Shown here: piece by piece, positions 1-64,000 of the stretch | Position numbering within the stretch: position 1 is the stretch's first letter | Layout: each line of letters begins with the position of its first letter | DNA from: a virus | Lineage: Duplodnaviria > Caudoviricetes | Strand: one strand, 5' to 3' | IMG/VR virus record: IMGVR_UViG_3300008259_003948 | Span: 531 to 64,530 of that record | DNA: 64,000 nt | The notes under the pieces: generated by a model | Told to the model about the DNA's origin: nothing | Database searches by the model: none | What the model saw: the letters and a program-made list of their open reading frames with translations, nothing else | Made by a program: the position numbers and the translations under genes

Positions 1-3000
1 CAATTCCTGGTGGTAATCTACATATGTTTTTTAACAATGGTCAGTTGTTAACATATGGTAGTGATTATACAATTACAGGAACAACTTTAGAATTTGCAAC
101 TTTATATCCCTCACCAACCCCAACAGATGTTTTAAGAATATTATTTGGATTATCGGCAATCGCAACTCAGAGTGGTTTATCAGGTATTGCTGGAAGTTCA
201 GGTATAAGTGGTGTTAGTGGTTATTCAGGTTCAGATGGTGTAAGTGGTATATCAGGATTACAAGGAACTAGTGGTATATCAGGATTACAAGGAACTAGTG
301 GTATATCAGGAATAAGTGGATATTCAGGTTCTGATGGTGCTAGTGGAATTTCGGGAATAAGTGGTGTTAGTGGTTATTCAGGATCTGATGGTGCAAGTGG
401 TATATCAGGACTGAGCGGTATAAGTGGAATGTCAGGAATTACATCAAGTGAGATTGCGCCCAATCTTGTAACAGTATCTCTTCCTGGTGGAGTTGCTGAC
501 TTTAACTCGGTAAAGGATGCGGTAGATAGTATAACCGCGGCAACGGCAACAAGTCCTTATGTTGTATATGTTCACGCAGGAACTTATTATGAAAACTCAT
601 TTTCTTTAAAATCATACATTACATTAAGAGGTGAAAGTTCTACATCAACAATTATTGAAGCGAATGATCCGAACTCTACTCTGATTTATGGGGCAGATCA
701 ATCTATGATTCAGGATGTCCAAGTTCAAGGATGTACCGGAACAGGAGTTTCGGCAATAGTATATTCTTCTTCAACAACACCACAATTAAATGCAATTTTT
801 TATGTTGAAAATGTAAGATTTGGAACAAACTATACGCATGTTAAAAACATTGGAACAGGTGGCGGTAATAGTATTATACAATGTTCAAATGTAAAATATG
901 GTGGATATCCTTTTACGGTAGGTTTCTATTGCACAAATGATGGTAGTGGTATTGGTAGGATGCAACTTCGAAATGTAACATCCACAAATGGTGGAATTAC
1001 AACAACATCCAATTTAGTTTTTGCCAAAGCAGATAAATCAGGTTGTGGTTTTATTGTAAATGGTTGTTTGTTGACCAAGGCGGTAGGAGCCGCTGCGGGA
1101 ACAGGATTTTGGGTTGAAGATGGCGCGTTTTTACGACTTACAGGGGTTAATTTCCAAAGATGGACAACAGGTATATACGCACCGCAAGTAGGGTCAGCAC
1201 CAAGTATTGATGCTATCGCATTAAACTTTGAAAACTGCACAACAGATGTCAATATAGTTCATTCAGGAGCAACAGGAAAAGTCCAAGGAACTGATACCTT
1301 TATAAAAACAATCATACCAATTGATGCGCCACTTTATGAAGTAGGACAAGATGCTAGAAGAATTATTGTTGCCAAAAAAGGTGGAGATTTTACATCAGTC
1401 AAAAGCGCTGTAGATTATATAACAGGATCTTCAGCGACTAATAGATTTGTGGTTGAAGTAGGTCCTGGTAAATTTACCGAAAATGAAATTGATTTAGTTG
1501 GTAAACCTTATGTTAGTATTGTTGGATCGAATATTCAAACTACGGAAATAGTTCCTAGTACATCTTCACAACATATTTTCAAATTAGGTATTAATAACGA
1601 AATATCTTTCTTAACTATATCGGGTGTTGGTTCAGGATATGCCGCAATGTATATCGATGACATAGGAGATTTTGCTCAAGCCCATAAAATATCAATCTAT
1701 GATAGTGACATTGGAATTTGGGTAAAATCTTCGACCCAAGATACCAAATTCTATGGTGAATACATAGACATAAATGGTGATTTCAGTTATGGTGTTCGTG
1801 TAGAGGCTACCAATTCATTCTTAGCTCTTACAAATATGGAAAACTATTACCTGTTTCCAACATATGACGATGTTATAGGAAATAGTGTTGATGGATTAGG
1901 TGGTCGATTGAATATATATACCGCAGAATTTGAAGGAGCATTATTAACAGGATCAACAGCCATACTTGTATCAGATGAAGCAGAATGTGAGGCCGGAAAT
2001 TTGGACATTCAGGAATGGAATAATGCTATAGTTGTTCCAAATGTTGGTAATGGTCCGGCAATCAGAATTGTTGGAACAATGATTCACGATTCGATTACAA
2101 ATGATTTTGAAATTTTAAATGCCACAACAACATTCAGATTCCAAGGAGTTGCAGATCACACAAAAATTTCTAATGTAAGTAATGATGTATATTGGAACTT
2201 TTTGGACGACACAGATGGTGAAAACGATATTACAAGAAAAATATCTGTAACCTTTGCCGATGGAACTCATACAGATGCTTCGACATTAATCTTCCAAGGA
2301 AGTGCAATGGGAAGTATGACAGGTGGGACAATTACATTTGTAAGTGGTTTAACCATAAGCACCGCAGCTGGATTTGGTTATCTACAAAACACCATAACCC
2401 CTGATATTATACAAAGAATTGATTGGAGTGATACACAATTGGTTCTTTCAGCAAATACTGACAATTATATATTCATCACAGATAATAGTATATTAACCGC
2501 ATCTGGTGGATTACCAAGTCCAATCAATAATATAGTATTGGGTAGAGTTGTAACAAACTCTACAACAATCGAGTTCATAGAACAAAGTGCATATGATGCG
2601 AATCACACAGGAACATTATTATCGAGTTTCAATAGAAATGGTCTTGGATCAATTTATGCTGAGGGTTCGATTGTCACTCAAAATACAACACCATTTCAAA
2701 TAGACATAACTCAGGGTAGTTACTATTTCTCAGAAAACAATTATCTACCAACAGGTGGAACAGGAGTAACATTCACCCAGTATTATTATAGTGGTTCAGG
2801 ATGGATTACATCTGCAACAACCTATGTTAATAACTATCAATATAATGCAGGACAAACCTCATTGTCAGCTCTTACATCATCGGCCTATACTAAACATACT
2901 CTTTATACGGTTGGGGATGGTATTGATGAAAAATATTTCTTAGTCTTAGGACAAAATGAATACACAACTCTTGTTGAGGCGGAGGATGCAAATTTACCAA

Positions 3001-3941
3001 CCCCACCAACATTCTTTAAAGATGCGGTAACACCAATCGCTTCCATTTATATTCAACAAGGATTTTCAGGTATTACTCAAATAGAAGACATAAGACCTAT
3101 CATTGGTTTTAAAGCTGCTGGAGTAAATGCAACAGCCGTTCACGGAAATCTTTTGGGATTAGGTGCTGATGACCATACTCAGTATCTACTTGTTGATGGG
3201 GTAAGAGAAATGAGTGGAGATTTGGGTCTTGGTGGTAATGACATTTATAATACAAACTTAATAACAACCAACTATGTTACAACCACAGGAATAACCATAT
3301 CTAATTTAACACAAGACAATGCTCAGACAAAATTTGTTGTTGTGGATAACGCTGGTGTTGCATATTATAGAACGGGTGGAGAAAGTGGTTTATCAGGTAT
3401 TAGTGGAATATCAGGATTACAAGGAACAAGTGGATTAAGTGGATTAAGTGGAATATCAGGTATTGGTGGTCTTTCAGGTATTTCAGGATTAAGTGGAATA
3501 TCAGGTATAAGTGGTGATACAGGACCAATTGGTATATCAGGTTTACAAGGTATTAGTGGTTTGGCGGGAACTTCAACATCAAACATATCGACAATTAGTT
3601 TTACGGTAGATACAGGAGGTGCGGCACCAATATCGTCAGGACTTAAATCATTTGTATATCTTCCTTATAGTGGTGAGATATTGTCTTGGACAATTCTGAC
3701 AAACACATCAGGATCAACAGAGTTAGATCTTTACAAATCGACATATGCGAATTATCCTCCTGATATATCAGATACAATCATAACAACAGATTACCCCTAT
3801 TTATCTAATATGATAAAGAATCAAAGTTCAAATCTTACAGGATGGACAACAACATTTGATGCCGATGACATAATTGGATTATATGTAAAATCTGCATCAA
3901 CAATAACAAGAATACAATTAATTTTAGAAATACAAAAATAA
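1..3941 (+). CDS. Large tail fibre/tailspike-like protein, 5'-truncated by the window: two pectin-lyase-like beta-helix regions and two G-X-S repeat blocks
   Basis: Frame is open upstream of ATG 24. Two copies of the beta-helix entry motif (GVADFNSVKDAVDSIT..VHAGTYYE; GGDFTSVKSAVDYIT..VGPGKFTE), an HGNLLGLGADDHTQY motif, and GISGLS repeats. Confidence 0.7.
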   Translation, partial: IPGGNLHMFFNNGQLLTYGSDYTITGTTLEFATLYPSPTPTDVLRILFGLSAIATQSGLSGIAGSSGISGVSGYSGSDGVSGISGLQGTSGISGLQGTSGISGISGYSGSDGASGISGISGVSGYSGSDGASGISGLSGISGMSGITSSEIAPNLVTVSLPGGVADFNSVKDAVDSITAATATSPYVVYVHAGTYYENSFSLKSYITLRGESSTSTIIEANDPNSTLIYGADQSMIQDVQVQGCTGTGVSAIVYSSSTTPQLNAIFYVENVRFGTNYTHVKNIGTGGGNSIIQCSNVKYGGYPFTVGFYCTNDGSGIGRMQLRNVTSTNGGITTTSNLVFAKADKSGCGFIVNGCLLTKAVGAAAGTGFWVEDGAFLRLTGVNFQRWTTGIYAPQVGSAPSIDAIALNFENCTTDVNIVHSGATGKVQGTDTFIKTIIPIDAPLYEVGQDARRIIVAKKGGDFTSVKSAVDYITGSSATNRFVVEVGPGKFTENEIDLVGKPYVSIVGSNIQTTEIVPSTSSQHIFKLGINNEISFLTISGVGSGYAAMYIDDIGDFAQAHKISIYDSDIGIWVKSSTQDTKFYGEYIDINGDFSYGVRVEATNSFLALTNMENYYLFPTYDDVIGNSVDGLGGRLNIYTAEFEGALLTGSTAILVSDEAECEAGNLDIQEWNNAIVVPNVGNGPAIRIVGTMIHDSITNDFEILNATTTFRFQGVADHTKISNVSNDVYWNFLDDTDGENDITRKISVTFADGTHTDASTLIFQGSAMGSMTGGTITFVSGLTISTAAGFGYLQNTITPDIIQRIDWSDTQLVLSANTDNYIFITDNSILTASGGLPSPINNIVLGRVVTNSTTIEFIEQSAYDANHTGTLLSSFNRNGLGSIYAEGSIVTQNTTPFQIDITQGSYYFSENNYLPTGGTGVTFTQYYYSGSGWITSATTYVNNYQYNAGQTSLSALTSSAYTKHTLYTVGDGIDEKYFLVLGQNEYTTLVEAEDANLPTPPTFFKDAVTPIASIYIQQGFSGITQIEDIRPIIGFKAAGVNATAVHGNLLGLGADDHTQYLLVDGVREMSGDLGLGGNDIYNTNLITTNYVTTTGITISNLTQDNAQTKFVVVDNAGVAYYRTGGESGLSGISGISGLQGTSGLSGLSGISGIGGLSGISGLSGISGISGDTGPIGISGLQGISGLAGTSTSNISTISFTVDTGGAAPISSGLKSFVYLPYSGEILSWTILTNTSGSTELDLYKSTYANYPPDISDTIITTDYPYLSNMIKNQSSNLTGWTTTFDADDIIGLYVKSASTITRIQLILEIQK
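171..440 (+). repeat. Collagen-like Gly-X-Ser triplet block, including a 27-bp tandem unit AGTGGTATATCAGGATTACAAGGAACT at 243-311
   Basis: Read directly: SGLSGIAGSSGISGVSGYSGSDG..., with Gly at every third residue. Confidence 0.9.
3384..3570 (+). repeat. Second Gly-X-Ser triplet block
   Basis: SGLSGISGISGLQGTSGLSGLSGISG... Confidence 0.9.
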
Positions 3942-3942
3942 A

Positions 3943-6321
3943 ATGGGAAAAGTAGCCGTAGAACATATTTTCACAGGAACCACAACAGGTATTACAACAT
4001 ATGATGCCAACCTGACAATGCTTAGTTCATTATATAAACAATCAACAGGGGCAACCGCACAAGACAACTATGTAAGTCTTTTACCATCTAGTATGGTAAA
4101 CATCGCTGATGTGGCAAATACCACTTACTCATATCCATATGTCCACCAATGGTCGAGTAACATATTTTGGGTTTTTATGGCAACAACAGTGGCTGCCGCA
4201 GCAACAAGAACTTTCGGGTTATTCGAATATAATTTATCCGCAAATACTACAACTTGGAAAGGTTTTATAACCCTACAAGGAACACAGCTCGCTGGTAACA
4301 AAACCGTAAGAGGATTAAGGGCATATGTTTATGAAACAACAGGTGGAACAGTTTCAGCAACCGCATCATCAACAATAACAGGATCTGGAACTGCATTTCA
4401 AACAGATAGAATTGCGGTTGGCGCAAGAATTGGATTCGGTTCTACTGATCCAACTCAAATATCAACTTGGTATGAGATTACTGCAATTGCCTCAGATATA
4501 AGTTTAACCATAGGTAATACTGTTACAGTATCTGCCGGATCATCTTATGTAATTGAAGAAATCAGAGTTTATTTCCTACAAACAAATGCAACTTTACAAA
4601 ACTCAGGATTGTATATCATTAAAGGTCTAAATTTCTCAACATTTACTTTAGGTGGAACTACCATAACTGAATCAACCACCACAGATAACATCAGAGCGTC
4701 ATATCTCCTCAAAGACTTTGCTCCATCTACTGTAACAATTAGTAACGCCTCCCCTGGTGTTGTAACATTAGCTAGTCACGGGTTAAGACTGAACGATGCA
4801 GTTCATTTCACAACAACAGGTGGTCTACCATTACCATTAGCGACCGCAACAATTTATTATGTAACCTCAACATCATTAGCGGCAAATACATTTACCGTTT
4901 CAACAACAATCAATGGTGCTGCAATTAACACCACAACTGCGGGTTCGGGTGTTCACACTCTTCATAGTGGAATGAGTGTTTTGGGTGGTGGATTGGGTAT
5001 CGATGAACCTGTAAGTGCTACAGAACATTACATTTATTTATTGAATTCAGAAGTCACAAACACGAACGCCAGACTTGTAAAATACAATGTGAGAGCGGCT
5101 CTTACACCAAATAGTGCCAATGGGGCTACAGGTGCTTTATCCTTGAGGACAACTCCTCTAACAGTTACCGGTACCATTTCAGTAATAAATAATGGAAGGT
5201 TGTTTACGGTTCAACACGGATCGGCATCAGGAATTAAAAGTATATATTTTGCAACAACTACAAGGATTTATAGATGCACAGAATCTACCATATTGGATAA
5301 CTCAACAACATTTCTGAGTGATCAAATGATAGAAATTCCACCGGGTGGTCTTGGAAACGCGGCTTATACTCTAACCTCAGCAATGGCTTCAGTAGATTAT
5401 AGTTCAACATTAGATAGACTTCTGATAATAACAACATCAGGAAGATTTGGTGTTTATGCCGCACAATATAACACAAGTGGGTCACAACAATTTGATAAAA
5501 TATTCGGAACAAATATGAACCGATATAAACTTGGTATTACGCCAGTTGGAACGGTTGATGGATTATTTCCTCAAGCGACTCTTACGATTTGGAGTGAAGG
5601 AGGGTTGTTCTTTTCCGCCCCCATTTCAACCACCACGGGTTTGAACTGGTTATTGGTTTATCCTGGCGGCGGTGATGGATATTTTGCCTCATATTCAAAC
5701 CAAAGAGTTATAACTCCAAAAATGGCAACACCAAATGCCTCGAAATTATATAGAGCGTATGTTGAAAATGCAGATTATTTGGGAACATATCAATTAGGTT
5801 TTCCACCTGAACCATTCAGAGTTTATTTTAGAACATCAGGAATTGATGATAACTCAGGTTCTTGGACTGAGGTTCCCGAAAGTGGTGATTTAAGTTCTTT
5901 CGCAGCATCCACATATATTCAATTTATGTTAGAACTTGACTCTCTTGGTGAAGTTTGTGCTCCCACAAAAGTATATGCGGTAACTTGTTTATATGACGAT
6001 TCTACCACAGATGTTCACTATCAACCATCCATAAAATATTCTGACTATGTAAATAAGAGATTTGCTTGGTGGTTTGCCTTGGCTTGGGGATCTACAGTTC
6101 CGACTCTTAGGGTGTTATTATATGATGCGAACACAAACAACTTACTGGTCGATGACAATACAGCATCTCCAACAGGAACATTTGAAAAATCAACAGATGA
6201 TGGATCAACTTGGGGAGCATATAATACAACAGATAGGGCAAATGCAACTACTTATATTAGGTATACACCAGCATCTTTAGGTGATAACATAAAGGTTAAA
6301 TTCATTTTAACACAATACTAA
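3943..6321 (+). CDS. Virion structural/tail-associated protein (Thr/Ser-rich, beta-strand rich)
   Basis: ITGSGTAF motif and TISNASPGVVTLASHGL..YYV motif seen in phage tail proteins; translationally coupled between fibre genes. Confidence 0.55.
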   Translation: MGKVAVEHIFTGTTTGITTYDANLTMLSSLYKQSTGATAQDNYVSLLPSSMVNIADVANTTYSYPYVHQWSSNIFWVFMATTVAAAATRTFGLFEYNLSANTTTWKGFITLQGTQLAGNKTVRGLRAYVYETTGGTVSATASSTITGSGTAFQTDRIAVGARIGFGSTDPTQISTWYEITAIASDISLTIGNTVTVSAGSSYVIEEIRVYFLQTNATLQNSGLYIIKGLNFSTFTLGGTTITESTTTDNIRASYLLKDFAPSTVTISNASPGVVTLASHGLRLNDAVHFTTTGGLPLPLATATIYYVTSTSLAANTFTVSTTINGAAINTTTAGSGVHTLHSGMSVLGGGLGIDEPVSATEHYIYLLNSEVTNTNARLVKYNVRAALTPNSANGATGALSLRTTPLTVTGTISVINNGRLFTVQHGSASGIKSIYFATTTRIYRCTESTILDNSTTFLSDQMIEIPPGGLGNAAYTLTSAMASVDYSSTLDRLLIITTSGRFGVYAAQYNTSGSQQFDKIFGTNMNRYKLGITPVGTVDGLFPQATLTIWSEGGLFFSAPISTTTGLNWLLVYPGGGDGYFASYSNQRVITPKMATPNASKLYRAYVENADYLGTYQLGFPPEPFRVYFRTSGIDDNSGSWTEVPESGDLSSFAASTYIQFMLELDSLGEVCAPTKVYAVTCLYDDSTTDVHYQPSIKYSDYVNKRFAWWFALAWGSTVPTLRVLLYDANTNNLLVDDNTASPTGTFEKSTDDGSTWGAYNTTDRANATTYIRYTPASLGDNIKVKFILTQY

Positions 6322-6322
6322 A

Positions 6323-6478
6323 ATGGCTCTTAGTGATATTCTTATGATAGAGGCAGATATTGTTGAACCAATATTGGAACTTGACCCAGGAACATTAAAT
6401 GCTCCACAGGATCAACTAACAGAACAGATGACATTAAATGAATTAACCTTAGTATTAGAAGCAAGTTATTCAAGCTAA
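6323..6478 (+). CDS. Small acidic protein (51 aa), not in the ORF track
   Basis: MALSDILMIEADIVEPILELDPGTLNAPQDQLTEQMTLNELTLVLEASYSS*. It fills the gap exactly and overlaps the next gene as TAATG. Confidence 0.65.
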   Translation: MALSDILMIEADIVEPILELDPGTLNAPQDQLTEQMTLNELTLVLEASYSS

Positions 6479-8610
6479 TGAGTATTACAAGATTGGGAAC
6501 ATATCCACAGATTAAAGGATCTCCATTTAAGATCCCTTGTCTTGTTTCGACAGATACTGACATTACTTTAACAGGTGGAACACCAAATCAAGTAGATGGT
6601 GTTAATTTATCTGTTGGTGATAGAATACTTGTTAAATCACAAAACACAACATCACAAAATGGAATATACTATGTTCAGACACTTGGATCAGGATCAAACG
6701 GAACTTGGGTTAGAAGTGTTGATTTGTCTATTAATGATGATGTATTTCAGGGTGTTACAATTTTTGTAAGCGAGGGAACATTATATGGCGGAACTTTGTT
6801 TGTAATTAACACACCAAATCCAATCGATTTGGGAACAACCTCATACGGTTTTGATGTTGCATTTTCAGGTGGAACAGGATCTAGTGGTTTATCAGGACTT
6901 GAGGGTATATCGGGTATAAGCGGACTTGAGGGGATTAGTGGAATATCAGGTATTGAAGGAATTAGTGGGTTAGAAGGTTTGAGTGGAATATCAGGTTTGG
7001 AAGGAAACTCGGGTATTAGTGGTTTAGAAGGAATAAGTGGAATATCAGGTCTACAAGGGATATCAGGAATTGGATTTTCAGCGGTAACAAATTTCTCTGA
7101 CAACAGAATATTAACCTCTGATGGAACTGCAAATGCCGCAACAGCAGAACCAAATCTTACATTCGATGGAACGACTTTAAGAATTACAGGACAAACTACA
7201 CAACAATATAGTGGACCCAACGGATTCACAATTACGGGAACTTATACAACTACTGCAAACTCTCAAGCGTTTACTTTGATAAATCCATCAATAACACAAA
7301 GGAATACCGCGTCCGAGTCGACTTTCGGAGTCAGTTTAACACCTACATTAGTTGGAACTGCAAACGCTCAAGAATTAGTTGGTTTGAATATAAGTCCAAC
7401 ATACACAACATTTGGATCAACAACAAATATCTCAAGAAGAGTAGCTTTGAAAGTTGAGGGTGCCTATCTTGGAACTGTTAATGGTACTAATATTGTTTTT
7501 GGCATTAATGCTGGTAGATACATTTCAACGGGATTTAATAATGCTTTTGTTGGTAACAACACAGGTTTAGCACTACAAAGTGGGTATTATAATACAGGAT
7601 TTGGTGATGATATTGGTAACTTTGGAGGAGCAGGTGGTGCAATAAATGTAAATATTGGTTGGAGAGCAGGACAAGGAAATTTTGGAACAAATGCAAATGT
7701 AGTTATTGGCGCTGAGGCTAATAGAGATGGTGGTGCTTTTCCTTATTCATCAGGTAATAATGTTTTCATAGGTTATAGATCAGGATTTACAAACGGTAAC
7801 AATAATGGAACTTGTGTGCATGTAGGAGCATCAACAGTAGGATTTGCTAACACAGATTCTAACGCAATTGCAATCGGATATGGAACATATGCTCAAGGAT
7901 CTAACACAGCTGTTTTCGGAAACAACTCAATAACAAGAACGCTTCTCAAAGGAGATGTGGGATTAGGATATACACCAACCAATTTGGCAGTAACTTTGGA
8001 TGCTAGGCTTGATATTGTTGGTTCTTCATCAGTCACAGGTAACGCATTGAAAGTTGCCAATTCAACACCAACAACACTTTTGGTGGTTCAAAATGATGGA
8101 AATGTTGGTATAGGACCAACAAGCCCAACTTCAAAATTGCATGTATCGGGAACAACAAATATTGCATCTTTTGTTGGTTCGGGTGGAACATTATATTACG
8201 ATGGAACAACATTAAATTTTTCAGGATCATCAAATGCAAATTTCCAAGACAATCTTTTGGTGAGACCCGAAATGAAAGATTATTCAGAAACATATTCCTC
8301 ACCTTCAATATCATCAAGTGCTTTGACACTTAATTTAGAAAATGGAAATGTTTTCAATGTGTCATTGGATTCTGATGTTACAACTTTTACAATTAGTAAT
8401 CCTCCCGCTAGTGGAAAAACGGGATCATTTACACTAGTATTAACAGCTGATGGAACACCAAGAACAATAACTTGGGGTGGTAATATCAAATGGGGGTCTG
8501 TTGGGTCTCCTACATTAACAAGTGATAGTGGTAGATCTGATATATTTTCATTTATGTCATTAGATGGTGGGTCTAATTGGTATGCATTTATCGCAGGACA
8601 AGCATTTTAA
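6478..8610 (+). CDS. Tail fibre protein with G-X-S/E repeats and an adhesin-like Gly/Asn repeat region
   Basis: N-terminal VDGVNLSVGDRILVKSQNTTSQNGIY fibre motif; NxxxG repeats; GNVGIGPTSPTSKLHV motif; C-terminal LNLENGNVF..W..PTLT..DIFSF domain. Confidence 0.75.
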   Translation: MSITRLGTYPQIKGSPFKIPCLVSTDTDITLTGGTPNQVDGVNLSVGDRILVKSQNTTSQNGIYYVQTLGSGSNGTWVRSVDLSINDDVFQGVTIFVSEGTLYGGTLFVINTPNPIDLGTTSYGFDVAFSGGTGSSGLSGLEGISGISGLEGISGISGIEGISGLEGLSGISGLEGNSGISGLEGISGISGLQGISGIGFSAVTNFSDNRILTSDGTANAATAEPNLTFDGTTLRITGQTTQQYSGPNGFTITGTYTTTANSQAFTLINPSITQRNTASESTFGVSLTPTLVGTANAQELVGLNISPTYTTFGSTTNISRRVALKVEGAYLGTVNGTNIVFGINAGRYISTGFNNAFVGNNTGLALQSGYYNTGFGDDIGNFGGAGGAINVNIGWRAGQGNFGTNANVVIGAEANRDGGAFPYSSGNNVFIGYRSGFTNGNNNGTCVHVGASTVGFANTDSNAIAIGYGTYAQGSNTAVFGNNSITRTLLKGDVGLGYTPTNLAVTLDARLDIVGSSSVTGNALKVANSTPTTLLVVQNDGNVGIGPTSPTSKLHVSGTTNIASFVGSGGTLYYDGTTLNFSGSSNANFQDNLLVRPEMKDYSETYSSPSISSSALTLNLENGNVFNVSLDSDVTTFTISNPPASGKTGSFTLVLTADGTPRTITWGGNIKWGSVGSPTLTSDSGRSDIFSFMSLDGGSNWYAFIAGQAF
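6883..7074 (+). repeat. Gly-X-Ser/Glu triplet block
   Basis: SGLSGLEGISGISGLEGISG... Confidence 0.9.
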
Positions 8611-8612
8611 TT

Positions 8613-9356
8613 ATGATCGCAAATAGGATAAGAATGAAGAGTATTGTTGGTGGAGGATTCCAACCAGGAGATTTTGATTTTAATGACGGAAGTGTCCCAT
8701 ATACAACAAACACTGTCACATTTACAAAATCAGGAACTTTATACCTTTTAGGTAATCCTGATGGTAATGCGGATTATGAGGCATATTGTTATAAAAATAA
8801 TATTGCACAATATTTTTATTTTACAGAAGCAGATGCTATTACATACCAACAAAGTGGAGGTGGAGGAGGTGTGACATTATTTTTATATAATAATAAATAC
8901 GCAGTTATACCTGTTGAGATTGGTGATACAATGTATTTTAGTGCTGATGCATTTGGAGGTCCTGAACCTGGGCAAGCCATTGTAAGTTTTTTTTCTGACA
9001 CATTCAACGGGACCTTAATTTCTGATTTTACAATAACATATGGTGGTTGTTATTTAACAACCGCAACAGTTAATTATAAAGGATTACAAGATGATGGTCC
9101 CGAATTAACTACAATGAGATCATTAAGAGAATATTATAGAGGAGATCCCTATTATGATAACTTAATAACTGAATATTATATAAATTCTCCAATTATATTA
9201 CAAGGAATAAATTCATCCAAAGATCCAAGTATGGAATATGAATTTATATACCAAAGCGTTTTAAGAGTTAAATATTTTGTGGATAATTTACTGTGGGAAG
9301 ATGCTAAAAATGAATATGTTAACACTTATTTAATTTTGAAAAACAAGTATATCTAA
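8613..9356 (+). CDS. Tail-locus protein with a C-terminal CFI-box-like domain
   Basis: GGCYLTTATV..DDGPELTTMRSLRE..YY..SP pattern; start moved to ATG 8613, after the fibre stop codon. Confidence 0.6.
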   Translation: MIANRIRMKSIVGGGFQPGDFDFNDGSVPYTTNTVTFTKSGTLYLLGNPDGNADYEAYCYKNNIAQYFYFTEADAITYQQSGGGGGVTLFLYNNKYAVIPVEIGDTMYFSADAFGGPEPGQAIVSFFSDTFNGTLISDFTITYGGCYLTTATVNYKGLQDDGPELTTMRSLREYYRGDPYYDNLITEYYINSPIILQGINSSKDPSMEYEFIYQSVLRVKYFVDNLLWEDAKNEYVNTYLILKNKYI

Positions 9357-9392
9357 TAACATAGATTTGACAAAGATTAATATTTATAAAAA

Positions 9393-9884
9393 ATGGCAAT
9401 ACAAGTAACAGGATTATTTCAAAACCCAATTTCAGGTTTGATTTATCAATCACCAACTCTTAAATTAGTTCCAATCCTTCAATATTACGGAATGGTTCAA
9501 ATGGATGTTTTCATAAATGAAAATGTGGGTGCGGTTCCATACCCAATGATTTCAAGAAATGAATTGACTTATGATACACAAATAACCGATCCATACGATC
9601 AATTGATAGATGCTTTGGAAAACTATGTAATCGATGACTTACAAAATGCAAATTCAATTAATAGTGGATCAACATTTACCAAATTTACCCCAACTCCACC
9701 ACCTTTAGTTTGTTTTAGATACACAATAACAAACAACACAGAATCACAAATAGGTGTAGGATTTAAAAATTGTTTAGATCAATGGGATAATGCGACGGTA
9801 GAACCAAATTCGTCAATTGATGTTTGTGGTCAAGAAGATTTTGTTTATTCGCCAGGCCAAATAACAAAGAACGAGTCCTGTTGA
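9393..9884 (+). CDS. Hypothetical protein, probably structural
   Basis: Clean ORF behind a TATTTAT motif. Confidence 0.6.
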   Translation: MAIQVTGLFQNPISGLIYQSPTLKLVPILQYYGMVQMDVFINENVGAVPYPMISRNELTYDTQITDPYDQLIDALENYVIDDLQNANSINSGSTFTKFTPTPPPLVCFRYTITNNTESQIGVGFKNCLDQWDNATVEPNSSIDVCGQEDFVYSPGQITKNESC

Positions 9885-9932
9885 TTTGACAAACATTAAT
9901 ATTTATTATAAGATTTGTTAAAACAAATCAAA

Positions 9933-10205
9933 ATGGGTAACGAATATTATTTAGAAAAACAGTTTAACGATTATGCAAGTTCTGAAGATTTTCAGTATTA
10001 CATTCAGAATAAGATAATGGAATCGGATTATCACAAATATTCAAGAATTGCGCCAGAAGGATTTGTTATAATCCCACAACAACTTTTAAATGATTTACAA
10101 GATTTTGAAAATTGGAAAGAATTTAAAAATAATCCAAATTACATAAAAGAAAAATCTTTAGAGATTATAAAAAGTTCACATTTTAAGGGTGAACATCAAG
10201 ATTAA
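9933..10205 (+). CDS. Hypothetical protein
   Basis: ORF with ATG 9933 after an A-rich leader. Confidence 0.55.
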   Translation: MGNEYYLEKQFNDYASSEDFQYYIQNKIMESDYHKYSRIAPEGFVIIPQQLLNDLQDFENWKEFKNNPNYIKEKSLEIIKSSHFKGEHQD

Positions 10206-10216
10206 TTTTTAAAAAA

Positions 10217-10345
10217 ATGCCAAAAGTTAACATCAATCACATCGATTTGAATTCAGAAGAACCACAAAATTCAAAACAAAAAATCAAAAAAAAGAAAAAA
10301 ACTGATGTGAAAAAAGACGATAATAAGTCCAACAACAAAAAGTAA
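10217..10345 (+). CDS. Small Lys-rich protein (42 aa), not in the ORF track
   Basis: MPKVNINHIDLNSEEPQNSKQKIKKKKKTDVKKDDNKSNNKK*; A-rich leader; fills the gap. Confidence 0.45.
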   Translation: MPKVNINHIDLNSEEPQNSKQKIKKKKKTDVKKDDNKSNNKK

Positions 10346-10412
10346 ATAATACTTTACCTAATTTATATCATTTTTATTGTATTTTTTAATATTTATATTA
10401 AAAAAACTAAAG

Positions 10413-11042
10413 ATGGATATAATGGAAATTGTTAGATTGATCGTAACTTCCATCACCTCAATCATTGCCGCACTCATAACGGCTGGATTTTTTAAAAGTT
10501 GGTGGGAAAAACAATCGGTCTTCAAATCAAGAAAAAAGCTCGTTGGCCAAATAGAATCAGATACGCTAGTTTATCAAACAATCAAACAACTAAAACACGA
10601 TTATTATTGTGATCGTGTGTATATTATACAATTCCATAACGGAGACAATTTTTATACAGAATCTCCAATTCAAAAAGCATCAGCAACATTTGAAGTATGT
10701 TCAACAGGACTTGAAAGGGTTTCGGATAAGTTTCAAAATGTTTTGGTGAGTCATTATTCTTGGTATATAAATGAAGCCATCAAAAAACAAATGTATTTTT
10801 ATAATATAGAAGATGTTGATGATGCAACGACAAAATCACTTTTACATTACAGAGGTGCTCAGTCTCACTGCGGTGTTCCACTTTATGATGATAGAAAACA
10901 TTTGGTGGGTTTATTCTGTGTGGATTGGGTGTTTACAGAAGTTCCTGACAATTTCTTAACAAACAATGAATTTACAGATGAGTATAAAGAAAACTTTTTT
11001 ATTCAGGCGAATTCTTTGGTCAAATTAATTAAAACAAATTAA
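10413..11042 (+). CDS. Putative holin (single N-terminal TM helix plus GAF-like soluble domain, T4 T-like architecture)
   Basis: Hydrophobic IVTSITSIIAALITAGFF, then RVYIIQFHNG..GVPLYD..LVGLFCVDW. Confidence 0.5.
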   Translation: MDIMEIVRLIVTSITSIIAALITAGFFKSWWEKQSVFKSRKKLVGQIESDTLVYQTIKQLKHDYYCDRVYIIQFHNGDNFYTESPIQKASATFEVCSTGLERVSDKFQNVLVSHYSWYINEAIKKQMYFYNIEDVDDATTKSLLHYRGAQSHCGVPLYDDRKHLVGLFCVDWVFTEVPDNFLTNNEFTDEYKENFFIQANSLVKLIKTN

Positions 11043-11845
11043 TTTAAGAATCGGTATCTAAGCACTTGTAACTCACCGTTACTACTTTCAATACTTGATG
11101 AGAAGTGAGAAAGATCAACATCTTCTAAATCATCAACTTTATTTATATAAGTAGATCCTCTAAATCGTTGATCGATATCAAAATCAGAATCACTTATAGT
11201 TTCTGGTTCTTTTTCATCAATAAATATTCTAAAAGTATTTGGTGAGTCAAGTATGTAGCTTTCATCAATTTCTTCATTTGAGTCTCTGTGTTTGTAAACA
11301 TAATCAAATACCGAAGTATTATAACTCACATATTCAGAAATTACATATTTTGTCAAATCATTAAATTGTATAGATCCCGTTCCATCACAATACTGGCATT
11401 CATCACTCCCAGCACCATCACAATGACTACAAGTTTCACGACCTTCACCATCACAATTGTTACACGATTCTTCGTCTTCACTATCGGGATCTATTCCTGA
11501 TCCGTCACATTCATCGCAGTTATAATCGCCACTTCCATTACAATAATCACAAGTTATTGTTCCGTCACCACCACATTCATCACATCCTTTTTCTATTTCG
11601 TCTTCGGAAAAATATACAGAAGAGAATACAAATAAAAATGAATTTATGGTTTGAAGTTCTTTATTTGGATCTTTACCATCATTTATTGCTTTGGTTAGAA
11701 AAACAATTTTAACGAAATCAAGAGCTGGAATTTTTTTAATAAAAGTTCTAACCAAATTATTTGTCATATAGTCTCCGTAAATCTTTTGTAATGACTTTGA
11801 CTTTGTATTTACGGACAAACTTTTTGCAATCCCAACTAAATTCAT
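11039..11845 (-). CDS. Protein with DnaJ-type zinc-finger repeats, no J domain
   Basis: Six CxxCxGxG motifs (CDECGGDG, CDYCNGSG, CDECDGSG, CNNCDGEG, CSHCDGAG, CQYCDGTG); no HPD motif. Confidence 0.75.
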   Translation of the reverse strand: MNLVGIAKSLSVNTKSKSLQKIYGDYMTNNLVRTFIKKIPALDFVKIVFLTKAINDGKDPNKELQTINSFLFVFSSVYFSEDEIEKGCDECGGDGTITCDYCNGSGDYNCDECDGSGIDPDSEDEESCNNCDGEGRETCSHCDGAGSDECQYCDGTGSIQFNDLTKYVISEYVSYNTSVFDYVYKHRDSNEEIDESYILDSPNTFRIFIDEKEPETISDSDFDIDQRFRGSTYINKVDDLEDVDLSHFSSSIESSNGELQVLRYRFLN

Positions 11846-11867
11846 ATCGATAAATATATTATAAGTT

Positions 11868-11899
11868 AAAAAACCCACCTATAAAAGATGGGTTTTTTT
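11868..11899 (-). terminator. Intrinsic terminator directly after tmRNA
   Basis: Minus-strand AAACCCAUCU-UUUAU-AGGUGGGUUU followed by a U tract. Confidence 0.8.
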
Positions 11900-11900
11900 G

Positions 11901-12294
11901 TGGTGGAGACGCGGGGTTCCGCCCCCCGGTCTTGCTCATTTCGAATAAAGAAGACTACACGCTTAGGTCAATATTGGTTCTCAATATTCCGAAATATTTC
12001 GTTTTAATTTTTCCATCAAAACGAATAAAAGTGGAGGATTCACTTCTACTGGGGTAGAACCCTGAACGGAACCCACGATACTACGACTTCTGTTGCTAGG
12101 TTAGTGTCTGCCGACCCCTTAGTAAAGTAACTATTAAGCTACTGTTACACCTTCAGTGCGGACGAGTCCGAGAGTCTGAAGTTTTGCGAAAGTTTCGCCA
12201 TTTAAAGTTTTGTCTCCGTGTATTAGAGTGATAGGAAACCTCTCACTGCGTGCCTTCTATACTTGATAACGCCAATCGATACTATGTCGTCCCC
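11901..12294 (-). ncRNA. ssrA: tmRNA (one-piece, 394 nt); predicted tag (A)GETFAKLQTLGLVRTEGVTVA encoded at 12199-12134
   Basis: 5' GGGGACG pairs with 3' CGUCUCC-ACCA and carries the G3:U alanine determinant. T-arm CGGGG-GGCGGAA-CCCCG. UAAAU precedes the resume codon GGC; tandem UAA UAG stops. Confidence 0.93.
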
Positions 12295-12376
12295 GTATGA
12301 ATGTAAATATAATAAAACTAATCTAATCTATCAATTTTTTATATTAATAATATATTTATTAAGAAAACCAAAAAAT

Positions 12377-12937
12377 ATGAAAAGAGTTGTAAAATTGACA
12401 GAACAAGATTTATATAGAATCGTAAAAAGAGTTATCAAAGAACAAGGAACCACAACACAACCTCCAGCTGGTGCTCAAACAACAACACAGTCTCAAGCTG
12501 GCGCTCAAACAAGTGCTTTTATTGATGGTGTAACTAGAAACGCTAATAATGATGAACTTTTAAATAAATACATAGGTTTGGGAGGTATTACCACAGGTAG
12601 GGAAGCGATAGATAAGTTATTATCAGATGGGGATCCCCGAGCAAAAAATTATTTAATTAATCAGGCTGATATAGAAAGAAAAGAACAAAAAACTGGTTTA
12701 GCATCAAAATTCAAAGGAATGATAACTGCGTTCTTACAAAAAACTTGGGAAAATAAAGTAGATTTGACAACAAAGAACGAATCAATATTCCCCGCTCTTT
12801 TAAAAGATACAGATTACTTTGAAACTTATAAAACGCTTACCACCAAATTCGATGGAAAAGAAATTTTAACAGCATCCGATTTAAAAAATATCTATAATAA
12901 ATTAAAAGAATATCAAAGAACATTTAGATTCTCATAA
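12377..12937 (+). CDS. Hypothetical protein with N-terminal MKRVVKLTEQDLYRIVKRVIKE leader (putative head-packaged protein)
   Basis: Start moved to 12377 because the track start overlaps the tmRNA; TATTTAT at 12353. Confidence 0.7.
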   Translation: MKRVVKLTEQDLYRIVKRVIKEQGTTTQPPAGAQTTTQSQAGAQTSAFIDGVTRNANNDELLNKYIGLGGITTGREAIDKLLSDGDPRAKNYLINQADIERKEQKTGLASKFKGMITAFLQKTWENKVDLTTKNESIFPALLKDTDYFETYKTLTTKFDGKEILTASDLKNIYNKLKEYQRTFRFS

Positions 12938-12945
12938 AGATAAAT

Positions 12946-12968
12946 AAACTCCCCAATTGGGGAGTTTT
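12946..12968. terminator. Bidirectional terminator between convergent genes
   Basis: AAACTCCCC-AATT-GGGGAGTTTT palindrome. Confidence 0.8.
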
Positions 12969-12974
12969 TAGTTT

Positions 12975-13436
12975 TTAAGACTCTGAAAGTTTCAAATTAG
13001 TTGTTGTCCACCCCTTGATATATTTAATACCGTTTTCAACAAAAGACCACCTCACATAAATTACAACTTTTTTATAATCTTCAGAATGGTCAATTAATAC
13101 GTGATATTTTTGACCTTCAAAAGATTCAATATCAATATTCATAATGGCATTTGTTGGATTTACACTCAATATTTTACCATTTTCAAATACTTTTTTTCCA
13201 TCTAAAGTCCAATTACTAGTGAAGATCATATTAGATAGATCATACACAATGTTTAGGCTACCCTGAAAATCAACTCCACCTAAAATTTCTAATTTATTCG
13301 AATCTAAAGCTTCAATTGTCCCGTATTTGAATTCGTGTTTAAAAAATGTAGTATTATCAATAACTAATGAAAACTTCTGAGAATAAACAATGTTTGAAAA
13401 AATAACAAACAGGATTGAGAGAATTACCTTTTTCAT
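12975..13436 (-). CDS. Secreted hypothetical protein with a Bacteroidota-style signal peptide
   Basis: MKKVILSILFVIFSNIVYSQ, with a predicted cleavage before Q; host-type promoter upstream. Confidence 0.7.
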   Translation of the reverse strand: MKKVILSILFVIFSNIVYSQKFSLVIDNTTFFKHEFKYGTIEALDSNKLEILGGVDFQGSLNIVYDLSNMIFTSNWTLDGKKVFENGKILSVNPTNAIMNIDIESFEGQKYHVLIDHSEDYKKVVIYVRWSFVENGIKYIKGWTTTNLKLSES

Positions 13437-13464
13437 TTTAATATGTTTTATTGGTTAGACACTA

Positions 13465-13495
13465 CAAAGATAAATATTATTTTAATACAAACAAA
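13465..13495 (-). promoter_or_regulatory. Bacteroidota primary-sigma promoter (-33 TTTG, 19 bp, -7 TATCTTTG)
   Basis: Exact match to TTTG-N19-21-TAnnTTTG. Confidence 0.7.
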
Positions 13496-13519
13496 TTATT
13501 TTGATATTTATTTTATAAT

Positions 13520-14638
13520 ATGTCATACGATACATACAGAATATTAAAAATGATTGCCGATGGGGAGATTAAAAATGAAAGTCCTTTGGTATCATCCGAT
13601 GCTCTTGTCATAAATGTTTCAATAAATAAGTCTAATCCACAAAGATCGGTAGTTAAATTAGTATTTGGAGATAGACAAACAAGTTTTTTCCAAATATTTT
13701 CAGATAAATCAAACGACTGGGAAGTTGATTTTGCAAATAATATATATCATTTCGAGTATCACGATTGGGAATCATTTGATTGGGATCGGTTTACAGAAGT
13801 TTTTTTAGATGGGGAGTATTTTAATGAACGAGAATTAACAAATGAACAACAAGAAACCTTACGAGAAATTCTATCAATACTTGATATGAAATCGTCTCAC
13901 GATCTTTTTGATTTAGAAAATCGTGCAAACTATAGTAAAACATTTTTTGATTTTTATGAGACATATGTTGAAGATTTTTTTGAAGAAGAAATTAGTATTA
14001 GAGATAATTGTGAGGTTCAATCAATGAGAGAATCTATGGAAAAAACGGAATCAAATATTTTATTCAAATATAATATCTTTGTGAAAAATCCGTTTTATGT
14101 GTATTACACAAATGTAGATACTTTAATTAATTTGTATGAAAAGACATCGGCACAAGATAAAGACATTTTAGGTTTATTAACAAGAGTAGTTTACGAAGAC
14201 TCAAGTATAGATGGTCTATTTTATGAAGAATATAAATATGAATATGATTGTATGACTAAGTATTGGGATGACACACGATATAGTAATGCAATGACTATAA
14301 TGTTAGACCGTATTTTGGAAAAGGTTGAATCTGAATTTGAAACCGATGATCAAAGAAAAGAATTTATGAAGTTTTATAAATTTATATCATCAAAGTATAC
14401 TATCGGGAAATGGTATTTTAGAAAACCAGAAACAAAAGGTTATAATAAAATAAAAATTGATGACATAGATAAACAAACATTGGATTTGATTGTAACTGTT
14501 GATTCTGTGCACTCTATGAAATTTGTAATTGATAATTACAGTAAATACAACAAAAATGATTATCCAAAAAAGGTTGTTAAAATGGAATACGATCAATTTT
14601 TAAATTTTTTAAATCAACCAACATTATTTGATGATTAA
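13520..14638 (+). CDS. Hypothetical acidic/aromatic protein
   Basis: 372-aa ORF behind TATTTAT at 13505. Confidence 0.7.
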   Translation: MSYDTYRILKMIADGEIKNESPLVSSDALVINVSINKSNPQRSVVKLVFGDRQTSFFQIFSDKSNDWEVDFANNIYHFEYHDWESFDWDRFTEVFLDGEYFNERELTNEQQETLREILSILDMKSSHDLFDLENRANYSKTFFDFYETYVEDFFEEEISIRDNCEVQSMRESMEKTESNILFKYNIFVKNPFYVYYTNVDTLINLYEKTSAQDKDILGLLTRVVYEDSSIDGLFYEEYKYEYDCMTKYWDDTRYSNAMTIMLDRILEKVESEFETDDQRKEFMKFYKFISSKYTIGKWYFRKPETKGYNKIKIDDIDKQTLDLIVTVDSVHSMKFVIDNYSKYNKNDYPKKVVKMEYDQFLNFLNQPTLFDD

Positions 14639-14670
14639 TTTGTATAATTAAAACTTTTGTTATATCTTTG
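14639..14670 (+). promoter_or_regulatory. Bacteroidota primary-sigma promoter (TTTG-N20-TATCTTTG)
   Basis: Consensus match ending 4 nt before ATG 14675. Confidence 0.7.
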
Positions 14671-14674
14671 TGGA

Positions 14675-15502
14675 ATGGAAAGAAATTATCAACTACTCAA
14701 AGATGTCCTGTCGGTTCCAACCAAAACTTACAAGGAAGAAAAAATGGTTCAATTTATTTGTGATTGGTTAACCCAAAACAATATACCATTTTATAAGGAT
14801 CAATTCAATAATGTATATGCAACCAAATCAGAAACTGAAGTTGGTGATGGATTCTTTTTTCCTTGTGTGGTTTCTCATACTGATACTGTTCACAATCTTG
14901 ACACAATAAATATTGCTGAGGAATATCTTCCAAACGCACAAAAGGAGGTTAAATTGTCATTAAAAGCTTATAATGATAACGGAGACCCAACAGGTATTGG
15001 TGGAGATGATAAATGTGGTGTTTATGGTTGTTTGGAACTTTTGAAAGAACTTCCACATTTAAAAGCGGCTTTCTTTGTGTCAGAAGAGACAGGTTGTCAC
15101 GGATCCAAAAAAGCTGATCCCGAATTTTTCAAAAATGTTGGATACGCAATTCAATTTGATGCCCCTGAGAATTGGATGGTTACAGAATATTGTATGGGTG
15201 TTTCCCTTTTTGACGCCAAAAGTGATTTCTATGATAAGTGTGAAAATATATTGGTTGAAAACTTTAACGAAGATCTAAGGTTTATGAAACATCCCTATAC
15301 TGATGTTTACGCTTTAAAAGCCAAATTCGATTTTTCTTGTATCAATATATCAATCGGATATTATCAATATCATACAAGAAACGAATATGTGGTTGTTGAA
15401 GATGTTTACAATGGAATCGAAACAGGAAAAAAGATGATTGAATCTTTGGGATATAAAAAGTATGAGTATAAATTAAAAGAGGACAAATACTTTTTACTTT
15501 AA
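14675..15502 (+). CDS. M20/M28-family zinc peptidase
   Basis: SHTDTV, GGDDKCG, SEETGCHGS and QFD motifs plus a C-terminal His (YHT). Confidence 0.8.
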   Translation: MERNYQLLKDVLSVPTKTYKEEKMVQFICDWLTQNNIPFYKDQFNNVYATKSETEVGDGFFFPCVVSHTDTVHNLDTINIAEEYLPNAQKEVKLSLKAYNDNGDPTGIGGDDKCGVYGCLELLKELPHLKAAFFVSEETGCHGSKKADPEFFKNVGYAIQFDAPENWMVTEYCMGVSLFDAKSDFYDKCENILVENFNEDLRFMKHPYTDVYALKAKFDFSCINISIGYYQYHTRNEYVVVEDVYNGIETGKKMIESLGYKKYEYKLKEDKYFLL

Positions 15503-16113
15503 AAAAAGTCTTCCAATTTATCCATAATTTTTTTAACAATAGGTAAGTCAGAAACATCTACCTTTTCTCCATCAGGTAAAGATTTCTTTATTTCTAATAC
15601 CTGATTGAAAAGTGGAAATGTTGCCCCCTTGATCATTCGAGACATAGTTGGATAGTTCTCAATATAATTTCCGATCTTAAAGTGTTTGTTTTTTTCTTGT
15701 TCAGATAAATTCAAAATGGAAACAATATAATTTGTTCTTTCTTTGGCAAATTCATCTGCATCCATCTCGAGATCCCAATAAAGTTCAAAAAAATTTTCAA
15801 AGTCTTCAAAATCGCCAGATAGAGGATTTTGTTTTTTTAATCTACTAATCTGAATTTCGTGTCTAATTTCGTGGAATATTACATATACAAAGTCGGCTAT
15901 TGTATGAAACTTTTGTGGTGAACAAATAATGACAAAATTTCTTGTTCTTACACCTGAAAATCCTGCAGAACAAGAATTGTAAAACTTTACAACAAAACCA
16001 TTTTCACTTACAAATTTTTTTATGAATGTCGAAATTTTGTCTATTTCAATTTTTACATTATCTGGAACTTCAGATTTAAATTTTTCCATCAATATGTCAA
16101 AATTGGATTTCAT
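15499..16113 (-). CDS. Putative zincin metallopeptidase
   Basis: FHEIRH (HExxH) with downstream ExDA (LEMDAD). Confidence 0.55.
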   Translation of the reverse strand: MKSNFDILMEKFKSEVPDNVKIEIDKISTFIKKFVSENGFVVKFYNSCSAGFSGVRTRNFVIICSPQKFHTIADFVYVIFHEIRHEIQISRLKKQNPLSGDFEDFENFFELYWDLEMDADEFAKERTNYIVSILNLSEQEKNKHFKIGNYIENYPTMSRMIKGATFPLFNQVLEIKKSLPDGEKVDVSDLPIVKKIMDKLEDFF

Positions 16114-16127
16114 ATTACATAAATACT

Positions 16128-16150
16128 AAAGGGGGAACTATTCCCCCTTT
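16128..16150 (-). terminator. Hairpin overlapping the clp stop codon
   Basis: AAAGGGGGAA-CTA-TTCCCCCTTT inverted repeat. Confidence 0.6.
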
Positions 16151-17810
16151 TTCTTTTTCGATTTTTTCTCTTTCTGTTTTTCCAAGACCAATTTGTCCTC
16201 ATCACATTTTATGTGGTAACTTTCTCCGACAATCAAATTTGATTTAAGGATCTCTTCAGATATGAAATCTTCTACCTTATCTTGAATTGCCCTTTTAAGT
16301 GGTCTTGCTCCGTATGTGTCATCAATACCAGCTTTTGATATTAATTCCACCAAAGACTCATCATATGAAATATTGTATTTGAGTTCTTTGATCCTATTGA
16401 ACAATTTCTCAAGTTCGATCTTTACAATTTCTTTCACATTACTGTCACTGAGAGTATTAAAGATAATTGTATCATCAATACGATTTAAGAATTCGGGGGC
16501 AAAAAACTTTTTAAGTTCTTTATTCAATATATCCTTTTTCATTTCTTCTTGAATATATTCATTACTTGATGATGAGAATCCCATACCTGTTCCGAAGTCT
16601 TGAATCTTTTTAACACCAAGATTTGATGTCATAATAATCAAACAATTCTTAAAGTTAATTTTTCTTCCCAAACTATCAGTAATATGTCCTTCGTCTAAGA
16701 TTTGAAGTAAAAGTGAGAAAATATCTTTGTGCGCCTTTTCAATTTCATCAAATAAAACCAAAGAGTAAGGTTTATTTTTAACTTGTTCAGTTAATTGACC
16801 ACCTTCTTCATAACCAACATAACCTGGTGAAGATCCTATAAGTCTTGTCATACTAATTTTCTCTTGGTATTCAGACATATCAACTCTAATCAAAGCCTCT
16901 TCACTACCAAAGATTTCTTTAGCCAATTGTTTTGCCAAATGGGTTTTACCGACACCAGTACTACCCAAGAATATGAAACCAAATCAATCGGAACATCTTT
17001 TCTATTTAATAATAGTTCCTTCTCAAACTTCTTTTTTTCGTCTTCGAGTTTTGCCAAGATTTTCTTTTCTTTGTCTCGTAATTCAGCCGCTTGTTCAAAA
17101 TTTTGTCTTTTAACAACTTCTAACTTTTCTTTTTTTACATCAGAGGCTTGAGTTTTAAGATCCTCAATAATATCAGGTATTTTAATCTCAACTTGACATC
17201 TTGCGCCAACTTCATCCATAATATCAAAAGCTTTGTCAGGAAACTCCCTATCGGTTATATACCTGTCGGCCAATTCAACACAAGATATCAATACTTCTTC
17301 ACTATAATTTACTTTGTGATACTCTTCGTATTTAATTTTTGATTGTTTTAAAATTTCTAAGGTTTCGGACTTTGATGAACCATCAATTACAACCTTTTGA
17401 AACCTTCTTTCTACTTGTAACTCTTCAATGATAACTTTCATCCTTTCTTCGAACTGACCCCTATATTTGGTTCCGGCAACAATTGAAGTCATATCCAAAG
17501 ACAGGATCCTTTTGTCCAAAAGATTTCTTGGGCAATCTCCTTCAAATATCTTCATTGCCAAACCCTCAACAATACTTGTTTTACCACTACCGGCGCCACC
17601 TAAGATTATTGGGTTATTCTTTTTTCTTCGAGATAAAATTTGGGCAATTCTGATAATTTCTTTTTCCCTACCAATTACAGGGTCTATTTTTCCTTGTTCT
17701 GCGAGTTTGATCAGATCCCTTGAAAAATTATCCAACACGGGTGTTGGGGAATCTGTGGTTTTTTGTTTGTTTTCTTTAGGTGAGTCGTTATCAAAATGTT
17801 CGGTCATCAT
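16138..17810 (-). pseudogene. clpC: ClpC/ClpB-like AAA+ unfoldase lacking the N-domain, with two apparent internal deletions (one causes a frameshift); pseudogene or assembly error
   Basis: D1: DPVIGRE, RRKKNNP, GxxGxGKT, AGTKYRGQFEER, but no Walker B (EELQV joins ERRFQ directly). UVR-type NFEQAAELRD. D2: GSTGVGKT, DMSEY, GYVGYEEGG, LFDEIEKAH, GARPLKR, in a different frame. Confidence 0.8.
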
Positions 17811-17907
17811 ATTTTTTTATTAAAAGATAAACTTAACAGAACAATAAATCAACCTTAGAGAATCATTGACAAGATTTTGATAATATTTATTGTTAAAGAA
17901 AAAGATT

Positions 17908-18150
17908 ATGGCAATTATCAGAGAAACAATATTGGGAACAAAAATTATCAATGAAATTCAATCTAGTAATATAAAAAGAACTGAATATGATACTGAAACA
18001 GAGAATTTAGTTGTTGAGTTTAACAATGGACTTGTCTATGTATATGAGAAGGTTCCTCACAAGGTATACACACAATTCAGACTTTCAGAGTCGCAAGGAA
18101 AGTTTTTCTCAAGTGAGATATCAAAAAAATTCCCATATAAGAAAGTTTAA
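17908..18150 (+). CDS. KTSC-domain protein
   Basis: SSNI..YD..L.VEFNNG.VY.Y..VP...Y......S.GKFF pattern. Confidence 0.85.
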   Translation: MAIIRETILGTKIINEIQSSNIKRTEYDTETENLVVEFNNGLVYVYEKVPHKVYTQFRLSESQGKFFSSEISKKFPYKKV

Positions 18151-18182
18151 ATTTTTTTTATCAAACAATCTATTTATTGTTG

Positions 18183-20312
18183 ATGGAAAATTCACAAAAA
18201 ATAATTAAAAGTTTTTCTTTAAAAGAATCTTTAAATCCAAAAATTTGGACTTCACCAACAAATCCAGACTCCTCAGAACTCAAAGAAAATATTAGACTTA
18301 AACTTTTGGAAATATCTAACCAATTTCAAGAGTTCATAGGTTTAGAGATATTTGTTTCTGATATTCATATGACAGGATCTTTGGCAAATTTCAATTGGTC
18401 TGAATTTTCTGATATCGATTTACACCTAATTGTTGATTTTTCGCAGTTTTCAGAAAAACAAAAAGAATTATATACTGAGTTATTCAAACTCAAAAAAACA
18501 TTATTCAATCTACAACATAACATTAAAATCTTCACTTATGATGTTGAGTTGTATGTTCAAGATGAATCAGAAGAACATACAAGTTCGGGTGTTTACTCTG
18601 TTTTATTTAATGAATGGATCGTAACACCAAAAAAAGAAGATTTTCAAGTTGATAAAAAAGTATTGTTGAATAAGGTTAATTCTTGGATTACCAAAATAGA
18701 TGAAACTATTGAACAGGCCAAGGAAGAAAAAGATTTAGAAAATTCATTGGAATTTTTGAACAAACTTAGAAAAAAGATAAAAGAATACAGATCAACAGGC
18801 CTATCTAAAGGCGGAGAGTTTTCATACGAGAATTTAGTTTTCAAATTCTTAAGAAGAAATGGTTATATTGAAAAACTATTCAATTTTGAAAATGATATTA
18901 TTGATAAAAGATTGTCCTTGAAGGAAAGTAGAATTAAAAGACTGATCAATGAAGATTTAATGAATCCAGTAGGGTCTGACCGGATAACATCAGGATATAG
19001 GACAAGTTCAAGACCAAATCATAGGGGTATTGATATAGGTGTTAGTATTATGACGCCAACATACGCCGCTGAAGATGGTATAGTTAAAAATGCCGATAAT
19101 ACAACAGACCCAAGAAATTGTGGAGGTTTTATTAAAATCGATCACCCCAATAATATAATGACGAAATATTGTCATATGAAAAAATGGGTTGTTCAACCAG
19201 GACAACAAGTTAAAAAAGGGGATTTGATTGGATACTCCGGTGGTGATAAGGGTGGTGTTAATAGTGGTAACTCAGAAGGACCACATTTACATTTTGAAGT
19301 ATGGGTTAATGGTAAAGATGTAGATCCTGAGACAATGATAGGGTCAAAATTGGAAACACCAATACAACCACCATCAACTAAAGATCAAACCAATACGGAC
19401 ATTCAAGGTAAAATCGAAGATACAAAAGATAAATTAAAGGACAAACTTGGTGATGTTCAAGACAAAGTAAAAGATGGTTTTTCTGGTTTATTTTCTTCAC
19501 CATTTTTCAAAATATTCAAAAAAGATTTATCAGTTAGAATTCAAAAACTAATTGATAAAAATGTTGTTTTAGAGAAAAAAACAAAAGACGGAAAAGACGA
19601 ATACAATTTTTCTGTTGTTCCTGTTGAAAAAGCTATGGTATTTTTGGGATATGCGCCCAAGAACTATTATGTAACTGCAAAATATAATGACAAATTAATA
19701 GAATATATTAAAAAATTCAAAGAAGATAATAATTTGGATTTAGATGACACTATGGATAAGTCAGATCTTGAGGTTTTGAAAAAATTAGTTAAGAATAAGG
19801 AAGATTTAGATAAATCAGAACAGAAAAAGAAAAAAGAAGAAGAAAAAACTAGTGGCGATACACAAAACAAAGAAAAAGAAACACCAATTATATCATCAAC
19901 CGATGATGATTTTTACAAAAAAATATTAGAAGGTTTAGGAGCACCAATTACTGACGAAAATTTAAAATTTCTTTATGGTTGGAGACAAGCAGAAAAGGGA
20001 ACCGCCAAAAACAATCCTTTTAATACGACATTTAGTTTAACCAAAGACACCAATATGTCTGATTATAATTCCGCTAAAGTTAAAAATTATTCAAAACCCG
20101 AATATGGTATTGAAGCAACTGTAAAAACATTACAGAGTACAAAATATGACTACTCTTGTATTGTTAATGGTTTAAAAAATAATATCGGTGCCAAAAAAAT
20201 AAGTGAGTGTCCCGCTTTAGATATGTGGGGTACTGGTGATTTAGTTGCGAAAGTAATCGATGGATATGATTCGGGGGCTAGTTTTAAAAATCCACCAATT
20301 GTAAGGACTTAA
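18183..20312 (+). CDS. Fusion: Pol-beta-like nucleotidyltransferase, M23 peptidase, PG-binding-like region, and lysozyme-like C-terminal domain
   Basis: TGSLANFNWSEFSDIDLH (GS..DxD); HRGID, YCHM and GPHLHFE (M23); WRQAE..NNPFNTT. Confidence 0.75.
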   Translation: MENSQKIIKSFSLKESLNPKIWTSPTNPDSSELKENIRLKLLEISNQFQEFIGLEIFVSDIHMTGSLANFNWSEFSDIDLHLIVDFSQFSEKQKELYTELFKLKKTLFNLQHNIKIFTYDVELYVQDESEEHTSSGVYSVLFNEWIVTPKKEDFQVDKKVLLNKVNSWITKIDETIEQAKEEKDLENSLEFLNKLRKKIKEYRSTGLSKGGEFSYENLVFKFLRRNGYIEKLFNFENDIIDKRLSLKESRIKRLINEDLMNPVGSDRITSGYRTSSRPNHRGIDIGVSIMTPTYAAEDGIVKNADNTTDPRNCGGFIKIDHPNNIMTKYCHMKKWVVQPGQQVKKGDLIGYSGGDKGGVNSGNSEGPHLHFEVWVNGKDVDPETMIGSKLETPIQPPSTKDQTNTDIQGKIEDTKDKLKDKLGDVQDKVKDGFSGLFSSPFFKIFKKDLSVRIQKLIDKNVVLEKKTKDGKDEYNFSVVPVEKAMVFLGYAPKNYYVTAKYNDKLIEYIKKFKEDNNLDLDDTMDKSDLEVLKKLVKNKEDLDKSEQKKKKEEEKTSGDTQNKEKETPIISSTDDDFYKKILEGLGAPITDENLKFLYGWRQAEKGTAKNNPFNTTFSLTKDTNMSDYNSAKVKNYSKPEYGIEATVKTLQSTKYDYSCIVNGLKNNIGAKKISECPALDMWGTGDLVAKVIDGYDSGASFKNPPIVRT

Positions 20313-20388
20313 TTTAATCATAGTTATATTTATTGTTATTGATTCAATTAAATTTGAATTAAATGATATATTTATAAAGAAAAAAACT

Positions 20389-20583
20389 ATGGCAGAAACA
20401 ATCTCAGCGGGAACATATGTTTATACTGATTGTGTAGTATGTATACCGGTCGATCCTACTGACTCTTATACATATACAACAGTAGAACCACCACATCCAA
20501 TATACTTAGCACAGACTGGTAACACTCAGGTTGTCCAAATTCAAGCAGTTGCCTTAGGTGGATTTAACGGATTAAACAATTAA
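20389..20583 (+). CDS. Small hypothetical protein
   Basis: 64-aa ORF behind TATTTAT at 20369. Confidence 0.6.
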   Translation: MAETISAGTYVYTDCVVCIPVDPTDSYTYTTVEPPHPIYLAQTGNTQVVQIQAVALGGFNGLNN

Positions 20584-20600
20584 AATTAGATAAATCAGAA

Positions 20601-21884
20601 ATGGGAAGATTAAAACCAATAGGTAGTGAAAAACTACAAGGACAAGAAAAACTCAATAGAATTATTGAGATATCAAGATATAAAGAAAACATACCAACCC
20701 CAGTAAATGAGGATAAATCAAGAGAATATTCAATAGTAATGTCTAATGGTGTTGAATATGTTATTGATAAGGAAAAAAACGGATATGTTTTGAAAAAAAG
20801 GATTGATGAATCCACTTTTGATTATTTGGAGTCTATGAAAAATAGAAGTTATTATAGGTCATATTCTCAAGCCTTTAAAAGACTTAATTTGGTGGCTAAA
20901 GAGATTAATACACAAACTGGCAATGAAGAAGGAATTTCTTTATTTTCAGAACAGAAGTATGTTTTGAAAACACCAAAACCTGAGACTCCACCGGCTCCCG
21001 CACCTTCTCCTGAACCATCACCTGCCCCCGATTCTTCTGCAGAACCAATGGATTCGGCTCCTGAAGATATGGCTCCTCCTTCAGACGACATGCCAGATAT
21101 GGGTCCTGAAGGTGGTGAAGAAATGCCAGATATGGGACCTGAAGGTGGTGAAGAAATGGGAAAAGACGATGAAGGATCTTCTTTAAAGAGCGTTCAAAAA
21201 TTGACAGGTAAATTAGCCCAAAAAATAAGAACATTAGATGATGAAGAAATATCCTCAAAAGATATTAAATATGTTATAAATTCTATCTTATCTGCAGTTG
21301 ACTTGGAAAAGTTGGAAGATGAGGACAAAGACGAAATCTTATCAAGATTTGATGAGGATGAAATGGGTGGTGAAGAAGGGTCTCCCGAAGCTCCTGATAT
21401 GGGACCTGAAGGTGATGAAGAAATGCCTGATGAACCCGAAGGAATGGAAGAACCACTTGAAGGCGAATTTGGTGAAGGTATGGATAACTTTAATAAAAAG
21501 GTGTCATCAGCGTTTGCTGGAAATCTTAAATTTGAAGACGACTCAAGTGAAGAAGAAAGTTTTTATAGTAATATTTTTGATGGAGTATTTTCAGAATCAA
21601 AGGTTGAAAAAGTATTATCAAAATATTTCAACTTATCTGAGATGGAGAAAAAACAACTTCAGAAAAAGAAAATTCAAGAATCACATAAAAGAAAAATGAA
21701 TCTAAAATTAAACTTGAAAGAGGCTAATCGTTTATCTGAAACTGAAAAACAAGCCAAAATTGCAGAAGATATTTTGAAAAAATATACCGAAGCTAAAGTA
21801 TTAGGTTTAACAAATAAGAAAAATTTGGTTATCGAACACAAAGGTAGTCAAATCAAAATAACAACAAAAGGTGACATACTATAA
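20601..21884 (+). CDS. Hypothetical head-region protein with acidic MPDMGPEGGEE repeats
   Basis: Long ORF upstream of the terminase operon; low-complexity acidic linkers. Confidence 0.7.
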   Translation: MGRLKPIGSEKLQGQEKLNRIIEISRYKENIPTPVNEDKSREYSIVMSNGVEYVIDKEKNGYVLKKRIDESTFDYLESMKNRSYYRSYSQAFKRLNLVAKEINTQTGNEEGISLFSEQKYVLKTPKPETPPAPAPSPEPSPAPDSSAEPMDSAPEDMAPPSDDMPDMGPEGGEEMPDMGPEGGEEMGKDDEGSSLKSVQKLTGKLAQKIRTLDDEEISSKDIKYVINSILSAVDLEKLEDEDKDEILSRFDEDEMGGEEGSPEAPDMGPEGDEEMPDEPEGMEEPLEGEFGEGMDNFNKKVSSAFAGNLKFEDDSSEEESFYSNIFDGVFSESKVEKVLSKYFNLSEMEKKQLQKKKIQESHKRKMNLKLNLKEANRLSETEKQAKIAEDILKKYTEAKVLGLTNKKNLVIEHKGSQIKITTKGDIL

Positions 21885-22288
21885 TGAATCTAATATATGT
21901 TAATGGTTTAGGACCTAACTACAAAGGCGATAACATATATGAATTCATATTTGGTAATGTAACAGATGTTTGGGGTGAAAATTGGGAATCAAAACCTTGT
22001 AATGGAAATCCCTTACCACCAAACATCGAAAATGTAAAAAAGGTTGGAGTTCTAAAACAAAGTGACACACAATTTACTTTGATACAGGACTCCGATTTCT
22101 TTTCTATGGAAGATGCGATGGATAATGTAATTGCTCTTGCATGGGAAACAGAAACAGAAGAATCCGATTTCTCAAGAAGAAAAAGATTAGTTTTTCATTT
22201 TGGCGAATCAGAACAATCGGTTAAGGATAAACTCTACGAACAAGACATTGTATTAGAATTTGAAAAAAAAGTTGTCTATGAAAAATAA
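21884..22288 (+). CDS. Hypothetical protein
   Basis: Coupled ORF (TAATG overlap). Confidence 0.7.
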   Translation: MNLIYVNGLGPNYKGDNIYEFIFGNVTDVWGENWESKPCNGNPLPPNIENVKKVGVLKQSDTQFTLIQDSDFFSMEDAMDNVIALAWETETEESDFSRRKRLVFHFGESEQSVKDKLYEQDIVLEFEKKVVYEK

Positions 22289-23123
22289 AATAATTAAATT
22301 GGTTAAAGAAGGTTTCTCAGTTCAAACTTTATCAAAGATGAATGAATCTCAGATTAATACTCTTTATAAAAGAATCATTGTTGAACAAACTAGTGGTATT
22401 CAGAAAAAAGAGTTGAGGGGAACTGAATACACAATTCCGAGAAATGTCGCCCAATCAACTGGCGCTAACATAGGAAATATGGATATTACTCAAACTTCGA
22501 CAGGAGATGTTAAAGTTTTACAAAAATCTGGTAGAGAAAAAGAACTAGGGGAAGAAAAAAAGAAAAAGGGTAAGAATCCTTGGGCTATTTGCACCGCTAC
22601 TATGGGTAAAGAATTCGGAACAACTGAAAGAAGTGATTGGTCAAAATCACAAATGAAAAAATATGAAAAATGTGTTTTAGGTGTAAAAGAAAAAATTGAA
22701 GAGGGTTATGATCCACAAGAATATTTCTTAGAAGAACAAATTATGGAACTTATTGAATCTGAAATGAAACCTAAAATGAATAAAAGAGATTTTCTAAATA
22801 AGGTATATAGTTCTTCTATTACAGAGTCAGAAGATGCTCCAGTAAAAACACCAACCAAACCAAAGACTCCAACTAAACCTGGTAAACCTGATACCCCATT
22901 TAAACCAAAACACAAACCGAAACCAAAGGCGGAAAAAAATGAAACATCAGTTTCTGAGGCTGAGGAGGCACCTGTTAAATCACCACCAAAACCTAAGACA
23001 CCTGTAAAACCTGGTAAACCAGATACACCTTTTAAACCTAAACATAAACCAAAACCAAAGGCTGAAAAATCAGACATACCCACTTGGTTTACTTGGGATG
23101 AATTGGGAATTAATTTAAAATAA
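22278..23123 (+). CDS. Hypothetical protein with a duplicated Lys/Pro-rich module
   Basis: Two copies of ExE.APVK.P.KPKTP.KPGKPDTPFKPKHKPKPKAEK; NPWAIC motif. Confidence 0.7.
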   Translation: MKNKIIKLVKEGFSVQTLSKMNESQINTLYKRIIVEQTSGIQKKELRGTEYTIPRNVAQSTGANIGNMDITQTSTGDVKVLQKSGREKELGEEKKKKGKNPWAICTATMGKEFGTTERSDWSKSQMKKYEKCVLGVKEKIEEGYDPQEYFLEEQIMELIESEMKPKMNKRDFLNKVYSSSITESEDAPVKTPTKPKTPTKPGKPDTPFKPKHKPKPKAEKNETSVSEAEEAPVKSPPKPKTPVKPGKPDTPFKPKHKPKPKAEKSDIPTWFTWDELGINLK

Positions 23124-23127
23124 AGTT

Positions 23128-24378
23128 ATGGCAAAGAAAAAACTACAAGAAGCACCAATTGATTATGGTGATAGTCCAGAAAGAATGGATCCTGAACTCG
23201 AAAGAAAATTGGGTTCAAGCCAAACATCTTACGGTAAAGACTATCCTGGTTTTCCTAAATTAAAACCAACTGCTAAATTCAGAAATTTTGAAGAGATTGT
23301 TGCATCGAAAAGATTCAAAGATGTTGTCGATAAAGTAAAACATTATACTGGCGTTCGTTCCATTCAAGGAATGGGTGCTTTACAACAATTAATGATGGCG
23401 ATGATGCAAGCCTTTAATAATGTGGTAAGAGTTGAAAAAAGAAACAAAGCTGCTTTAGAAAGACTTGCAATTGATTTGGTAATAAAGGAGATGGGTATAC
23501 CAAAAGATGCTTTTCAATATGATGTTAAACTTATTGGTAGAGAAGAAATTGATATGAGTCAAATGGCCAAAAAGCCAGAAGAAGAACCTGATGAGGAAGA
23601 AATAGAACAACAGTTTGGTGTTAACCCAACTGAAGAGATGGAAGATTTTATGTCCGCGATGGATAACTTCGATTTAGAGAAGGCCAAAAGAAGATTTATA
23701 AATGCACTTATACAGGGATCTGCTAAAAAGAGTCACTATATGTTTGTTTTAGTTCAGGATGAATTAGAAAGATTAGATCCGAACTTGGTTAAAAATTATG
23801 GTATTTTGATGTCAGTTAATGATCTTTTATATTGGATGTTACCTGATCAAATGTTGATGGGTGCTGCTGAAGGTGGTGAAATGGGTGGAGGAACAGAAGA
23901 ATTAGATCCTGAAACTGATCCACCAACAATTAAAGTTAGAGCGGTATCATTCCCAATATTAATACACGAATTGGTCAAAGGTGTTATGGAGGCAGTAGGT
24001 AGTCAAGGATTACCTGACGACCCAAGAGCTGCAGAAATGGTAATGGGTCAAACAGATACTTTACCTGCAGAAATTTGGGATTTAAGAATTGGTCCAGTTC
24101 TTTGGGAAAAATTCACTGATACATATCCTGACGAGGTTTTTGAAGAAGATCAAAGACACATACAAAGTTATTTGTTTTCAAGATTCTCAAAACTAAACGC
24201 TCAAGAGTTCTTAGCTGTCGCTAAAAAGATAATGAGAGGTGATGCTGAAGGTAAATCATTCATACAAAGAATGATTACTGAAATTATTACCGATCTTAAA
24301 AAAAATAACAAGAAAGAATTAGGTTTTGATTCTGAAGATGAGGATGAAGATGATAATGACGATCTTCAACCAAGATAA
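23128..24378 (+). CDS. Hypothetical helical protein directly upstream of the terminase
   Basis: 416-aa ORF in the operon. Confidence 0.7.
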   Translation: MAKKKLQEAPIDYGDSPERMDPELERKLGSSQTSYGKDYPGFPKLKPTAKFRNFEEIVASKRFKDVVDKVKHYTGVRSIQGMGALQQLMMAMMQAFNNVVRVEKRNKAALERLAIDLVIKEMGIPKDAFQYDVKLIGREEIDMSQMAKKPEEEPDEEEIEQQFGVNPTEEMEDFMSAMDNFDLEKAKRRFINALIQGSAKKSHYMFVLVQDELERLDPNLVKNYGILMSVNDLLYWMLPDQMLMGAAEGGEMGGGTEELDPETDPPTIKVRAVSFPILIHELVKGVMEAVGSQGLPDDPRAAEMVMGQTDTLPAEIWDLRIGPVLWEKFTDTYPDEVFEEDQRHIQSYLFSRFSKLNAQEFLAVAKKIMRGDAEGKSFIQRMITEIITDLKKNNKKELGFDSEDEDEDDNDDLQPR

Positions 24379-24395
24379 AATATAAATTAATTCTA

Positions 24396-26171
24396 ATGTC
24401 TTCTTTGACAAGAGAGCAAGTTCTTCTTGAGTATGTTAAGTGTCAAAAGGATACTCCTTATGCTTTTCGAACTTACTTACAAACATACGATCAAACCGCA
24501 TCAAAGTTTGTTCCGTTAGAATTATTTACCGATCAGATTAATCTATTAAAAGATTACGAAAATTTCGAAGAGAACATCGCTTTGAAATATAGACAGGCTG
24601 GCGTATCAACAGTAACTGCGGCTTGGATATCAAAAAAATTGGCTTTTGCCTCCAAAACTAAGCCTGAGAAAATATTGATAATTGCCAATAAACTTGACAC
24701 CGCTCAAGAAATGGCAAACAAAATTAGGGCTTTTGTAGGACAATGGCCTTCTTGGTTAGGTGTTGATTTTTCTGATGAAAAAAATTCACAAAGACATTAT
24801 AAATTAAATAATGGTTGTGAGGTTAAAGCTGTTGCTACATCTAAAGACGCTTTAAGGGGATATACACCAACTATATTGGTTTTTGATGAAGCGGCATATA
24901 TTGAAGCTGATGGAGATTTTTGGGCGGCTTGTATGGCATCATTATCCACAGGTGGTAAAGTAATTGTGGTATCAACACCGAACGGATTTGATCCGATTTA
25001 TTATGACATATATGCTCAGGCTTTGAAGGGTATGAACCAATTTAAAGTTTCAGAAATGTTTTGGTATAGAGATCCAAGATATTCTAAAGATTTATATTTT
25101 GTTGAAACTGACGACATTGTTCATTTTTTACTCAATAGAGAAGAATATTCACAAGATAGAATTAAAACTTTTGACTACTTAGAGTTCGACATTGGTCGTG
25201 ATCTTAGAATAAAAGAAATGATGTCTTTAGGTTACAAACCATCTTCCCCTTGGTATGAAAAAATGGTTAAAAAACTTAAGTTTGATAAAAGAAAGATAAA
25301 TCAAGAACTTGAGTGTCAGTTTTTAGGATCAGGTGATAATGTATTTGATTCAAACTTGATGACCAAAATTCACGAAAATATGATTAAAGAACCGAGTAAT
25401 AAAATGATGTCAGGTTCTTTATGGATTTGGGATGAGCCTGTTATGGGTCACAAATATGTGATGGGTATTGATGCAAGTCGTGGAGACAGTGAAGATTTCT
25501 CATCATTTCAAATAATCGATTTTGATGAACGAAAACAGGTATGTGAATATCTTGGTAAGGTTCCTCCTGATATACTAGCTGAGATCTGTTTTAAATGGGG
25601 TAATATGTATAATGCGTTTGCGGTAATTGATATTACAGGAGGAATGGGTGTTGCAACATCAAGAAAGATGCAAGAATTAGGTTATAGGAGTCTTTATGTT
25701 GATGGAATAGACTATATGAATAAATGGAAATGGGATCCAAAATCAATTGAGAAAATACCAGGAATCAATTTCAATTCAAAAAGAGTTCAAATAATTGCCG
25801 CCTACGAGGAGGCTTTGCGTCACGGATTTACGGTTAGGAGTAATAGACTTTATAATGAAATGAATACTTTCATTTACATAAATGGAAGACCAGATCACCA
25901 AAAAGGGCAACACGATGATTTAATTATGGCAATTTCAATGGCTTGTTATGTTGCTGAAGCTTCATTTACAAATCTTACAAAAGTAACAGAACAAACCAAA
26001 TCTATGATTGATGCTTGGACTGTTCAAACTAATGACAATTATCAAAAACAATCAAACTTTAATCCTGTAGTTCCAAATCATTCTGCTAAATCAAAAGATT
26101 CAATATACTCTAACAACCCAACCAAAAATGACTATCAAAACTATTTATGGTTGTTCGGAGGTAAAAGATAA
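24396..26171 (+). CDS. Terminase large subunit (T4 gp17-like)
   Basis: KYRQAGVST Walker A variant, VFDEAA Walker B, STPNG, nuclease GIDASRG..D and HDDLIMA. Confidence 0.93.
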   Translation: MSSLTREQVLLEYVKCQKDTPYAFRTYLQTYDQTASKFVPLELFTDQINLLKDYENFEENIALKYRQAGVSTVTAAWISKKLAFASKTKPEKILIIANKLDTAQEMANKIRAFVGQWPSWLGVDFSDEKNSQRHYKLNNGCEVKAVATSKDALRGYTPTILVFDEAAYIEADGDFWAACMASLSTGGKVIVVSTPNGFDPIYYDIYAQALKGMNQFKVSEMFWYRDPRYSKDLYFVETDDIVHFLLNREEYSQDRIKTFDYLEFDIGRDLRIKEMMSLGYKPSSPWYEKMVKKLKFDKRKINQELECQFLGSGDNVFDSNLMTKIHENMIKEPSNKMMSGSLWIWDEPVMGHKYVMGIDASRGDSEDFSSFQIIDFDERKQVCEYLGKVPPDILAEICFKWGNMYNAFAVIDITGGMGVATSRKMQELGYRSLYVDGIDYMNKWKWDPKSIEKIPGINFNSKRVQIIAAYEEALRHGFTVRSNRLYNEMNTFIYINGRPDHQKGQHDDLIMAISMACYVAEASFTNLTKVTEQTKSMIDAWTVQTNDNYQKQSNFNPVVPNHSAKSKDSIYSNNPTKNDYQNYLWLFGGKR

Positions 26172-26206
26172 CTTTAATTTCTGAATTGATAGTTTAGATT
26201 TAAAAT

Positions 26207-28030
26207 ATGGAAAATAACGACAAAAATTTAACGGTTTGGCAAAGATTATCGAGAGCTTTTGGACCTAACTCTCTACTTAATCAAGACTATCCTGTTTATA
26301 AATTCGATAAAACCGAATTACTTAAAACAACAAGTAAACCGGAATACGAAAAGGAAAAGTTACAAGCACAACAAACTTTATATATTGCAAACCAGTGGAC
26401 AAAGATCGAAAACAATCTTTATACACAAGCGGTATACTATGAACCAACAAGGTTAGCGTCTTTTTATGATTTTGAAAGTATGGAGTTTACTCCCGAGATA
26501 TCCGCAGCTTTAGATATATTCGCAGAAGAATCCACAACACCAAATGAAGATGGATTTATGTTACAAATCTACTCTGAATCAAAAAGAATAAAAGCTGTTT
26601 TGGCGGATTTGTTTAACAATAAATTAGATATTAATACAAATCTCCCAATGTGGACAAGAAACACCTGTAAGTATGGTGATAATTTTGTCTTTTTAAAACT
26701 TGACCCTGAAAAAGGAATTGTGGGTTGTATGCAATTACCAAACATTGAAATTGAAAGATTGGAAAGAGGTATGGGTGCAAGAGCGGCAAAAATGGAAGAA
26801 GATCCAAAAAATAGAGGATTGAAATTTTTGTGGAAACAAAAAGATATGGAATTTCATACTTGGGAAATGGCGCATTTTAGATTATTGGGTGACGATAGAA
26901 AATTACCATATGGAACATCTATATTAGAAAAAGCGAGAAGAATTTGGAAACAACTATTATTAGCGGAAGATGCTATGTTGATTTACAGAACATCAAGAGC
27001 TCCTGAGAGAAGAATTTTTAAAGTTTTTGTTGGTAATATGGATGATAAAGATGTTGAAGCGTATGTACAACGAGTTGCCAACAAATTTAAAAGAGATCAA
27101 ACAACTGATCCAAAAACAGGTAATGTAGATTTGAGGTTCAATCAAATGGCTGTGGATCAGGACTACTTTATTCCTGTCAGAGATCCCGCAGCACCAAGTC
27201 CAATTGACACATTACCTGGAGCACAGAATTTATCAGAAATTGCGGATATTGAATATATACAAAAAAAATTATTAACAGCCATAAGAGTTCCAAAAGCGTT
27301 TTTGGGTTTTGAGGAAGTGGTTGGTGATGGAAAAAGTTTGGCGTTACAAGATATCAGATTTGCTCGAACTATTAATAAAATACAAAATAGTATGTTACAA
27401 GAATTGAATAAGATTGCAATTATTCATTTGTTTTTATTAGGGTTTGAGGACGAGTTAGATAACTTCACATTGTCTTTGACTAATCCATCATCTCAGGCAG
27501 ATCTTTTGAAGATCGATGTTTGGAAAGAAAAAATGTTGTTGTATAAAGATGCTGTAACACCAATAGAGAATCTTGCTCCTGTATCCGCTTCTTGGGCGAA
27601 GAAACATATTTTAGGATTCTCTGATGATGAAATAAAACTTGATATCCAACAACAAAGAATTGAAAGAGCGGTCGCCAAAGAATTGGAATTGACTCCTGAG
27701 ATTATTAAGAAAACAGGTCTATTTGATAATATTGATAGAATATATGGTAAGATTACAGGAACTACCGAAGGTGTTACTGCAACCCCACCTGAACCTCCGA
27801 TGGGTGGTGAAATGCCAGGTATGGAACCTCCGATGGGTGGTGAAGCTCCTCCTGCAGGGGGTGAATCACCACCTGAAGCGGGTGTTACTCCCGAATCTAT
27901 TAAAGATGATAATGTCAATATACTATTAGAAAAAGACGAACATAATCAAGAAAAGTATTTAAATCTTACCAAAGCAAAAAAGTCTATGGGTGAAATTGAA
28001 CAAGAGTTGAAAAAACTGTTGGGGGATTGA
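26207..28030 (+). CDS. Portal protein (T4 gp20-like)
   Basis: YGTSILEKARRIWKQL.LAEDAMLIYR..RAPERRIF, DYFIPVR, IDTLPG, DIEYIQKKL. Confidence 0.93.
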   Translation: MENNDKNLTVWQRLSRAFGPNSLLNQDYPVYKFDKTELLKTTSKPEYEKEKLQAQQTLYIANQWTKIENNLYTQAVYYEPTRLASFYDFESMEFTPEISAALDIFAEESTTPNEDGFMLQIYSESKRIKAVLADLFNNKLDINTNLPMWTRNTCKYGDNFVFLKLDPEKGIVGCMQLPNIEIERLERGMGARAAKMEEDPKNRGLKFLWKQKDMEFHTWEMAHFRLLGDDRKLPYGTSILEKARRIWKQLLLAEDAMLIYRTSRAPERRIFKVFVGNMDDKDVEAYVQRVANKFKRDQTTDPKTGNVDLRFNQMAVDQDYFIPVRDPAAPSPIDTLPGAQNLSEIADIEYIQKKLLTAIRVPKAFLGFEEVVGDGKSLALQDIRFARTINKIQNSMLQELNKIAIIHLFLLGFEDELDNFTLSLTNPSSQADLLKIDVWKEKMLLYKDAVTPIENLAPVSASWAKKHILGFSDDEIKLDIQQQRIERAVAKELELTPEIIKKTGLFDNIDRIYGKITGTTEGVTATPPEPPMGGEMPGMEPPMGGEAPPAGGESPPEAGVTPESIKDDNVNILLEKDEHNQEKYLNLTKAKKSMGEIEQELKKLLGD

Positions 28031-28048
28031 TATTTATAAATTAAAAAG

Positions 28049-28762
28049 ATGAAAAATTTCGGAATTATAAAATCTAAGATAGAAAAAATTTTGGTAGACT
28101 CATATCAAAATAAAACCATTAAAGAATCTTTTGGAAAATTTAGAGAATTGGTTCTACAAGATAAAAACTTAGTGTCAATGTTTTATTTGTACGATCAGTT
28201 ATCGTCAAAAAATGGTATCAATAAAGATATTGCGAACGATTATATTAATGAGTGTATAGAAAAATTTGAGTCAATCAAATTATCAAAAGATAAAATTAAT
28301 TCATTAAATGAATGGATATCATCAGTGACAACTGAAAATTTATATGAAAATGTAGATAAGTTATTTGATGATAATATCCTAAATATTGAATCAAAAGTTA
28401 AAAGTAAAAAAGTAGTATTTGAAACAATAACTTCAAAACAAACAACTGAAAAAGAAATAATTAATATTCCTTTAAAAACATCTTTGAGTATTGCAAACCA
28501 ATCAATGTATAATTTTATACAAGATTTAACTGAAAGTGAAAAGAAGGAATTTTTAGAAGTTGCTCAAATGGATTCCAAAAAACTATACGAGGAGTACGAG
28601 TCCTTGAAGAATATGACCATAAAAAAATTAGAAGATTTAATGGAATCAGATCAAGAAGATGGAATTAAAACTAAACTTCAGGAAACCGTAAACAAAATTA
28701 AGAATGATAATATTGATAAATTAAACTACTATCGTTTAAGAAAATTAAACGAAACTATTTAA
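28049..28762 (+). CDS. Hypothetical head-module protein
   Basis: Helical 237-aa ORF after the portal; TATTTAT at 28031. Confidence 0.7.
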   Translation: MKNFGIIKSKIEKILVDSYQNKTIKESFGKFRELVLQDKNLVSMFYLYDQLSSKNGINKDIANDYINECIEKFESIKLSKDKINSLNEWISSVTTENLYENVDKLFDDNILNIESKVKSKKVVFETITSKQTTEKEIINIPLKTSLSIANQSMYNFIQDLTESEKKEFLEVAQMDSKKLYEEYESLKNMTIKKLEDLMESDQEDGIKTKLQETVNKIKNDNIDKLNYYRLRKLNETI

Positions 28763-28941
28763 TCATTATTCTTTTTTTGTTGAATATATTTAGCCTTCTT
28801 TATTTGATTTCTTCTTGAAACGCTCTTTTTTTCAAACTCCTTTTTTTCAACAAGTTGTTGAGTTTGTTTTGTTTTAATAACCTTACTCTTTAAAGTTTTT
28901 AACGCTTTTTCAATGTTTTTGTCAATTTTTACAATTATCAT
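28759..28941 (-). CDS. rpsU: Ribosomal protein bS21
   Basis: MIIVKIDKNIEKALKTLKSKVIKTKQ..L.EKKEFEKKSV.RR..IKKAKY matches Bacteroidota-type bS21; 60 aa from ATG 28941. Confidence 0.88.
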   Translation of the reverse strand: MIIVKIDKNIEKALKTLKSKVIKTKQTQQLVEKKEFEKKSVSRRNQIKKAKYIQQKKNND

Positions 28942-29012
28942 TTGTTTTTGATTTTCTACTTTAAATATATTATATTTTAGAAAAATAATAAACTCGAAGA
29001 ACATGCAAATTT

Positions 29013-29309
29013 ATGAAAAAAGGAAAAACAATCCGAATAAATGGATTGAAAAAAATAAAAGCGATTTACGGATCAGTGGATGCAAAGAATTTAAAATCAA
29101 TTTATTTAAACATACAAACTTGGGTTGACCCAAAAATTGATATGGTAGAGGGGTGGGAAAGAGTAATATCAAATCTATCAAGACAAATAAAACATACAAT
29201 ATACGACATTATTAATAAAACATTTTTTGAAGATAAATTTATACTTGATTTAGACCTGAGAAGCAGTGGAATACAATATGGAAAGAAATCTTTTTTAAAT
29301 TTTGATTAA
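29013..29309 (+). CDS. Hypothetical protein, possibly 3'-truncated
   Basis: ORF ends abruptly at ..GKKSFLNFD*, 12 nt before the protease ATG. Confidence 0.6.
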   Translation: MKKGKTIRINGLKKIKAIYGSVDAKNLKSIYLNIQTWVDPKIDMVEGWERVISNLSRQIKHTIYDIINKTFFEDKFILDLDLRSSGIQYGKKSFLNFD

Positions 29310-29321
29310 TTGTTTTCAGAT

Positions 29322-30050
29322 ATGAATAATTTAAGAATATTAGGACCAAATGATTTAGGTAAAGGAATTCTCATCGAGTATGATGCAGGACATATCAATC
29401 CAAATGATGAATTTAATAGAAATATATTAAAGGAAAATAAAAATCTTTTGGATCATTCAAAACCATTTGAGTTCTATGCGGTTCTACAAAAATACAATGT
29501 TCCAAATAGAAATGGTAGAATATATCCTGAGAAGATTTTAAAAAGAGAATCTGAAAATTATAAGAAACTTATTAATAAAGGGGTATCTCTAAGTGAACTT
29601 AATCACCCCGAAAGTTCTTTGATTGACCTTGATAGAGTCTCACATATTATAACGGATATTTGGTGGGATAAAAATGTATTGTTGGGAAAACTAAGACTTT
29701 TAACTTCACCTGGTTTTCACGAAAGAGGTGTAATATCTTGTAAGGGTGATCAGGCGGCTAATTTACTTAGATTAGGTGTAACTTTGGGTATATCTTCAAG
29801 AGGAGTTGGGTCTTTAAAAAAGGTAGGAGAACAAAATGAAGTTCAAGACGATTTTGAATTGATATGTTTTGACTTAGTATCTTCACCTTCGACGCCAGGT
29901 GCATATCTTTTCTTAGACTCAGATGACAGATTCAAATATGAAGAGAATTTGGAGGATGAGAATAAGATGAAAATACAAAGAGAAATGAAAGAGTCTGGTA
30001 GTAAATCTGTGGATTTAATGAGAAGACTTTCTGACTATTTGGGAAAATAA
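29322..30050 (+). CDS. Prohead core protease (T4 gp21-like)
   Basis: NRNGRIYP, ELNHP, VSHII, GISSRGVGS, DLVSSPSTPGA motifs. Confidence 0.92.
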   Translation: MNNLRILGPNDLGKGILIEYDAGHINPNDEFNRNILKENKNLLDHSKPFEFYAVLQKYNVPNRNGRIYPEKILKRESENYKKLINKGVSLSELNHPESSLIDLDRVSHIITDIWWDKNVLLGKLRLLTSPGFHERGVISCKGDQAANLLRLGVTLGISSRGVGSLKKVGEQNEVQDDFELICFDLVSSPSTPGAYLFLDSDDRFKYEENLEDENKMKIQREMKESGSKSVDLMRRLSDYLGK

Positions 30051-30129
30051 GTTGACATTATCGTTTGTAATATTTAATTTTAAAATCGATGAAGTAATTA
30101 ACTGATATTAGTAGTTGGTGTTTGTAAAG

Positions 30130-30157
30130 ATCCGAGAGAAATCTCGGATTTTTTTTT
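30130..30157 (+). terminator. Intrinsic terminator
   Basis: ATCCGAGA-GAAA-TCTCGGAT followed by 8 T. Confidence 0.85.
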
Positions 30158-30224
30158 GATTTTAAGTGTAAAAATTAAATTTTTATTAATACTCATATAT
30201 TTATAAAAAAAAATATATCCTAAT

Positions 30225-31730
30225 ATGGAAAAAAAATCAATCGTGGAAGAAGCTTTACTTTCGATGAAAAACTTGGAAGAAGCTGTCTCGGAAAATGCAA
30301 AAGGAATACTTGCTTCAACAATGAAGGAAGAAATCAAAGATCTGGTAAAAGAATCTCTCCAAGAACAATCTGATGAAGATGAGGATGAGGTTGAGGATAT
30401 CGAAGTATCGAATGATGATACTGAGGTAGATTTTGGATCTGAAGAATCTGATGATGAGTCTGAAGATGAAATGGAAATGGATGTTGACACAATGTCAATG
30501 GATATGGATATGGAAGATGATGATGAAATGGATATGGATTCTGAGGAAGATGAAATGGAACCAATAGATCTAACCAATGCTTCTGACGAAGAAATTCTCA
30601 AAGTATTTAAAGCTATGGGTGATGAGGATGGTATCATTGTTAAAAAAGATGATAACAGACTTCACTTAGAAGATGAAAATGCGGATGTAGAATACCTAAT
30701 CGATTTGGGTGAATCTGAAGAAGAAAAAATGAATGAAGAAGATGACGATGAGTTATACTCAGATGCCATCAATAAAATATTTGAAAAAGATGTTAATAGC
30801 ATGGATGAAGATATGAATTTAGAGGGGGATTACAACGAGACCGAAGAGGGTATGTCCTACGAAGGTGAACAAGATGAGGTTGTTTATGAAATAAGTTTAG
30901 ATGATGATGTAGATATGGCCCCTGAAGGAGAATATCTCGAAATGAATGATCTTGAAGAAACTATGGAAATGACTCAGGATGAACCATCTGAAGATTATGA
31001 TTATACAGAATCTTATAAAATGGAAACCAAAGAAGGTAAAATGTCAGTTAAACCAAAAGGTGTTGGTATGGGTAAACCTAAGTTTACTTATAAGAAATCA
31101 CAAGGTGGTTTTGACGAAAATAAAAAACATGCAAATCCTACAAAAGGAACTGGTAAACCAAAATTCGAATTCAAAGAGGGTGAAATGGCAGATATTAAAA
31201 AGTCAGACAAAAAGGCTGAAACAAAAGAAGCTGCTAGAACTTTGGGTAATGGAAAATACTTTAGAAAAGGTGGTCTTCCAAAACCAAGATCTCATTCTAA
31301 ATTTAACGCTAACATTGAAGAAAGCGTTAATCAATACGAAGAACAACTTAGAGTTCTTAGAGAAAAGAATGAAGAGTATAGAAAGGCTCTCAATATCTTC
31401 AGAGAAAAGTTGAATGAAGTTGCTGTTTTCAATTCTAACTTAGCTTACGCAACAAGATTGTTCACAGAACATTCAACAACAAAACAAGAAAAAATAAACA
31501 TTCTTAGAAGATTTGATGGTGTTGAGTCATTAAAAGAATCTAAGGGCCTTTATCGGACTATAAAGGAAGAATTAGGTGATCAACCATCTAAAGTTGTTAC
31601 TGAATCAATTACTAACAAAATTGAAAGAGAAGTTTCTTCAGGAAGCGCAACTAATTTGATTGAATCTAAAACTTATGAAAATCCTCAATTTATGAGAATG
31701 AAGGATCTTATGTCCAAACTAATAAAATAA
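30225..31730 (+). CDS. Prohead scaffold/core protein
   Basis: Highly acidic with a C-terminal coiled coil (LNEVAVFNSNLAY); lies between protease and capsid genes. Confidence 0.75.
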   Translation: MEKKSIVEEALLSMKNLEEAVSENAKGILASTMKEEIKDLVKESLQEQSDEDEDEVEDIEVSNDDTEVDFGSEESDDESEDEMEMDVDTMSMDMDMEDDDEMDMDSEEDEMEPIDLTNASDEEILKVFKAMGDEDGIIVKKDDNRLHLEDENADVEYLIDLGESEEEKMNEEDDDELYSDAINKIFEKDVNSMDEDMNLEGDYNETEEGMSYEGEQDEVVYEISLDDDVDMAPEGEYLEMNDLEETMEMTQDEPSEDYDYTESYKMETKEGKMSVKPKGVGMGKPKFTYKKSQGGFDENKKHANPTKGTGKPKFEFKEGEMADIKKSDKKAETKEAARTLGNGKYFRKGGLPKPRSHSKFNANIEESVNQYEEQLRVLREKNEEYRKALNIFREKLNEVAVFNSNLAYATRLFTEHSTTKQEKINILRRFDGVESLKESKGLYRTIKEELGDQPSKVVTESITNKIEREVSSGSATNLIESKTYENPQFMRMKDLMSKLIK

Positions 31731-31754
31731 ACATAAAACTAAAAAACTAATAAA

Positions 31755-33557
31755 ATGGGAGTATTACTCGAAAGTGGATTAGTGGGTAACATCGGTCTTA
31801 AGCACCTTAAAGTTATCAAAGAAGACACTATAAACAAATGGGACAAATTAGGCTTTCTCGAAGGTCTAAGAGGTCATTTAAAAGAAAATGTTGCTCAGTT
31901 GTATGAAAACCAAGCATCACATTTAATAAACGAAGCTACTGGTGAAGGTTCAAACGGAGCTTTCGAAACAGTTGTGTTCCCTATCATCAGAAGGGTATTC
32001 TCTAAGCTTTTAGCTAATGAGATCGTTTCTGTACAGGCTATGAACCTTCCTATCGGAAAGTTATTCTATTTCGTTCCTCGTATCCAAGGATACACAGGAT
32101 CTTCAACTTATGCTTCAGGTGATCATTACGCACCTGTAGGTTCTCCTGGAAATTATCCTGGTGACCCTAATGCTGGATATCCTGATAACTCAAATGCTTA
32201 TAAGAAAAACTTGTATGATTTGTTTTATGAAGGAAATGAACCAGGTCTTGATCCTGAAGGTTTATTCGACTATTCAAAAGGTCGTTGGTCAGCAATTCAG
32301 GCTACTGTTGTAACTGTTGCTTGGGATGGTGGATCTTTAATTCCATCAGGTTATAGCTCAGGTGTTTCTGGTAACTACAGAAAAGTTATTGTTAGTATGT
32401 GTGGATTCTCATCTACAGGTGCAGGTAAACTTATCGGACCTGATGGTCAAGAAATGGATAGTGAAGCTTTCCTTTCTGGTCTTAAAGTATTCCCCGCCGC
32501 TGGTGGAGCCCCTCAACTCTTCAGAGTTGTTACTCAGAAATACGGTAAAGGTATCGTAGAATATGGAACAACAACACAAACTGTATGGCCTGGCACTCAA
32601 ACCGGTGGAGGTAATGGTGGTTCTTTCTACAACATTTGTTCACCAACTGGTTGTATCTATCTTGAGATAGATCTTCAAGTACCAGTATGTATCGACTGTG
32701 GTGCCGAGTCTTTGGATGGCTACACAGGATCAACATTCTCATCTACTTCTGCTGACAACCAAGCGTTCGTTGCTTACTACAGAAGATATGAAGAACTTGA
32801 GTTCGAAGACAAGATTGGTGAAGTATCTTTCGATCTTGAGTCTGTAACAGTTTCTGTTACTGAAAGAAAACTTAGAGCACAATGGTCTCCTGAACTCGCT
32901 CAGGACGTTGCGGCATTCCACAACATTGATGCAGAAGCTGAGCTTACCGCTCTTCTTTCTGAACAAGTTGCTGCTGAAATTGACCGTGAAATCCTCCGCG
33001 ATCTTAGAAAGGGTGCCGCTTGGACTCTACGTTGGGACTACAATGGTTGGAAGAGATTTACCAATGGTACTACTCCTTACACTCAGAAGGATTGGAACCA
33101 AACTCTTATCACAACAATCAACCAAATCTCTGCTCAAATCCACAAGTCTACCCTCCGTGGTGGTGCTAACTGGATTGTTGTATCGTCTGAGATCTCAGCT
33201 ATCTTCGATGATTTGGAATACTTCCACGTATCGAACGCTTCACCTGAGCAAGACCAATACAATATGGGTATCGAAAGAATCGGTACTTTAGCTGGACGTT
33301 ATCAAGTATATCGTGATCCTTACTTCCCACCTAACACTGTGTTACTTGGACATAAGGGTACTTCATTACTTGATACTGGTTACATTTACGCTCCGTATGT
33401 ACCACTTCAGTTGACTCCGACAATGTATAACCCATTCAACTTTACCCCAATTAAGGGTATTATGACTCGTTACGCTAAGAAACTCGTTAACAACCGTTTC
33501 TATGGTCGTATCACAGTTGATGGTGTTCGCACATTTGACCTCAGAGAACTTCGTTAA
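31755..33557 (+). CDS. Major capsid protein (T4 gp23-like)
   Basis: VSVQAMNLP.G, RKLRAQWSPELAQD, EIDREI, GYIYAPYVPL, GIMTRY; enriched in C-ending codons. Confidence 0.96.
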   Translation: MGVLLESGLVGNIGLKHLKVIKEDTINKWDKLGFLEGLRGHLKENVAQLYENQASHLINEATGEGSNGAFETVVFPIIRRVFSKLLANEIVSVQAMNLPIGKLFYFVPRIQGYTGSSTYASGDHYAPVGSPGNYPGDPNAGYPDNSNAYKKNLYDLFYEGNEPGLDPEGLFDYSKGRWSAIQATVVTVAWDGGSLIPSGYSSGVSGNYRKVIVSMCGFSSTGAGKLIGPDGQEMDSEAFLSGLKVFPAAGGAPQLFRVVTQKYGKGIVEYGTTTQTVWPGTQTGGGNGGSFYNICSPTGCIYLEIDLQVPVCIDCGAESLDGYTGSTFSSTSADNQAFVAYYRRYEELEFEDKIGEVSFDLESVTVSVTERKLRAQWSPELAQDVAAFHNIDAEAELTALLSEQVAAEIDREILRDLRKGAAWTLRWDYNGWKRFTNGTTPYTQKDWNQTLITTINQISAQIHKSTLRGGANWIVVSSEISAIFDDLEYFHVSNASPEQDQYNMGIERIGTLAGRYQVYRDPYFPPNTVLLGHKGTSLLDTGYIYAPYVPLQLTPTMYNPFNFTPIKGIMTRYAKKLVNNRFYGRITVDGVRTFDLRELR

Positions 33558-33572
33558 TCGATTGATCTCAAT

Positions 33573-33604
33573 AAAAAAAAGGGACGAGAAATCGTCCCTT
33601 TTTT
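33573..33604. terminator. Bidirectional intrinsic terminator after the capsid gene
   Basis: A8-GGGACGA-GAAA-TCGTCCC-T6. Confidence 0.9.
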
Positions 33605-33708
33605 ATTGCTTAATAATTTGTGTGAGGTGAACATTGTCTCTAAAGAGTCTTCCATTCCACCTCCAAGTTGGGATTGTTTCACCCCCAACCTGATGGTTTT
33701 TAATCACA
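33605..33708 (-). ncRNA. Candidate structured small RNA (alternatively a 34-aa GTG-start ORF)
   Basis: Two adjacent hairpins, a TATCTTTG -7 element upstream (33711-33718), and a terminator downstream. Confidence 0.35.
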
Positions 33709-33730
33709 CACAAAGATATAATAAATTTTT

Positions 33731-34420
33731 TTAAAATTTTGTTTCCAAAAATTCATCTGTATCTGAACTTTCTATATTCTGATTGTGTGAGAGTTCTACC
33801 GTATTTTCCTCATCATTTGGATAAAAATAAAAATATCCTGATGATCCTTCATTAATTTCCCAACCCCCGTGATGATTTTCCAATTCATTGTAACACCAAT
33901 CTTCCAAAAGTCCTTCTAAATCACTAATATCTTTTCCTGAAGGTATTGTTGACCAATCTTCTATTCCTCCACTATCTCCTGAACCATCATAAGCAACATT
34001 AAGTTGTTTTATATTTCTTTGTTTCATTAGGTCAATTGCGGTCATTACATTTTCATTATCAGATATTTCTTCTAATGACCAACTATTTCCAAATGATTCG
34101 GTGTCATTATAATACCCAACAATCTCAATATCAAAAGTTCTTTCTTCAACTTTAATATTGAAATAAATATTATATCTGTTTTCACTATCTAAATCATCAT
34201 TAATATAATTTTCAAAGATTTCTACACAAAATGTTCTGAATTTTTCTGTTATTGGACATTGTATTTCAGATCTCCAATCACTTGTATAAAAATTTTTTTG
34301 GTCCCAATATACATCCCCATATCCAGATTCTATTTCAAAACGACCATCTTTTTTTCCGTAACTTTTAAGGTGCATCGAGGTTATCAATAAAAGTCTTTTT
34401 TGTTCATTAGTTAATTCCAT
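33731..34420 (-). CDS. DUF6878-like protein
   Basis: YDGSGDSGGIE..GWEINEGSSG motif (recognised by eye). Confidence 0.6.
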   Translation of the reverse strand: MELTNEQKRLLLITSMHLKSYGKKDGRFEIESGYGDVYWDQKNFYTSDWRSEIQCPITEKFRTFCVEIFENYINDDLDSENRYNIYFNIKVEERTFDIEIVGYYNDTESFGNSWSLEEISDNENVMTAIDLMKQRNIKQLNVAYDGSGDSGGIEDWSTIPSGKDISDLEGLLEDWCYNELENHHGGWEINEGSSGYFYFYPNDEENTVELSHNQNIESSDTDEFLETKF

Positions 34421-34440
34421 AGTTTTATTTTATAAATATA

Positions 34441-34794
34441 TCAATCATCAACTTCGAGTTTTAAAGTTCTTAGAACCCAATGAGGTTTTTCGTGATTTTG
34501 AAGAACTTCAATCCAATCTTTGGCCGATGGTATCACATTATTGCAATCTTCTTTAACATGCTGTTCTCCAACATAACGAGTATATACAACTTTACCATCA
34601 CTATTGGTAAAGGATGATCCAAACTTCTTCTCACACTCGAATATACCCTCGCTGTGATGACGAAACGCTCTATGTAGGGAATGACCTACCCAAGCCTTAG
34701 TTTCGTCGAACCAGTTGTGTATTTCGATGTAATCGTCTACTTTACCTCCGAACTTCTTTACAGAGGATTTAGCGTGTTGTATCGGGTGTGCCAT
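34441..34794 (-). CDS. DUF6915-like His-rich protein
   Basis: MAHP..HAKSS..KFGG...DY..IH.WFD.TK..HR..RHH..G, EQHV.ED (recognised by eye). Confidence 0.7.
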   Translation of the reverse strand: MAHPIQHAKSSVKKFGGKVDDYIEIHNWFDETKAWVGHSLHRAFRHHSEGIFECEKKFGSSFTNSDGKVVYTRYVGEQHVKEDCNNVIPSAKDWIEVLQNHEKPHWVLRTLKLEVDD

Positions 34795-35026
34795 CTTCTA
34801 TATTTTGTTTTTCTTTGGAGATAGTTCTAATACATTTTGCCAATAGTTCTGCTTCACCCAAAGTGAAAGCTCCTCTTGAATTACAGAATTTAACCGCCTC
34901 AACAAGACAATATAATGATGAGTTTGAATCTAATGTCTGTAAAAATAGCTCCAAATGTTCTTCAGATGTAAACTGAAGAGATCCTAACATTTGAAAAGGT
35001 GTGTTCTTTGTTTGATTGTTTTCCAT
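34769..35026 (-). CDS. Hypothetical protein
   Basis: 85-aa ORF overlapping the next gene. Confidence 0.6.
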   Translation of the reverse strand: MENNQTKNTPFQMLGSLQFTSEEHLELFLQTLDSNSSLYCLVEAVKFCNSRGAFTLGEAELLAKCIRTISKEKQNIEDGTPDTTR

Positions 35027-35080
35027 ATTTTAATAATAATAAAAAAAATAACAAAAGGAAAATATTGAATATTTATGTGT

Positions 35081-35731
35081 ATGGGAAAGAGAATTTTTGT
35101 TTCTGAGTCTGAAAAAAACACCATATTAAAACTTCATAATTTATTGGAAGCAGATACTACGGTAAGTGCTGGTGAATATACAGGACCAATTGAATTGAAA
35201 ATTAAAGATTGGCATGAAAATTCTTTAGCCCCTTTTGTTGAAAAGTCTCATATTGAAAAATCTGAAGATAACTTGGATGGAAATATTAATAAAGAAGTTG
35301 GTGTGTGGGAATTAGATACACAATGGAAAAAAACAAAAAAGAATTTACCAAAAAAGAAAAAACAAAAGGTTAATGAGGATTTGGCGGTTTGGTTCGGAAC
35401 AAAAAAGAAACCAAAAGGTAGTAAACAACCTAAAGGTCCTTGGGTTAATATTTGTAGAAAAGTTGAAGGTAAACACCCCCCTTGTGGTAGATCGGAATCA
35501 AAACCTGGTTCATACCCAAAATGTAGAGCTGCAGGAGTTGCCGGCAAAATGACAGACTCTCAAAAAAAATCTGCGTGTCAACAAAAAAGAAGGGCTGAGA
35601 AGAAAGAACCAAAAGTAGGAAAAGGTAACAAACCTACAATGGTTTCTTACAAACCAAAAAAGAAAAAAACAAATGAATCAAATTTGGATAACAAAATCCT
35701 TATGATTCTTGAATCTTTTTTAAGAAAGTGA
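35081..35731 (+). CDS. Basic Cys-containing protein with N-terminal leader
   Basis: EDLAVWF..WVNIC..CGR..YPKCR motif; TATTTAT at 35070. Confidence 0.65.
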   Translation: MGKRIFVSESEKNTILKLHNLLEADTTVSAGEYTGPIELKIKDWHENSLAPFVEKSHIEKSEDNLDGNINKEVGVWELDTQWKKTKKNLPKKKKQKVNEDLAVWFGTKKKPKGSKQPKGPWVNICRKVEGKHPPCGRSESKPGSYPKCRAAGVAGKMTDSQKKSACQQKRRAEKKEPKVGKGNKPTMVSYKPKKKKTNESNLDNKILMILESFLRK

Positions 35732-36154
35732 TTGATCTGTTTTAAGTCCCTCAAGTATTTTGTGTAGAGAATAATCAATTTGTGATTTTATTTGATCTTC
35801 ATATTCAGACCTTCTCCTTTCACATTCATTATCATATACAAACATTAACTTTTCCCAATCCCTATTACTAAGGAATACTGAATAATTATAGACGTGATTA
35901 ATTATGTTAATGTGTCTGTCTTGAAGAACAACAAACATATGAAGTCGACTGTTTGTGATATACCTTTTTCCTGAAATTGGGGCTAAAAGAAGTTGTGTAT
36001 CTTTTTGATTAATAAGTTTTCGGCAAATTGCCATACAAGTTCTTCTGTATTCTAATTCTTCTTGTATTTCATTTAATTGGGATTTTCTAACATTGATTTT
36101 AAATTTTGCGTATTGACGCTTGAAAAATCGTTTTATCCAACTATCCAGTTCCAT
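35720..36154 (-). CDS. Hypothetical protein
   Basis: 144-aa ORF with its own host-type promoter. Confidence 0.65.
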   Translation of the reverse strand: MELDSWIKRFFKRQYAKFKINVRKSQLNEIQEELEYRRTCMAICRKLINQKDTQLLLAPISGKRYITNSRLHMFVVLQDRHINIINHVYNYSVFLSNRDWEKLMFVYDNECERRRSEYEDQIKSQIDYSLHKILEGLKTDQSLS

Positions 36155-36168
36155 TAACTTTTTTGTTA

Positions 36169-36199
36169 CAAATATAACAAAATAAACTTAGGAATCAAA
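36169..36199 (-). promoter_or_regulatory. Bacteroidota primary-sigma promoter (TTTG-N19-TATATTTG)
   Basis: Consensus match. Confidence 0.65.
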
Positions 36200-36769
36200 C
36201 TAACAATAAGGTGGTGAACATCTTTTTTTTCCATCTAAACCTTTCATTCTACCTTGGCAGACCTGAACGGCGAAGCCATTTGAATATGCTGAGGGATAAA
36301 CCTTAAATTTTGCTTTTGCCGCGGCTTTACCTCTAGCACAAAGTTTAGTTCCTGATTTTTTCTTTCCTTCAGTCACTTCCATATTTTTGATACTATCATC
36401 TAATACTTCTGTTTTAGAAGTTGTTAAAAAATTATAAACTTCCTCAACATCATCTTTGGCGGTTGATATGTGATCAGCCGCCCAATCGTGGCCATCTTGT
36501 AAAATAGAATCTATTTCACTTTTACTCATCTGTAATAGACGACCTATTTGTTTGTGAATTTGTTTTAAGTTTTGAAAAAACATATAATATTGAGTTTCTT
36601 GTTCCATTCCACTTTGTTTGGGTAGAATCATATCATCATTATACGATTTCTCGTTAACTGATTTTCCTACAGAAAACATTTTACCAATAGGAAGGTCCAT
36701 TTTAGAAGTTCCTACTAATTTACCCATCAATTCATTTATTTGTCTTTCTGATACAATATATTTTTTCAT
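36200..36769 (-). CDS. Hypothetical protein with leader and basic C-terminal KFKVYPSAYSNG module
   Basis: ORF; HDWAADHI and YPSAY motifs. Confidence 0.65.
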   Translation of the reverse strand: MKKYIVSERQINELMGKLVGTSKMDLPIGKMFSVGKSVNEKSYNDDMILPKQSGMEQETQYYMFFQNLKQIHKQIGRLLQMSKSEIDSILQDGHDWAADHISTAKDDVEEVYNFLTTSKTEVLDDSIKNMEVTEGKKKSGTKLCARGKAAAKAKFKVYPSAYSNGFAVQVCQGRMKGLDGKKRCSPPYC

Positions 36770-37107
36770 TTTTTTATTTTAACTAATTGTTTATCAATTT
36801 CACCTTTTTTATTTGGTACAGGTATTTTATCGGCCCCTTTTTCTGCCAATTTTATGATGTCATCAACCTGTACTTTTGGTAAAGTGTCTTGTTTTGAAAT
36901 AAAACCTAAAGATGCGGTTATTCTTAATGATCCATCCGCTTGTGGTTTTATATCATCAACATTTACATCTATACCTGACTTTTGAAGTTTGTATTTATAT
37001 CCTGCAATAATAACCGCTCCTTCATCTGCTAATTTTACAGACTGCTCATTTACAATCTTTTTTATCAAACTTACGAGTTCACTTTCTTTCAAAACGATCT
37101 TCTTCAT
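36766..37107 (-). CDS. Hypothetical protein with MKKIVLKESELVSLIKKIVNE leader
   Basis: Coupled ORF. Confidence 0.65.
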   Translation of the reverse strand: MKKIVLKESELVSLIKKIVNEQSVKLADEGAVIIAGYKYKLQKSGIDVNVDDIKPQADGSLRITASLGFISKQDTLPKVQVDDIIKLAEKGADKIPVPNKKGEIDKQLVKIKK

Positions 37108-38612
37108 TTCTTATTAACTATTTGAAACTTCAGTGTCCTTTTATAGGTATCAACCTGGCCGGAGATATTAACTTTAAAGTCTATAAAATACTCATTTGGA
37201 ATTTTATCCGTAGTATCGAACATAAAATAATACTCGTTAGGTGTTTTATTTATTATTGTCCAATTTTGAACTTGAACTTCTGTCTGTCCTTCACGAACAT
37301 ATATTCTATAATAAGCCTCTATTTTGTTTAAAGGTTGATTTGATGTATAAGCTTTTTTGATCATAACACCTACTTTTCTGATGTCTGTATTCAATATCTT
37401 CTCATCTTGGTGTATACCATATATGTCAAAACCAAACAACTCAGGATCCTTTGTATTTGTTCCTATTTGAATGCTTTTCGAGTATGGGTAAAGTGTGAAG
37501 TCATTTGTAATATTACCCAAAGTAACCCCATCTAATATTATATTAGACCATCTGTCGTATAATTGACATAGATTTGTATATCCTGTGATTGGGGGTATTT
37601 CTATTTCATATATTCCTTTTGTTCTTGTACAAGATGTTAGACCACTCAATCCATTTACGACCAAATTATTAGTATCAAATATTGTAACCAAAGGGTTTTG
37701 ATCCAAGTTAACAGGAACCCCATTATCATAAACATATAGATATAGTTTGTTTGTTCTACCCAAAGTGAACAGGTTTCTATCGTCTCTAACTGAATCATCA
37801 TACTCTGTTAACAAATATGGTTCATAAAATGTTTGAGTGTGTCTTGAAAAGAAATATACTGAATACCCTGCGGTTTTACCAGTAATGTTTTCAACTTGAG
37901 GTTTATATGCAATTCCCCAACCTGTAACACCCGTTAAAGTTCCGTCCAATATTGAGTTTATTTCATTTGTCATATCAAATTCAATATCTTCATTACCAAA
38001 TTCGAAGTGTTGTGTATCAATAATTGTTAAAGCCGAATAATGAACGGCGTTTCCTGTCATTGAATTTGTGTTGTCGTAAATTCCCTCAGTTCCCCAAGTG
38101 TCTATTGTTGTTGTCTGATACCAATTTGAAGGTCTATCTGAGAATGAACGATCATTTGGTATTCCATCAGTCTTCAAATAAGCGTAAGGAGAATTAAGAG
38201 TTTTATCAACATCATAATAATCATACCCAACACCCTCGTCCCATATCTGTGGATCACCAGTATTTCCCGATGTTAGGGGAATTCTAAATAAAATTAAGTC
38301 AAAAGAAGTTGCTCTTATATTTCCTAATGAATCTGTCGCATTTAAAGTATTAGGATCAAAAAAACAGGTGTTTCTCATTAATAAAGTGTGGGTAACTCCT
38401 GTTGAGCATTCTAAACTTATAATTTTCTCATTATATTTTTCTTGTAATTTAGATAAATCTAAATCAAATATAAATCTAGAGAAACCTGGAATCCAAACAT
38501 CATATATAGAACTACCATAATATAGTTGTGTATATGGAGATCTTCCTGTGTTTGTATACCTATCAGATAGTATAGTGTTATTCCTACTGAAAAAGGATTG
38601 ATGAATTGACAT
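37104..38612 (-). CDS. Hypothetical, probably virion structural protein
   Basis: 502 aa, beta-rich; WDEGVGYDY motif; adjacent to a baseplate-like gene. Confidence 0.55.
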   Translation of the reverse strand: MSIHQSFFSRNNTILSDRYTNTGRSPYTQLYYGSSIYDVWIPGFSRFIFDLDLSKLQEKYNEKIISLECSTGVTHTLLMRNTCFFDPNTLNATDSLGNIRATSFDLILFRIPLTSGNTGDPQIWDEGVGYDYYDVDKTLNSPYAYLKTDGIPNDRSFSDRPSNWYQTTTIDTWGTEGIYDNTNSMTGNAVHYSALTIIDTQHFEFGNEDIEFDMTNEINSILDGTLTGVTGWGIAYKPQVENITGKTAGYSVYFFSRHTQTFYEPYLLTEYDDSVRDDRNLFTLGRTNKLYLYVYDNGVPVNLDQNPLVTIFDTNNLVVNGLSGLTSCTRTKGIYEIEIPPITGYTNLCQLYDRWSNIILDGVTLGNITNDFTLYPYSKSIQIGTNTKDPELFGFDIYGIHQDEKILNTDIRKVGVMIKKAYTSNQPLNKIEAYYRIYVREGQTEVQVQNWTIINKTPNEYYFMFDTTDKIPNEYFIDFKVNISGQVDTYKRTLKFQIVNKK

Positions 38613-38632
38613 TTAAGTTTTCTTTATAAATA

Positions 38633-40159
38633 TCAATTAATTCGAATATTCTGATTTAAAATGGTATTAGGGGCATTAAACAATTTTGACATAATATCTG
38701 CCGAGTTTGTTCCGTCAGTTGCAACTGGAACAGGGGGCATTCCGTGATACGGATGTACATGCGCCAGCATAAATTTAACAATTACATTCAAAAGATCAAT
38801 TAATTGTTCACCTCTTACCATTGAATTTGTGTCTGTTTGAATTTGAGAAAACTTCTCAACGGGTATTCCATATAATGTTTCGTTTAAATTAATTTTTTGT
38901 TTATTAGGTATTTGAGAATTGTGAGATAATAGATATAAAAAATCACTACCCATAACACCAAATGAAACATTTTCCGAAACATACTCAGAGGGGGTATATT
39001 CACTTACAGTAGGTTTTTTTGTTTGGTTTGTTGTATTCTGTTTAAAAACAATAATACAACCTACTTTGTTATCACCATTTATTTTAATGTCAGATATGAA
39101 GTTTTGTATTGTATCTTTTTGTAAAGAATTATTTGGATCTGTGTCATATGCAAACCTATATGATAAAGAATTAGGTCTTACCGCGAAAGGATATCTATCA
39201 TTTGGTGAATTGAATATGTCATATGATGGTATGTTTATTTTACCACTATCAAATCCTCTAATAAAAGTGTTTATAAGTGAAACGGTATCATTATAAGTAA
39301 CACCAATAAAAGTAATTGAGTATATTGGTGCGGATAAGAAATTATTAATTTCTGAGTTAATTTTTAAATTTGCAGTGTTTGTTGATAAATCAGGTTTAAC
39401 ACTATAGATTGTGATTATACCTGTATATGCATCAAAATTATTATCAGGGTTATATATAGCCCATTCTATGAGATATTTTACACTTTGAATTACATCTTCT
39501 AAAGCAAAAATTGTTTCTTTTTCTAAATCAACCTTTTTTTGTTTAAAGTTACTGAGTTGAACAAATGATCTTTTGTTATTTAATTTTGGTAATGTTTTTG
39601 GATTAAGTATTTCATCTTCATATTTTCCAGCTCGTAATAATACTTCATTTTCTTTTAAAATTAAATCCGCAGATCCTCTTCCTAGTAATGCATTGTCTCC
39701 TGGTTCGGGATAAATTCCTTTGGTTTTTATTGGATCGGTTAATTCTCCCTGTGGATTTTTTAACGGAACATTTGTTGAATCAATTTTCCCACTTAACATA
39801 TAGTTTTGTACAGAAACACTTGTTTCCAAGTAACTTGACATTGGTGACGAAAAAGGTCCTTGTATATAGAATTGATTTTTGAATTTTGTGTTTCTGTCGT
39901 AATAAATGATATGAACAAATTCATCATTCTTAGGTGTTTGAAACATAAAATACGGTAATAGTGGTAAAAACAAAAACGGATCTTCTGATGACCATTGTTG
40001 TTTTACAGGTATATCATCAAAACAAGTATCACAAAATGCCTTTACAATCTTATCTCTTTCCTCATTCAATGGAACAGCTCTAATTCTACCTAACATCATA
40101 GGATCGTTTGAATTAATAACAGATCCTGGAAATATGATTTGTCTATCTCTATTAAACAT
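38633..40159 (-). CDS. Baseplate hub/spike protein (gp5/VgrG-like)
   Basis: N-terminal OB-fold-like V..DP..LGRIRA..P; C-terminal HVH spike-tip-like motif. Confidence 0.6.
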   Translation of the reverse strand: MFNRDRQIIFPGSVINSNDPMMLGRIRAVPLNEERDKIVKAFCDTCFDDIPVKQQWSSEDPFLFLPLLPYFMFQTPKNDEFVHIIYYDRNTKFKNQFYIQGPFSSPMSSYLETSVSVQNYMLSGKIDSTNVPLKNPQGELTDPIKTKGIYPEPGDNALLGRGSADLILKENEVLLRAGKYEDEILNPKTLPKLNNKRSFVQLSNFKQKKVDLEKETIFALEDVIQSVKYLIEWAIYNPDNNFDAYTGIITIYSVKPDLSTNTANLKINSEINNFLSAPIYSITFIGVTYNDTVSLINTFIRGFDSGKINIPSYDIFNSPNDRYPFAVRPNSLSYRFAYDTDPNNSLQKDTIQNFISDIKINGDNKVGCIIVFKQNTTNQTKKPTVSEYTPSEYVSENVSFGVMGSDFLYLLSHNSQIPNKQKINLNETLYGIPVEKFSQIQTDTNSMVRGEQLIDLLNVIVKFMLAHVHPYHGMPPVPVATDGTNSADIMSKLFNAPNTILNQNIRIN

Positions 40160-40361
40160 TTTTTATTCTATTGTTATATTCTTTCAATACCATATCATAA
40201 GTTTTTTCTAACTTATCTAAATGGTTTGTTAATTTTAAAACAGATTCTTTTGTTAAATCAAAATCTTTTTTTATAAATTCCATAACAAAAATCAAATCTT
40301 TATTCGATTTATTTTTATAATCGTTAATTATGTCCAATGCCTTTGTCGAGTCCTTGTTCAT
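40152..40361 (-). CDS. Small coiled-coil protein
   Basis: Coupled ORF. Confidence 0.6.
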   Translation of the reverse strand: MNKDSTKALDIINDYKNKSNKDLIFVMEFIKKDFDLTKESVLKLTNHLDKLEKTYDMVLKEYNNRIKNV

Positions 40362-40363
40362 TT

Positions 40364-42328
40364 TTATATTTTCTTTCCGTATGCTTTATTCATAATTGTT
40401 CCATAAGGAGTTACTGAAAGACTTGGTATGAATATTTCAACTTTTCCGTTTTGTGATTCTTCTTTATCTTGTCCTTTCATTCCACTGTACATAGCCGCCA
40501 TTCCTATATTTGGACTACCATCTGGCATAGGACCTGTAGGTATTCCCAATTTTTGCATTTCCTCAATACCATTTATAAAACCCCTATCGGCAGAATAACC
40601 TGGTAAAGCTTGTGAAAAAGATAACAAAGATAATGGTATACCACCCCCCAAATAAGCACCGGCTAAACTTAAAAGGGCTAATAACTCATCTATAACACTT
40701 TTGCATTGTCTCCAATCCTTTATAAGTTTTGACAATATCATTGCCACTTCTACAAGAGCAAGAATTATTGCGTATTTTTTTGTGGCCGCGTTACTTGCAA
40801 GTGTTTTACCAATTGACCTAACAAGTGCCGCAATATCTTTTTTAATCAACTCAAAGAGTTCTCTAACAAATAAAGCCCCAATTCTTGAAACTAAATTTAT
40901 AAAGAAAGTTCTAAAATTCTTAATAAAATTATTTACATCATCAATTACATCAACAATTGATTGGCCTAAAGATTTTAACATTATTATCAATGGTAGCAAT
41001 ACCTTTGGTGAAAGTATTGCAAAGATCAATGCTTTTGGTAGTTGGGTAATAAAATTTAGATTAAGTTTAACTTTTATATTCAAACCTGTTGGTATTAAAA
41101 ATTCCCAAACAGGGTTATTGGCAACAGTAGTCGTTAGATTAGAAATTGTCTCATCTTGTTGCTCTAATGATGTTGTATTTCCACCGTTCTCAATTTCTAA
41201 CAAATTATTATAGATTGACCCAAAGTCTATGGGTAATTTTAAATCACCACAATCTTGGAATTGTGCGACACCACTTCTTGTGTTATTTATTTTCTCATCG
41301 ATCATTCTAAGATCAATATCAGTTAACTCAAAAAATCCATCATCAATATCATCCTCTTCAGATATTTTAGCATTTCCTTGTACATCAATTTCTCTTTTGT
41401 CACCAAAACATAAACCTAATATTCTTTGGATTATAATCCCAATTTTTTCATCTGTTGATATTTTGGAGTTACTAACATTTGCTTGTATGTCAATACATCC
41501 TGTCAAACCGTTCATTAGATTGGAGAATATATTTGTCGTATCTGCGATTTTTATAGTGGCATAATAATCTGTAATAAAATCCTTAATTCTATTTGTATTA
41601 ATAATTTGAGTTGATCCATCAGGTATTGAATTTCTATTAGATAAATCTATTTTAAAGAAATCACCAGTGTTACCAAATCCATCTGTGGTGGTATATTGTA
41701 TGTTGAAAAGATTTTGACCTGAGGCTCCTTTATATAAAGATCCTGCAGATGCTTGGTAAGATTGATTTGTTGAAATTGTTTTGAACAATTCTCTGTTCAT
41801 ACTAAATGGTCTTGTACCATAATTGATTGGATTTGCCTCATATTTTACTTTTCCCGAATCTGAATTTGGGTCTTCTTTCAATAAATCCAATAAATCAACA
41901 GAGGAAACTTTAATGTACAAAGGAGTGCCTGTTTGAAATGTCTGTTCTTGAGAACATCCTATAGTTTTGATAACTTCTTCTGTTAATATTTTTTTTATCT
42001 CAGGACTTATTTTTCGATAGGCCTTTATTACTTTTTTCATTAAGAATTTAGAAGTATCAAGACCAGAACCTTTTGTTTGTTGGGCAACACCTAACAATTC
42101 TTCTAATTGGTTCTTAATTTGTTTAGCGTACTTTTTAGAATTACTTGTTGAACCAGTAACTTGTTCTTTTAATTTGTCTAACTGAGTAACTAACTTATCC
42201 TTGTTTTCTTGAAAAGCATTAGAAGCGTCATCCTTTAAACTTTTAATGTCTTCATTGACTTGATTAAAGGCCTTATAGGATTTTATTTTACCTGTAACAT
42301 CACCAAAGGAACTTTCGAGTGCCATCAT
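40364..42328 (-). CDS. Large hypothetical protein (baseplate/tail region)
   Basis: 654-aa ORF with hydrophobic C-terminal helices. Confidence 0.6.
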   Translation of the reverse strand: MMALESSFGDVTGKIKSYKAFNQVNEDIKSLKDDASNAFQENKDKLVTQLDKLKEQVTGSTSNSKKYAKQIKNQLEELLGVAQQTKGSGLDTSKFLMKKVIKAYRKISPEIKKILTEEVIKTIGCSQEQTFQTGTPLYIKVSSVDLLDLLKEDPNSDSGKVKYEANPINYGTRPFSMNRELFKTISTNQSYQASAGSLYKGASGQNLFNIQYTTTDGFGNTGDFFKIDLSNRNSIPDGSTQIINTNRIKDFITDYYATIKIADTTNIFSNLMNGLTGCIDIQANVSNSKISTDEKIGIIIQRILGLCFGDKREIDVQGNAKISEEDDIDDGFFELTDIDLRMIDEKINNTRSGVAQFQDCGDLKLPIDFGSIYNNLLEIENGGNTTSLEQQDETISNLTTTVANNPVWEFLIPTGLNIKVKLNLNFITQLPKALIFAILSPKVLLPLIIMLKSLGQSIVDVIDDVNNFIKNFRTFFINLVSRIGALFVRELFELIKKDIAALVRSIGKTLASNAATKKYAIILALVEVAMILSKLIKDWRQCKSVIDELLALLSLAGAYLGGGIPLSLLSFSQALPGYSADRGFINGIEEMQKLGIPTGPMPDGSPNIGMAAMYSGMKGQDKEESQNGKVEIFIPSLSVTPYGTIMNKAYGKKI

Positions 42329-42696
42329 TAATTAATTTTGAATCCGCTTTCTTTGGAGATATCCTTATCTATCAAATTTTTCAAAAGATCTTCATCCATA
42401 TCGGTTAAAACAAAAGGTTCGTCTTTACCCGATGAAGATTCTTTTTGCCAAAGACCCGATTGTAATTTTGATAGTTGTAATTTTTTCTCAACACAATCAT
42501 TTATGATTTTTTGTTGTTTTTCAATCACAGGCCCAATAAGAGTCATATCTTCAGGATCTTTCATCATTGAAAGCATTTTGTTTTGTATTCTAATTGCGGT
42601 ATTTCTTTGTTCTACAAGTTCATTATATATCTCCTGCATCAAGGATAATATTGAATCTTTGCTAAGATTTATCGATTTTTTTGCTGGTCTTGCCAT
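42328..42696 (-). CDS. Coiled-coil protein (weak candidate for terminase small subunit)
   Basis: Two-helix pattern loosely like T4-like gp16; not diagnostic. Confidence 0.35.
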   Translation of the reverse strand: MARPAKKSINLSKDSILSLMQEIYNELVEQRNTAIRIQNKMLSMMKDPEDMTLIGPVIEKQQKIINDCVEKKLQLSKLQSGLWQKESSSGKDEPFVLTDMDEDLLKNLIDKDISKESGFKIN

Positions 42697-42716
42697 ACCA
42701 ATAAATAGGTTAAATT

Positions 42717-43472
42717 TTATTTTATTGTTGATTGAAGAACTGTAAAATAAAGTTTCTTATATTTTTTTAAAGATGATCTTATCTCTTTTGTTGACAGATT
42801 TGTCATTTCTCTTAGAGAGAGAAGTATCAAATTTTTATTAAATTTATTATTTGATGTCCCAATAAAAATTGTATGGTGATTATCAAAAACATCATAAAGA
42901 GCTAAACCTAATTTATATTCATTATCAGATAAATTGTTTTTTTCTAATGTAATTCTTAATTCTGTTTTGAAGTTTTCTATAATGATATCCGTATCAATAA
43001 TATCTTCATCGATCTCATACATAAATTGAGGATCATTTTCTAAACTACTTGAGATGTCTTCATATGATATTTTTCTATTTTGATCTTTTTGGTCTTTAAT
43101 AATTTGACCCATCAAATAGTTTTTACATATTGTACCCAAATATGAATATGCCTTTTTTTCTTTCGAAGGTTTGAACTTATCAATCTTCGTCATAAGAAAT
43201 GAATGTGTATCAGAATGGATTTCGTTAAAATCCATATCTCTTCTATACAATTTATATCGTCGAATTATTGACGATATCATTTTATCCAAAGGTTTTTTCA
43301 AAAAATCATTATAAATTTTGTTTTTTTCGTCATAAGATTCGGCGGTTATAAAAAGTCTAACCGCCGTCTCTTCAGCAACATCAAAATAATTTAAATTTTT
43401 TGGTTTTCTTCCCTTTCTTTTACTTTCAACATTCGTTGTTTCGCCTGTTAAAATTTCTTCAACCAACATCAA
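42717..43472 (-). CDS. Phage sigma factor (T4 gp55 late-sigma-like)
   Basis: N-terminal NYF; region-2-like KIDKFKPSKEKKAYSYLGTICKNYL. Confidence 0.65.
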   Translation of the reverse strand: MMLVEEILTGETTNVESKRKGRKPKNLNYFDVAEETAVRLFITAESYDEKNKIYNDFLKKPLDKMISSIIRRYKLYRRDMDFNEIHSDTHSFLMTKIDKFKPSKEKKAYSYLGTICKNYLMGQIIKDQKDQNRKISYEDISSSLENDPQFMYEIDEDIIDTDIIIENFKTELRITLEKNNLSDNEYKLGLALYDVFDNHHTIFIGTSNNKFNKNLILLSLREMTNLSTKEIRSSLKKYKKLYFTVLQSTIK

Positions 43473-44275
43473 ACCATTTGTGGTTCGTATTTTATGGATC
43501 TATCGTCCTTATAATAATATTCTTTCTTCGCTGTTTGGATCCAAAATTTAACTTCATCTTCACTCATAATAGGTGTTCCATTTTTGTAATTCCAAAAAAT
43601 AGATCCTTCTCTAAGGTTAATGTGTTTATATCCAATTTTTGGAATTGTCATAATTCTAGCAGAATTAAATGTAAATCTTAACAACAATTCATAAACAAAA
43701 GTAAGTTTCATAGTAGGTTTGAATCCTCCAAAATCCTCAATCAAAGATTTTTTAAAAACCATACCAGATGTTTGGAAATTTTGGTATTGATGTAAAGTGT
43801 CGTTTGTTAAATAACCAACTTCTTGTGAGAATGACATTGCAAAAGTTGCTTCGTTAGTAAATCCGGCAAAAACACCCTTATTATCCACATCAACAACGAT
43901 TGGTAAAAATGCATCCACATCAGGAAAAAATTCAGAATACTTTTTTACATTTTTAAACCAAATGTTTGAATACTCGTCATCAAATTCAAAAATGGATACC
44001 CACTCAGACTTTGATTTAGAAATACCATAATTAACTTGTTTTGCAAAGTTTGGTTCCTCTGCCCATTCGTATTTAGATACGGTTAAATCGCCAAAATCAT
44101 AAGATGATAGTTTTGTAACAAGTTGTTCTTCACTTGTGTGAACAATAATCAATTCATTAATATTTGTTTGTTGTTGTTTTAACGAAAGGATTGCCTTTTC
44201 AAAATAATCATCAAAGTCTCTAACAACAGCAGACCTGATAGGTAAAATTATAGATACATTAAAGTTATTTTCCAT
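43469..44275 (-). CDS. Glycosyltransferase, GT2/GT-A fold
   Basis: VSIILP start, NYGI..SKSEWV.IFEFDD. Confidence 0.75.
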   Translation of the reverse strand: MENNFNVSIILPIRSAVVRDFDDYFEKAILSLKQQQTNINELIIVHTSEEQLVTKLSSYDFGDLTVSKYEWAEEPNFAKQVNYGISKSKSEWVSIFEFDDEYSNIWFKNVKKYSEFFPDVDAFLPIVVDVDNKGVFAGFTNEATFAMSFSQEVGYLTNDTLHQYQNFQTSGMVFKKSLIEDFGGFKPTMKLTFVYELLLRFTFNSARIMTIPKIGYKHINLREGSIFWNYKNGTPIMSEDEVKFWIQTAKKEYYYKDDRSIKYEPQMV

Positions 44276-45339
44276 TATTGTTCAATTGTTTCAAGTTTAT
44301 TTAATTGTTGTTCAAAAGAATTCAATCTTTCCATCATATATCCTGAGAATAAGAATACCACATTAGATTCAAATCCCTCAAAGTCACTATACTTAGCGGC
44401 TGTCTCATACCCTGTTTCGTAAATCTTTGGGTGAACATTATCTTCTAACCAATTTTGTACAAAATCCGCAATTACATCAACAAATGAGTTGTTATCTGTA
44501 ATCCAAATACCATTATCTTGTGTTAACCATTCAGGAGAGAGATAAGGAGCTCTACCTATTACTGGTACGCCAACTTTCATAGATTCCAAAGGATATGTTC
44601 CAAATCCGCTTGTAGGATCAATCCAAACCGATAAGAATGCGTCTTTCAATGAGTTAGCAAAATCTCTTTCACCTAAACCTCTCATATCTCTGAAGGTAAT
44701 CCATCTGTATTGAGGATACTTTAGATAGAAAGTCTTGATTATATTCAAAGAATCTCTTTGGTCTCTTGAGTGAATACACACAATTGGTTTTGGAGGTAAT
44801 TCTTGTTTTTCAAAAACATTTGATATTGTTGGAGTAATAATATCAAAGGATGTGTTTCTCATAATTTGAGAAATATAATTTTTCTGAGCTTCAGATGTTG
44901 TAATACATTTCAAAAATGAGTATTGAGACCAAGATTGTCCAGGTTGTAAGGTCTCTAACATATGATCATATGCTTGACACAATACAATCTTACCACAAGG
45001 TAAATTTTTAACCTGATCCATAATGAATCCATAGATCTCAGGAATAACCAAAAGGTCTTCAGGTGATACAGGTAATTGTTGACCCTCAATTTTTGCGTGA
45101 GGTAATTTGGACATATAGTCTCCTTCGAGCCACGAATTAACAGGTGTATAGTCATCTTTTTCATGCAACATAATTGCGTTATAACCAGCATTTTTAAGCG
45201 CCATCGCCATCTGATAAATTATTCTTATCGAAGCTTTGGCATTACCTTTTGTGTCTTGAACAAAAAAGTAAATTCTCGCAGTTTTATCCTTGAGATTTTT
45301 GATTGAAACTTCAAGTTTTTTGATGTTTTCTTGATCCAT
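44275..45339 (-). CDS. Glycosyltransferase, GT4/GT-B-like
   Basis: SGFGTYPLESMKVGVPVIG acceptor/donor motif. Confidence 0.7.
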   Translation of the reverse strand: MDQENIKKLEVSIKNLKDKTARIYFFVQDTKGNAKASIRIIYQMAMALKNAGYNAIMLHEKDDYTPVNSWLEGDYMSKLPHAKIEGQQLPVSPEDLLVIPEIYGFIMDQVKNLPCGKIVLCQAYDHMLETLQPGQSWSQYSFLKCITTSEAQKNYISQIMRNTSFDIITPTISNVFEKQELPPKPIVCIHSRDQRDSLNIIKTFYLKYPQYRWITFRDMRGLGERDFANSLKDAFLSVWIDPTSGFGTYPLESMKVGVPVIGRAPYLSPEWLTQDNGIWITDNNSFVDVIADFVQNWLEDNVHPKIYETGYETAAKYSDFEGFESNVVFLFSGYMMERLNSFEQQLNKLETIEQ

Positions 45340-45342
45340 AGT

Positions 45343-45600
45343 TTAAAATTTATTTATTAAGTTTTTATGTAATAATGTGTTAAATGCTATTTTGAATGGT
45401 ATTGAAACCTGAGCTTTACTACCCAATGTCTCATCAACTTCGTCTCTTTCTGTCAAAAGAATTTCCATTAACATTTTTACCATTTCATACTTTGTTACGC
45501 TGATGGTATTCTCTTCCGCTCCTGAATACGAGATAACCTCAATGTATGCCTCTACTTGATCTAAATCTAAGTAATAATTTTCTCCTAATACTTTTATCAT
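45343..45600 (-). CDS. Hypothetical protein
   Basis: Coupled ORF. Confidence 0.6.
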   Translation of the reverse strand: MIKVLGENYYLDLDQVEAYIEVISYSGAEENTISVTKYEMVKMLMEILLTERDEVDETLGSKAQVSIPFKIAFNTLLHKNLINKF

Positions 45601-46220
45601 TTTTTAATTTGTTTAAATATATCTGTTAATTCACTCAAAGATCTGATCGTATATTTCGAATCTGTTGTTTTATTATATTCAGTTTCGAATTTTATGACAA
45701 TTTTTTCAGTCGGATAGTTTAATAATAATTCAGGATTTGATGTAAGTAAAATATCAATATCATCCCAAATTGAGTCTTTTGTTGTTTTTGAGTAAAATCT
45801 GATCTTTTCAATAAGACATCCAAACTTAGACAAGAAAAATAAAGTTGCTGGTTTACCTTTACCAACCTCTTCAGAAATTATCATTATCTCATTCTCAACT
45901 CTTTGATCTAAATAAAAGTCATTTAACAAGTTAAATGTATTGTTTTCAGAAGATCCGGCATGTCCAAAAATTTGCATTGGAAATTCCTCATACATAAATT
46001 TTAGATATTCCTCCTCATCCTTAAATTTAAAAAAATCTGTCAGAGTTAATGAAGTAATAGGTGTTGTCATCTCATATACAAAGTCATCAGTTTCACCTGT
46101 GACTATCATATTATTCTCACCAATCTCTAAATTATTTTCTATTAGATAGGATTCATAAACTCTTGTGAATTTACCAATAGTATCTCTTAGGACACCATTA
46201 ACATCAATTGCAATTCTCAT
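45597..46220 (-). CDS. HAD-superfamily 5'(3')-deoxyribonucleotidase-like protein
   Basis: MRIAIDVNGVLRD, a HAD motif I variant. Confidence 0.55.
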   Translation of the reverse strand: MRIAIDVNGVLRDTIGKFTRVYESYLIENNLEIGENNMIVTGETDDFVYEMTTPITSLTLTDFFKFKDEEEYLKFMYEEFPMQIFGHAGSSENNTFNLLNDFYLDQRVENEIMIISEEVGKGKPATLFFLSKFGCLIEKIRFYSKTTKDSIWDDIDILLTSNPELLLNYPTEKIVIKFETEYNKTTDSKYTIRSLSELTDIFKQIKK

Positions 46221-46311
46221 AGTCAGATAATAATAAAAAAAATAAACTTGTAAACCCACATTATATGAGTGATATTTATATATGTTAATAAACTATTTAT
46301 TTTAAAAAATT

Positions 46312-46782
46312 ATGTTACTTTCAGAAAATTTATCTTTAGCAGAGGTAGTTAAGTCAAATACAGCCAAAAGACTTGGTATTAATAATAACCCAACACCCGA
46401 ACATTTGGAAAATCTTAAATTGGTTGCAAAACACATATTCCAACCAATAAGAGAACACTTCAAAAAACCAATCAATGTTTCTTCAGGTTATAGATCAAAA
46501 GCATTAAATGATGCAACACCAGGATCTTCTCCCACATCTCAACATTGTACGGGAGAAGCTTTGGATTTGGATCAAGATGATATGAATACAGGAGTTACCA
46601 ATAAAATGGTGTTTGAATTTATCAAGAACAATTTAAATTTTGATCAATTAATCTACGAATTTGGTAATGATCAAAACCCTGATTGGGTGCATGTTTCGTA
46701 TGAATCAACAGGAAGACAAAGAAAACAAATTTTAAGAGCGGTAAAAGTTAATGGTAAGACAACCTACAAACCTTATGTTTAA
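46312..46782 (+). CDS. Peptidase M15A, probable endolysin
   Basis: SSGYRS, SQHCTGEALD, WVHVS; two TATTTAT motifs upstream. Confidence 0.85.
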   Translation: MLLSENLSLAEVVKSNTAKRLGINNNPTPEHLENLKLVAKHIFQPIREHFKKPINVSSGYRSKALNDATPGSSPTSQHCTGEALDLDQDDMNTGVTNKMVFEFIKNNLNFDQLIYEFGNDQNPDWVHVSYESTGRQRKQILRAVKVNGKTTYKPYV

Positions 46783-47519
46783 TGGTTGTCTTCGTATCTT
46801 TTTAGTATCTTACTAATAAGAGGATTCCTCACAACATCTCCGTCTTTAAATTCGTGAACTCCGATATCATCTAAGTTTTGAAACTTCTTGATAGCATCCC
46901 ATAGACCTGTTTGTGTCTTGTCTTTGTGTCTGTCAAATTGTTCCAAATCACCAGAAATGAAGAACTTGGAATTGAATCCAATTCTTGTTAATAAAAGTTT
47001 CATTTGGTTAGGAGTTGAGTTTTGAGCTTCTTCAAAAATCAATATGGAATTATCAATGTTCATTCCTCTCATATATGCTAGTGCAAAAACTTCAATTATA
47101 TCAGATTGGACTAATTTGTCTTTTGCCTCTTTTCCAATTATTTTGGTTAAAAGATAGTATGATGGAAAAATATAAGGATCTAATTTTTCTTCTACATTAC
47201 CAGGAAGAGAACCTAGTTTTTCTTCAGCTTCAACTGCGGGTCTTACAATGATGATCTTTTCATATGTGTTATTAGTATCTGTTAATAAATCAACTGCCGC
47301 TTTCATTGCTATATAACTTTTACCAACCCCTGCAGGACCTGAACAAATTGTTATTTGATGGTTACATAATTTTTCGTAGTATTCTTTTTGACTTTCAGTT
47401 AAAAACTTATTTCTTGTTTTTTTTTGAACAATATTGTTAATTAAGTCTTTTTTGGTAAAAGACCTTGGTTCTGATTCTTCATTTGTTTTACGAGGTTTTG
47501 TGTTTCTTCTTGTCATCAA
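46779..47519 (-). CDS. phoH: PhoH-family ATPase
   Basis: GPAGVGKS, RPAVE, LG.LPG, YMRG, EEAQN, GDxxQ.D, VRNPL. Confidence 0.92.
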   Translation of the reverse strand: MMTRRNTKPRKTNEESEPRSFTKKDLINNIVQKKTRNKFLTESQKEYYEKLCNHQITICSGPAGVGKSYIAMKAAVDLLTDTNNTYEKIIIVRPAVEAEEKLGSLPGNVEEKLDPYIFPSYYLLTKIIGKEAKDKLVQSDIIEVFALAYMRGMNIDNSILIFEEAQNSTPNQMKLLLTRIGFNSKFFISGDLEQFDRHKDKTQTGLWDAIKKFQNLDDIGVHEFKDGDVVRNPLISKILKRYEDNH

Positions 47520-48496
47520 TTTTTAGTTTTGAAATGGTTTAACCAATATTCTATCATTTCATCTAACATATCTTCGAAAGTGTATTTAGGTTTCCACCCC
47601 GTGAGAGTTCTTAGTTTAGATGAATCGCCTTTCAAATTATTTAATTCTTCCGGTCTGAGATATTTTTTATCTTGTTTAACATATGTTTCCCAATCCAAAG
47701 ATAGTCTACCAAAAACATATGTACATAAATCTTTTACTGATTTAGAAATGCCCGTGGAGCAAACAAAATCGTTCGGTTTTTCTTGTTGTAGAATTAACCA
47801 CATTGCCTCAACATAATCTTTGGCGTGTCCCCAATCTCTGGTGGCGTCCAAATTACCTAATTTTAGTTCGTTAGATAATCCTAATTTTATTTTTACGGCT
47901 TCTTTCGCAACTTTATTTGTTACGAAGTTTGTACCTCTCCTTGGTGATTCGTGATTAAAAAGTATACCATTTGATATAAACATACCATAAGAGTTTTTAT
48001 AATTTCTAGATATGTTATAACTAAAAACTTTAGCGCATCCATAAGGAGATACTGGATTCATTGGAGTTGTTTCTCTTTGATATCCGTCATCGTCTATTGA
48101 ATTTCCAAACATCTCGGAGGAAGAGGCTTGATATATTTTGATTTTTGTGTCATTTAACCTAACCGCTTCCAAAAGATTTAATGTGCCTAATCCTGTTACA
48201 TTACAAGTGTATATAGGTTGATCAAAAGAAATTCTAACATGTGATTGCGCGGCTAAATTATAAATTTCAGAAGGTTTTACTTTTTGAATTACACCATATA
48301 ATGAGGATAAATCTGTCATATCTGCATAATGAAGATTTATTTCATCATAAACATTATCTAATCTTGTTGTTTGATTTTCAGATATTGAATTTCTCTTTAA
48401 GGTTCCGTGAACTTCATATCCTTTATTCAATAAAAACTCTGTCAGGTAAGATCCATCTTGTCCGTTTATACCTGTTATTAAAACTTTATTTTTCAT
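47516..48496 (-). CDS. gmd: GDP-mannose 4,6-dehydratase
   Basis: ITGINGQDGSYL, LAAQSHV, QASSSEMFG, SPYGCAK, FNHESPRRG, RDWGHA. Confidence 0.95.
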   Translation of the reverse strand: MKNKVLITGINGQDGSYLTEFLLNKGYEVHGTLKRNSISENQTTRLDNVYDEINLHYADMTDLSSLYGVIQKVKPSEIYNLAAQSHVRISFDQPIYTCNVTGLGTLNLLEAVRLNDTKIKIYQASSSEMFGNSIDDDGYQRETTPMNPVSPYGCAKVFSYNISRNYKNSYGMFISNGILFNHESPRRGTNFVTNKVAKEAVKIKLGLSNELKLGNLDATRDWGHAKDYVEAMWLILQQEKPNDFVCSTGISKSVKDLCTYVFGRLSLDWETYVKQDKKYLRPEELNNLKGDSSKLRTLTGWKPKYTFEDMLDEMIEYWLNHFKTKN

Positions 48497-49275
48497 ATTA
48501 ATATCCAATCATTTACGAATAAATCTTTTGTATTTAATTTTACTGATGACCCAAACCAATTTTTAGGGGCAACAACTTTTTTGTTTTTGTTTTGATTTAA
48601 CCAAGCCCCCCACCATGAAAAAGAAGAATTTGCAATAATATTATTTTCACATTTCGACATAAGAATTAATTCTATAACTTGATCATTATCATCAACAAAA
48701 AATGAATTTTTAATTTTTAAATTATTTTTACACCAATCAATGTCATCTGAAAATATCAAAAAATTTATATTTTGTAAATCTCTTCCATAAATCTGATCAA
48801 TTGCCGTTTCATAATAACTTATTTGCAATGTTGGGTGAATATTTTGTAAATTCAAATAGTCACCCCTTCTGATGTGTATAGAGCAAGAATTATTTAATAG
48901 ATTATTATACTTTTGTTCTATTTGTTTCTGATAGGATAAATTTAATTCTAAATAATTTAATAAAATATCTCTAACTTCGATGAAGTACTTTTCACTTTGG
49001 AGGTAACCAAATAAATCAAAATTGTTATTTTTATTTTCAATTTTGATTTCAGAAAATGTAAAATCATTTTCATTTATACTAATACAATTATTCAAAACTT
49101 TATAAGGTAAAGAATTTTTAAAATATTTAGATATATCTTGATTCGTATAAAAACAAAACCAATGAGGAAAACAAAAATCAATGTCATTTTTTATTGCAAT
49201 TCCTATTGTTGATGAAATTTGGAATAGTTGGTTTCCCAATCTACCGTATCTACCTAGTTTAGAGAATGTTATCAC
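48493..49275 (-). CDS. GT11 alpha-1,2-fucosyltransferase
   Basis: GRLGNQLFQ, HIRRGDY, FSDD, NSSFSWWGAWL. Confidence 0.9.
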   Translation of the reverse strand: MITFSKLGRYGRLGNQLFQISSTIGIAIKNDIDFCFPHWFCFYTNQDISKYFKNSLPYKVLNNCISINENDFTFSEIKIENKNNNFDLFGYLQSEKYFIEVRDILLNYLELNLSYQKQIEQKYNNLLNNSCSIHIRRGDYLNLQNIHPTLQISYYETAIDQIYGRDLQNINFLIFSDDIDWCKNNLKIKNSFFVDDNDQVIELILMSKCENNIIANSSFSWWGAWLNQNKNKKVVAPKNWFGSSVKLNTKDLFVNDWILI

Positions 49276-49805
49276 TATTTAATTGATATAACATTTAGAG
49301 ACATTAAATCACCATTAATTTTATCCATATGTGGAAGATAACATTGACTATAATCATCAATATATGAATGATCAGTTGATCTCCAATCCCATAAATTAAT
49401 ATTTGTGAACCCAATTTCTTCTAAATCACTTTTTAATGTTTCAAAATCAAATCCAATGTAATGGTAATTGTTTTCATATGTTTGACCACCGTACAATAGT
49501 CCCCAAAGAGACTTCAATTTTGCACCTCTATTATACTGGTCAATTACCGCACCTATGTCAGGTACTGCCAACTTCAAGGTCCCTCCTTTTTTTAATAACT
49601 CAAACCATCTTTTTAAAACTAACTTATATTCGTGTCTACCAAAATGTTCCAAAACATGCGAAGCGTAAATCTCATCTATTGATCCATTCTTAAACTGCTC
49701 CAATTTTCTAACATCAGATATTAAATCGCATGATAAATTTTCTCTAACATCGATGTTTATGTATCCATTTATTATTTTATTACCACAACCTAAATGTAAT
49801 TTCAT
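49275..49805 (-). CDS. Class I SAM methyltransferase
   Basis: LHLGCG, SHVLEHF, LKKGG.L.LAVPD. Confidence 0.8.
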   Translation of the reverse strand: MKLHLGCGNKIINGYINIDVRENLSCDLISDVRKLEQFKNGSIDEIYASHVLEHFGRHEYKLVLKRWFELLKKGGTLKLAVPDIGAVIDQYNRGAKLKSLWGLLYGGQTYENNYHYIGFDFETLKSDLEEIGFTNINLWDWRSTDHSYIDDYSQCYLPHMDKINGDLMSLNVISIK

Positions 49806-49816
49806 TTTTAATATAT

Positions 49817-50722
49817 TTATTTTCTTGTTATTTCATAATTCGAGACAAACCAATTAATAGTTTCCTCAAGAGCTTCTCTTATTGGAGTAAATTTAAATTT
49901 TGTATTTAAGGACATCAACTTAGAATTATCGGTAGGTTTCCTGAACTGACCTTCGGGTTTTGTTGTATCATACATAACATTACCTCTGAAGTCAAATATA
50001 TCCACAATTATTTCGACAATATCTCTAATTGATATTTCTTCTGAATTCGAAAGTATTAAAGGTTCGATATCGTCGTATTCCTCCAAAACCCAAGTCATTA
50101 ATTTTGCAATATCTTTACTAAATATAAATTCTCGTAATGGTGATCCTGATCCCCATATGATAAAATCAGTTTTATTCTTTTTTGCCAAATAACATTTATG
50201 AATTAATGAAGGAATGACATGTCCATTTATTATATTGAAGTTATCAAAAGGACCAAATATATTTGTGGGTATAACACACACATTATTACACCCATATTGT
50301 TGTTTATAAAGTCTACTTTGAACCTCGAGCATCCTTTTGGAATATGCATACCCCTCATTTGAAAAGTGAGGAGGTCCATTATGGATTTTTTTTTCAGTCA
50401 GTGGGTAATCTATATCATCAGGAAATATACAAGTAGATAATGTCGAAATTACTTTTTTTATTTTCATTATTCTACATACTTCCAAAACATTTGAATTCAT
50501 CATAATGTTCTGATAAAAAAAATCTCCATTATTTGTCATATTATAACCAACACCACCAACCATTGCCGCGGTGTGAATTACATAATCAGGATTATACTTT
50601 TCAAAAATTTTTTTAGTTTCGTCAAATGATATTAAATTAGCATCCTTAGAATTTATTTTGAAATCAGATTTTATCTGAGATCCAACCAACCCTGACCCAC
50701 CAGTGACTAAAATTTTTTTCAT
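49817..50722 (-). CDS. fcl: GDP-L-fucose synthase
   Basis: ILVTGGSGLVG, AAMVGG, LSTCIFP, YAYSKR, PTNIFGP.DNF, HVIP, WGSGSPLREF. Confidence 0.92.
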   Translation of the reverse strand: MKKILVTGGSGLVGSQIKSDFKINSKDANLISFDETKKIFEKYNPDYVIHTAAMVGGVGYNMTNNGDFFYQNIMMNSNVLEVCRIMKIKKVISTLSTCIFPDDIDYPLTEKKIHNGPPHFSNEGYAYSKRMLEVQSRLYKQQYGCNNVCVIPTNIFGPFDNFNIINGHVIPSLIHKCYLAKKNKTDFIIWGSGSPLREFIFSKDIAKLMTWVLEEYDDIEPLILSNSEEISIRDIVEIIVDIFDFRGNVMYDTTKPEGQFRKPTDNSKLMSLNTKFKFTPIREALEETINWFVSNYEITRK

Positions 50723-50726
50723 AATT

Positions 50727-51398
50727 TTATGATAAGTGTCCTTTCCAAACAGAATAATTTGATAAATCTTTATACTTCCAAGATCCTCCAGTATCATCAT
50801 TATGTTCAGGTAATTTGTCAAATATTTCAATACCTCTTGCCGCTTGTTCTGGTGGCATGTAAAAATTCCAACCCAACACGGTTAAATCTGTTATTGTTTC
50901 GTGTGGTTCTCTATTATTTCTTCCTTCATATCTAGCTAACCTAAACCATTGATATGCATCATAATCATCGGTTAATATCATGCCACCTTTGGCTATTGGT
51001 AAAACTTTCCTTATGTGAAAAGATAAACAATGAAAAGTACCTTTGATATACATATCTTTTGTAAATCTAGTCGCCCCATCAATAACAGGATAAGGATTTA
51101 AAGGGTAAACACCACTCCACTCAATATCTTCAAATTTTATATTACATCCTGAATGAATTATTAAACCTGGTACTGATAGATAAGTCTTTTTGGGTATTGT
51201 AATTGTACCAGTCGCTTTCAAATATTTTAAACACATGAACATAGCGTTGGTACAATTATCACAAGATACCGCATATTTGCTACCGGCGTATTTGGCAACT
51301 TTATCCTCGAACGCATCAACAATGTCCCAAGGATCATCAATTTTGTATCCTTGACTAATTAATTTTTCTTTTGTTTTTGTTAAATCTGAAATAAACAT
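50727..51398 (-). CDS. DegT/DnrJ/EryC1/StrS-family PLP enzyme (short form)
   Basis: YAVS..NCT.A, IDGA, SFHIRK (PLP Lys), GGMILTD. Confidence 0.8.
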   Translation of the reverse strand: MFISDLTKTKEKLISQGYKIDDPWDIVDAFEDKVAKYAGSKYAVSCDNCTNAMFMCLKYLKATGTITIPKKTYLSVPGLIIHSGCNIKFEDIEWSGVYPLNPYPVIDGATRFTKDMYIKGTFHCLSFHIRKVLPIAKGGMILTDDYDAYQWFRLARYEGRNNREPHETITDLTVLGWNFYMPPEQAARGIEIFDKLPEHNDDTGGSWKYKDLSNYSVWKGHLS

Positions 51399-51402
51399 AA
51401 TT

Positions 51403-52110
51403 TTATAATTTTTTTTTCCAATTTTCCCAACAAAAATGGTAACACCAAGTCAAATTATGGGATATTGATAGTTTATTGTATAAATTTTCTTTCAAAGTAA
51501 TATAATCATCAATACCATCACTTTTTGAATGAAACTGAACTTGTAAATTATTAATTTTATTTATAATCCCTGTCTCAATCAAATTCGAAATTACATTATA
51601 TTCCCCACCCTCAATGTTAATTTTCAATAAGTCAATTTTTTCTAAATCTAAAATATTAAGTGTTTCCGAAACATTTTTAAAAAAAACAATTTCTTTTTGA
51701 TATTGATTGTTGTTAATAAATTCAGAACTACCGTCATTGTTTAAAATTATTGGACATTCCTTATCGATGTTAGATAGGCCATAATTAAAAACTTTGACCT
51801 TGTCGTTATTTTTGAATCTATTTACAATTTCGTCGTAAAATTTTTTAATTGGTTCAAAAATATAAACGTTACTGTTGTATCTATTTATGATTTGATTTGT
51901 CCATTCACCTTTATATCCACCAAAATCAAGAACTATTGAATTTTCACTCAAGTCATAATTTAACCTTAAAGTGGTATCACCAGAGTCCCTGAACCATCTA
52001 ACGTGTTCGTAATCAATGATTTTTGATTCGGTATCGTCATCATTATTGTCCTTAATGTTAAGTAGATTAATACTTTTAACTCTACTATATAATTCATATC
52101 TTTCGTACAT
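51403..52110 (-). CDS. FkbM-family methyltransferase
   Basis: VLDFGGYKG, FEP, LLKINIEGGEY, QVQFH. Confidence 0.85.
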   Translation of the reverse strand: MYERYELYSRVKSINLLNIKDNNDDDTESKIIDYEHVRWFRDSGDTTLRLNYDLSENSIVLDFGGYKGEWTNQIINRYNSNVYIFEPIKKFYDEIVNRFKNNDKVKVFNYGLSNIDKECPIILNNDGSSEFINNNQYQKEIVFFKNVSETLNILDLEKIDLLKINIEGGEYNVISNLIETGIINKINNLQVQFHSKSDGIDDYITLKENLYNKLSISHNLTWCYHFCWENWKKKL

Positions 52111-52111
52111 A

Positions 52112-52762
52112 CTATTTATGCATGGTATTGTAATAACCACCAATTACAAATTTATTTTTCATAGTAGCGCTCTCCAACGAGTAATTAGATTCATAATTAA
52201 CCGGTGGTACAACTCTAAAATCAAAACTACATCTGGTCACTTTAGTGTCATTTAATTTATTAAAATGTCTTTGTTTGTTACCATAAAAAAGTAAAATCTC
52301 ACCAAATTCCATTTCGATAGGTTCATAATCACCCAAACCAGGTATTGATTCAAGATACATCGAATTATTACCAAATGATTTTGTTAGTGGTAAGAATATG
52401 TTAATTTCTCCAGATGGATGTTTATGTAAAGCGTCGCCATCTGAATGGGGAACATATACTGCTTTACCGCCAGGTTGTGTAACTCTGAATGAAGGTGTTT
52501 TTTGATAAATGATATATTCCTCTTCAGGAAATAAAGGGCAAATTACTTCCTTAATGAACTTTTTGTATAGTTCTATAAATTCAGGAAACCCAGATCTCAG
52601 ATGATCGTAGAAAATTTTGTGAAAAACTGAATCAGTATCTTCCCCCAATTTTTTATTAGAGTGGTCTAAACCATCAAATAATTTATCTAAATCATCATCG
52701 TATAAATTTCCAATCATTTTATCAAATGGAAATTTTTCTTTGTCAAATTTTATTTTTTTCAT
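52112..52762 (-). CDS. 2OG-Fe(II) oxygenase-like (StrG-like) protein
   Basis: QKTPSFRV, HSD, EINIFLPLT, H..N....R.SFDFR. Confidence 0.65.
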   Translation of the reverse strand: MKKIKFDKEKFPFDKMIGNLYDDDLDKLFDGLDHSNKKLGEDTDSVFHKIFYDHLRSGFPEFIELYKKFIKEVICPLFPEEEYIIYQKTPSFRVTQPGGKAVYVPHSDGDALHKHPSGEINIFLPLTKSFGNNSMYLESIPGLGDYEPIEMEFGEILLFYGNKQRHFNKLNDTKVTRCSFDFRVVPPVNYESNYSLESATMKNKFVIGGYYNTMHK

Positions 52763-52765
52763 TTT

Positions 52766-53332
52766 TTATAGTTTTTTTGATATCATATAACCCTCAACTC
52801 TATCAATTGGTAAATTTTTGATAAAGTGTGGAGGTAAATCCGCAAATAATATGTTTTCGAAACCATTTTCTATCATAAGTTCCTCAAATTTAAATTTAGC
52901 TCTATTCAAATTATTATTACCCATCACATAACCACCAGGTATAATATTTTTAATTAACCATTTTTGTACTTTTATTTTTAATTCAGGGGTATGTGGCATG
53001 CTACCGATGTCGTTGTGAACAAATGCTATTGGGATATTATCTTCCTCAGACAATTCATTACAATCTTTTATAATTACTTTTTCATGACTATTGGGGTTAT
53101 ATAAATCGAAACCGATACATCTATCATATCCGTACTTTTGACATAATAAATCGAATGATATTGATTTGGCCGTACCAAATACTACAATATAACCTTCTTT
53201 AGGTATATCTAAATTAAATGTTACATCTTTGTAGAAATTATTGACGTAATATTTTTCTCCAAATTGATCATGTTCATCAAATTCGGGGTTATTGAACCAA
53301 AAGTCATAAGACTCACTTTTTTTATTTGACAT
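52766..53332 (-). CDS. Putative methyltransferase-like protein
   Basis: VVFGTA..IGFDL..PGGYV Rossmann-like pattern. Confidence 0.45.
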   Translation of the reverse strand: MSNKKSESYDFWFNNPEFDEHDQFGEKYYVNNFYKDVTFNLDIPKEGYIVVFGTAKSISFDLLCQKYGYDRCIGFDLYNPNSHEKVIIKDCNELSEEDNIPIAFVHNDIGSMPHTPELKIKVQKWLIKNIIPGGYVMGNNNLNRAKFKFEELMIENGFENILFADLPPHFIKNLPIDRVEGYMISKKL

Positions 53333-54239
53333 ATTTGAAGTATTCTTTTGTATTGTAATTTGGGTTTTCAAAACACATATTGATTAATGTTAATAAAGTA
53401 TCATCAGGATTAATATATTTTTTGGAAATCTCGTGATTTATTTTTATATACGGTAACATCTCCATATATAATTCAATACTAATATTATTAATAATATTGT
53501 CAACATTAGTGATATCATTAAATTCTATAATTCCCCGAGAATCAAAAAAATCACTTATATTGGGACATCCTCTATATATTGGTATATTACCGGTAATAAA
53601 ACAATCTAGTATTTTTTCAGTATAATAATTTTCGGAAATAGAATTTTCAATCGATATCGAATACATATACGGAACTAAAGAGTCTGATTTAGCATCTAGT
53701 TGTCCTTTTATTGTTCCCGAACCGAAGAGATCAATTTTATTATTCAGTCTGTTTGCAACTTCTTTTCTTAAATTACGATCTAATCCTCCTTTAGAAGAAT
53801 ATACCATCGAAACTAATTTGTTTTTCTCATTCAATCCATGCGATTCCTTTTCTATACACACCCAATCTGCTGGGAAATACTTGTATTTTTTAGGATTTTT
53901 TTTTAATAAGTTTTCATTAAATGTAAAAATTAAATCCAAACTATCCTCAACAGATAAAACATCATTATATGGTTGGGGCGAATAATCAATAGGCTCGAAG
54001 ATTAAACCGATTTTGAAGTCGGAGTAAATCGAATTAATTAAATTGTTAGTTAAAAAATTATCAGTGAAAACCGTTATACCATTTTTTGTTGTATTTGTAA
54101 AATTTTTTTCTTTGTGAACCCATTTGACATTTTGTTCAAATTCAATTTTTTTTACATTGTTACGCACACCACAACGTAAACCAGCTTCTTTTATATTTGA
54201 GCAATGGGATACATTACTATCCCAAATATTTATTATCAT
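53322..54239 (-). CDS. GT10 alpha-1,3/4-fucosyltransferase-like
   Basis: YMYSISIENSISENYYTEKILDCF..GNIPIYRG, the GT10 motif. Confidence 0.85.
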   Translation of the reverse strand: MIINIWDSNVSHCSNIKEAGLRCGVRNNVKKIEFEQNVKWVHKEKNFTNTTKNGITVFTDNFLTNNLINSIYSDFKIGLIFEPIDYSPQPYNDVLSVEDSLDLIFTFNENLLKKNPKKYKYFPADWVCIEKESHGLNEKNKLVSMVYSSKGGLDRNLRKEVANRLNNKIDLFGSGTIKGQLDAKSDSLVPYMYSISIENSISENYYTEKILDCFITGNIPIYRGCPNISDFFDSRGIIEFNDITNVDNIINNISIELYMEMLPYIKINHEISKKYINPDDTLLTLINMCFENPNYNTKEYFKYVK

Positions 54240-54862
54240 TTCCATATATTCTCAAATTTCTTGTTTATTGTGTGATCGAATTTTTCATAGAATTCTTTTT
54301 TAATCTTTGAATAATTACCATCAAAATGTCCCTGATTAATTACTTTTGGGTCTAATATATGTTCTTTTGATTTTTTAATTGAAAATTCCTTATATATTCT
54401 GTCTAACTTATGTATGTCGAATTCGAATCCCAAAAAAGAAATAATTTTTTCGAATTCTACTAAATGATTATTCATTATGTCATCATATTTTATAAAAATA
54501 ATTTTATGACAATCTTCATTATGATATAACCATCTATTCAAATGATTATAATATTCATTTGAAATTATTTCAATATTGTTTAAATTAAACGGATCAATAT
54601 TTTCATACATCAATAATGAAAATATAGTATCAGTGGGTTTTCGATATAGATATACAACCTTGTCAAACCCCCCTGTTAATCCTTCATCCCCTTTACCAAC
54701 AACTCTATCATGAAGATGATATCCCCAATAATCTTTTTTATTAAAAAAACTTGTAGGTAAACAATATTTATCTAAATATTGTTCTAAAATTAGTCTAACC
54801 CAATGACTTCCGCACCTTGGGTATGACACCAATTGTGTAATTTTAGGGTCAAAATTTTTCAT
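54236..54862 (-). CDS. PAPS-dependent sulfotransferase
   Basis: 5'-PSB SYPRCGSHW; 3'-PB YRKPTDTIFS; IKYDD. Confidence 0.8.
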   Translation of the reverse strand: MKNFDPKITQLVSYPRCGSHWVRLILEQYLDKYCLPTSFFNKKDYWGYHLHDRVVGKGDEGLTGGFDKVVYLYRKPTDTIFSLLMYENIDPFNLNNIEIISNEYYNHLNRWLYHNEDCHKIIFIKYDDIMNNHLVEFEKIISFLGFEFDIHKLDRIYKEFSIKKSKEHILDPKVINQGHFDGNYSKIKKEFYEKFDHTINKKFENIWK

Positions 54863-55479
54863 AATTTTTTAATTTTTGTATTATTATTTAGTTCTTGATT
54901 TGTAATACAACACCATCCTGTAAGCTTATGAAAATTGGATGTCTGATCGGTATAATTTGGTATGTAAATAATGTCATTAGGATTCAATATTTTTTGAATG
55001 TCTGAAAGCTTATATCCATTATTTGTAAAAATTGGATTATTTATATCAATATCATCTGCAAAAATATAATAATTTTTAAAATTTTTCACAATAAAATTAA
55101 TTTCTTCAAAAATTATATTTTCCCCTCCATTGAAATGAGCGTCTAACCAAAAAAAACAAATATTATTTAGTAGTTCTGGTTTATTGGAAACCAAATCATA
55201 AATAAAATGAGGCGAACCAATATTTTTAAAATAAACATTTTTATAATCAAAAACAAAATTTGGTGTATTACTATGTACTTCACAGGAATAACAATTTATG
55301 TCATAATTTCTTGAAACAAAAAATAAAGTATTTCCCATATTTGTTCCAGTTTCGATGAAACTATCACATTTTCCTAATATGGTATCTACAAAATTTATTA
55401 GATGAATGTCCCCGTGGAATCCAGGCCCATCTTCACTTGTTTTAAAATTTTTCAAAAGAGAGTCGTAACTTTCAATCAT
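54859..55479 (-). CDS. SAM methyltransferase-like protein
   Basis: FIETGT..G.T, FWLDAH, FADD. Confidence 0.65.
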   Translation of the reverse strand: MIESYDSLLKNFKTSEDGPGFHGDIHLINFVDTILGKCDSFIETGTNMGNTLFFVSRNYDINCYSCEVHSNTPNFVFDYKNVYFKNIGSPHFIYDLVSNKPELLNNICFFWLDAHFNGGENIIFEEINFIVKNFKNYYIFADDIDINNPIFTNNGYKLSDIQKILNPNDIIYIPNYTDQTSNFHKLTGWCCITNQELNNNTKIKKL

Positions 55480-55519
55480 GGCGTATAATAATTAAAAAAA
55501 ATTGATTTATATATAATTT

Positions 55520-55672
55520 TCAAAATTTATGTTTCGATACTAAAATAGTTTGACCGATTGATCCTATATTTCCTGATGTCATAATTACTTCTGAATCACC
55601 AAACAATTTATTGCCCATAATATAATCATTCAAAAGTTCATTTTGGGTATGTTGATGCGGAACAATAGGCAT
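55520..55672 (-). CDS. Short ORF (50 aa) or gene remnant
   Basis: MPIVPHQHTQNELLNDYIMGNKLFGDSEVIMTSGNIGSIGQTILVSKHKF*; fills an operon gap. Confidence 0.35.
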   Translation of the reverse strand: MPIVPHQHTQNELLNDYIMGNKLFGDSEVIMTSGNIGSIGQTILVSKHKF

Positions 55673-55679
55673 ATTAATC

Positions 55680-56312
55680 TTATTTTATTAACCAATTATA
55701 GTCTGTCTTTTTATTTTGTATATCTGAAAAATCAACTATTTGTTTGGCGATTGCTGGGTAAAAAGAATAGACATTTCTATCTTTTTGTAATTTTACGTAT
55801 GATAAATCAAGTGGTTCCGATAATAAATTTAATTTTTTAATAGTTTCATTGAAAATAGAATTTTTAATTCCAACTAAATGGGTTGAATAAGTTGTGTGTA
55901 GTTTACAAACTTTTTCATTAATTACTACGGGTGGCGTCACACCCATATGTGTATTATGATTACCTCCCATATATAACATATCCCAATCGTAAGGGAGTTC
56001 ATTGAAATATGAGTCAATATTTTTTATTTCATCTGTAAAATAACAATCGTCTTCCAAAATCAATATTTGATGATAAGAATTTTTTATAGATTCTGAAATA
56101 ATGTTAATATTTGTAAGAACTAGTCCTAATTCTCCTGGTAACAATTTAGTTTTTATAGATTTGATATCTAAAGTTCTACCATCAACAGCACTTACTCTTT
56201 CGAATGAACCTAAATCGTATTTTTCAACCTGAGATTGGAAATTAATCATTCTATCTTTTCTTCGATCTAAATTGATACAAAAAACTTTATCAAATCTATC
56301 AAAAAATTTCAT
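55680..56312 (-). CDS. GT25 glycosyltransferase
   Basis: CINLDRRKDR, RVSAVDG, LILEDD, WDMLYMG. Confidence 0.85.
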   Translation of the reverse strand: MKFFDRFDKVFCINLDRRKDRMINFQSQVEKYDLGSFERVSAVDGRTLDIKSIKTKLLPGELGLVLTNINIISESIKNSYHQILILEDDCYFTDEIKNIDSYFNELPYDWDMLYMGGNHNTHMGVTPPVVINEKVCKLHTTYSTHLVGIKNSIFNETIKKLNLLSEPLDLSYVKLQKDRNVYSFYPAIAKQIVDFSDIQNKKTDYNWLIK

Positions 56313-56316
56313 AATA

Positions 56317-56868
56317 CTAATGATTTATTTTATAATACACCTCTTTAGTTACTATATAATTATTTGTCCTTTCTAATATTAATTTTATAAAATCTAAGTC
56401 TTCCCCATCTCTATTTGTTAAAAATCTTAGATTTTCAAATTTATTCTTATAACAAAAAGATATCCCAACATTCCCAAAAATTATTCTGTCATCGTATATT
56501 GGTGGTAGAATACGACCATTATGAAACTTCATTCTCCAAAGAACAAAATCAAAATTAGAATACTTTGTTAACAGGGTTTCAACATAATTTTCATCTAAGG
56601 TATCATCATCATCAAGAAATCCGATCCATTCCGTGTCACATACATCAATACCAAAATTTCTAACCAATCCTGCCATACCATGAGCATTACTTCTACTTCC
56701 CGTTTTTTCAATAATTAAAGTTTTAATCCTTTCATCATTAAATTCTCTACCTTTAACACCATCATATACTATTATACATTTCCAATTGTTATTAGTCTGT
56801 TTCAATAGTGAATCTATAGTTCTAATAATACTATCTCTATTGATGGAGGGAATAATAAATGTTATCAT
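56317..56868 (-). CDS. GT2 glycosyltransferase
   Basis: FIIPS, RNFGI, FLDDDD, GED. Confidence 0.85.
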   Translation of the reverse strand: MITFIIPSINRDSIIRTIDSLLKQTNNNWKCIIVYDGVKGREFNDERIKTLIIEKTGSRSNAHGMAGLVRNFGIDVCDTEWIGFLDDDDTLDENYVETLLTKYSNFDFVLWRMKFHNGRILPPIYDDRIIFGNVGISFCYKNKFENLRFLTNRDGEDLDFIKLILERTNNYIVTKEVYYKINH

Positions 56869-58379
56869 TGATTTAAATTTATAATATATTTAGAAAATTT
56901 ATTAATATTGTTGTGAATGAAGGGTATTAATAATTGATTCATATCCATCATTTCTTGATTTTGAACAGATTCTGTTTTACCTCTAGTTTGACTTTCATAA
57001 TGATAAGCAACTGATCGACCATCAAAATAATTTTCTAATCCCATAGAAATACATTTTAAATTTAATTCAACATCCTCAAAACAGGTCGTGTAATTCTCAT
57101 TAAACATTCCACATTTTATAAAAGTATTTCTTCTTATCATTAATAAAGCCCCTGTATTACCAATAACAGGTTTTACATAATTAGTATAGTTATAATAAGA
57201 GAATAATCCATGATGTGATACAAGTATTGAATTATTTTTTTTCATATGGGCAACAAATATTCCATCATGTTGAATAGTATTGTCACCAAAGTGTAATCTA
57301 CATCCCACTGTACCGGTCAACGGTTTTTCCTTAAAAACATTCACCATATTACCAATGACATCATTTAATAATTTTATATCATTATTACAGAAAAGTAAAA
57401 ACTCGTATTCATTTCCTATATAATTTTTGACGACATCATTGTTTATTTTTGCAAAATTATAATAGTCATAATTGACTAATGTAATATTTGATAATTGTGA
57501 AATTTTGTTTTTAATCTGTTCTAATTCGTGGTATGATGATCCTGTGTCCGCAATGAAAATATGAAATGTTAATGGATTTGAGTTTGCAAAAATTGAATCA
57601 ATACAATTAAATAACAAGTCAAGTTTACTCTTAGTGGGAATTATTATTGCAACCTTATAGTTCTTTTTTATTATTTTTTTATTTTCAGGTATTTGTATGA
57701 AATTAGGTTTAAGATCTAATGGTAAAACTTTTGAATATTTACTAACAAATTTGTCCTTACTTTCAAAAAATTCTTGATTTGGTTTACCAACAGATCGATG
57801 TGTTATTTCAAACGAGGATGTAACACCAATTTTCACACCGTCCAAATAATTTGGAACACAAAACCCGTGATCGTAGAAGTGGAATTTACCAATAGATTCG
57901 TCAAAACTATGTTTAATTTTTGTTTTATCAAAAGCCATAAATAACCCATCAATTGTTACCACAGGAATTAAAAAATCAAATTTTGGACAATATCTGTTAA
58001 TCCATTTTTTTTGACCATCTGGATGGTGATATACCTGGCCAACCATAGTTTGATTCATTCTCTCCCAATACACTCCAGACGTTGGGAAATAACAAGATCC
58101 TGCTTTTCCGATTATTGAGTATTCGGGATTTATTTGAAAATCGCGTAATAACTTTTTTCCCCAACCATTCTCTAAACTAATGTCATTATGAATACAGACA
58201 ACAATATCATATTTAGACTTAGAAATACCTTTATTATAAATTTCTGCTAAAGAATATTCATTATTATTTTGGTATTCTAAAATTTCGTATTCTTTAAGGC
58301 CTACAGTTCTAATCAAATGATCTTTGAATAAACTATTGTATGTTTTATCCTTATGGGTTGAGTAGACTATTGTTATCAT
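56865..58379 (-). CDS. Two-domain GT2-like glycosyltransferase
   Basis: YNKG..CIHND..IDGLF..FHFYD domain, then IIIPTK..FCNND..FEDVELNL domain. Confidence 0.85.
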   Translation of the reverse strand: MITIVYSTHKDKTYNSLFKDHLIRTVGLKEYEILEYQNNNEYSLAEIYNKGISKSKYDIVVCIHNDISLENGWGKKLLRDFQINPEYSIIGKAGSCYFPTSGVYWERMNQTMVGQVYHHPDGQKKWINRYCPKFDFLIPVVTIDGLFMAFDKTKIKHSFDESIGKFHFYDHGFCVPNYLDGVKIGVTSSFEITHRSVGKPNQEFFESKDKFVSKYSKVLPLDLKPNFIQIPENKKIIKKNYKVAIIIPTKSKLDLLFNCIDSIFANSNPLTFHIFIADTGSSYHELEQIKNKISQLSNITLVNYDYYNFAKINNDVVKNYIGNEYEFLLFCNNDIKLLNDVIGNMVNVFKEKPLTGTVGCRLHFGDNTIQHDGIFVAHMKKNNSILVSHHGLFSYYNYTNYVKPVIGNTGALLMIRRNTFIKCGMFNENYTTCFEDVELNLKCISMGLENYFDGRSVAYHYESQTRGKTESVQNQEMMDMNQLLIPFIHNNINKFSKYIINLNQ

Positions 58380-58984
58380 ATTCCTGTTGATCCAAAACCT
58401 TTATCTTGTCTTGGGCTATCACTAACATTTATTTTTTCGTTGATTAGATTCAACCATTTTCCTGCAACTACAGGACACACTACTCCTTGAGCTACTTTCA
58501 TTCCTTTTTTAACCACAAATTCGTGATTGTTAACATTGAACAAAATAACTTTTATTTCACCCAAATATCCCTTGTCCACGGTTCCTGGTGAATTCAAAAC
58601 CATTAAACCTTGTTTGATTGCAAGTCCACTTTTACTCCTAACTTGCATTTCGTGACCATCAGGTAAATCAAAAGACAGTCCTGTGGGAATCAAAGCTCTA
58701 CCAAATGCAGGTATCGTAACTTCCTCAGTTGAATAAAAATCAAACCCTGAGTCCAATTCATAATTATATACCGGATCCACGGCACTCTCATCCAACTTAT
58801 GGTAAACCAATTTTAGTTTTGGTGTTGTGTTGATCATTTCTTGTTCTAACTTTTTAATGTCGAGTCCATATTTTTCCAATATTTCATCATACATTTTTTC
58901 ATCATTATCTGTGTCAAACATTTCCAAGATTTCATCTGGATTTGAATCCTCATATTCTTCAAAATCTTTAATATCCATATTCAT
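58376..58984 (-). CDS. dut: dUTPase (trimeric type)
   Basis: SGFD, RSKSGLA, GTVDKGYLGEI, AQ, R..KGFGSTG. Confidence 0.93.
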   Translation of the reverse strand: MNMDIKDFEEYEDSNPDEILEMFDTDNDEKMYDEILEKYGLDIKKLEQEMINTTPKLKLVYHKLDESAVDPVYNYELDSGFDFYSTEEVTIPAFGRALIPTGLSFDLPDGHEMQVRSKSGLAIKQGLMVLNSPGTVDKGYLGEIKVILFNVNNHEFVVKKGMKVAQGVVCPVVAGKWLNLINEKINVSDSPRQDKGFGSTGI

Positions 58985-59682
58985 TTTAATTCTTTTAGTT
59001 TAGTTACAACATCAATTAATACATCAACATCTTGTTCACAATATTTTGTTATGGCCTCAAGCTGATCTTCTTCCCAATAAGCTTTATGAACTTTGTTTCC
59101 CGTTACTTCAGATGTTTTGGAAGAAGGGACACCCAAAGAAAGACACATAAGTTCCAAAGATCCAATGGACCCAAATTGACCAAATTGCCAAATATCTTTG
59201 GTATCTAATGCTTTTATATCCCAAGGTTTGGTATCATAGGAAGGTAATATCTTTGGTGGTAATAATCCATTAATAACCATTCTTTTGCTAACAACAGGAA
59301 TATCAAAATTCTTAATATTATGACCACAAAGAACAAACCCTAATGGTTCAACCCTATTTAATAATGATTGAACACCCAATAATAATTCCTTTTCGTCTTT
59401 CGATGAAAATGATTGTTTTCTTTTTTTATTTTCGTGATCAATAAAAGAAAAACTGGCACAAACAATTTTTGAAAATTCTGTAACAAGTGCTGATTTTTGA
59501 TAGAACATATCTTCTATCGATAAATGAGAGTCTTCATTAAATCTTTTTTTAAACCAATCGTAATATACTTCGAATAGGTATGCCAAATCAGGGTTCTGTT
59601 GTTGTAACTCTGAATAATTTGCGGCAATACCTACCGTTTCGATATCGAAGAATAATAGTTTGTTTAAAGGATAGTTTATCAT
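58981..59682 (-). CDS. PolB-type 3'-5' exonuclease (DnaQ-like)
   Basis: FFDIET, GHNIKNFDIP, YCEQDV (ExoI-III). Confidence 0.85.
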   Translation of the reverse strand: MINYPLNKLLFFDIETVGIAANYSELQQQNPDLAYLFEVYYDWFKKRFNEDSHLSIEDMFYQKSALVTEFSKIVCASFSFIDHENKKRKQSFSSKDEKELLLGVQSLLNRVEPLGFVLCGHNIKNFDIPVVSKRMVINGLLPPKILPSYDTKPWDIKALDTKDIWQFGQFGSIGSLELMCLSLGVPSSKTSEVTGNKVHKAYWEEDQLEAITKYCEQDVDVLIDVVTKLKELK

Positions 59683-60896
59683 TTTACAATTGATTTATAC
59701 CACTGAGATCTGTCATTGGTTATGTTTCTCAAATCATAGGTATCTTTTACGGTTTCATATAATCTGTTACCCATATCTTCGATCATATTTGGATTATCAA
59801 TAAGTTTTTTTACAAACTTAGACCAATCTGAATGATTTTTATTTTCATCAACAAGAAGAGCATTACCATCAACAAAATTACCATTTTGTAGACAATGTTT
59901 CAAATCTATACTATAAGGTCCAACATTAGATGCAATAATTGCTTTTTTATAAAATCCAGCTTCGATTACTTTCAGTTGTGATTTAACTCTGTTGAAGATA
60001 TGATTTTTGATGGGAGCCAAGGATATATCAAATTTAGAATAATTTTTGGCATATGTGGTTACGGGCAAAGTCCATACCCTTTCATAATTTTCTTCAGAAA
60101 GATTTGAATATGATTTAACAGAATCAAATCTATTTAAATATTCTTTATATTCAGGAGATACAATCCTATACCCATCCGTAAAAATTTCTTCGTATTTTAC
60201 CCAAACGGTTTCGTGAGGTTTGATAGGTCTTTGTTTTTGTTTACCTGTTGCTTTGTCGATCTCAGTCATAGTTCCTCTAGTGTCAAATCCACATAAAACA
60301 TATTTTAATTTAGACTGATAATCAGATAGCTTAGACACCATACCTTCTAAAAGTAAAAGATCGTGATAGTGGGATGATCCACCTAACCAACCAACTCTAA
60401 TTTTATCAGATGGTAAAGTCTTTTCTTTGAATTGTGATTCTTCGGGATTGATACCATTTGGGAAAATAAAAACATTTTTGTTGTGTTTTTTTATTTCATC
60501 GGCAAATAAAGTAGTTGTTGTTGTAACATACTTAGCAATCTTTAAATTCTCGATAATCTTTTCGTGTATCTTGTTTTCTTTTATAATTGCATGAATAGGG
60601 TGTTCTTTGGTTGGCAACCAATAATCATCAATATCAACAATTGTTACAATACCCATTGCATTTAGATTTTGTATTATTTGGTATCCTACTTCATAATTAG
60701 GACCAACATTTCTATGGATGTGAACAATTTGGTATTGAGACCAATACCTAGGGTCATTTATTCGTGGTTCATAGTCGATGTCAATATGAAAATCATCACC
60801 ATATTGTGTTTGTAATGCAATGTGAGGGTCAACAGACCTAAATTTGGAAACACCACTTCTGTCTGAAGGTAATACTAAAACTTTGATTTTGGACAT
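59679..60896 (-). CDS. GT4/GT-B-like glycosyltransferase
   Basis: DIDDYW, GWLGGSSH..DL, DISLAP..FN..KS.LK.IEAG. Confidence 0.75.
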   Translation of the reverse strand: MSKIKVLVLPSDRSGVSKFRSVDPHIALQTQYGDDFHIDIDYEPRINDPRYWSQYQIVHIHRNVGPNYEVGYQIIQNLNAMGIVTIVDIDDYWLPTKEHPIHAIIKENKIHEKIIENLKIAKYVTTTTTLFADEIKKHNKNVFIFPNGINPEESQFKEKTLPSDKIRVGWLGGSSHYHDLLLLEGMVSKLSDYQSKLKYVLCGFDTRGTMTEIDKATGKQKQRPIKPHETVWVKYEEIFTDGYRIVSPEYKEYLNRFDSVKSYSNLSEENYERVWTLPVTTYAKNYSKFDISLAPIKNHIFNRVKSQLKVIEAGFYKKAIIASNVGPYSIDLKHCLQNGNFVDGNALLVDENKNHSDWSKFVKKLIDNPNMIEDMGNRLYETVKDTYDLRNITNDRSQWYKSIVK

Positions 60897-60956
60897 AATA
60901 TATTTTTGAAAAAAAATAATAAAAAAAAGACGAATTATCAATTAATTCGTGAAAAC

Positions 60957-60984
60957 AAAAAATCCACGATTTTGGTCGTGGATT
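60957..60984 (-). terminator. Intrinsic terminator
   Basis: Minus-strand AATCCACGA-CCAAAA-TCGTGGATT followed by a T tract. Confidence 0.8.
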
Positions 60985-61004
60985 CTCCTTAATTATTTTT
61001 TATT

Positions 61005-61595
61005 TTATTTAACTTTTTTTATTTTGGTTACCTTACCCTCAAAAATATGTTGACCAACTCTAAATGTGAATACATCATTTGATTTGGTTACATTTTCGAC
61101 TAATAATCCATTTTCACTGAGTATTTCCATCATTGTTTCCTTAATCATTTCTTTTAGATCGGTGTTATTGTAAGTTGGTGATGGTAATACATTTGATTTT
61201 CTTTTTTCTTGTTCTTGATGAGGCGCATTTTCTTTCATCAATCTAGATGCCTTTTCTACTAATTCATCTGATAATACAGGACCTGCTGATTGTGCTGGTT
61301 GACTAATAGGATGTTCGATCATTAATTTTTTTATGCTATCAGGAAGTTTGGAGCTCATAATTCTTTCTTTTGGGTTTCCTCCTTTAGGTACAACAGGTTT
61401 GGATACTGTTGGTGAAGGAGAAAACTCTTCAGGAATATTATACTTACCTTGAACGGGTGCGAAGTCCTCAACCAATGGTTGTGTAGTTGTATGTTCACCA
61501 TATGAAGACTCACTAACTTGTCCTCTTGGCATTTCTTTATGTCGATCCATAATCTTTTTTGAGATCAACAATTTTTGCATTAAATCTTCTGTCAT
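61005..61595 (-). CDS. Hypothetical protein
   Basis: 196-aa ORF; SKLPDSIKKLMIEHPI motif. Confidence 0.7.
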   Translation of the reverse strand: MTEDLMQKLLISKKIMDRHKEMPRGQVSESSYGEHTTTQPLVEDFAPVQGKYNIPEEFSPSPTVSKPVVPKGGNPKERIMSSKLPDSIKKLMIEHPISQPAQSAGPVLSDELVEKASRLMKENAPHQEQEKRKSNVLPSPTYNNTDLKEMIKETMMEILSENGLLVENVTKSNDVFTFRVGQHIFEGKVTKIKKVK

Positions 61596-61596
61596 A

Positions 61597-61980
61597 TCAA
61601 TCGAAATTTGCTATTTGTATTATTTTGGTCATACTCTTGTCACCAGTTCTATTAAAGTCAGGTCTTATCGTGTCATATATTTCTCCCGTCGGTTTAAAGG
61701 AGAGAATTTTGTCAACTCTAAATAATCTCCATCCCGGTAAAGGTTGTTCACCCTTATAGGCAGTATGTGACGATCCCTCGGAATCCCATGCACGCAATAC
61801 TTGGTTATTCGCTTTACTATAACCTAAACAAACAGGTTCAATTTCTCTTAAACCACGACCACCTGGCTCATCACCATCGTAGTAGATAACCACCTTTTGT
61901 CTCTTTTTTATCGCGTCCATTATTGAATTTACCGAAGCTATTTCAACAATAAGAGATTTAAAAGAGTTGTAAAGTTTCAT
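61597..61980 (-). CDS. Stand-alone WYL-domain protein
   Basis: AI..R..V.IYY, R.IEP..LG, LRAW, WRLFRVDKI. Confidence 0.8.
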   Translation of the reverse strand: MKLYNSFKSLIVEIASVNSIMDAIKKRQKVVIYYDGDEPGGRGLREIEPVCLGYSKANNQVLRAWDSEGSSHTAYKGEQPLPGWRLFRVDKILSFKPTGEIYDTIRPDFNRTGDKSMTKIIQIANFD

Positions 61981-62276
61981 TACCTTGGCGCTTTATAAGG
62001 TTTTGCTGGTTGATATTCGTTGATCTTTATTTCATTTTTTCTTTCAGCAATATCAAGATTGTTACCCGCGTCTTGGTTATATACATCCAAATATTTACCA
62101 GTACCTTTACCCTTTTCATCACCATCTGACATAGCATCGGGAGATGTTGAGGAGTATTGTTTATTTATGAAATAGTCATTTCTAGCTGCCGCTTTTTTTC
62201 TTTCTATATCGGCTACTTTTGATAGGTCATCACCTTTAGGTTGTGATAAATCGATTTGATCTGAACTTGTTGCCAT
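61980..62276 (-). CDS. Hypothetical protein
   Basis: Coupled ORF. Confidence 0.65.
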   Translation of the reverse strand: MATSSDQIDLSQPKGDDLSKVADIERKKAAARNDYFINKQYSSTSPDAMSDGDEKGKGTGKYLDVYNQDAGNNLDIAERKNEIKINEYQPAKPYKAPR

Positions 62277-62277
62277 T

Positions 62278-62751
62278 TTATATTATTTTTTTCATTAATT
62301 GGTTTATTCTTTTCAAAGCTTCAGTAACAGCTGTGTCATATTTTTCAACTGAGGACTTGTGACTTTGAGTTGGTCTGTTTATATTGTTTAAATTGTTTTT
62401 TTCGTGTGGTTGTATAAATTGATTTGATAATCCTCCTTCTGATTTATTTTTTTTTGTTGTATAAACATTATTTCTTTCTGATTGTAAAACATTATTTACC
62501 CAATTCTTCATATAGTCTTCACCATTCAAGATATATTCATAAGTATTTTTATCACCATTATAATTATCAAACCAATTTTTAATTCTTTTAAGTTGTTGGT
62601 AAGTTATTGAATCTGAGTTTCTCAGTTGTTGATTTCTTTTATACCCTTCAGTTCTTTCAGAAGCTCCTGAAGCTCTACTGAAACACTTTTCCAAATGATT
62701 TCTCATTTTCTCATCTAAAGGAACTGACTTACCATATAAATCCTTATTCAT
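62278..62751 (-). CDS. Hypothetical protein
   Basis: Coupled ORF ending TEALKRINQLMKKII. Confidence 0.65.
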   Translation of the reverse strand: MNKDLYGKSVPLDEKMRNHLEKCFSRASGASERTEGYKRNQQLRNSDSITYQQLKRIKNWFDNYNGDKNTYEYILNGEDYMKNWVNNVLQSERNNVYTTKKNKSEGGLSNQFIQPHEKNNLNNINRPTQSHKSSVEKYDTAVTEALKRINQLMKKII

Positions 62752-63475
62752 TATTTTTCAAATAAGTAATTAATTGATTTATGGTAATACCTTCTTTATC
62801 TGCAATTTTCTTTATTGATTTTAAATTTTTTTCCAAAAATTTTGAAATGTTTTTTTCTTTAGATTTCGATTTTTCTTGTTCGGATTCTTTGTTTTTAACA
62901 ATCTCTTCTATCATTTCAATCATTTGTTGTCTTTGAGTTTCCATCAAAGTTAATCTATCAATAAATCCTTTCTGTTTTCTTATATTTTTTGGGGCTTTAA
63001 GTTTCCTTTTACCCATTGGGTCTTTTCCTTGTTGTAAAGTTCTTTCTCTGGCTTCGAATGGATCCAAGTTCATTTTCTCTTTAAAGAAATTGTAGGTTTC
63101 TTTACCATCCATAAACTTAGTTTCTTCATAACCAAAAGCGTCAGAATAATCTGTTTCATTAACTTTTGATTCTCCGTAATAAACCCTATATCCTCTTGTT
63201 ACAGGATCATTAGATATACGACCAGTAACGATAGACTGATCGGTTGTTCCTTTTGGAGAAACTCTTGGGTCTAGAATCGGAATTCTAGATGTTGACCAAG
63301 AACCATCACTATCAATTAATTCATTTGTATTCGACTTTTTAAATTCCAAAGAGGAATCATTTTTTCTTGCCTCTGATAGTGTGTTTGAATAGTTATAATA
63401 TAGAACAACTTTATCACCTTTATCTTTCAGAAAAAAGTAATAAGGATTCTCAAAATATTCTTTATTTGATATCAT
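62744..63475 (-). CDS. Hypothetical protein
   Basis: First gene of the minus-strand operon; TATTTAT at 63491. Confidence 0.7.
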   Translation of the reverse strand: MISNKEYFENPYYFFLKDKGDKVVLYYNYSNTLSEARKNDSSLEFKKSNTNELIDSDGSWSTSRIPILDPRVSPKGTTDQSIVTGRISNDPVTRGYRVYYGESKVNETDYSDAFGYEETKFMDGKETYNFFKEKMNLDPFEARERTLQQGKDPMGKRKLKAPKNIRKQKGFIDRLTLMETQRQQMIEMIEEIVKNKESEQEKSKSKEKNISKFLEKNLKSIKKIADKEGITINQLITYLKNNE

Positions 63476-63586
63476 ACTGCAGTTTTCTTTATAAATAGTC
63501 AGATAGTTTTAAATTGTTTTTTAATATAAAAGAAAAAACACATAATATCACTTAAAGATACTTATATATGAACCTATATATTTGAA

Positions 63587-64000
63587 ATGGCAAATAATTT
63601 ACGCACCATAAGTTATATAACATATCCTCTTACAAGTCAAACACAAAGTAATGAAAATGCTTATAGTAGGAAATATGTTGAAAATCCAATACCAGATCCT
63701 ATTAATAAGTTTAATTTTCAAAAATTTCCAGCTCAAAAATATACACCAAAATATGTCGATCAACCCTTTGTTGCACAACAAGGAGCAGGTGTAACTTTTA
63801 GTGATTTTGTAATAGGTGGTTTTCACGAAGTTTATTATGTATTCGACATTATGACATCTGCGTTTACTTTTAGTAATACTGGTGGTACAAAGTCGTCAAA
63901 TGACACTACATATGGAGGATTCACACCTAGAATTTCCCCTAATTTTTTGTATTTAGACTACCCAACAGGGGCAACAAATATTTTTGATTATGTAACAGGA
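63587..64000 (+). CDS. 5' part of a hypothetical protein running off the window
   Basis: ATG 63587 opens a frame with no stop over 138 codons (MANNLRTISYITYPL...). Confidence 0.65.
   Translation, partial: MANNLRTISYITYPLTSQTQSNENAYSRKYVENPIPDPINKFNFQKFPAQKYTPKYVDQPFVAQQGAGVTFSDFVIGGFHEVYYVFDIMTSAFTFSNTGGTKSSNDTTYGGFTPRISPNFLYLDYPTGATNIFDYVTG

Follow-up and report, generated by a model that had tools for sequence, protein, structure and literature searches.

A one-piece tmRNA gene with an alphaproteobacterial-type T-loop in a family of freshwater T4-like phages

Introduction

The tmRNAs of phages are known and have been little studied. They have been described in huge phages (PMC7162821), as a two-piece molecule in the OM43 phage Melnitz (PMC9004378) and, in a brief mention, as a form without CDS in the mycobacteriophage DS6A (PMC11915505). 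Those tmRNAs resemble the one presented here in being phage-borne and sometimes accompanied by a phage SmpB; according to the portions of the three papers at hand, they were found with ARAGORN, which recovers only 41 of the 99 members of the present family, and neither a long conserved tag, nor an elbow dimorphism, nor an exchange of tRNA-like domains is described in those portions. A full-text search of the literature for tmRNA in combination with GGCRGUA gave no paper.

The gene analyzed in this work lies in a stretch of 64,000 nt of viral DNA, referred to as the window. It has the same gene order as the standard one-piece tmRNA (Rfam RF00023), and also shares with it the acceptor stem with G3.U70, the 5-bp T-stem, the long helix 2, a resume codon located 3' of a predicted pseudoknot, a tag stop within a hairpin and an encoded CCA. 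In contrast, the T-loop (GGCGGAA), the A-G of the D-loop, a 21-residue tag with a VA end instead of LAA, and a loop 3 of alphaproteobacterial type set the window gene apart from RF00023. The GGCRGNA T-loop and the pseudoknot loop ACCURGSAACAGAA after the tag are shared with the two-piece tmRNA of Alphaproteobacteria (RF01849), and the D-loops are also near-identical, both of the form AAYAG(G)AUCGA, with AYAG in the phage variant vs. AAYAGGAUCGAC in Alphaproteobacteria, which retains a GG. Unlike RF01849, however, the phage gene is unpermuted, it keeps further structured RNA beyond the tag pseudoknot, its tag is not of the ANDN...(L/V/Q)AA type, and the alpha-type elbow is present in only 6 of the 99 members of the phage family.

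Results

Identity and architecture of the gene

The record of the window is a 64.5-kb virus fragment with an estimated completeness of 22%, and the window encodes tail fibres, a terminase, a portal and a major capsid protein. RF00023 was the sole match above the gathering score in a Rfam cmscan of the whole window (62.4 bits, cut-off 47; E 5.7e-22), with an alignment that covered model positions 1-374 of 374 and was colinear from end to end. The gene and its immediate surroundings were as follows:

11901-12294, minus strand: one-piece tmRNA gene of 394 nt with encoded CCA; RF00023 over the full model; 38 of 41 family consensus pairs
12306-12334, minus strand: promoter-like TTGATA-17-TATATT, 10 of 12 matches, ending 12 nt upstream of the tmRNA 5' end
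11868-11897, minus strand: terminator-like hairpin and U run, immediately 3' of the CCA; the hairpin was seen in an incidental alignment

The number of promoter-like sites in the scanned sequence was not above the expectation from shuffling, and the hairpin after the CCA was not called by the terminator scan. The acceptor stem (12294-12288 with 11911-11905) formed 7 of 7 pairs and was followed by the encoded 3' ACCA (11904-11901). Its third pair was G.U, as in 59 of 59 relatives; G3.U70 is an identity element for alanine. Over 59 relatives, the family consensus structure comprised 41 base pairs, and compensatory changes were seen at 32 of these; the number of pairs formed in the window tmRNA was close to the family mean (38.3, range 31-41). 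The Rfam E-value, the compensated consensus and the pairs formed in the window, taken together, place the gene beyond chance. This indicated that positions 11901-12294 of the minus strand are a full-length one-piece tmRNA and that the window copy is structurally intact.

An earlier note, made from the letters of this DNA, had proposed a distinct lineage of phage tmRNA with an unpermuted gene and had suggested a comparison with ARAGORN and with the Rfam models by Infernal. The full-length colinear match to RF00023, well over its cut-off, and the 99 unique family sequences bore this proposal out, and the features listed there (T-loop GGCGGAA, the AACAGAA motif at 12094-12088, and a tag of 21 residues with VTVA at its end) were all present. 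ARAGORN called neither a tRNA nor a tmRNA in the window. A permuted architecture was rejected for the window gene, as RF04321 yielded only partial matches of 24 and 12.5 bits (cut-off 47).

The phage family and its neighbour genes

The source phage is T4-like, with a genome of roughly 290 kb, and carries the tmRNA among structural genes; the phages of the family as a whole have about 300 kb. A relative of the capsid protein was encoded in 596 of 597 IMG/VR candidate stretches, of which 80, with 73-83% identity, were kept. All of the 127 loci (87 + 40) searched with the family HMM contained the tmRNA, which yielded 99 unique full-length sequences; the tmRNAs of relatives scored 83-130 bits with Rfam. 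The family is abundant, the pseudoknot block described below being carried by at least 120 IMG/VR stretches. Searching for relatives with a single protein, the peptidase, gave 7 loci. DNA runs from metagenomes of lakes, fresh water and sediment contained the window stretch. A blastn comparison of the window tmRNA against 50,697 phage records gave no match. Three neighbour genes deserve attention:

16138-17810, minus strand: broken gene for a ClpA/B/C-type two-ring AAA+ ATPase (ORFs 16890-17810 and 16138-16968)
14657-15502, plus strand: M20-like peptidase gene, in synteny with the tmRNA in relatives
11039-11878, minus strand: ORF lying directly 3' of the tmRNA and carrying a zinc-finger motif of DnaJ type, CXXCXGXG (35.8 bits, cut-off 32.7)

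As compared to the intact 680-aa protein of the relative G003, a segment of about 60 aa with the D1 Walker B was missing from the window ATPase, and so were residues 349-400, with a change of frame. A Clp ATPase was located 3-5 kb from the tmRNA in the records of 4 of 4 relatives. Of 14 loci tested, L424 alone had the DnaJ-type ORF next to the tmRNA. SmpB was encoded by two of the three complete relatives (G001, with 146 bits for an equivalog cut-off of 119, and G222; it was missing from G221) and by only 1 of 17 larger records; it was not found in the window record or in the five other records with a variant elbow, all of them fragments with a completeness of 13-39%. ClpP was found in one of the four records searched (G001).

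An alternative tRNA elbow

The tRNA-like domain of the window gene departed from the canonical one in both of the loops that form the elbow:

12282-12286, minus strand: variant D-loop CAUAG, with A-G in place of the G-G found in 93 of 99 family members
11912-11928, minus strand: T-arm with stem CGGGG/CCCCG (11928-11924 and 11916-11912) and 7-nt loop GGCGGAA (11917-11923), from the sequence and Rfam

The canonical UUCRA-type T-loop and GG D-loop were thus absent, whereas the T-stem and the 7-nt length of the loop were kept. A GGCRGNA T-loop occurred in six family members, and in all six the GG of the D-loop was replaced by AG; each of the 93 remaining members had a GG D-loop and no GGCRG T-loop. 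The T-loop was exactly GGCRGTA in the relatives L357, L394, and L456, with which the window loop shares GGCRG and the final A. Among the 117 loci examined in a viral scan for GGCGGAA N9 TCCACCA, one was a further family member (L271), which showed the same state of both loops and is additional to the set of six, and one was a permuted viral tmRNA with the identical loop (L303). The 14-mer T-arm pattern proved unspecific as a probe of viral sequences. The window T-loop is no mutation confined to this copy; D-loop and T-loop recur together as a coherent cassette. The earlier note had regarded the GGCRG T-loop as a trait of the lineage, a view that could not be maintained in the face of its low frequency in the family and of the TTCGAnn T-loop of the first five full-length relatives (5 of 5); lack of conservation of this loop in related phages was among the outcomes that the note itself had named as counting against its proposal.

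In bacteria, the pattern G-GGCRGNA-C N8 TCCACCA was found in 120 stretches, 75 of them in permuted tmRNAs called by ARAGORN, with the loops GGCGGTA (44) and GGCAGTA (31). As 74 of these 75 also carried AACAGAA, both motifs are real alphaproteobacterial signatures, as stated in the earlier note. The T-loop is nevertheless not exclusive to the two-piece form, since five one-piece bacterial tmRNAs had a GGCRG-type T-loop, four from Saccharibacteria (L515, L556, L559, and L570) and one from an unclassified bacterium (L466). These five combined the T-loop GGCAGUA with a D-loop AUAG or UAAG, and scored 67-96 bits with RF00023, while ARAGORN called none of them (0 of 5). Read by eye, the tags of L515 and L559 were long and ended in AVA, like the VA tags of the phages. 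They differed from the phage tmRNAs in having no AACAGAA block, and the family HMM reached only their 3' end (18 bits or less).

The possibility that the window tmRNA is a decaying copy, with a T-loop mutated from UUCGA and a surrounding proteostasis module in the course of being lost, was considered and appears very improbable. The window had the lowest Rfam score of the members run (62 vs. 83-130 bits), ARAGORN did not call it, and the damage to the adjacent Clp ATPase gene, which has a frameshift and two internal losses, would agree with a module in decay. However, the same D-loop and T-loop state was found in 6 of 99 members plus L271 with their 5-bp T-stems intact, the consensus pairs were as many as in the average member, the acceptor stem and the tag frame were intact, ARAGORN also overlooked 52 of 93 canonical members, and the tmRNAs of Alphaproteobacteria and Saccharibacteria have this elbow as their normal form. 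Contigs from RNA libraries also matched the window tmRNA; they came from 4 runs of 2 studies, had 0-2 differences and jointly covered 11937-12290, their strand, ends and level being not readable and an origin from DNA being possible. None extended over the flanks (11701-11936 and 12291-12500). One X20 contig presented an odd joint that 'goes back'. Instead of decay, we favor the reading that the odd T-loop would be one half of an alternative tRNA elbow, composed of a D-loop AYAG and a T-loop GGCRGNA.

Distribution of the elbow within the family

The nearest neighbours of the tRNA-like domains of the six variants were each other (0.63-0.96 identity), whereas their central domains were nearest to canonical members, such as L357 to L321 (0.96). 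Between L321 and L394, identity was 90-97% in the flanks and 93-100% in the central domain, as compared to 70% in the first 40 nt and 65-72% in the last 80 nt. To replace both gene ends around an unchanged middle, two tracts would have to be exchanged, and simple recombination does not readily account for this. In the tree of the central domain the variants needed 6 changes (5-7 with shuffled labels) and a single clade was rejected (p-AU 5e-84); in the tree of the tRNA-like domain, from which the letters of the loops had been removed, 3 changes sufficed (shuffled 5-7) and a single clade was not rejected (p 0.20). The variant domains also had letters outside the loops in common (GAUUGGC and CAAGACC). 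Since these domains are alike and yet sit on central domains of different sublineages, the alternative elbow seems to be a tRNA-like-domain cassette exchanged among closely related phages.

That each sublineage acquired the elbow by point mutations of its own, in parallel and under selection, with no exchange of cassettes, seems rather doubtful to us. Such a repeated origin would accommodate two ends that differ on either side of about 300 nt with 93-100% identity, a pattern that a single recombination tract cannot yield, and convergence is possible because three unrelated groups possess the elbow, by origin or by retention. Against it, the variant domains grouped together even without the loop letters, they shared the additional letters outside the loops, and about 12 and about 25 differences were packed into the two ends of the gene for a background divergence of about 5% (L321 vs. 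L394). The exchanged cassette is therefore our preferred reading; the elbow would travel in the phage family as a tRNA-like domain, probably by recombination.

The tag reading frame

The tag was assigned to the following element:

12131-12199, minus strand: resume codon GGC (12197-12199), 21-codon frame GETFAKLQTLGLVRTEGVTVA and stops TAA TAG (12131-12136), read from the sequence, the Rfam alignment and the family frames

The Rfam alignment placed the resume point at the same GGC, for L318, the closest relative, ARAGORN reported this frame as well (GETFAKLQTIGLIRTADVTVA), and the frame was open for 20-24 codons in 99 of 99 unique members (21 codons in 75). These three agreements support the resume point, and with it the tag as it had first been read from the letters. 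U and A occupied positions -5 and -4 ahead of the resume codon in the window, in agreement with the known tmRNA rule. Over the 99 members, the first residue was G in 86, D in 11 and A in 2, the tags ended in VA in 76 and in AA in 16, and the stop codon was TAA in 93. The conserved core consisted of G11-L12, V18, V20, and A21, and the C-terminus was non-polar. Diversity was 0.39, 0.29, and 0.53 at the three codon positions. The pN/pS of the tag frame (0.67) was not separated from that of one of the shifted frames (0.61; 0.97 for the other), so this ratio fails to show selection on the tag peptide. Among 51 sampled Bacteroidota tags, 49 ended in LAA or MAA, and 18 started with G and 11 with D. 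The commonest length of tmRNA tags is 10 (PMC11915505).

A long tag with a VA end might, as the earlier note had it, change the fate of tagged proteins and spare them ordinary degradation, which would leave them stabilised, weakly degraded or routed only to a phage-encoded protease; we see this as a minority option. The family tags, with their VA end in place of the LAA or MAA of Bacteroidota, their twofold length and their conserved internal core, would be in line with such a fate, as would the presence, in relatives, of ClpP and of a phage Clp ATPase that has an IGF-type loop. On the other hand, VA-ending tags were also read, by eye, in the cellular one-piece tmRNAs of Saccharibacteria, the Clp ATPase gene of the window itself is broken, and both ClpP (1 of 4 records) and SmpB (2 of 3 complete relatives) are unevenly represented. 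Furthermore, a work in Salmonella reports that the ssrA variant ending in LVA was the fastest degraded, partly independently of ClpXP (PMC11003136). We retain, as the preferred reading, that the tag would mark its products for proteolysis.

The pseudoknot after the tag

The most conserved part of the family lay downstream of the tag and comprised these elements:

12084-12118, minus strand: pseudoknot block, most conserved stretch of the family
12114-12117 with 12098-12101, minus strand: pseudoknot S1, GGGU with ACCU, 100% paired in the family
12106-12109 with 12084-12087, minus strand: pseudoknot S2, AGAC with GUCG, compensatory changes in 3 of 4 pairs
12088-12097, minus strand: pseudoknot loop 3, AGCAACAGAA, which includes AACAGAA (12094-12088)

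S1 was nearly invariant across the phage set, which fits the structure as a pairing without proof by covariation; because it barely varies there, S1 is compatible yet unproven in phages. The conservation of AACAGAA among related phage tmRNAs, on which the earlier note had made its proposal depend, was confirmed in the only set gathered without tmRNA sequence, with 6 of 7 members carrying the motif and the seventh AACAGGA. In Alphaproteobacteria, in addition to the tmRNAs called by ARAGORN, AACAGAA was present in 8 of 13 found by Rfam only (4 of the 5 lacking it were cut by the end of the locus), in the context GGGGUUCG-stem-ACCUGGCAACAGAA-stem. It had no fixed position in the 51 sampled Bacteroidota tmRNAs. 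The motif would thus be loop 3 of an H-type pseudoknot just past the tag, common to the phage family and to alphaproteobacterial tmRNA.

Host and origin of the alphaproteobacterial features

Since tblastn of the capsid protein gave no cultured relative above about 45% identity, no host followed from this comparison. The phage SmpB matched Bacteroidota better (at most 132 bits, 51%) than Alphaproteobacteria (at most 103 bits, 46%). This similarity, together with tags that start with G or D, weakly suggests a Bacteroidota host for the phage family, and to that extent the Bacteroidota phage of the earlier note may stand.

The gene could instead have been taken from an alphaproteobacterium, or the phage could infect one, its alpha-type features being inherited from the host; we hold this to be quite unlikely. 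Phages and Alphaproteobacteria have the loop-3 motif ACCURGSAACAGAA in common, 11 of 12 positions of the variant D-loop agree with the consensus of Alphaproteobacteria, and the family HMM matched alphaproteobacterial tmRNAs through the pseudoknot block (best 18 bits, E 4e-6), whereas it reached those of Bacteroidota solely through the generic 3' end. An alphaproteobacterial source is nevertheless at odds with an unpermuted gene, with tags whose first residues are those of Bacteroidota and which have no alphaproteobacterial ANDN, with an SmpB nearer to Bacteroidota, and with the canonical elbow of 93 of 99 members.

Discussion

Taken as a whole, we consider it probable that the window carries a functional one-piece tmRNA of a freshwater family of T4-like jumbo phages, which acts in ribosome rescue and tagging and has an elbow borne on a cassette and a loop-3 pseudoknot after the tag. 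The tmRNA would be charged with alanine, as suggested by its invariant G3.U70, and would enter stalled ribosomes with SmpB, either that of the host or, in some relatives, that of the phage. A tag of 21 encoded residues, alanine plus GETFAKLQTLGLVRTEGVTVA, would then be added, whose core and non-polar C-terminus may mark the product for an AAA+ protease; candidates are host ClpXP or Lon, or the ClpA/B/C-type ATPase of relatives plus ClpP.

Published censuses are likely to undercount this family, because ARAGORN, the usual detection tool, misses over half of its members. A more far-reaching scenario, to which we attach a low probability, is that two tRNA-like-domain cassettes, canonical and alpha-type, form a polymorphism held by a host factor that reads the elbow, in combination with a degron system private to the phage. 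If this were true, cassettes would be swapped between near-identical genomes, candidates for the host factor would be a nuclease of a defence system, an enzyme that modifies the T-loop or compatibility with SmpB, and the tag would be recognised by two proteins of the phage itself, ClpP and a Clp ATPase without N-domain, which would amount to a virus-run and partly orthogonal system of trans-translation and proteolysis.

For the tRNA elbow of tmRNAs the family amounts to a natural experiment, with a D-loop and T-loop alternative that occurs in three unrelated groups. As the genes are otherwise near-identical, a direct comparison of what the elbow does to SmpB, EF-Tu, AlaRS, and modification enzymes is feasible, and the tag, 21 residues long and with a conserved core, offers a candidate degron for virus-directed proteolysis.

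Identity and Intactness of the tmRNA

Searching the whole 64-kb window against Rfam returned RF00023 (tmRNA) as the only family above its gathering score, with a match at 11901-12294 (-) that reached 62.4 bits (cut-off 47) and covered the whole model. The tmRNA identity proposed in the earlier note was thus upheld, and each element described there was found in place. Reading of the strand gave the following:

Elements of the window tmRNA, from strand reading
Acceptor stem (-): 7 bp, G.U as third pair, ACCA encoded
D-loop (-): CAUAG, at the place where GG is usual in tmRNAs
12199-12197 (-): resume codon GGC, opening the tag frame GETFAKLQTLGLVRTEGVTVA, followed by TAA TAG
12094-12088 (-): AACAGAA motif
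11923-11917 (-): T-arm, 5-bp stem CGGGG/CCCCG closing the 7-nt loop GGCGGAA

ARAGORN, the other check suggested, reported nothing for the window; this silence says little, since the tool called just 41 of the 99 unique full-length tmRNAs of the phage family (window counted; duplicates and truncated copies dropped) and none of the six with the variant elbow described below.

Seven of 30 related records were matched by BLAST with the window tmRNA, five of them with an Rfam tmRNA at 83-130 bits and a sixth with a truncated one. Conservation among relatives was strongest in a 35-nt block including AACAGAA, whose degenerate pattern matched at least 120 IMG/VR stretches, and an HMM built from the phage tmRNAs found a tmRNA in 87/87 and 40/40 loci searched. 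Most of the phage set was collected through this AACAGAA-bearing block, on which the BLAST matches also depended; the sole independent sample consisted of seven loci reached through a neighbouring peptidase gene. At one locus (L339:2178-2539, -) the tmRNA 3' end had no recognisable T-arm, and fixed-offset reading of two others, L377 and L436, gave yet different T-loop letters (GTCGGAG and GTCAGAG).

RNAalifold predicted 41 pairs for 59 diverse members, spanning the acceptor stem, the long helix 2, the T-stem and the hairpin after the tag, with compensatory changes in 32 of them and an invariant G.U third acceptor pair (59/59). The window formed 38 of these pairs (family mean 38.3, range 31-41); its tmRNA is intact, like its relatives in every helix. 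Contigs with 0-2 differences over 11937-12290 occurred in four metatranscriptome runs from two studies, which is consistent with an expressed stable RNA, strand and ends not being visible in such contigs and DNA being possible in RNA libraries. Two contigs of RNA-library run X19 matched only the pseudoknot block (12074-12119) before their letters diverged from the window, and most likely represent the tmRNAs of related phages present in that sample.

A Long, Conserved Tag

The long non-canonical tag ending VTVA was confirmed, and the same frame was open from the aligned resume codon in 99/99 tmRNAs. Most tags had 21 residues (75 members; 22 residues in 11, 20 in seven, 23 and 24 in three each), and the last two residues were VA in 76 and AA in 16. 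The stop codon was TAA in 93, and the resume codon GGC in 75, GGA in 11, GAC in 11 and GCA in two. Among the 62 distinct 21-codon tags, positions 1 (G), 11 (G), 12 (L), 18 (V), 20 (V) and 21 (A) were near-fixed. Nucleotide diversity was highest at third codon positions (0.53), followed by first (0.39) and second (0.29), as expected under coding constraint; pN/pS values for the tag did not tell the true frame apart from a shifted frame. ARAGORN gave the same long frame for L318, the closest relative, whereas in 13 members it started at an internal in-frame alanine codon, yielding 8-residue tags that likewise ended in VA. The long frame is favoured because the first ten tag residues are conserved. 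The long tag frame is a conserved property of the phage family.

In contrast, tags of the 51 sampled Bacteroidota tmRNAs had 8-10 residues and ended in LAA or MAA in 49 cases (18 began with G and 11 with D), and the commonest tag length given in the accessible part of the tmRNA database paper, which distinguishes three tmRNA gene forms, is 10 residues (PMC11915505). Two Saccharibacteria tags (L515 and L559, frames read by eye), both long, also ended in AVA. A VA ending does not argue against degradation: the accessible text of a Salmonella study describes the ssrA variant ending in LVA as the fastest degraded of three, partly without ClpXP (PMC11003136).

AACAGAA Lies in a Probable Pseudoknot after the Tag

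In the phage family AACAGAA sits within a covarying hairpin, stem S2 (compensatory changes in three of four pairs), whose loop ACCY can pair with an upstream GGGU as stem S1 (100% paired, almost invariant); together they would form an H-type pseudoknot with AGSAACAGAA as loop 3. In alphaproteobacterial tmRNAs the tag is directly followed by the same arrangement, in which GGGGUUCG precedes a covarying stem whose two strands enclose ACCURGCAACAGAA. The earlier note's reading of AACAGAA as an alphaproteobacterial signature held: it was present in 74 of 75 permuted tmRNAs called by ARAGORN and in 8 of 13 detected by Rfam only (four of the five lacking it were cut by the locus end); as a feature conserved in related phages, it was found in six of the seven independently sampled loci, the seventh reading AACAGGA. 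In the 51 Bacteroidota tmRNAs AACAGRA occurred five times, at scattered positions. The family HMM matched alphaproteobacterial tmRNAs through the AACAGAA block (best 18 bits, E 4e-6) and Bacteroidota tmRNAs through the generic 3' end only.

An Alternative Elbow

The GGCRG T-loop, proposed as a lineage feature, did not prove to be conserved: the first alignment showed TTCGAnn in 5/5 full-length relatives, and GGCRGNA occurred in only six of the 99 tmRNAs (window GGCGGAA; L357 and L394 GGCAGTA; L400 and L406 GGCGGCA; L456 GGCGGTA). Outside the 99, scanning with the GGCGGAA loop as pattern added a seventh variant, L271. Covariation between the loops was perfect, all six GGCRGNA members having a D-loop AYAG without GG and 93/93 others having GG. 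Also common to the six were GAUUGGC, following the D-loop, and CAAGACC, preceding the T-stem.

Among 120 bacterial stretches with the T-arm pattern, 75 lay in permuted tmRNAs called by ARAGORN (T-loop GGCGGTA in 44, GGCAGTA in 31) and a further 13 were RF01849 matches that it missed. A GGCRGNA-type T-loop is thus the rule in alphaproteobacterial two-piece tmRNAs, whose D-loop consensus, AAYAGGAUCGAC, agrees with that of the phage variant in 11 of its 12 letters. As a signature of that group it is not exclusive, since five one-piece bacterial tmRNAs (RF00023, 67-96 bits; L515:469-847, L556:7290-7672, L559:7444-7837, L570:2631-3031 and L466:5795-6193), four from Saccharibacteria MAGs and one from an unclassified bacterium, had GGCAGUA as T-loop and AUAG or UAAG in the D-loop; ARAGORN called none of the five. 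The variant is a recurrent alternative tRNA elbow and no private lesion, because this type of loop recurs in both the alphaproteobacterial and the one-piece bacterial tmRNAs, and it is normal in two cellular groups.

One viral contig (L303:5015-5424) carried a permuted two-piece tmRNA with the T-loop GGCGGAA, exactly as in the window, and the tag VNDNDVVEALAA.

Probable Exchange of the tRNA-Like Domain

When the tRNA-like domain (first 40 plus last 50 nt) was compared separately, the nearest domains of each of the six variants were those of the other five (identity 0.63-0.96). Their central domains, by contrast, were nearest to canonical members (L357-L321, 0.96; L456-L389, 0.81; window to L441, L365 and L318, about 0.60). 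Between canonical L321 and variant L394, identity was 90-97% for the flanks and 93-100% for the central part of the tmRNA, and only 70% over the initial 40 nt and 65-72% over the final 80 nt. On the central-domain tree the seven variants required six changes (shuffled labels 5-7) and a single clade was rejected (p-AU 5e-84), whereas on the tRNA-like-domain tree, loop letters removed, three changes sufficed (shuffled 5-7) and a single clade was not rejected (p 0.20); these p-values are indicative only, because the variant group was defined after seeing the data. Most simply read, these comparisons mean that the tRNA-like domain moves between phage tmRNA genes together with the base of helix 2, a move that would have to replace both gene ends and spare the middle.

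Partner Genes and Phage Context

The complete 296-kb relative G001 encodes SmpB (146 bits; equivalog cut-off 119) 7.7 kb from its tmRNA, as well as a ClpP-like protease. SmpB was also present in a second complete relative (G222) and was searched for and not found in a third (G221). The G001 SmpB reached its best score, 132 bits at 51% identity, in the 101 Bacteroidota genomes, followed by Alphaproteobacteria (61 genomes; 103 bits, 46%), one cyanobacterium (96 bits), one Pseudomonas (76 bits) and one Saccharibacteria genome (69 bits). Among the groups sampled it appears nearest to Bacteroidota, a hint of host affinity and no assignment.

A two-ring Hsp100 ATPase without N-domain, with an IGF-type loop in its D2 ring, lay 3-5 kb from the tmRNA in 4/4 records tested. 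In the window this ClpA/B/C-type gene (16138-17810, -) is broken into two overlapping ORFs; compared with the intact protein of relative G003, it lacks about 60 residues, among them the D1 Walker B, and also residues 349-400, with a frame change. Intein-like inserts were seen by eye at ATPase P-loops in two relatives (L330:1141-3393, -; L332, minus-strand ORF of 421 aa), in D1 of G001 (ending SHN before CGKT) and in D2 of G004 (ending SHN before T, an endonuclease-like ORF adjoining).

The virus record has 64,530 bases, 64,000 of them in the window, and since CheckV estimates it as 22% complete, the genome would be near 290 kb. The window encodes collagen-repeat tail fibres (24-3941 and 6478-8610, +), a terminase, a portal and a T4-type major capsid protein, and also a sugar-nucleotide and glycosyltransferase block (44275-58379, -; GDP-mannose 4,6-dehydratase at 47516-48508). 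At least 596 capsid relatives were confirmed from 597 candidate IMG/VR stretches among the matches listed, and the 80 kept of these matches were 73-83% identical. Beyond them the best matches were a Microcystis phage, an uncultured 484-kb phage and Flavobacterium phages, and no cultured phage closer than about 45% to the capsid protein was found. The tmRNA stretch was present (at least half of sampled words) in 16 DNA runs labelled lake water, freshwater, sediment and 'fungus' metagenome, and any part of it in 20 runs from 13 studies.

Proposed Function

The phage tmRNA would be alanylated, enter stalled ribosomes with SmpB and add a tag of 22 residues, Ala followed by the 21 encoded ones, and the tagged products may then be handed to an AAA+ protease. 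The conserved core of the tag may recruit an adaptor, Lon or the phage ATPase. Huge phages with tmRNAs and SmpB (PMC7162821) and a two-piece alpha-type tmRNA in phage Melnitz (PMC9004378) are reported in the accessible parts of those papers, which, like that of PMC11915505, give no account of a long conserved tag, elbow dimorphism or domain exchange. No paper combining tmRNA and GGCRGUA came up in a full-text literature search; the primary two-piece tmRNA papers may well describe the alphaproteobacterial signatures already. For the specialist, the value of this phage tmRNA family lies mainly in the elbow cassette and the tag.
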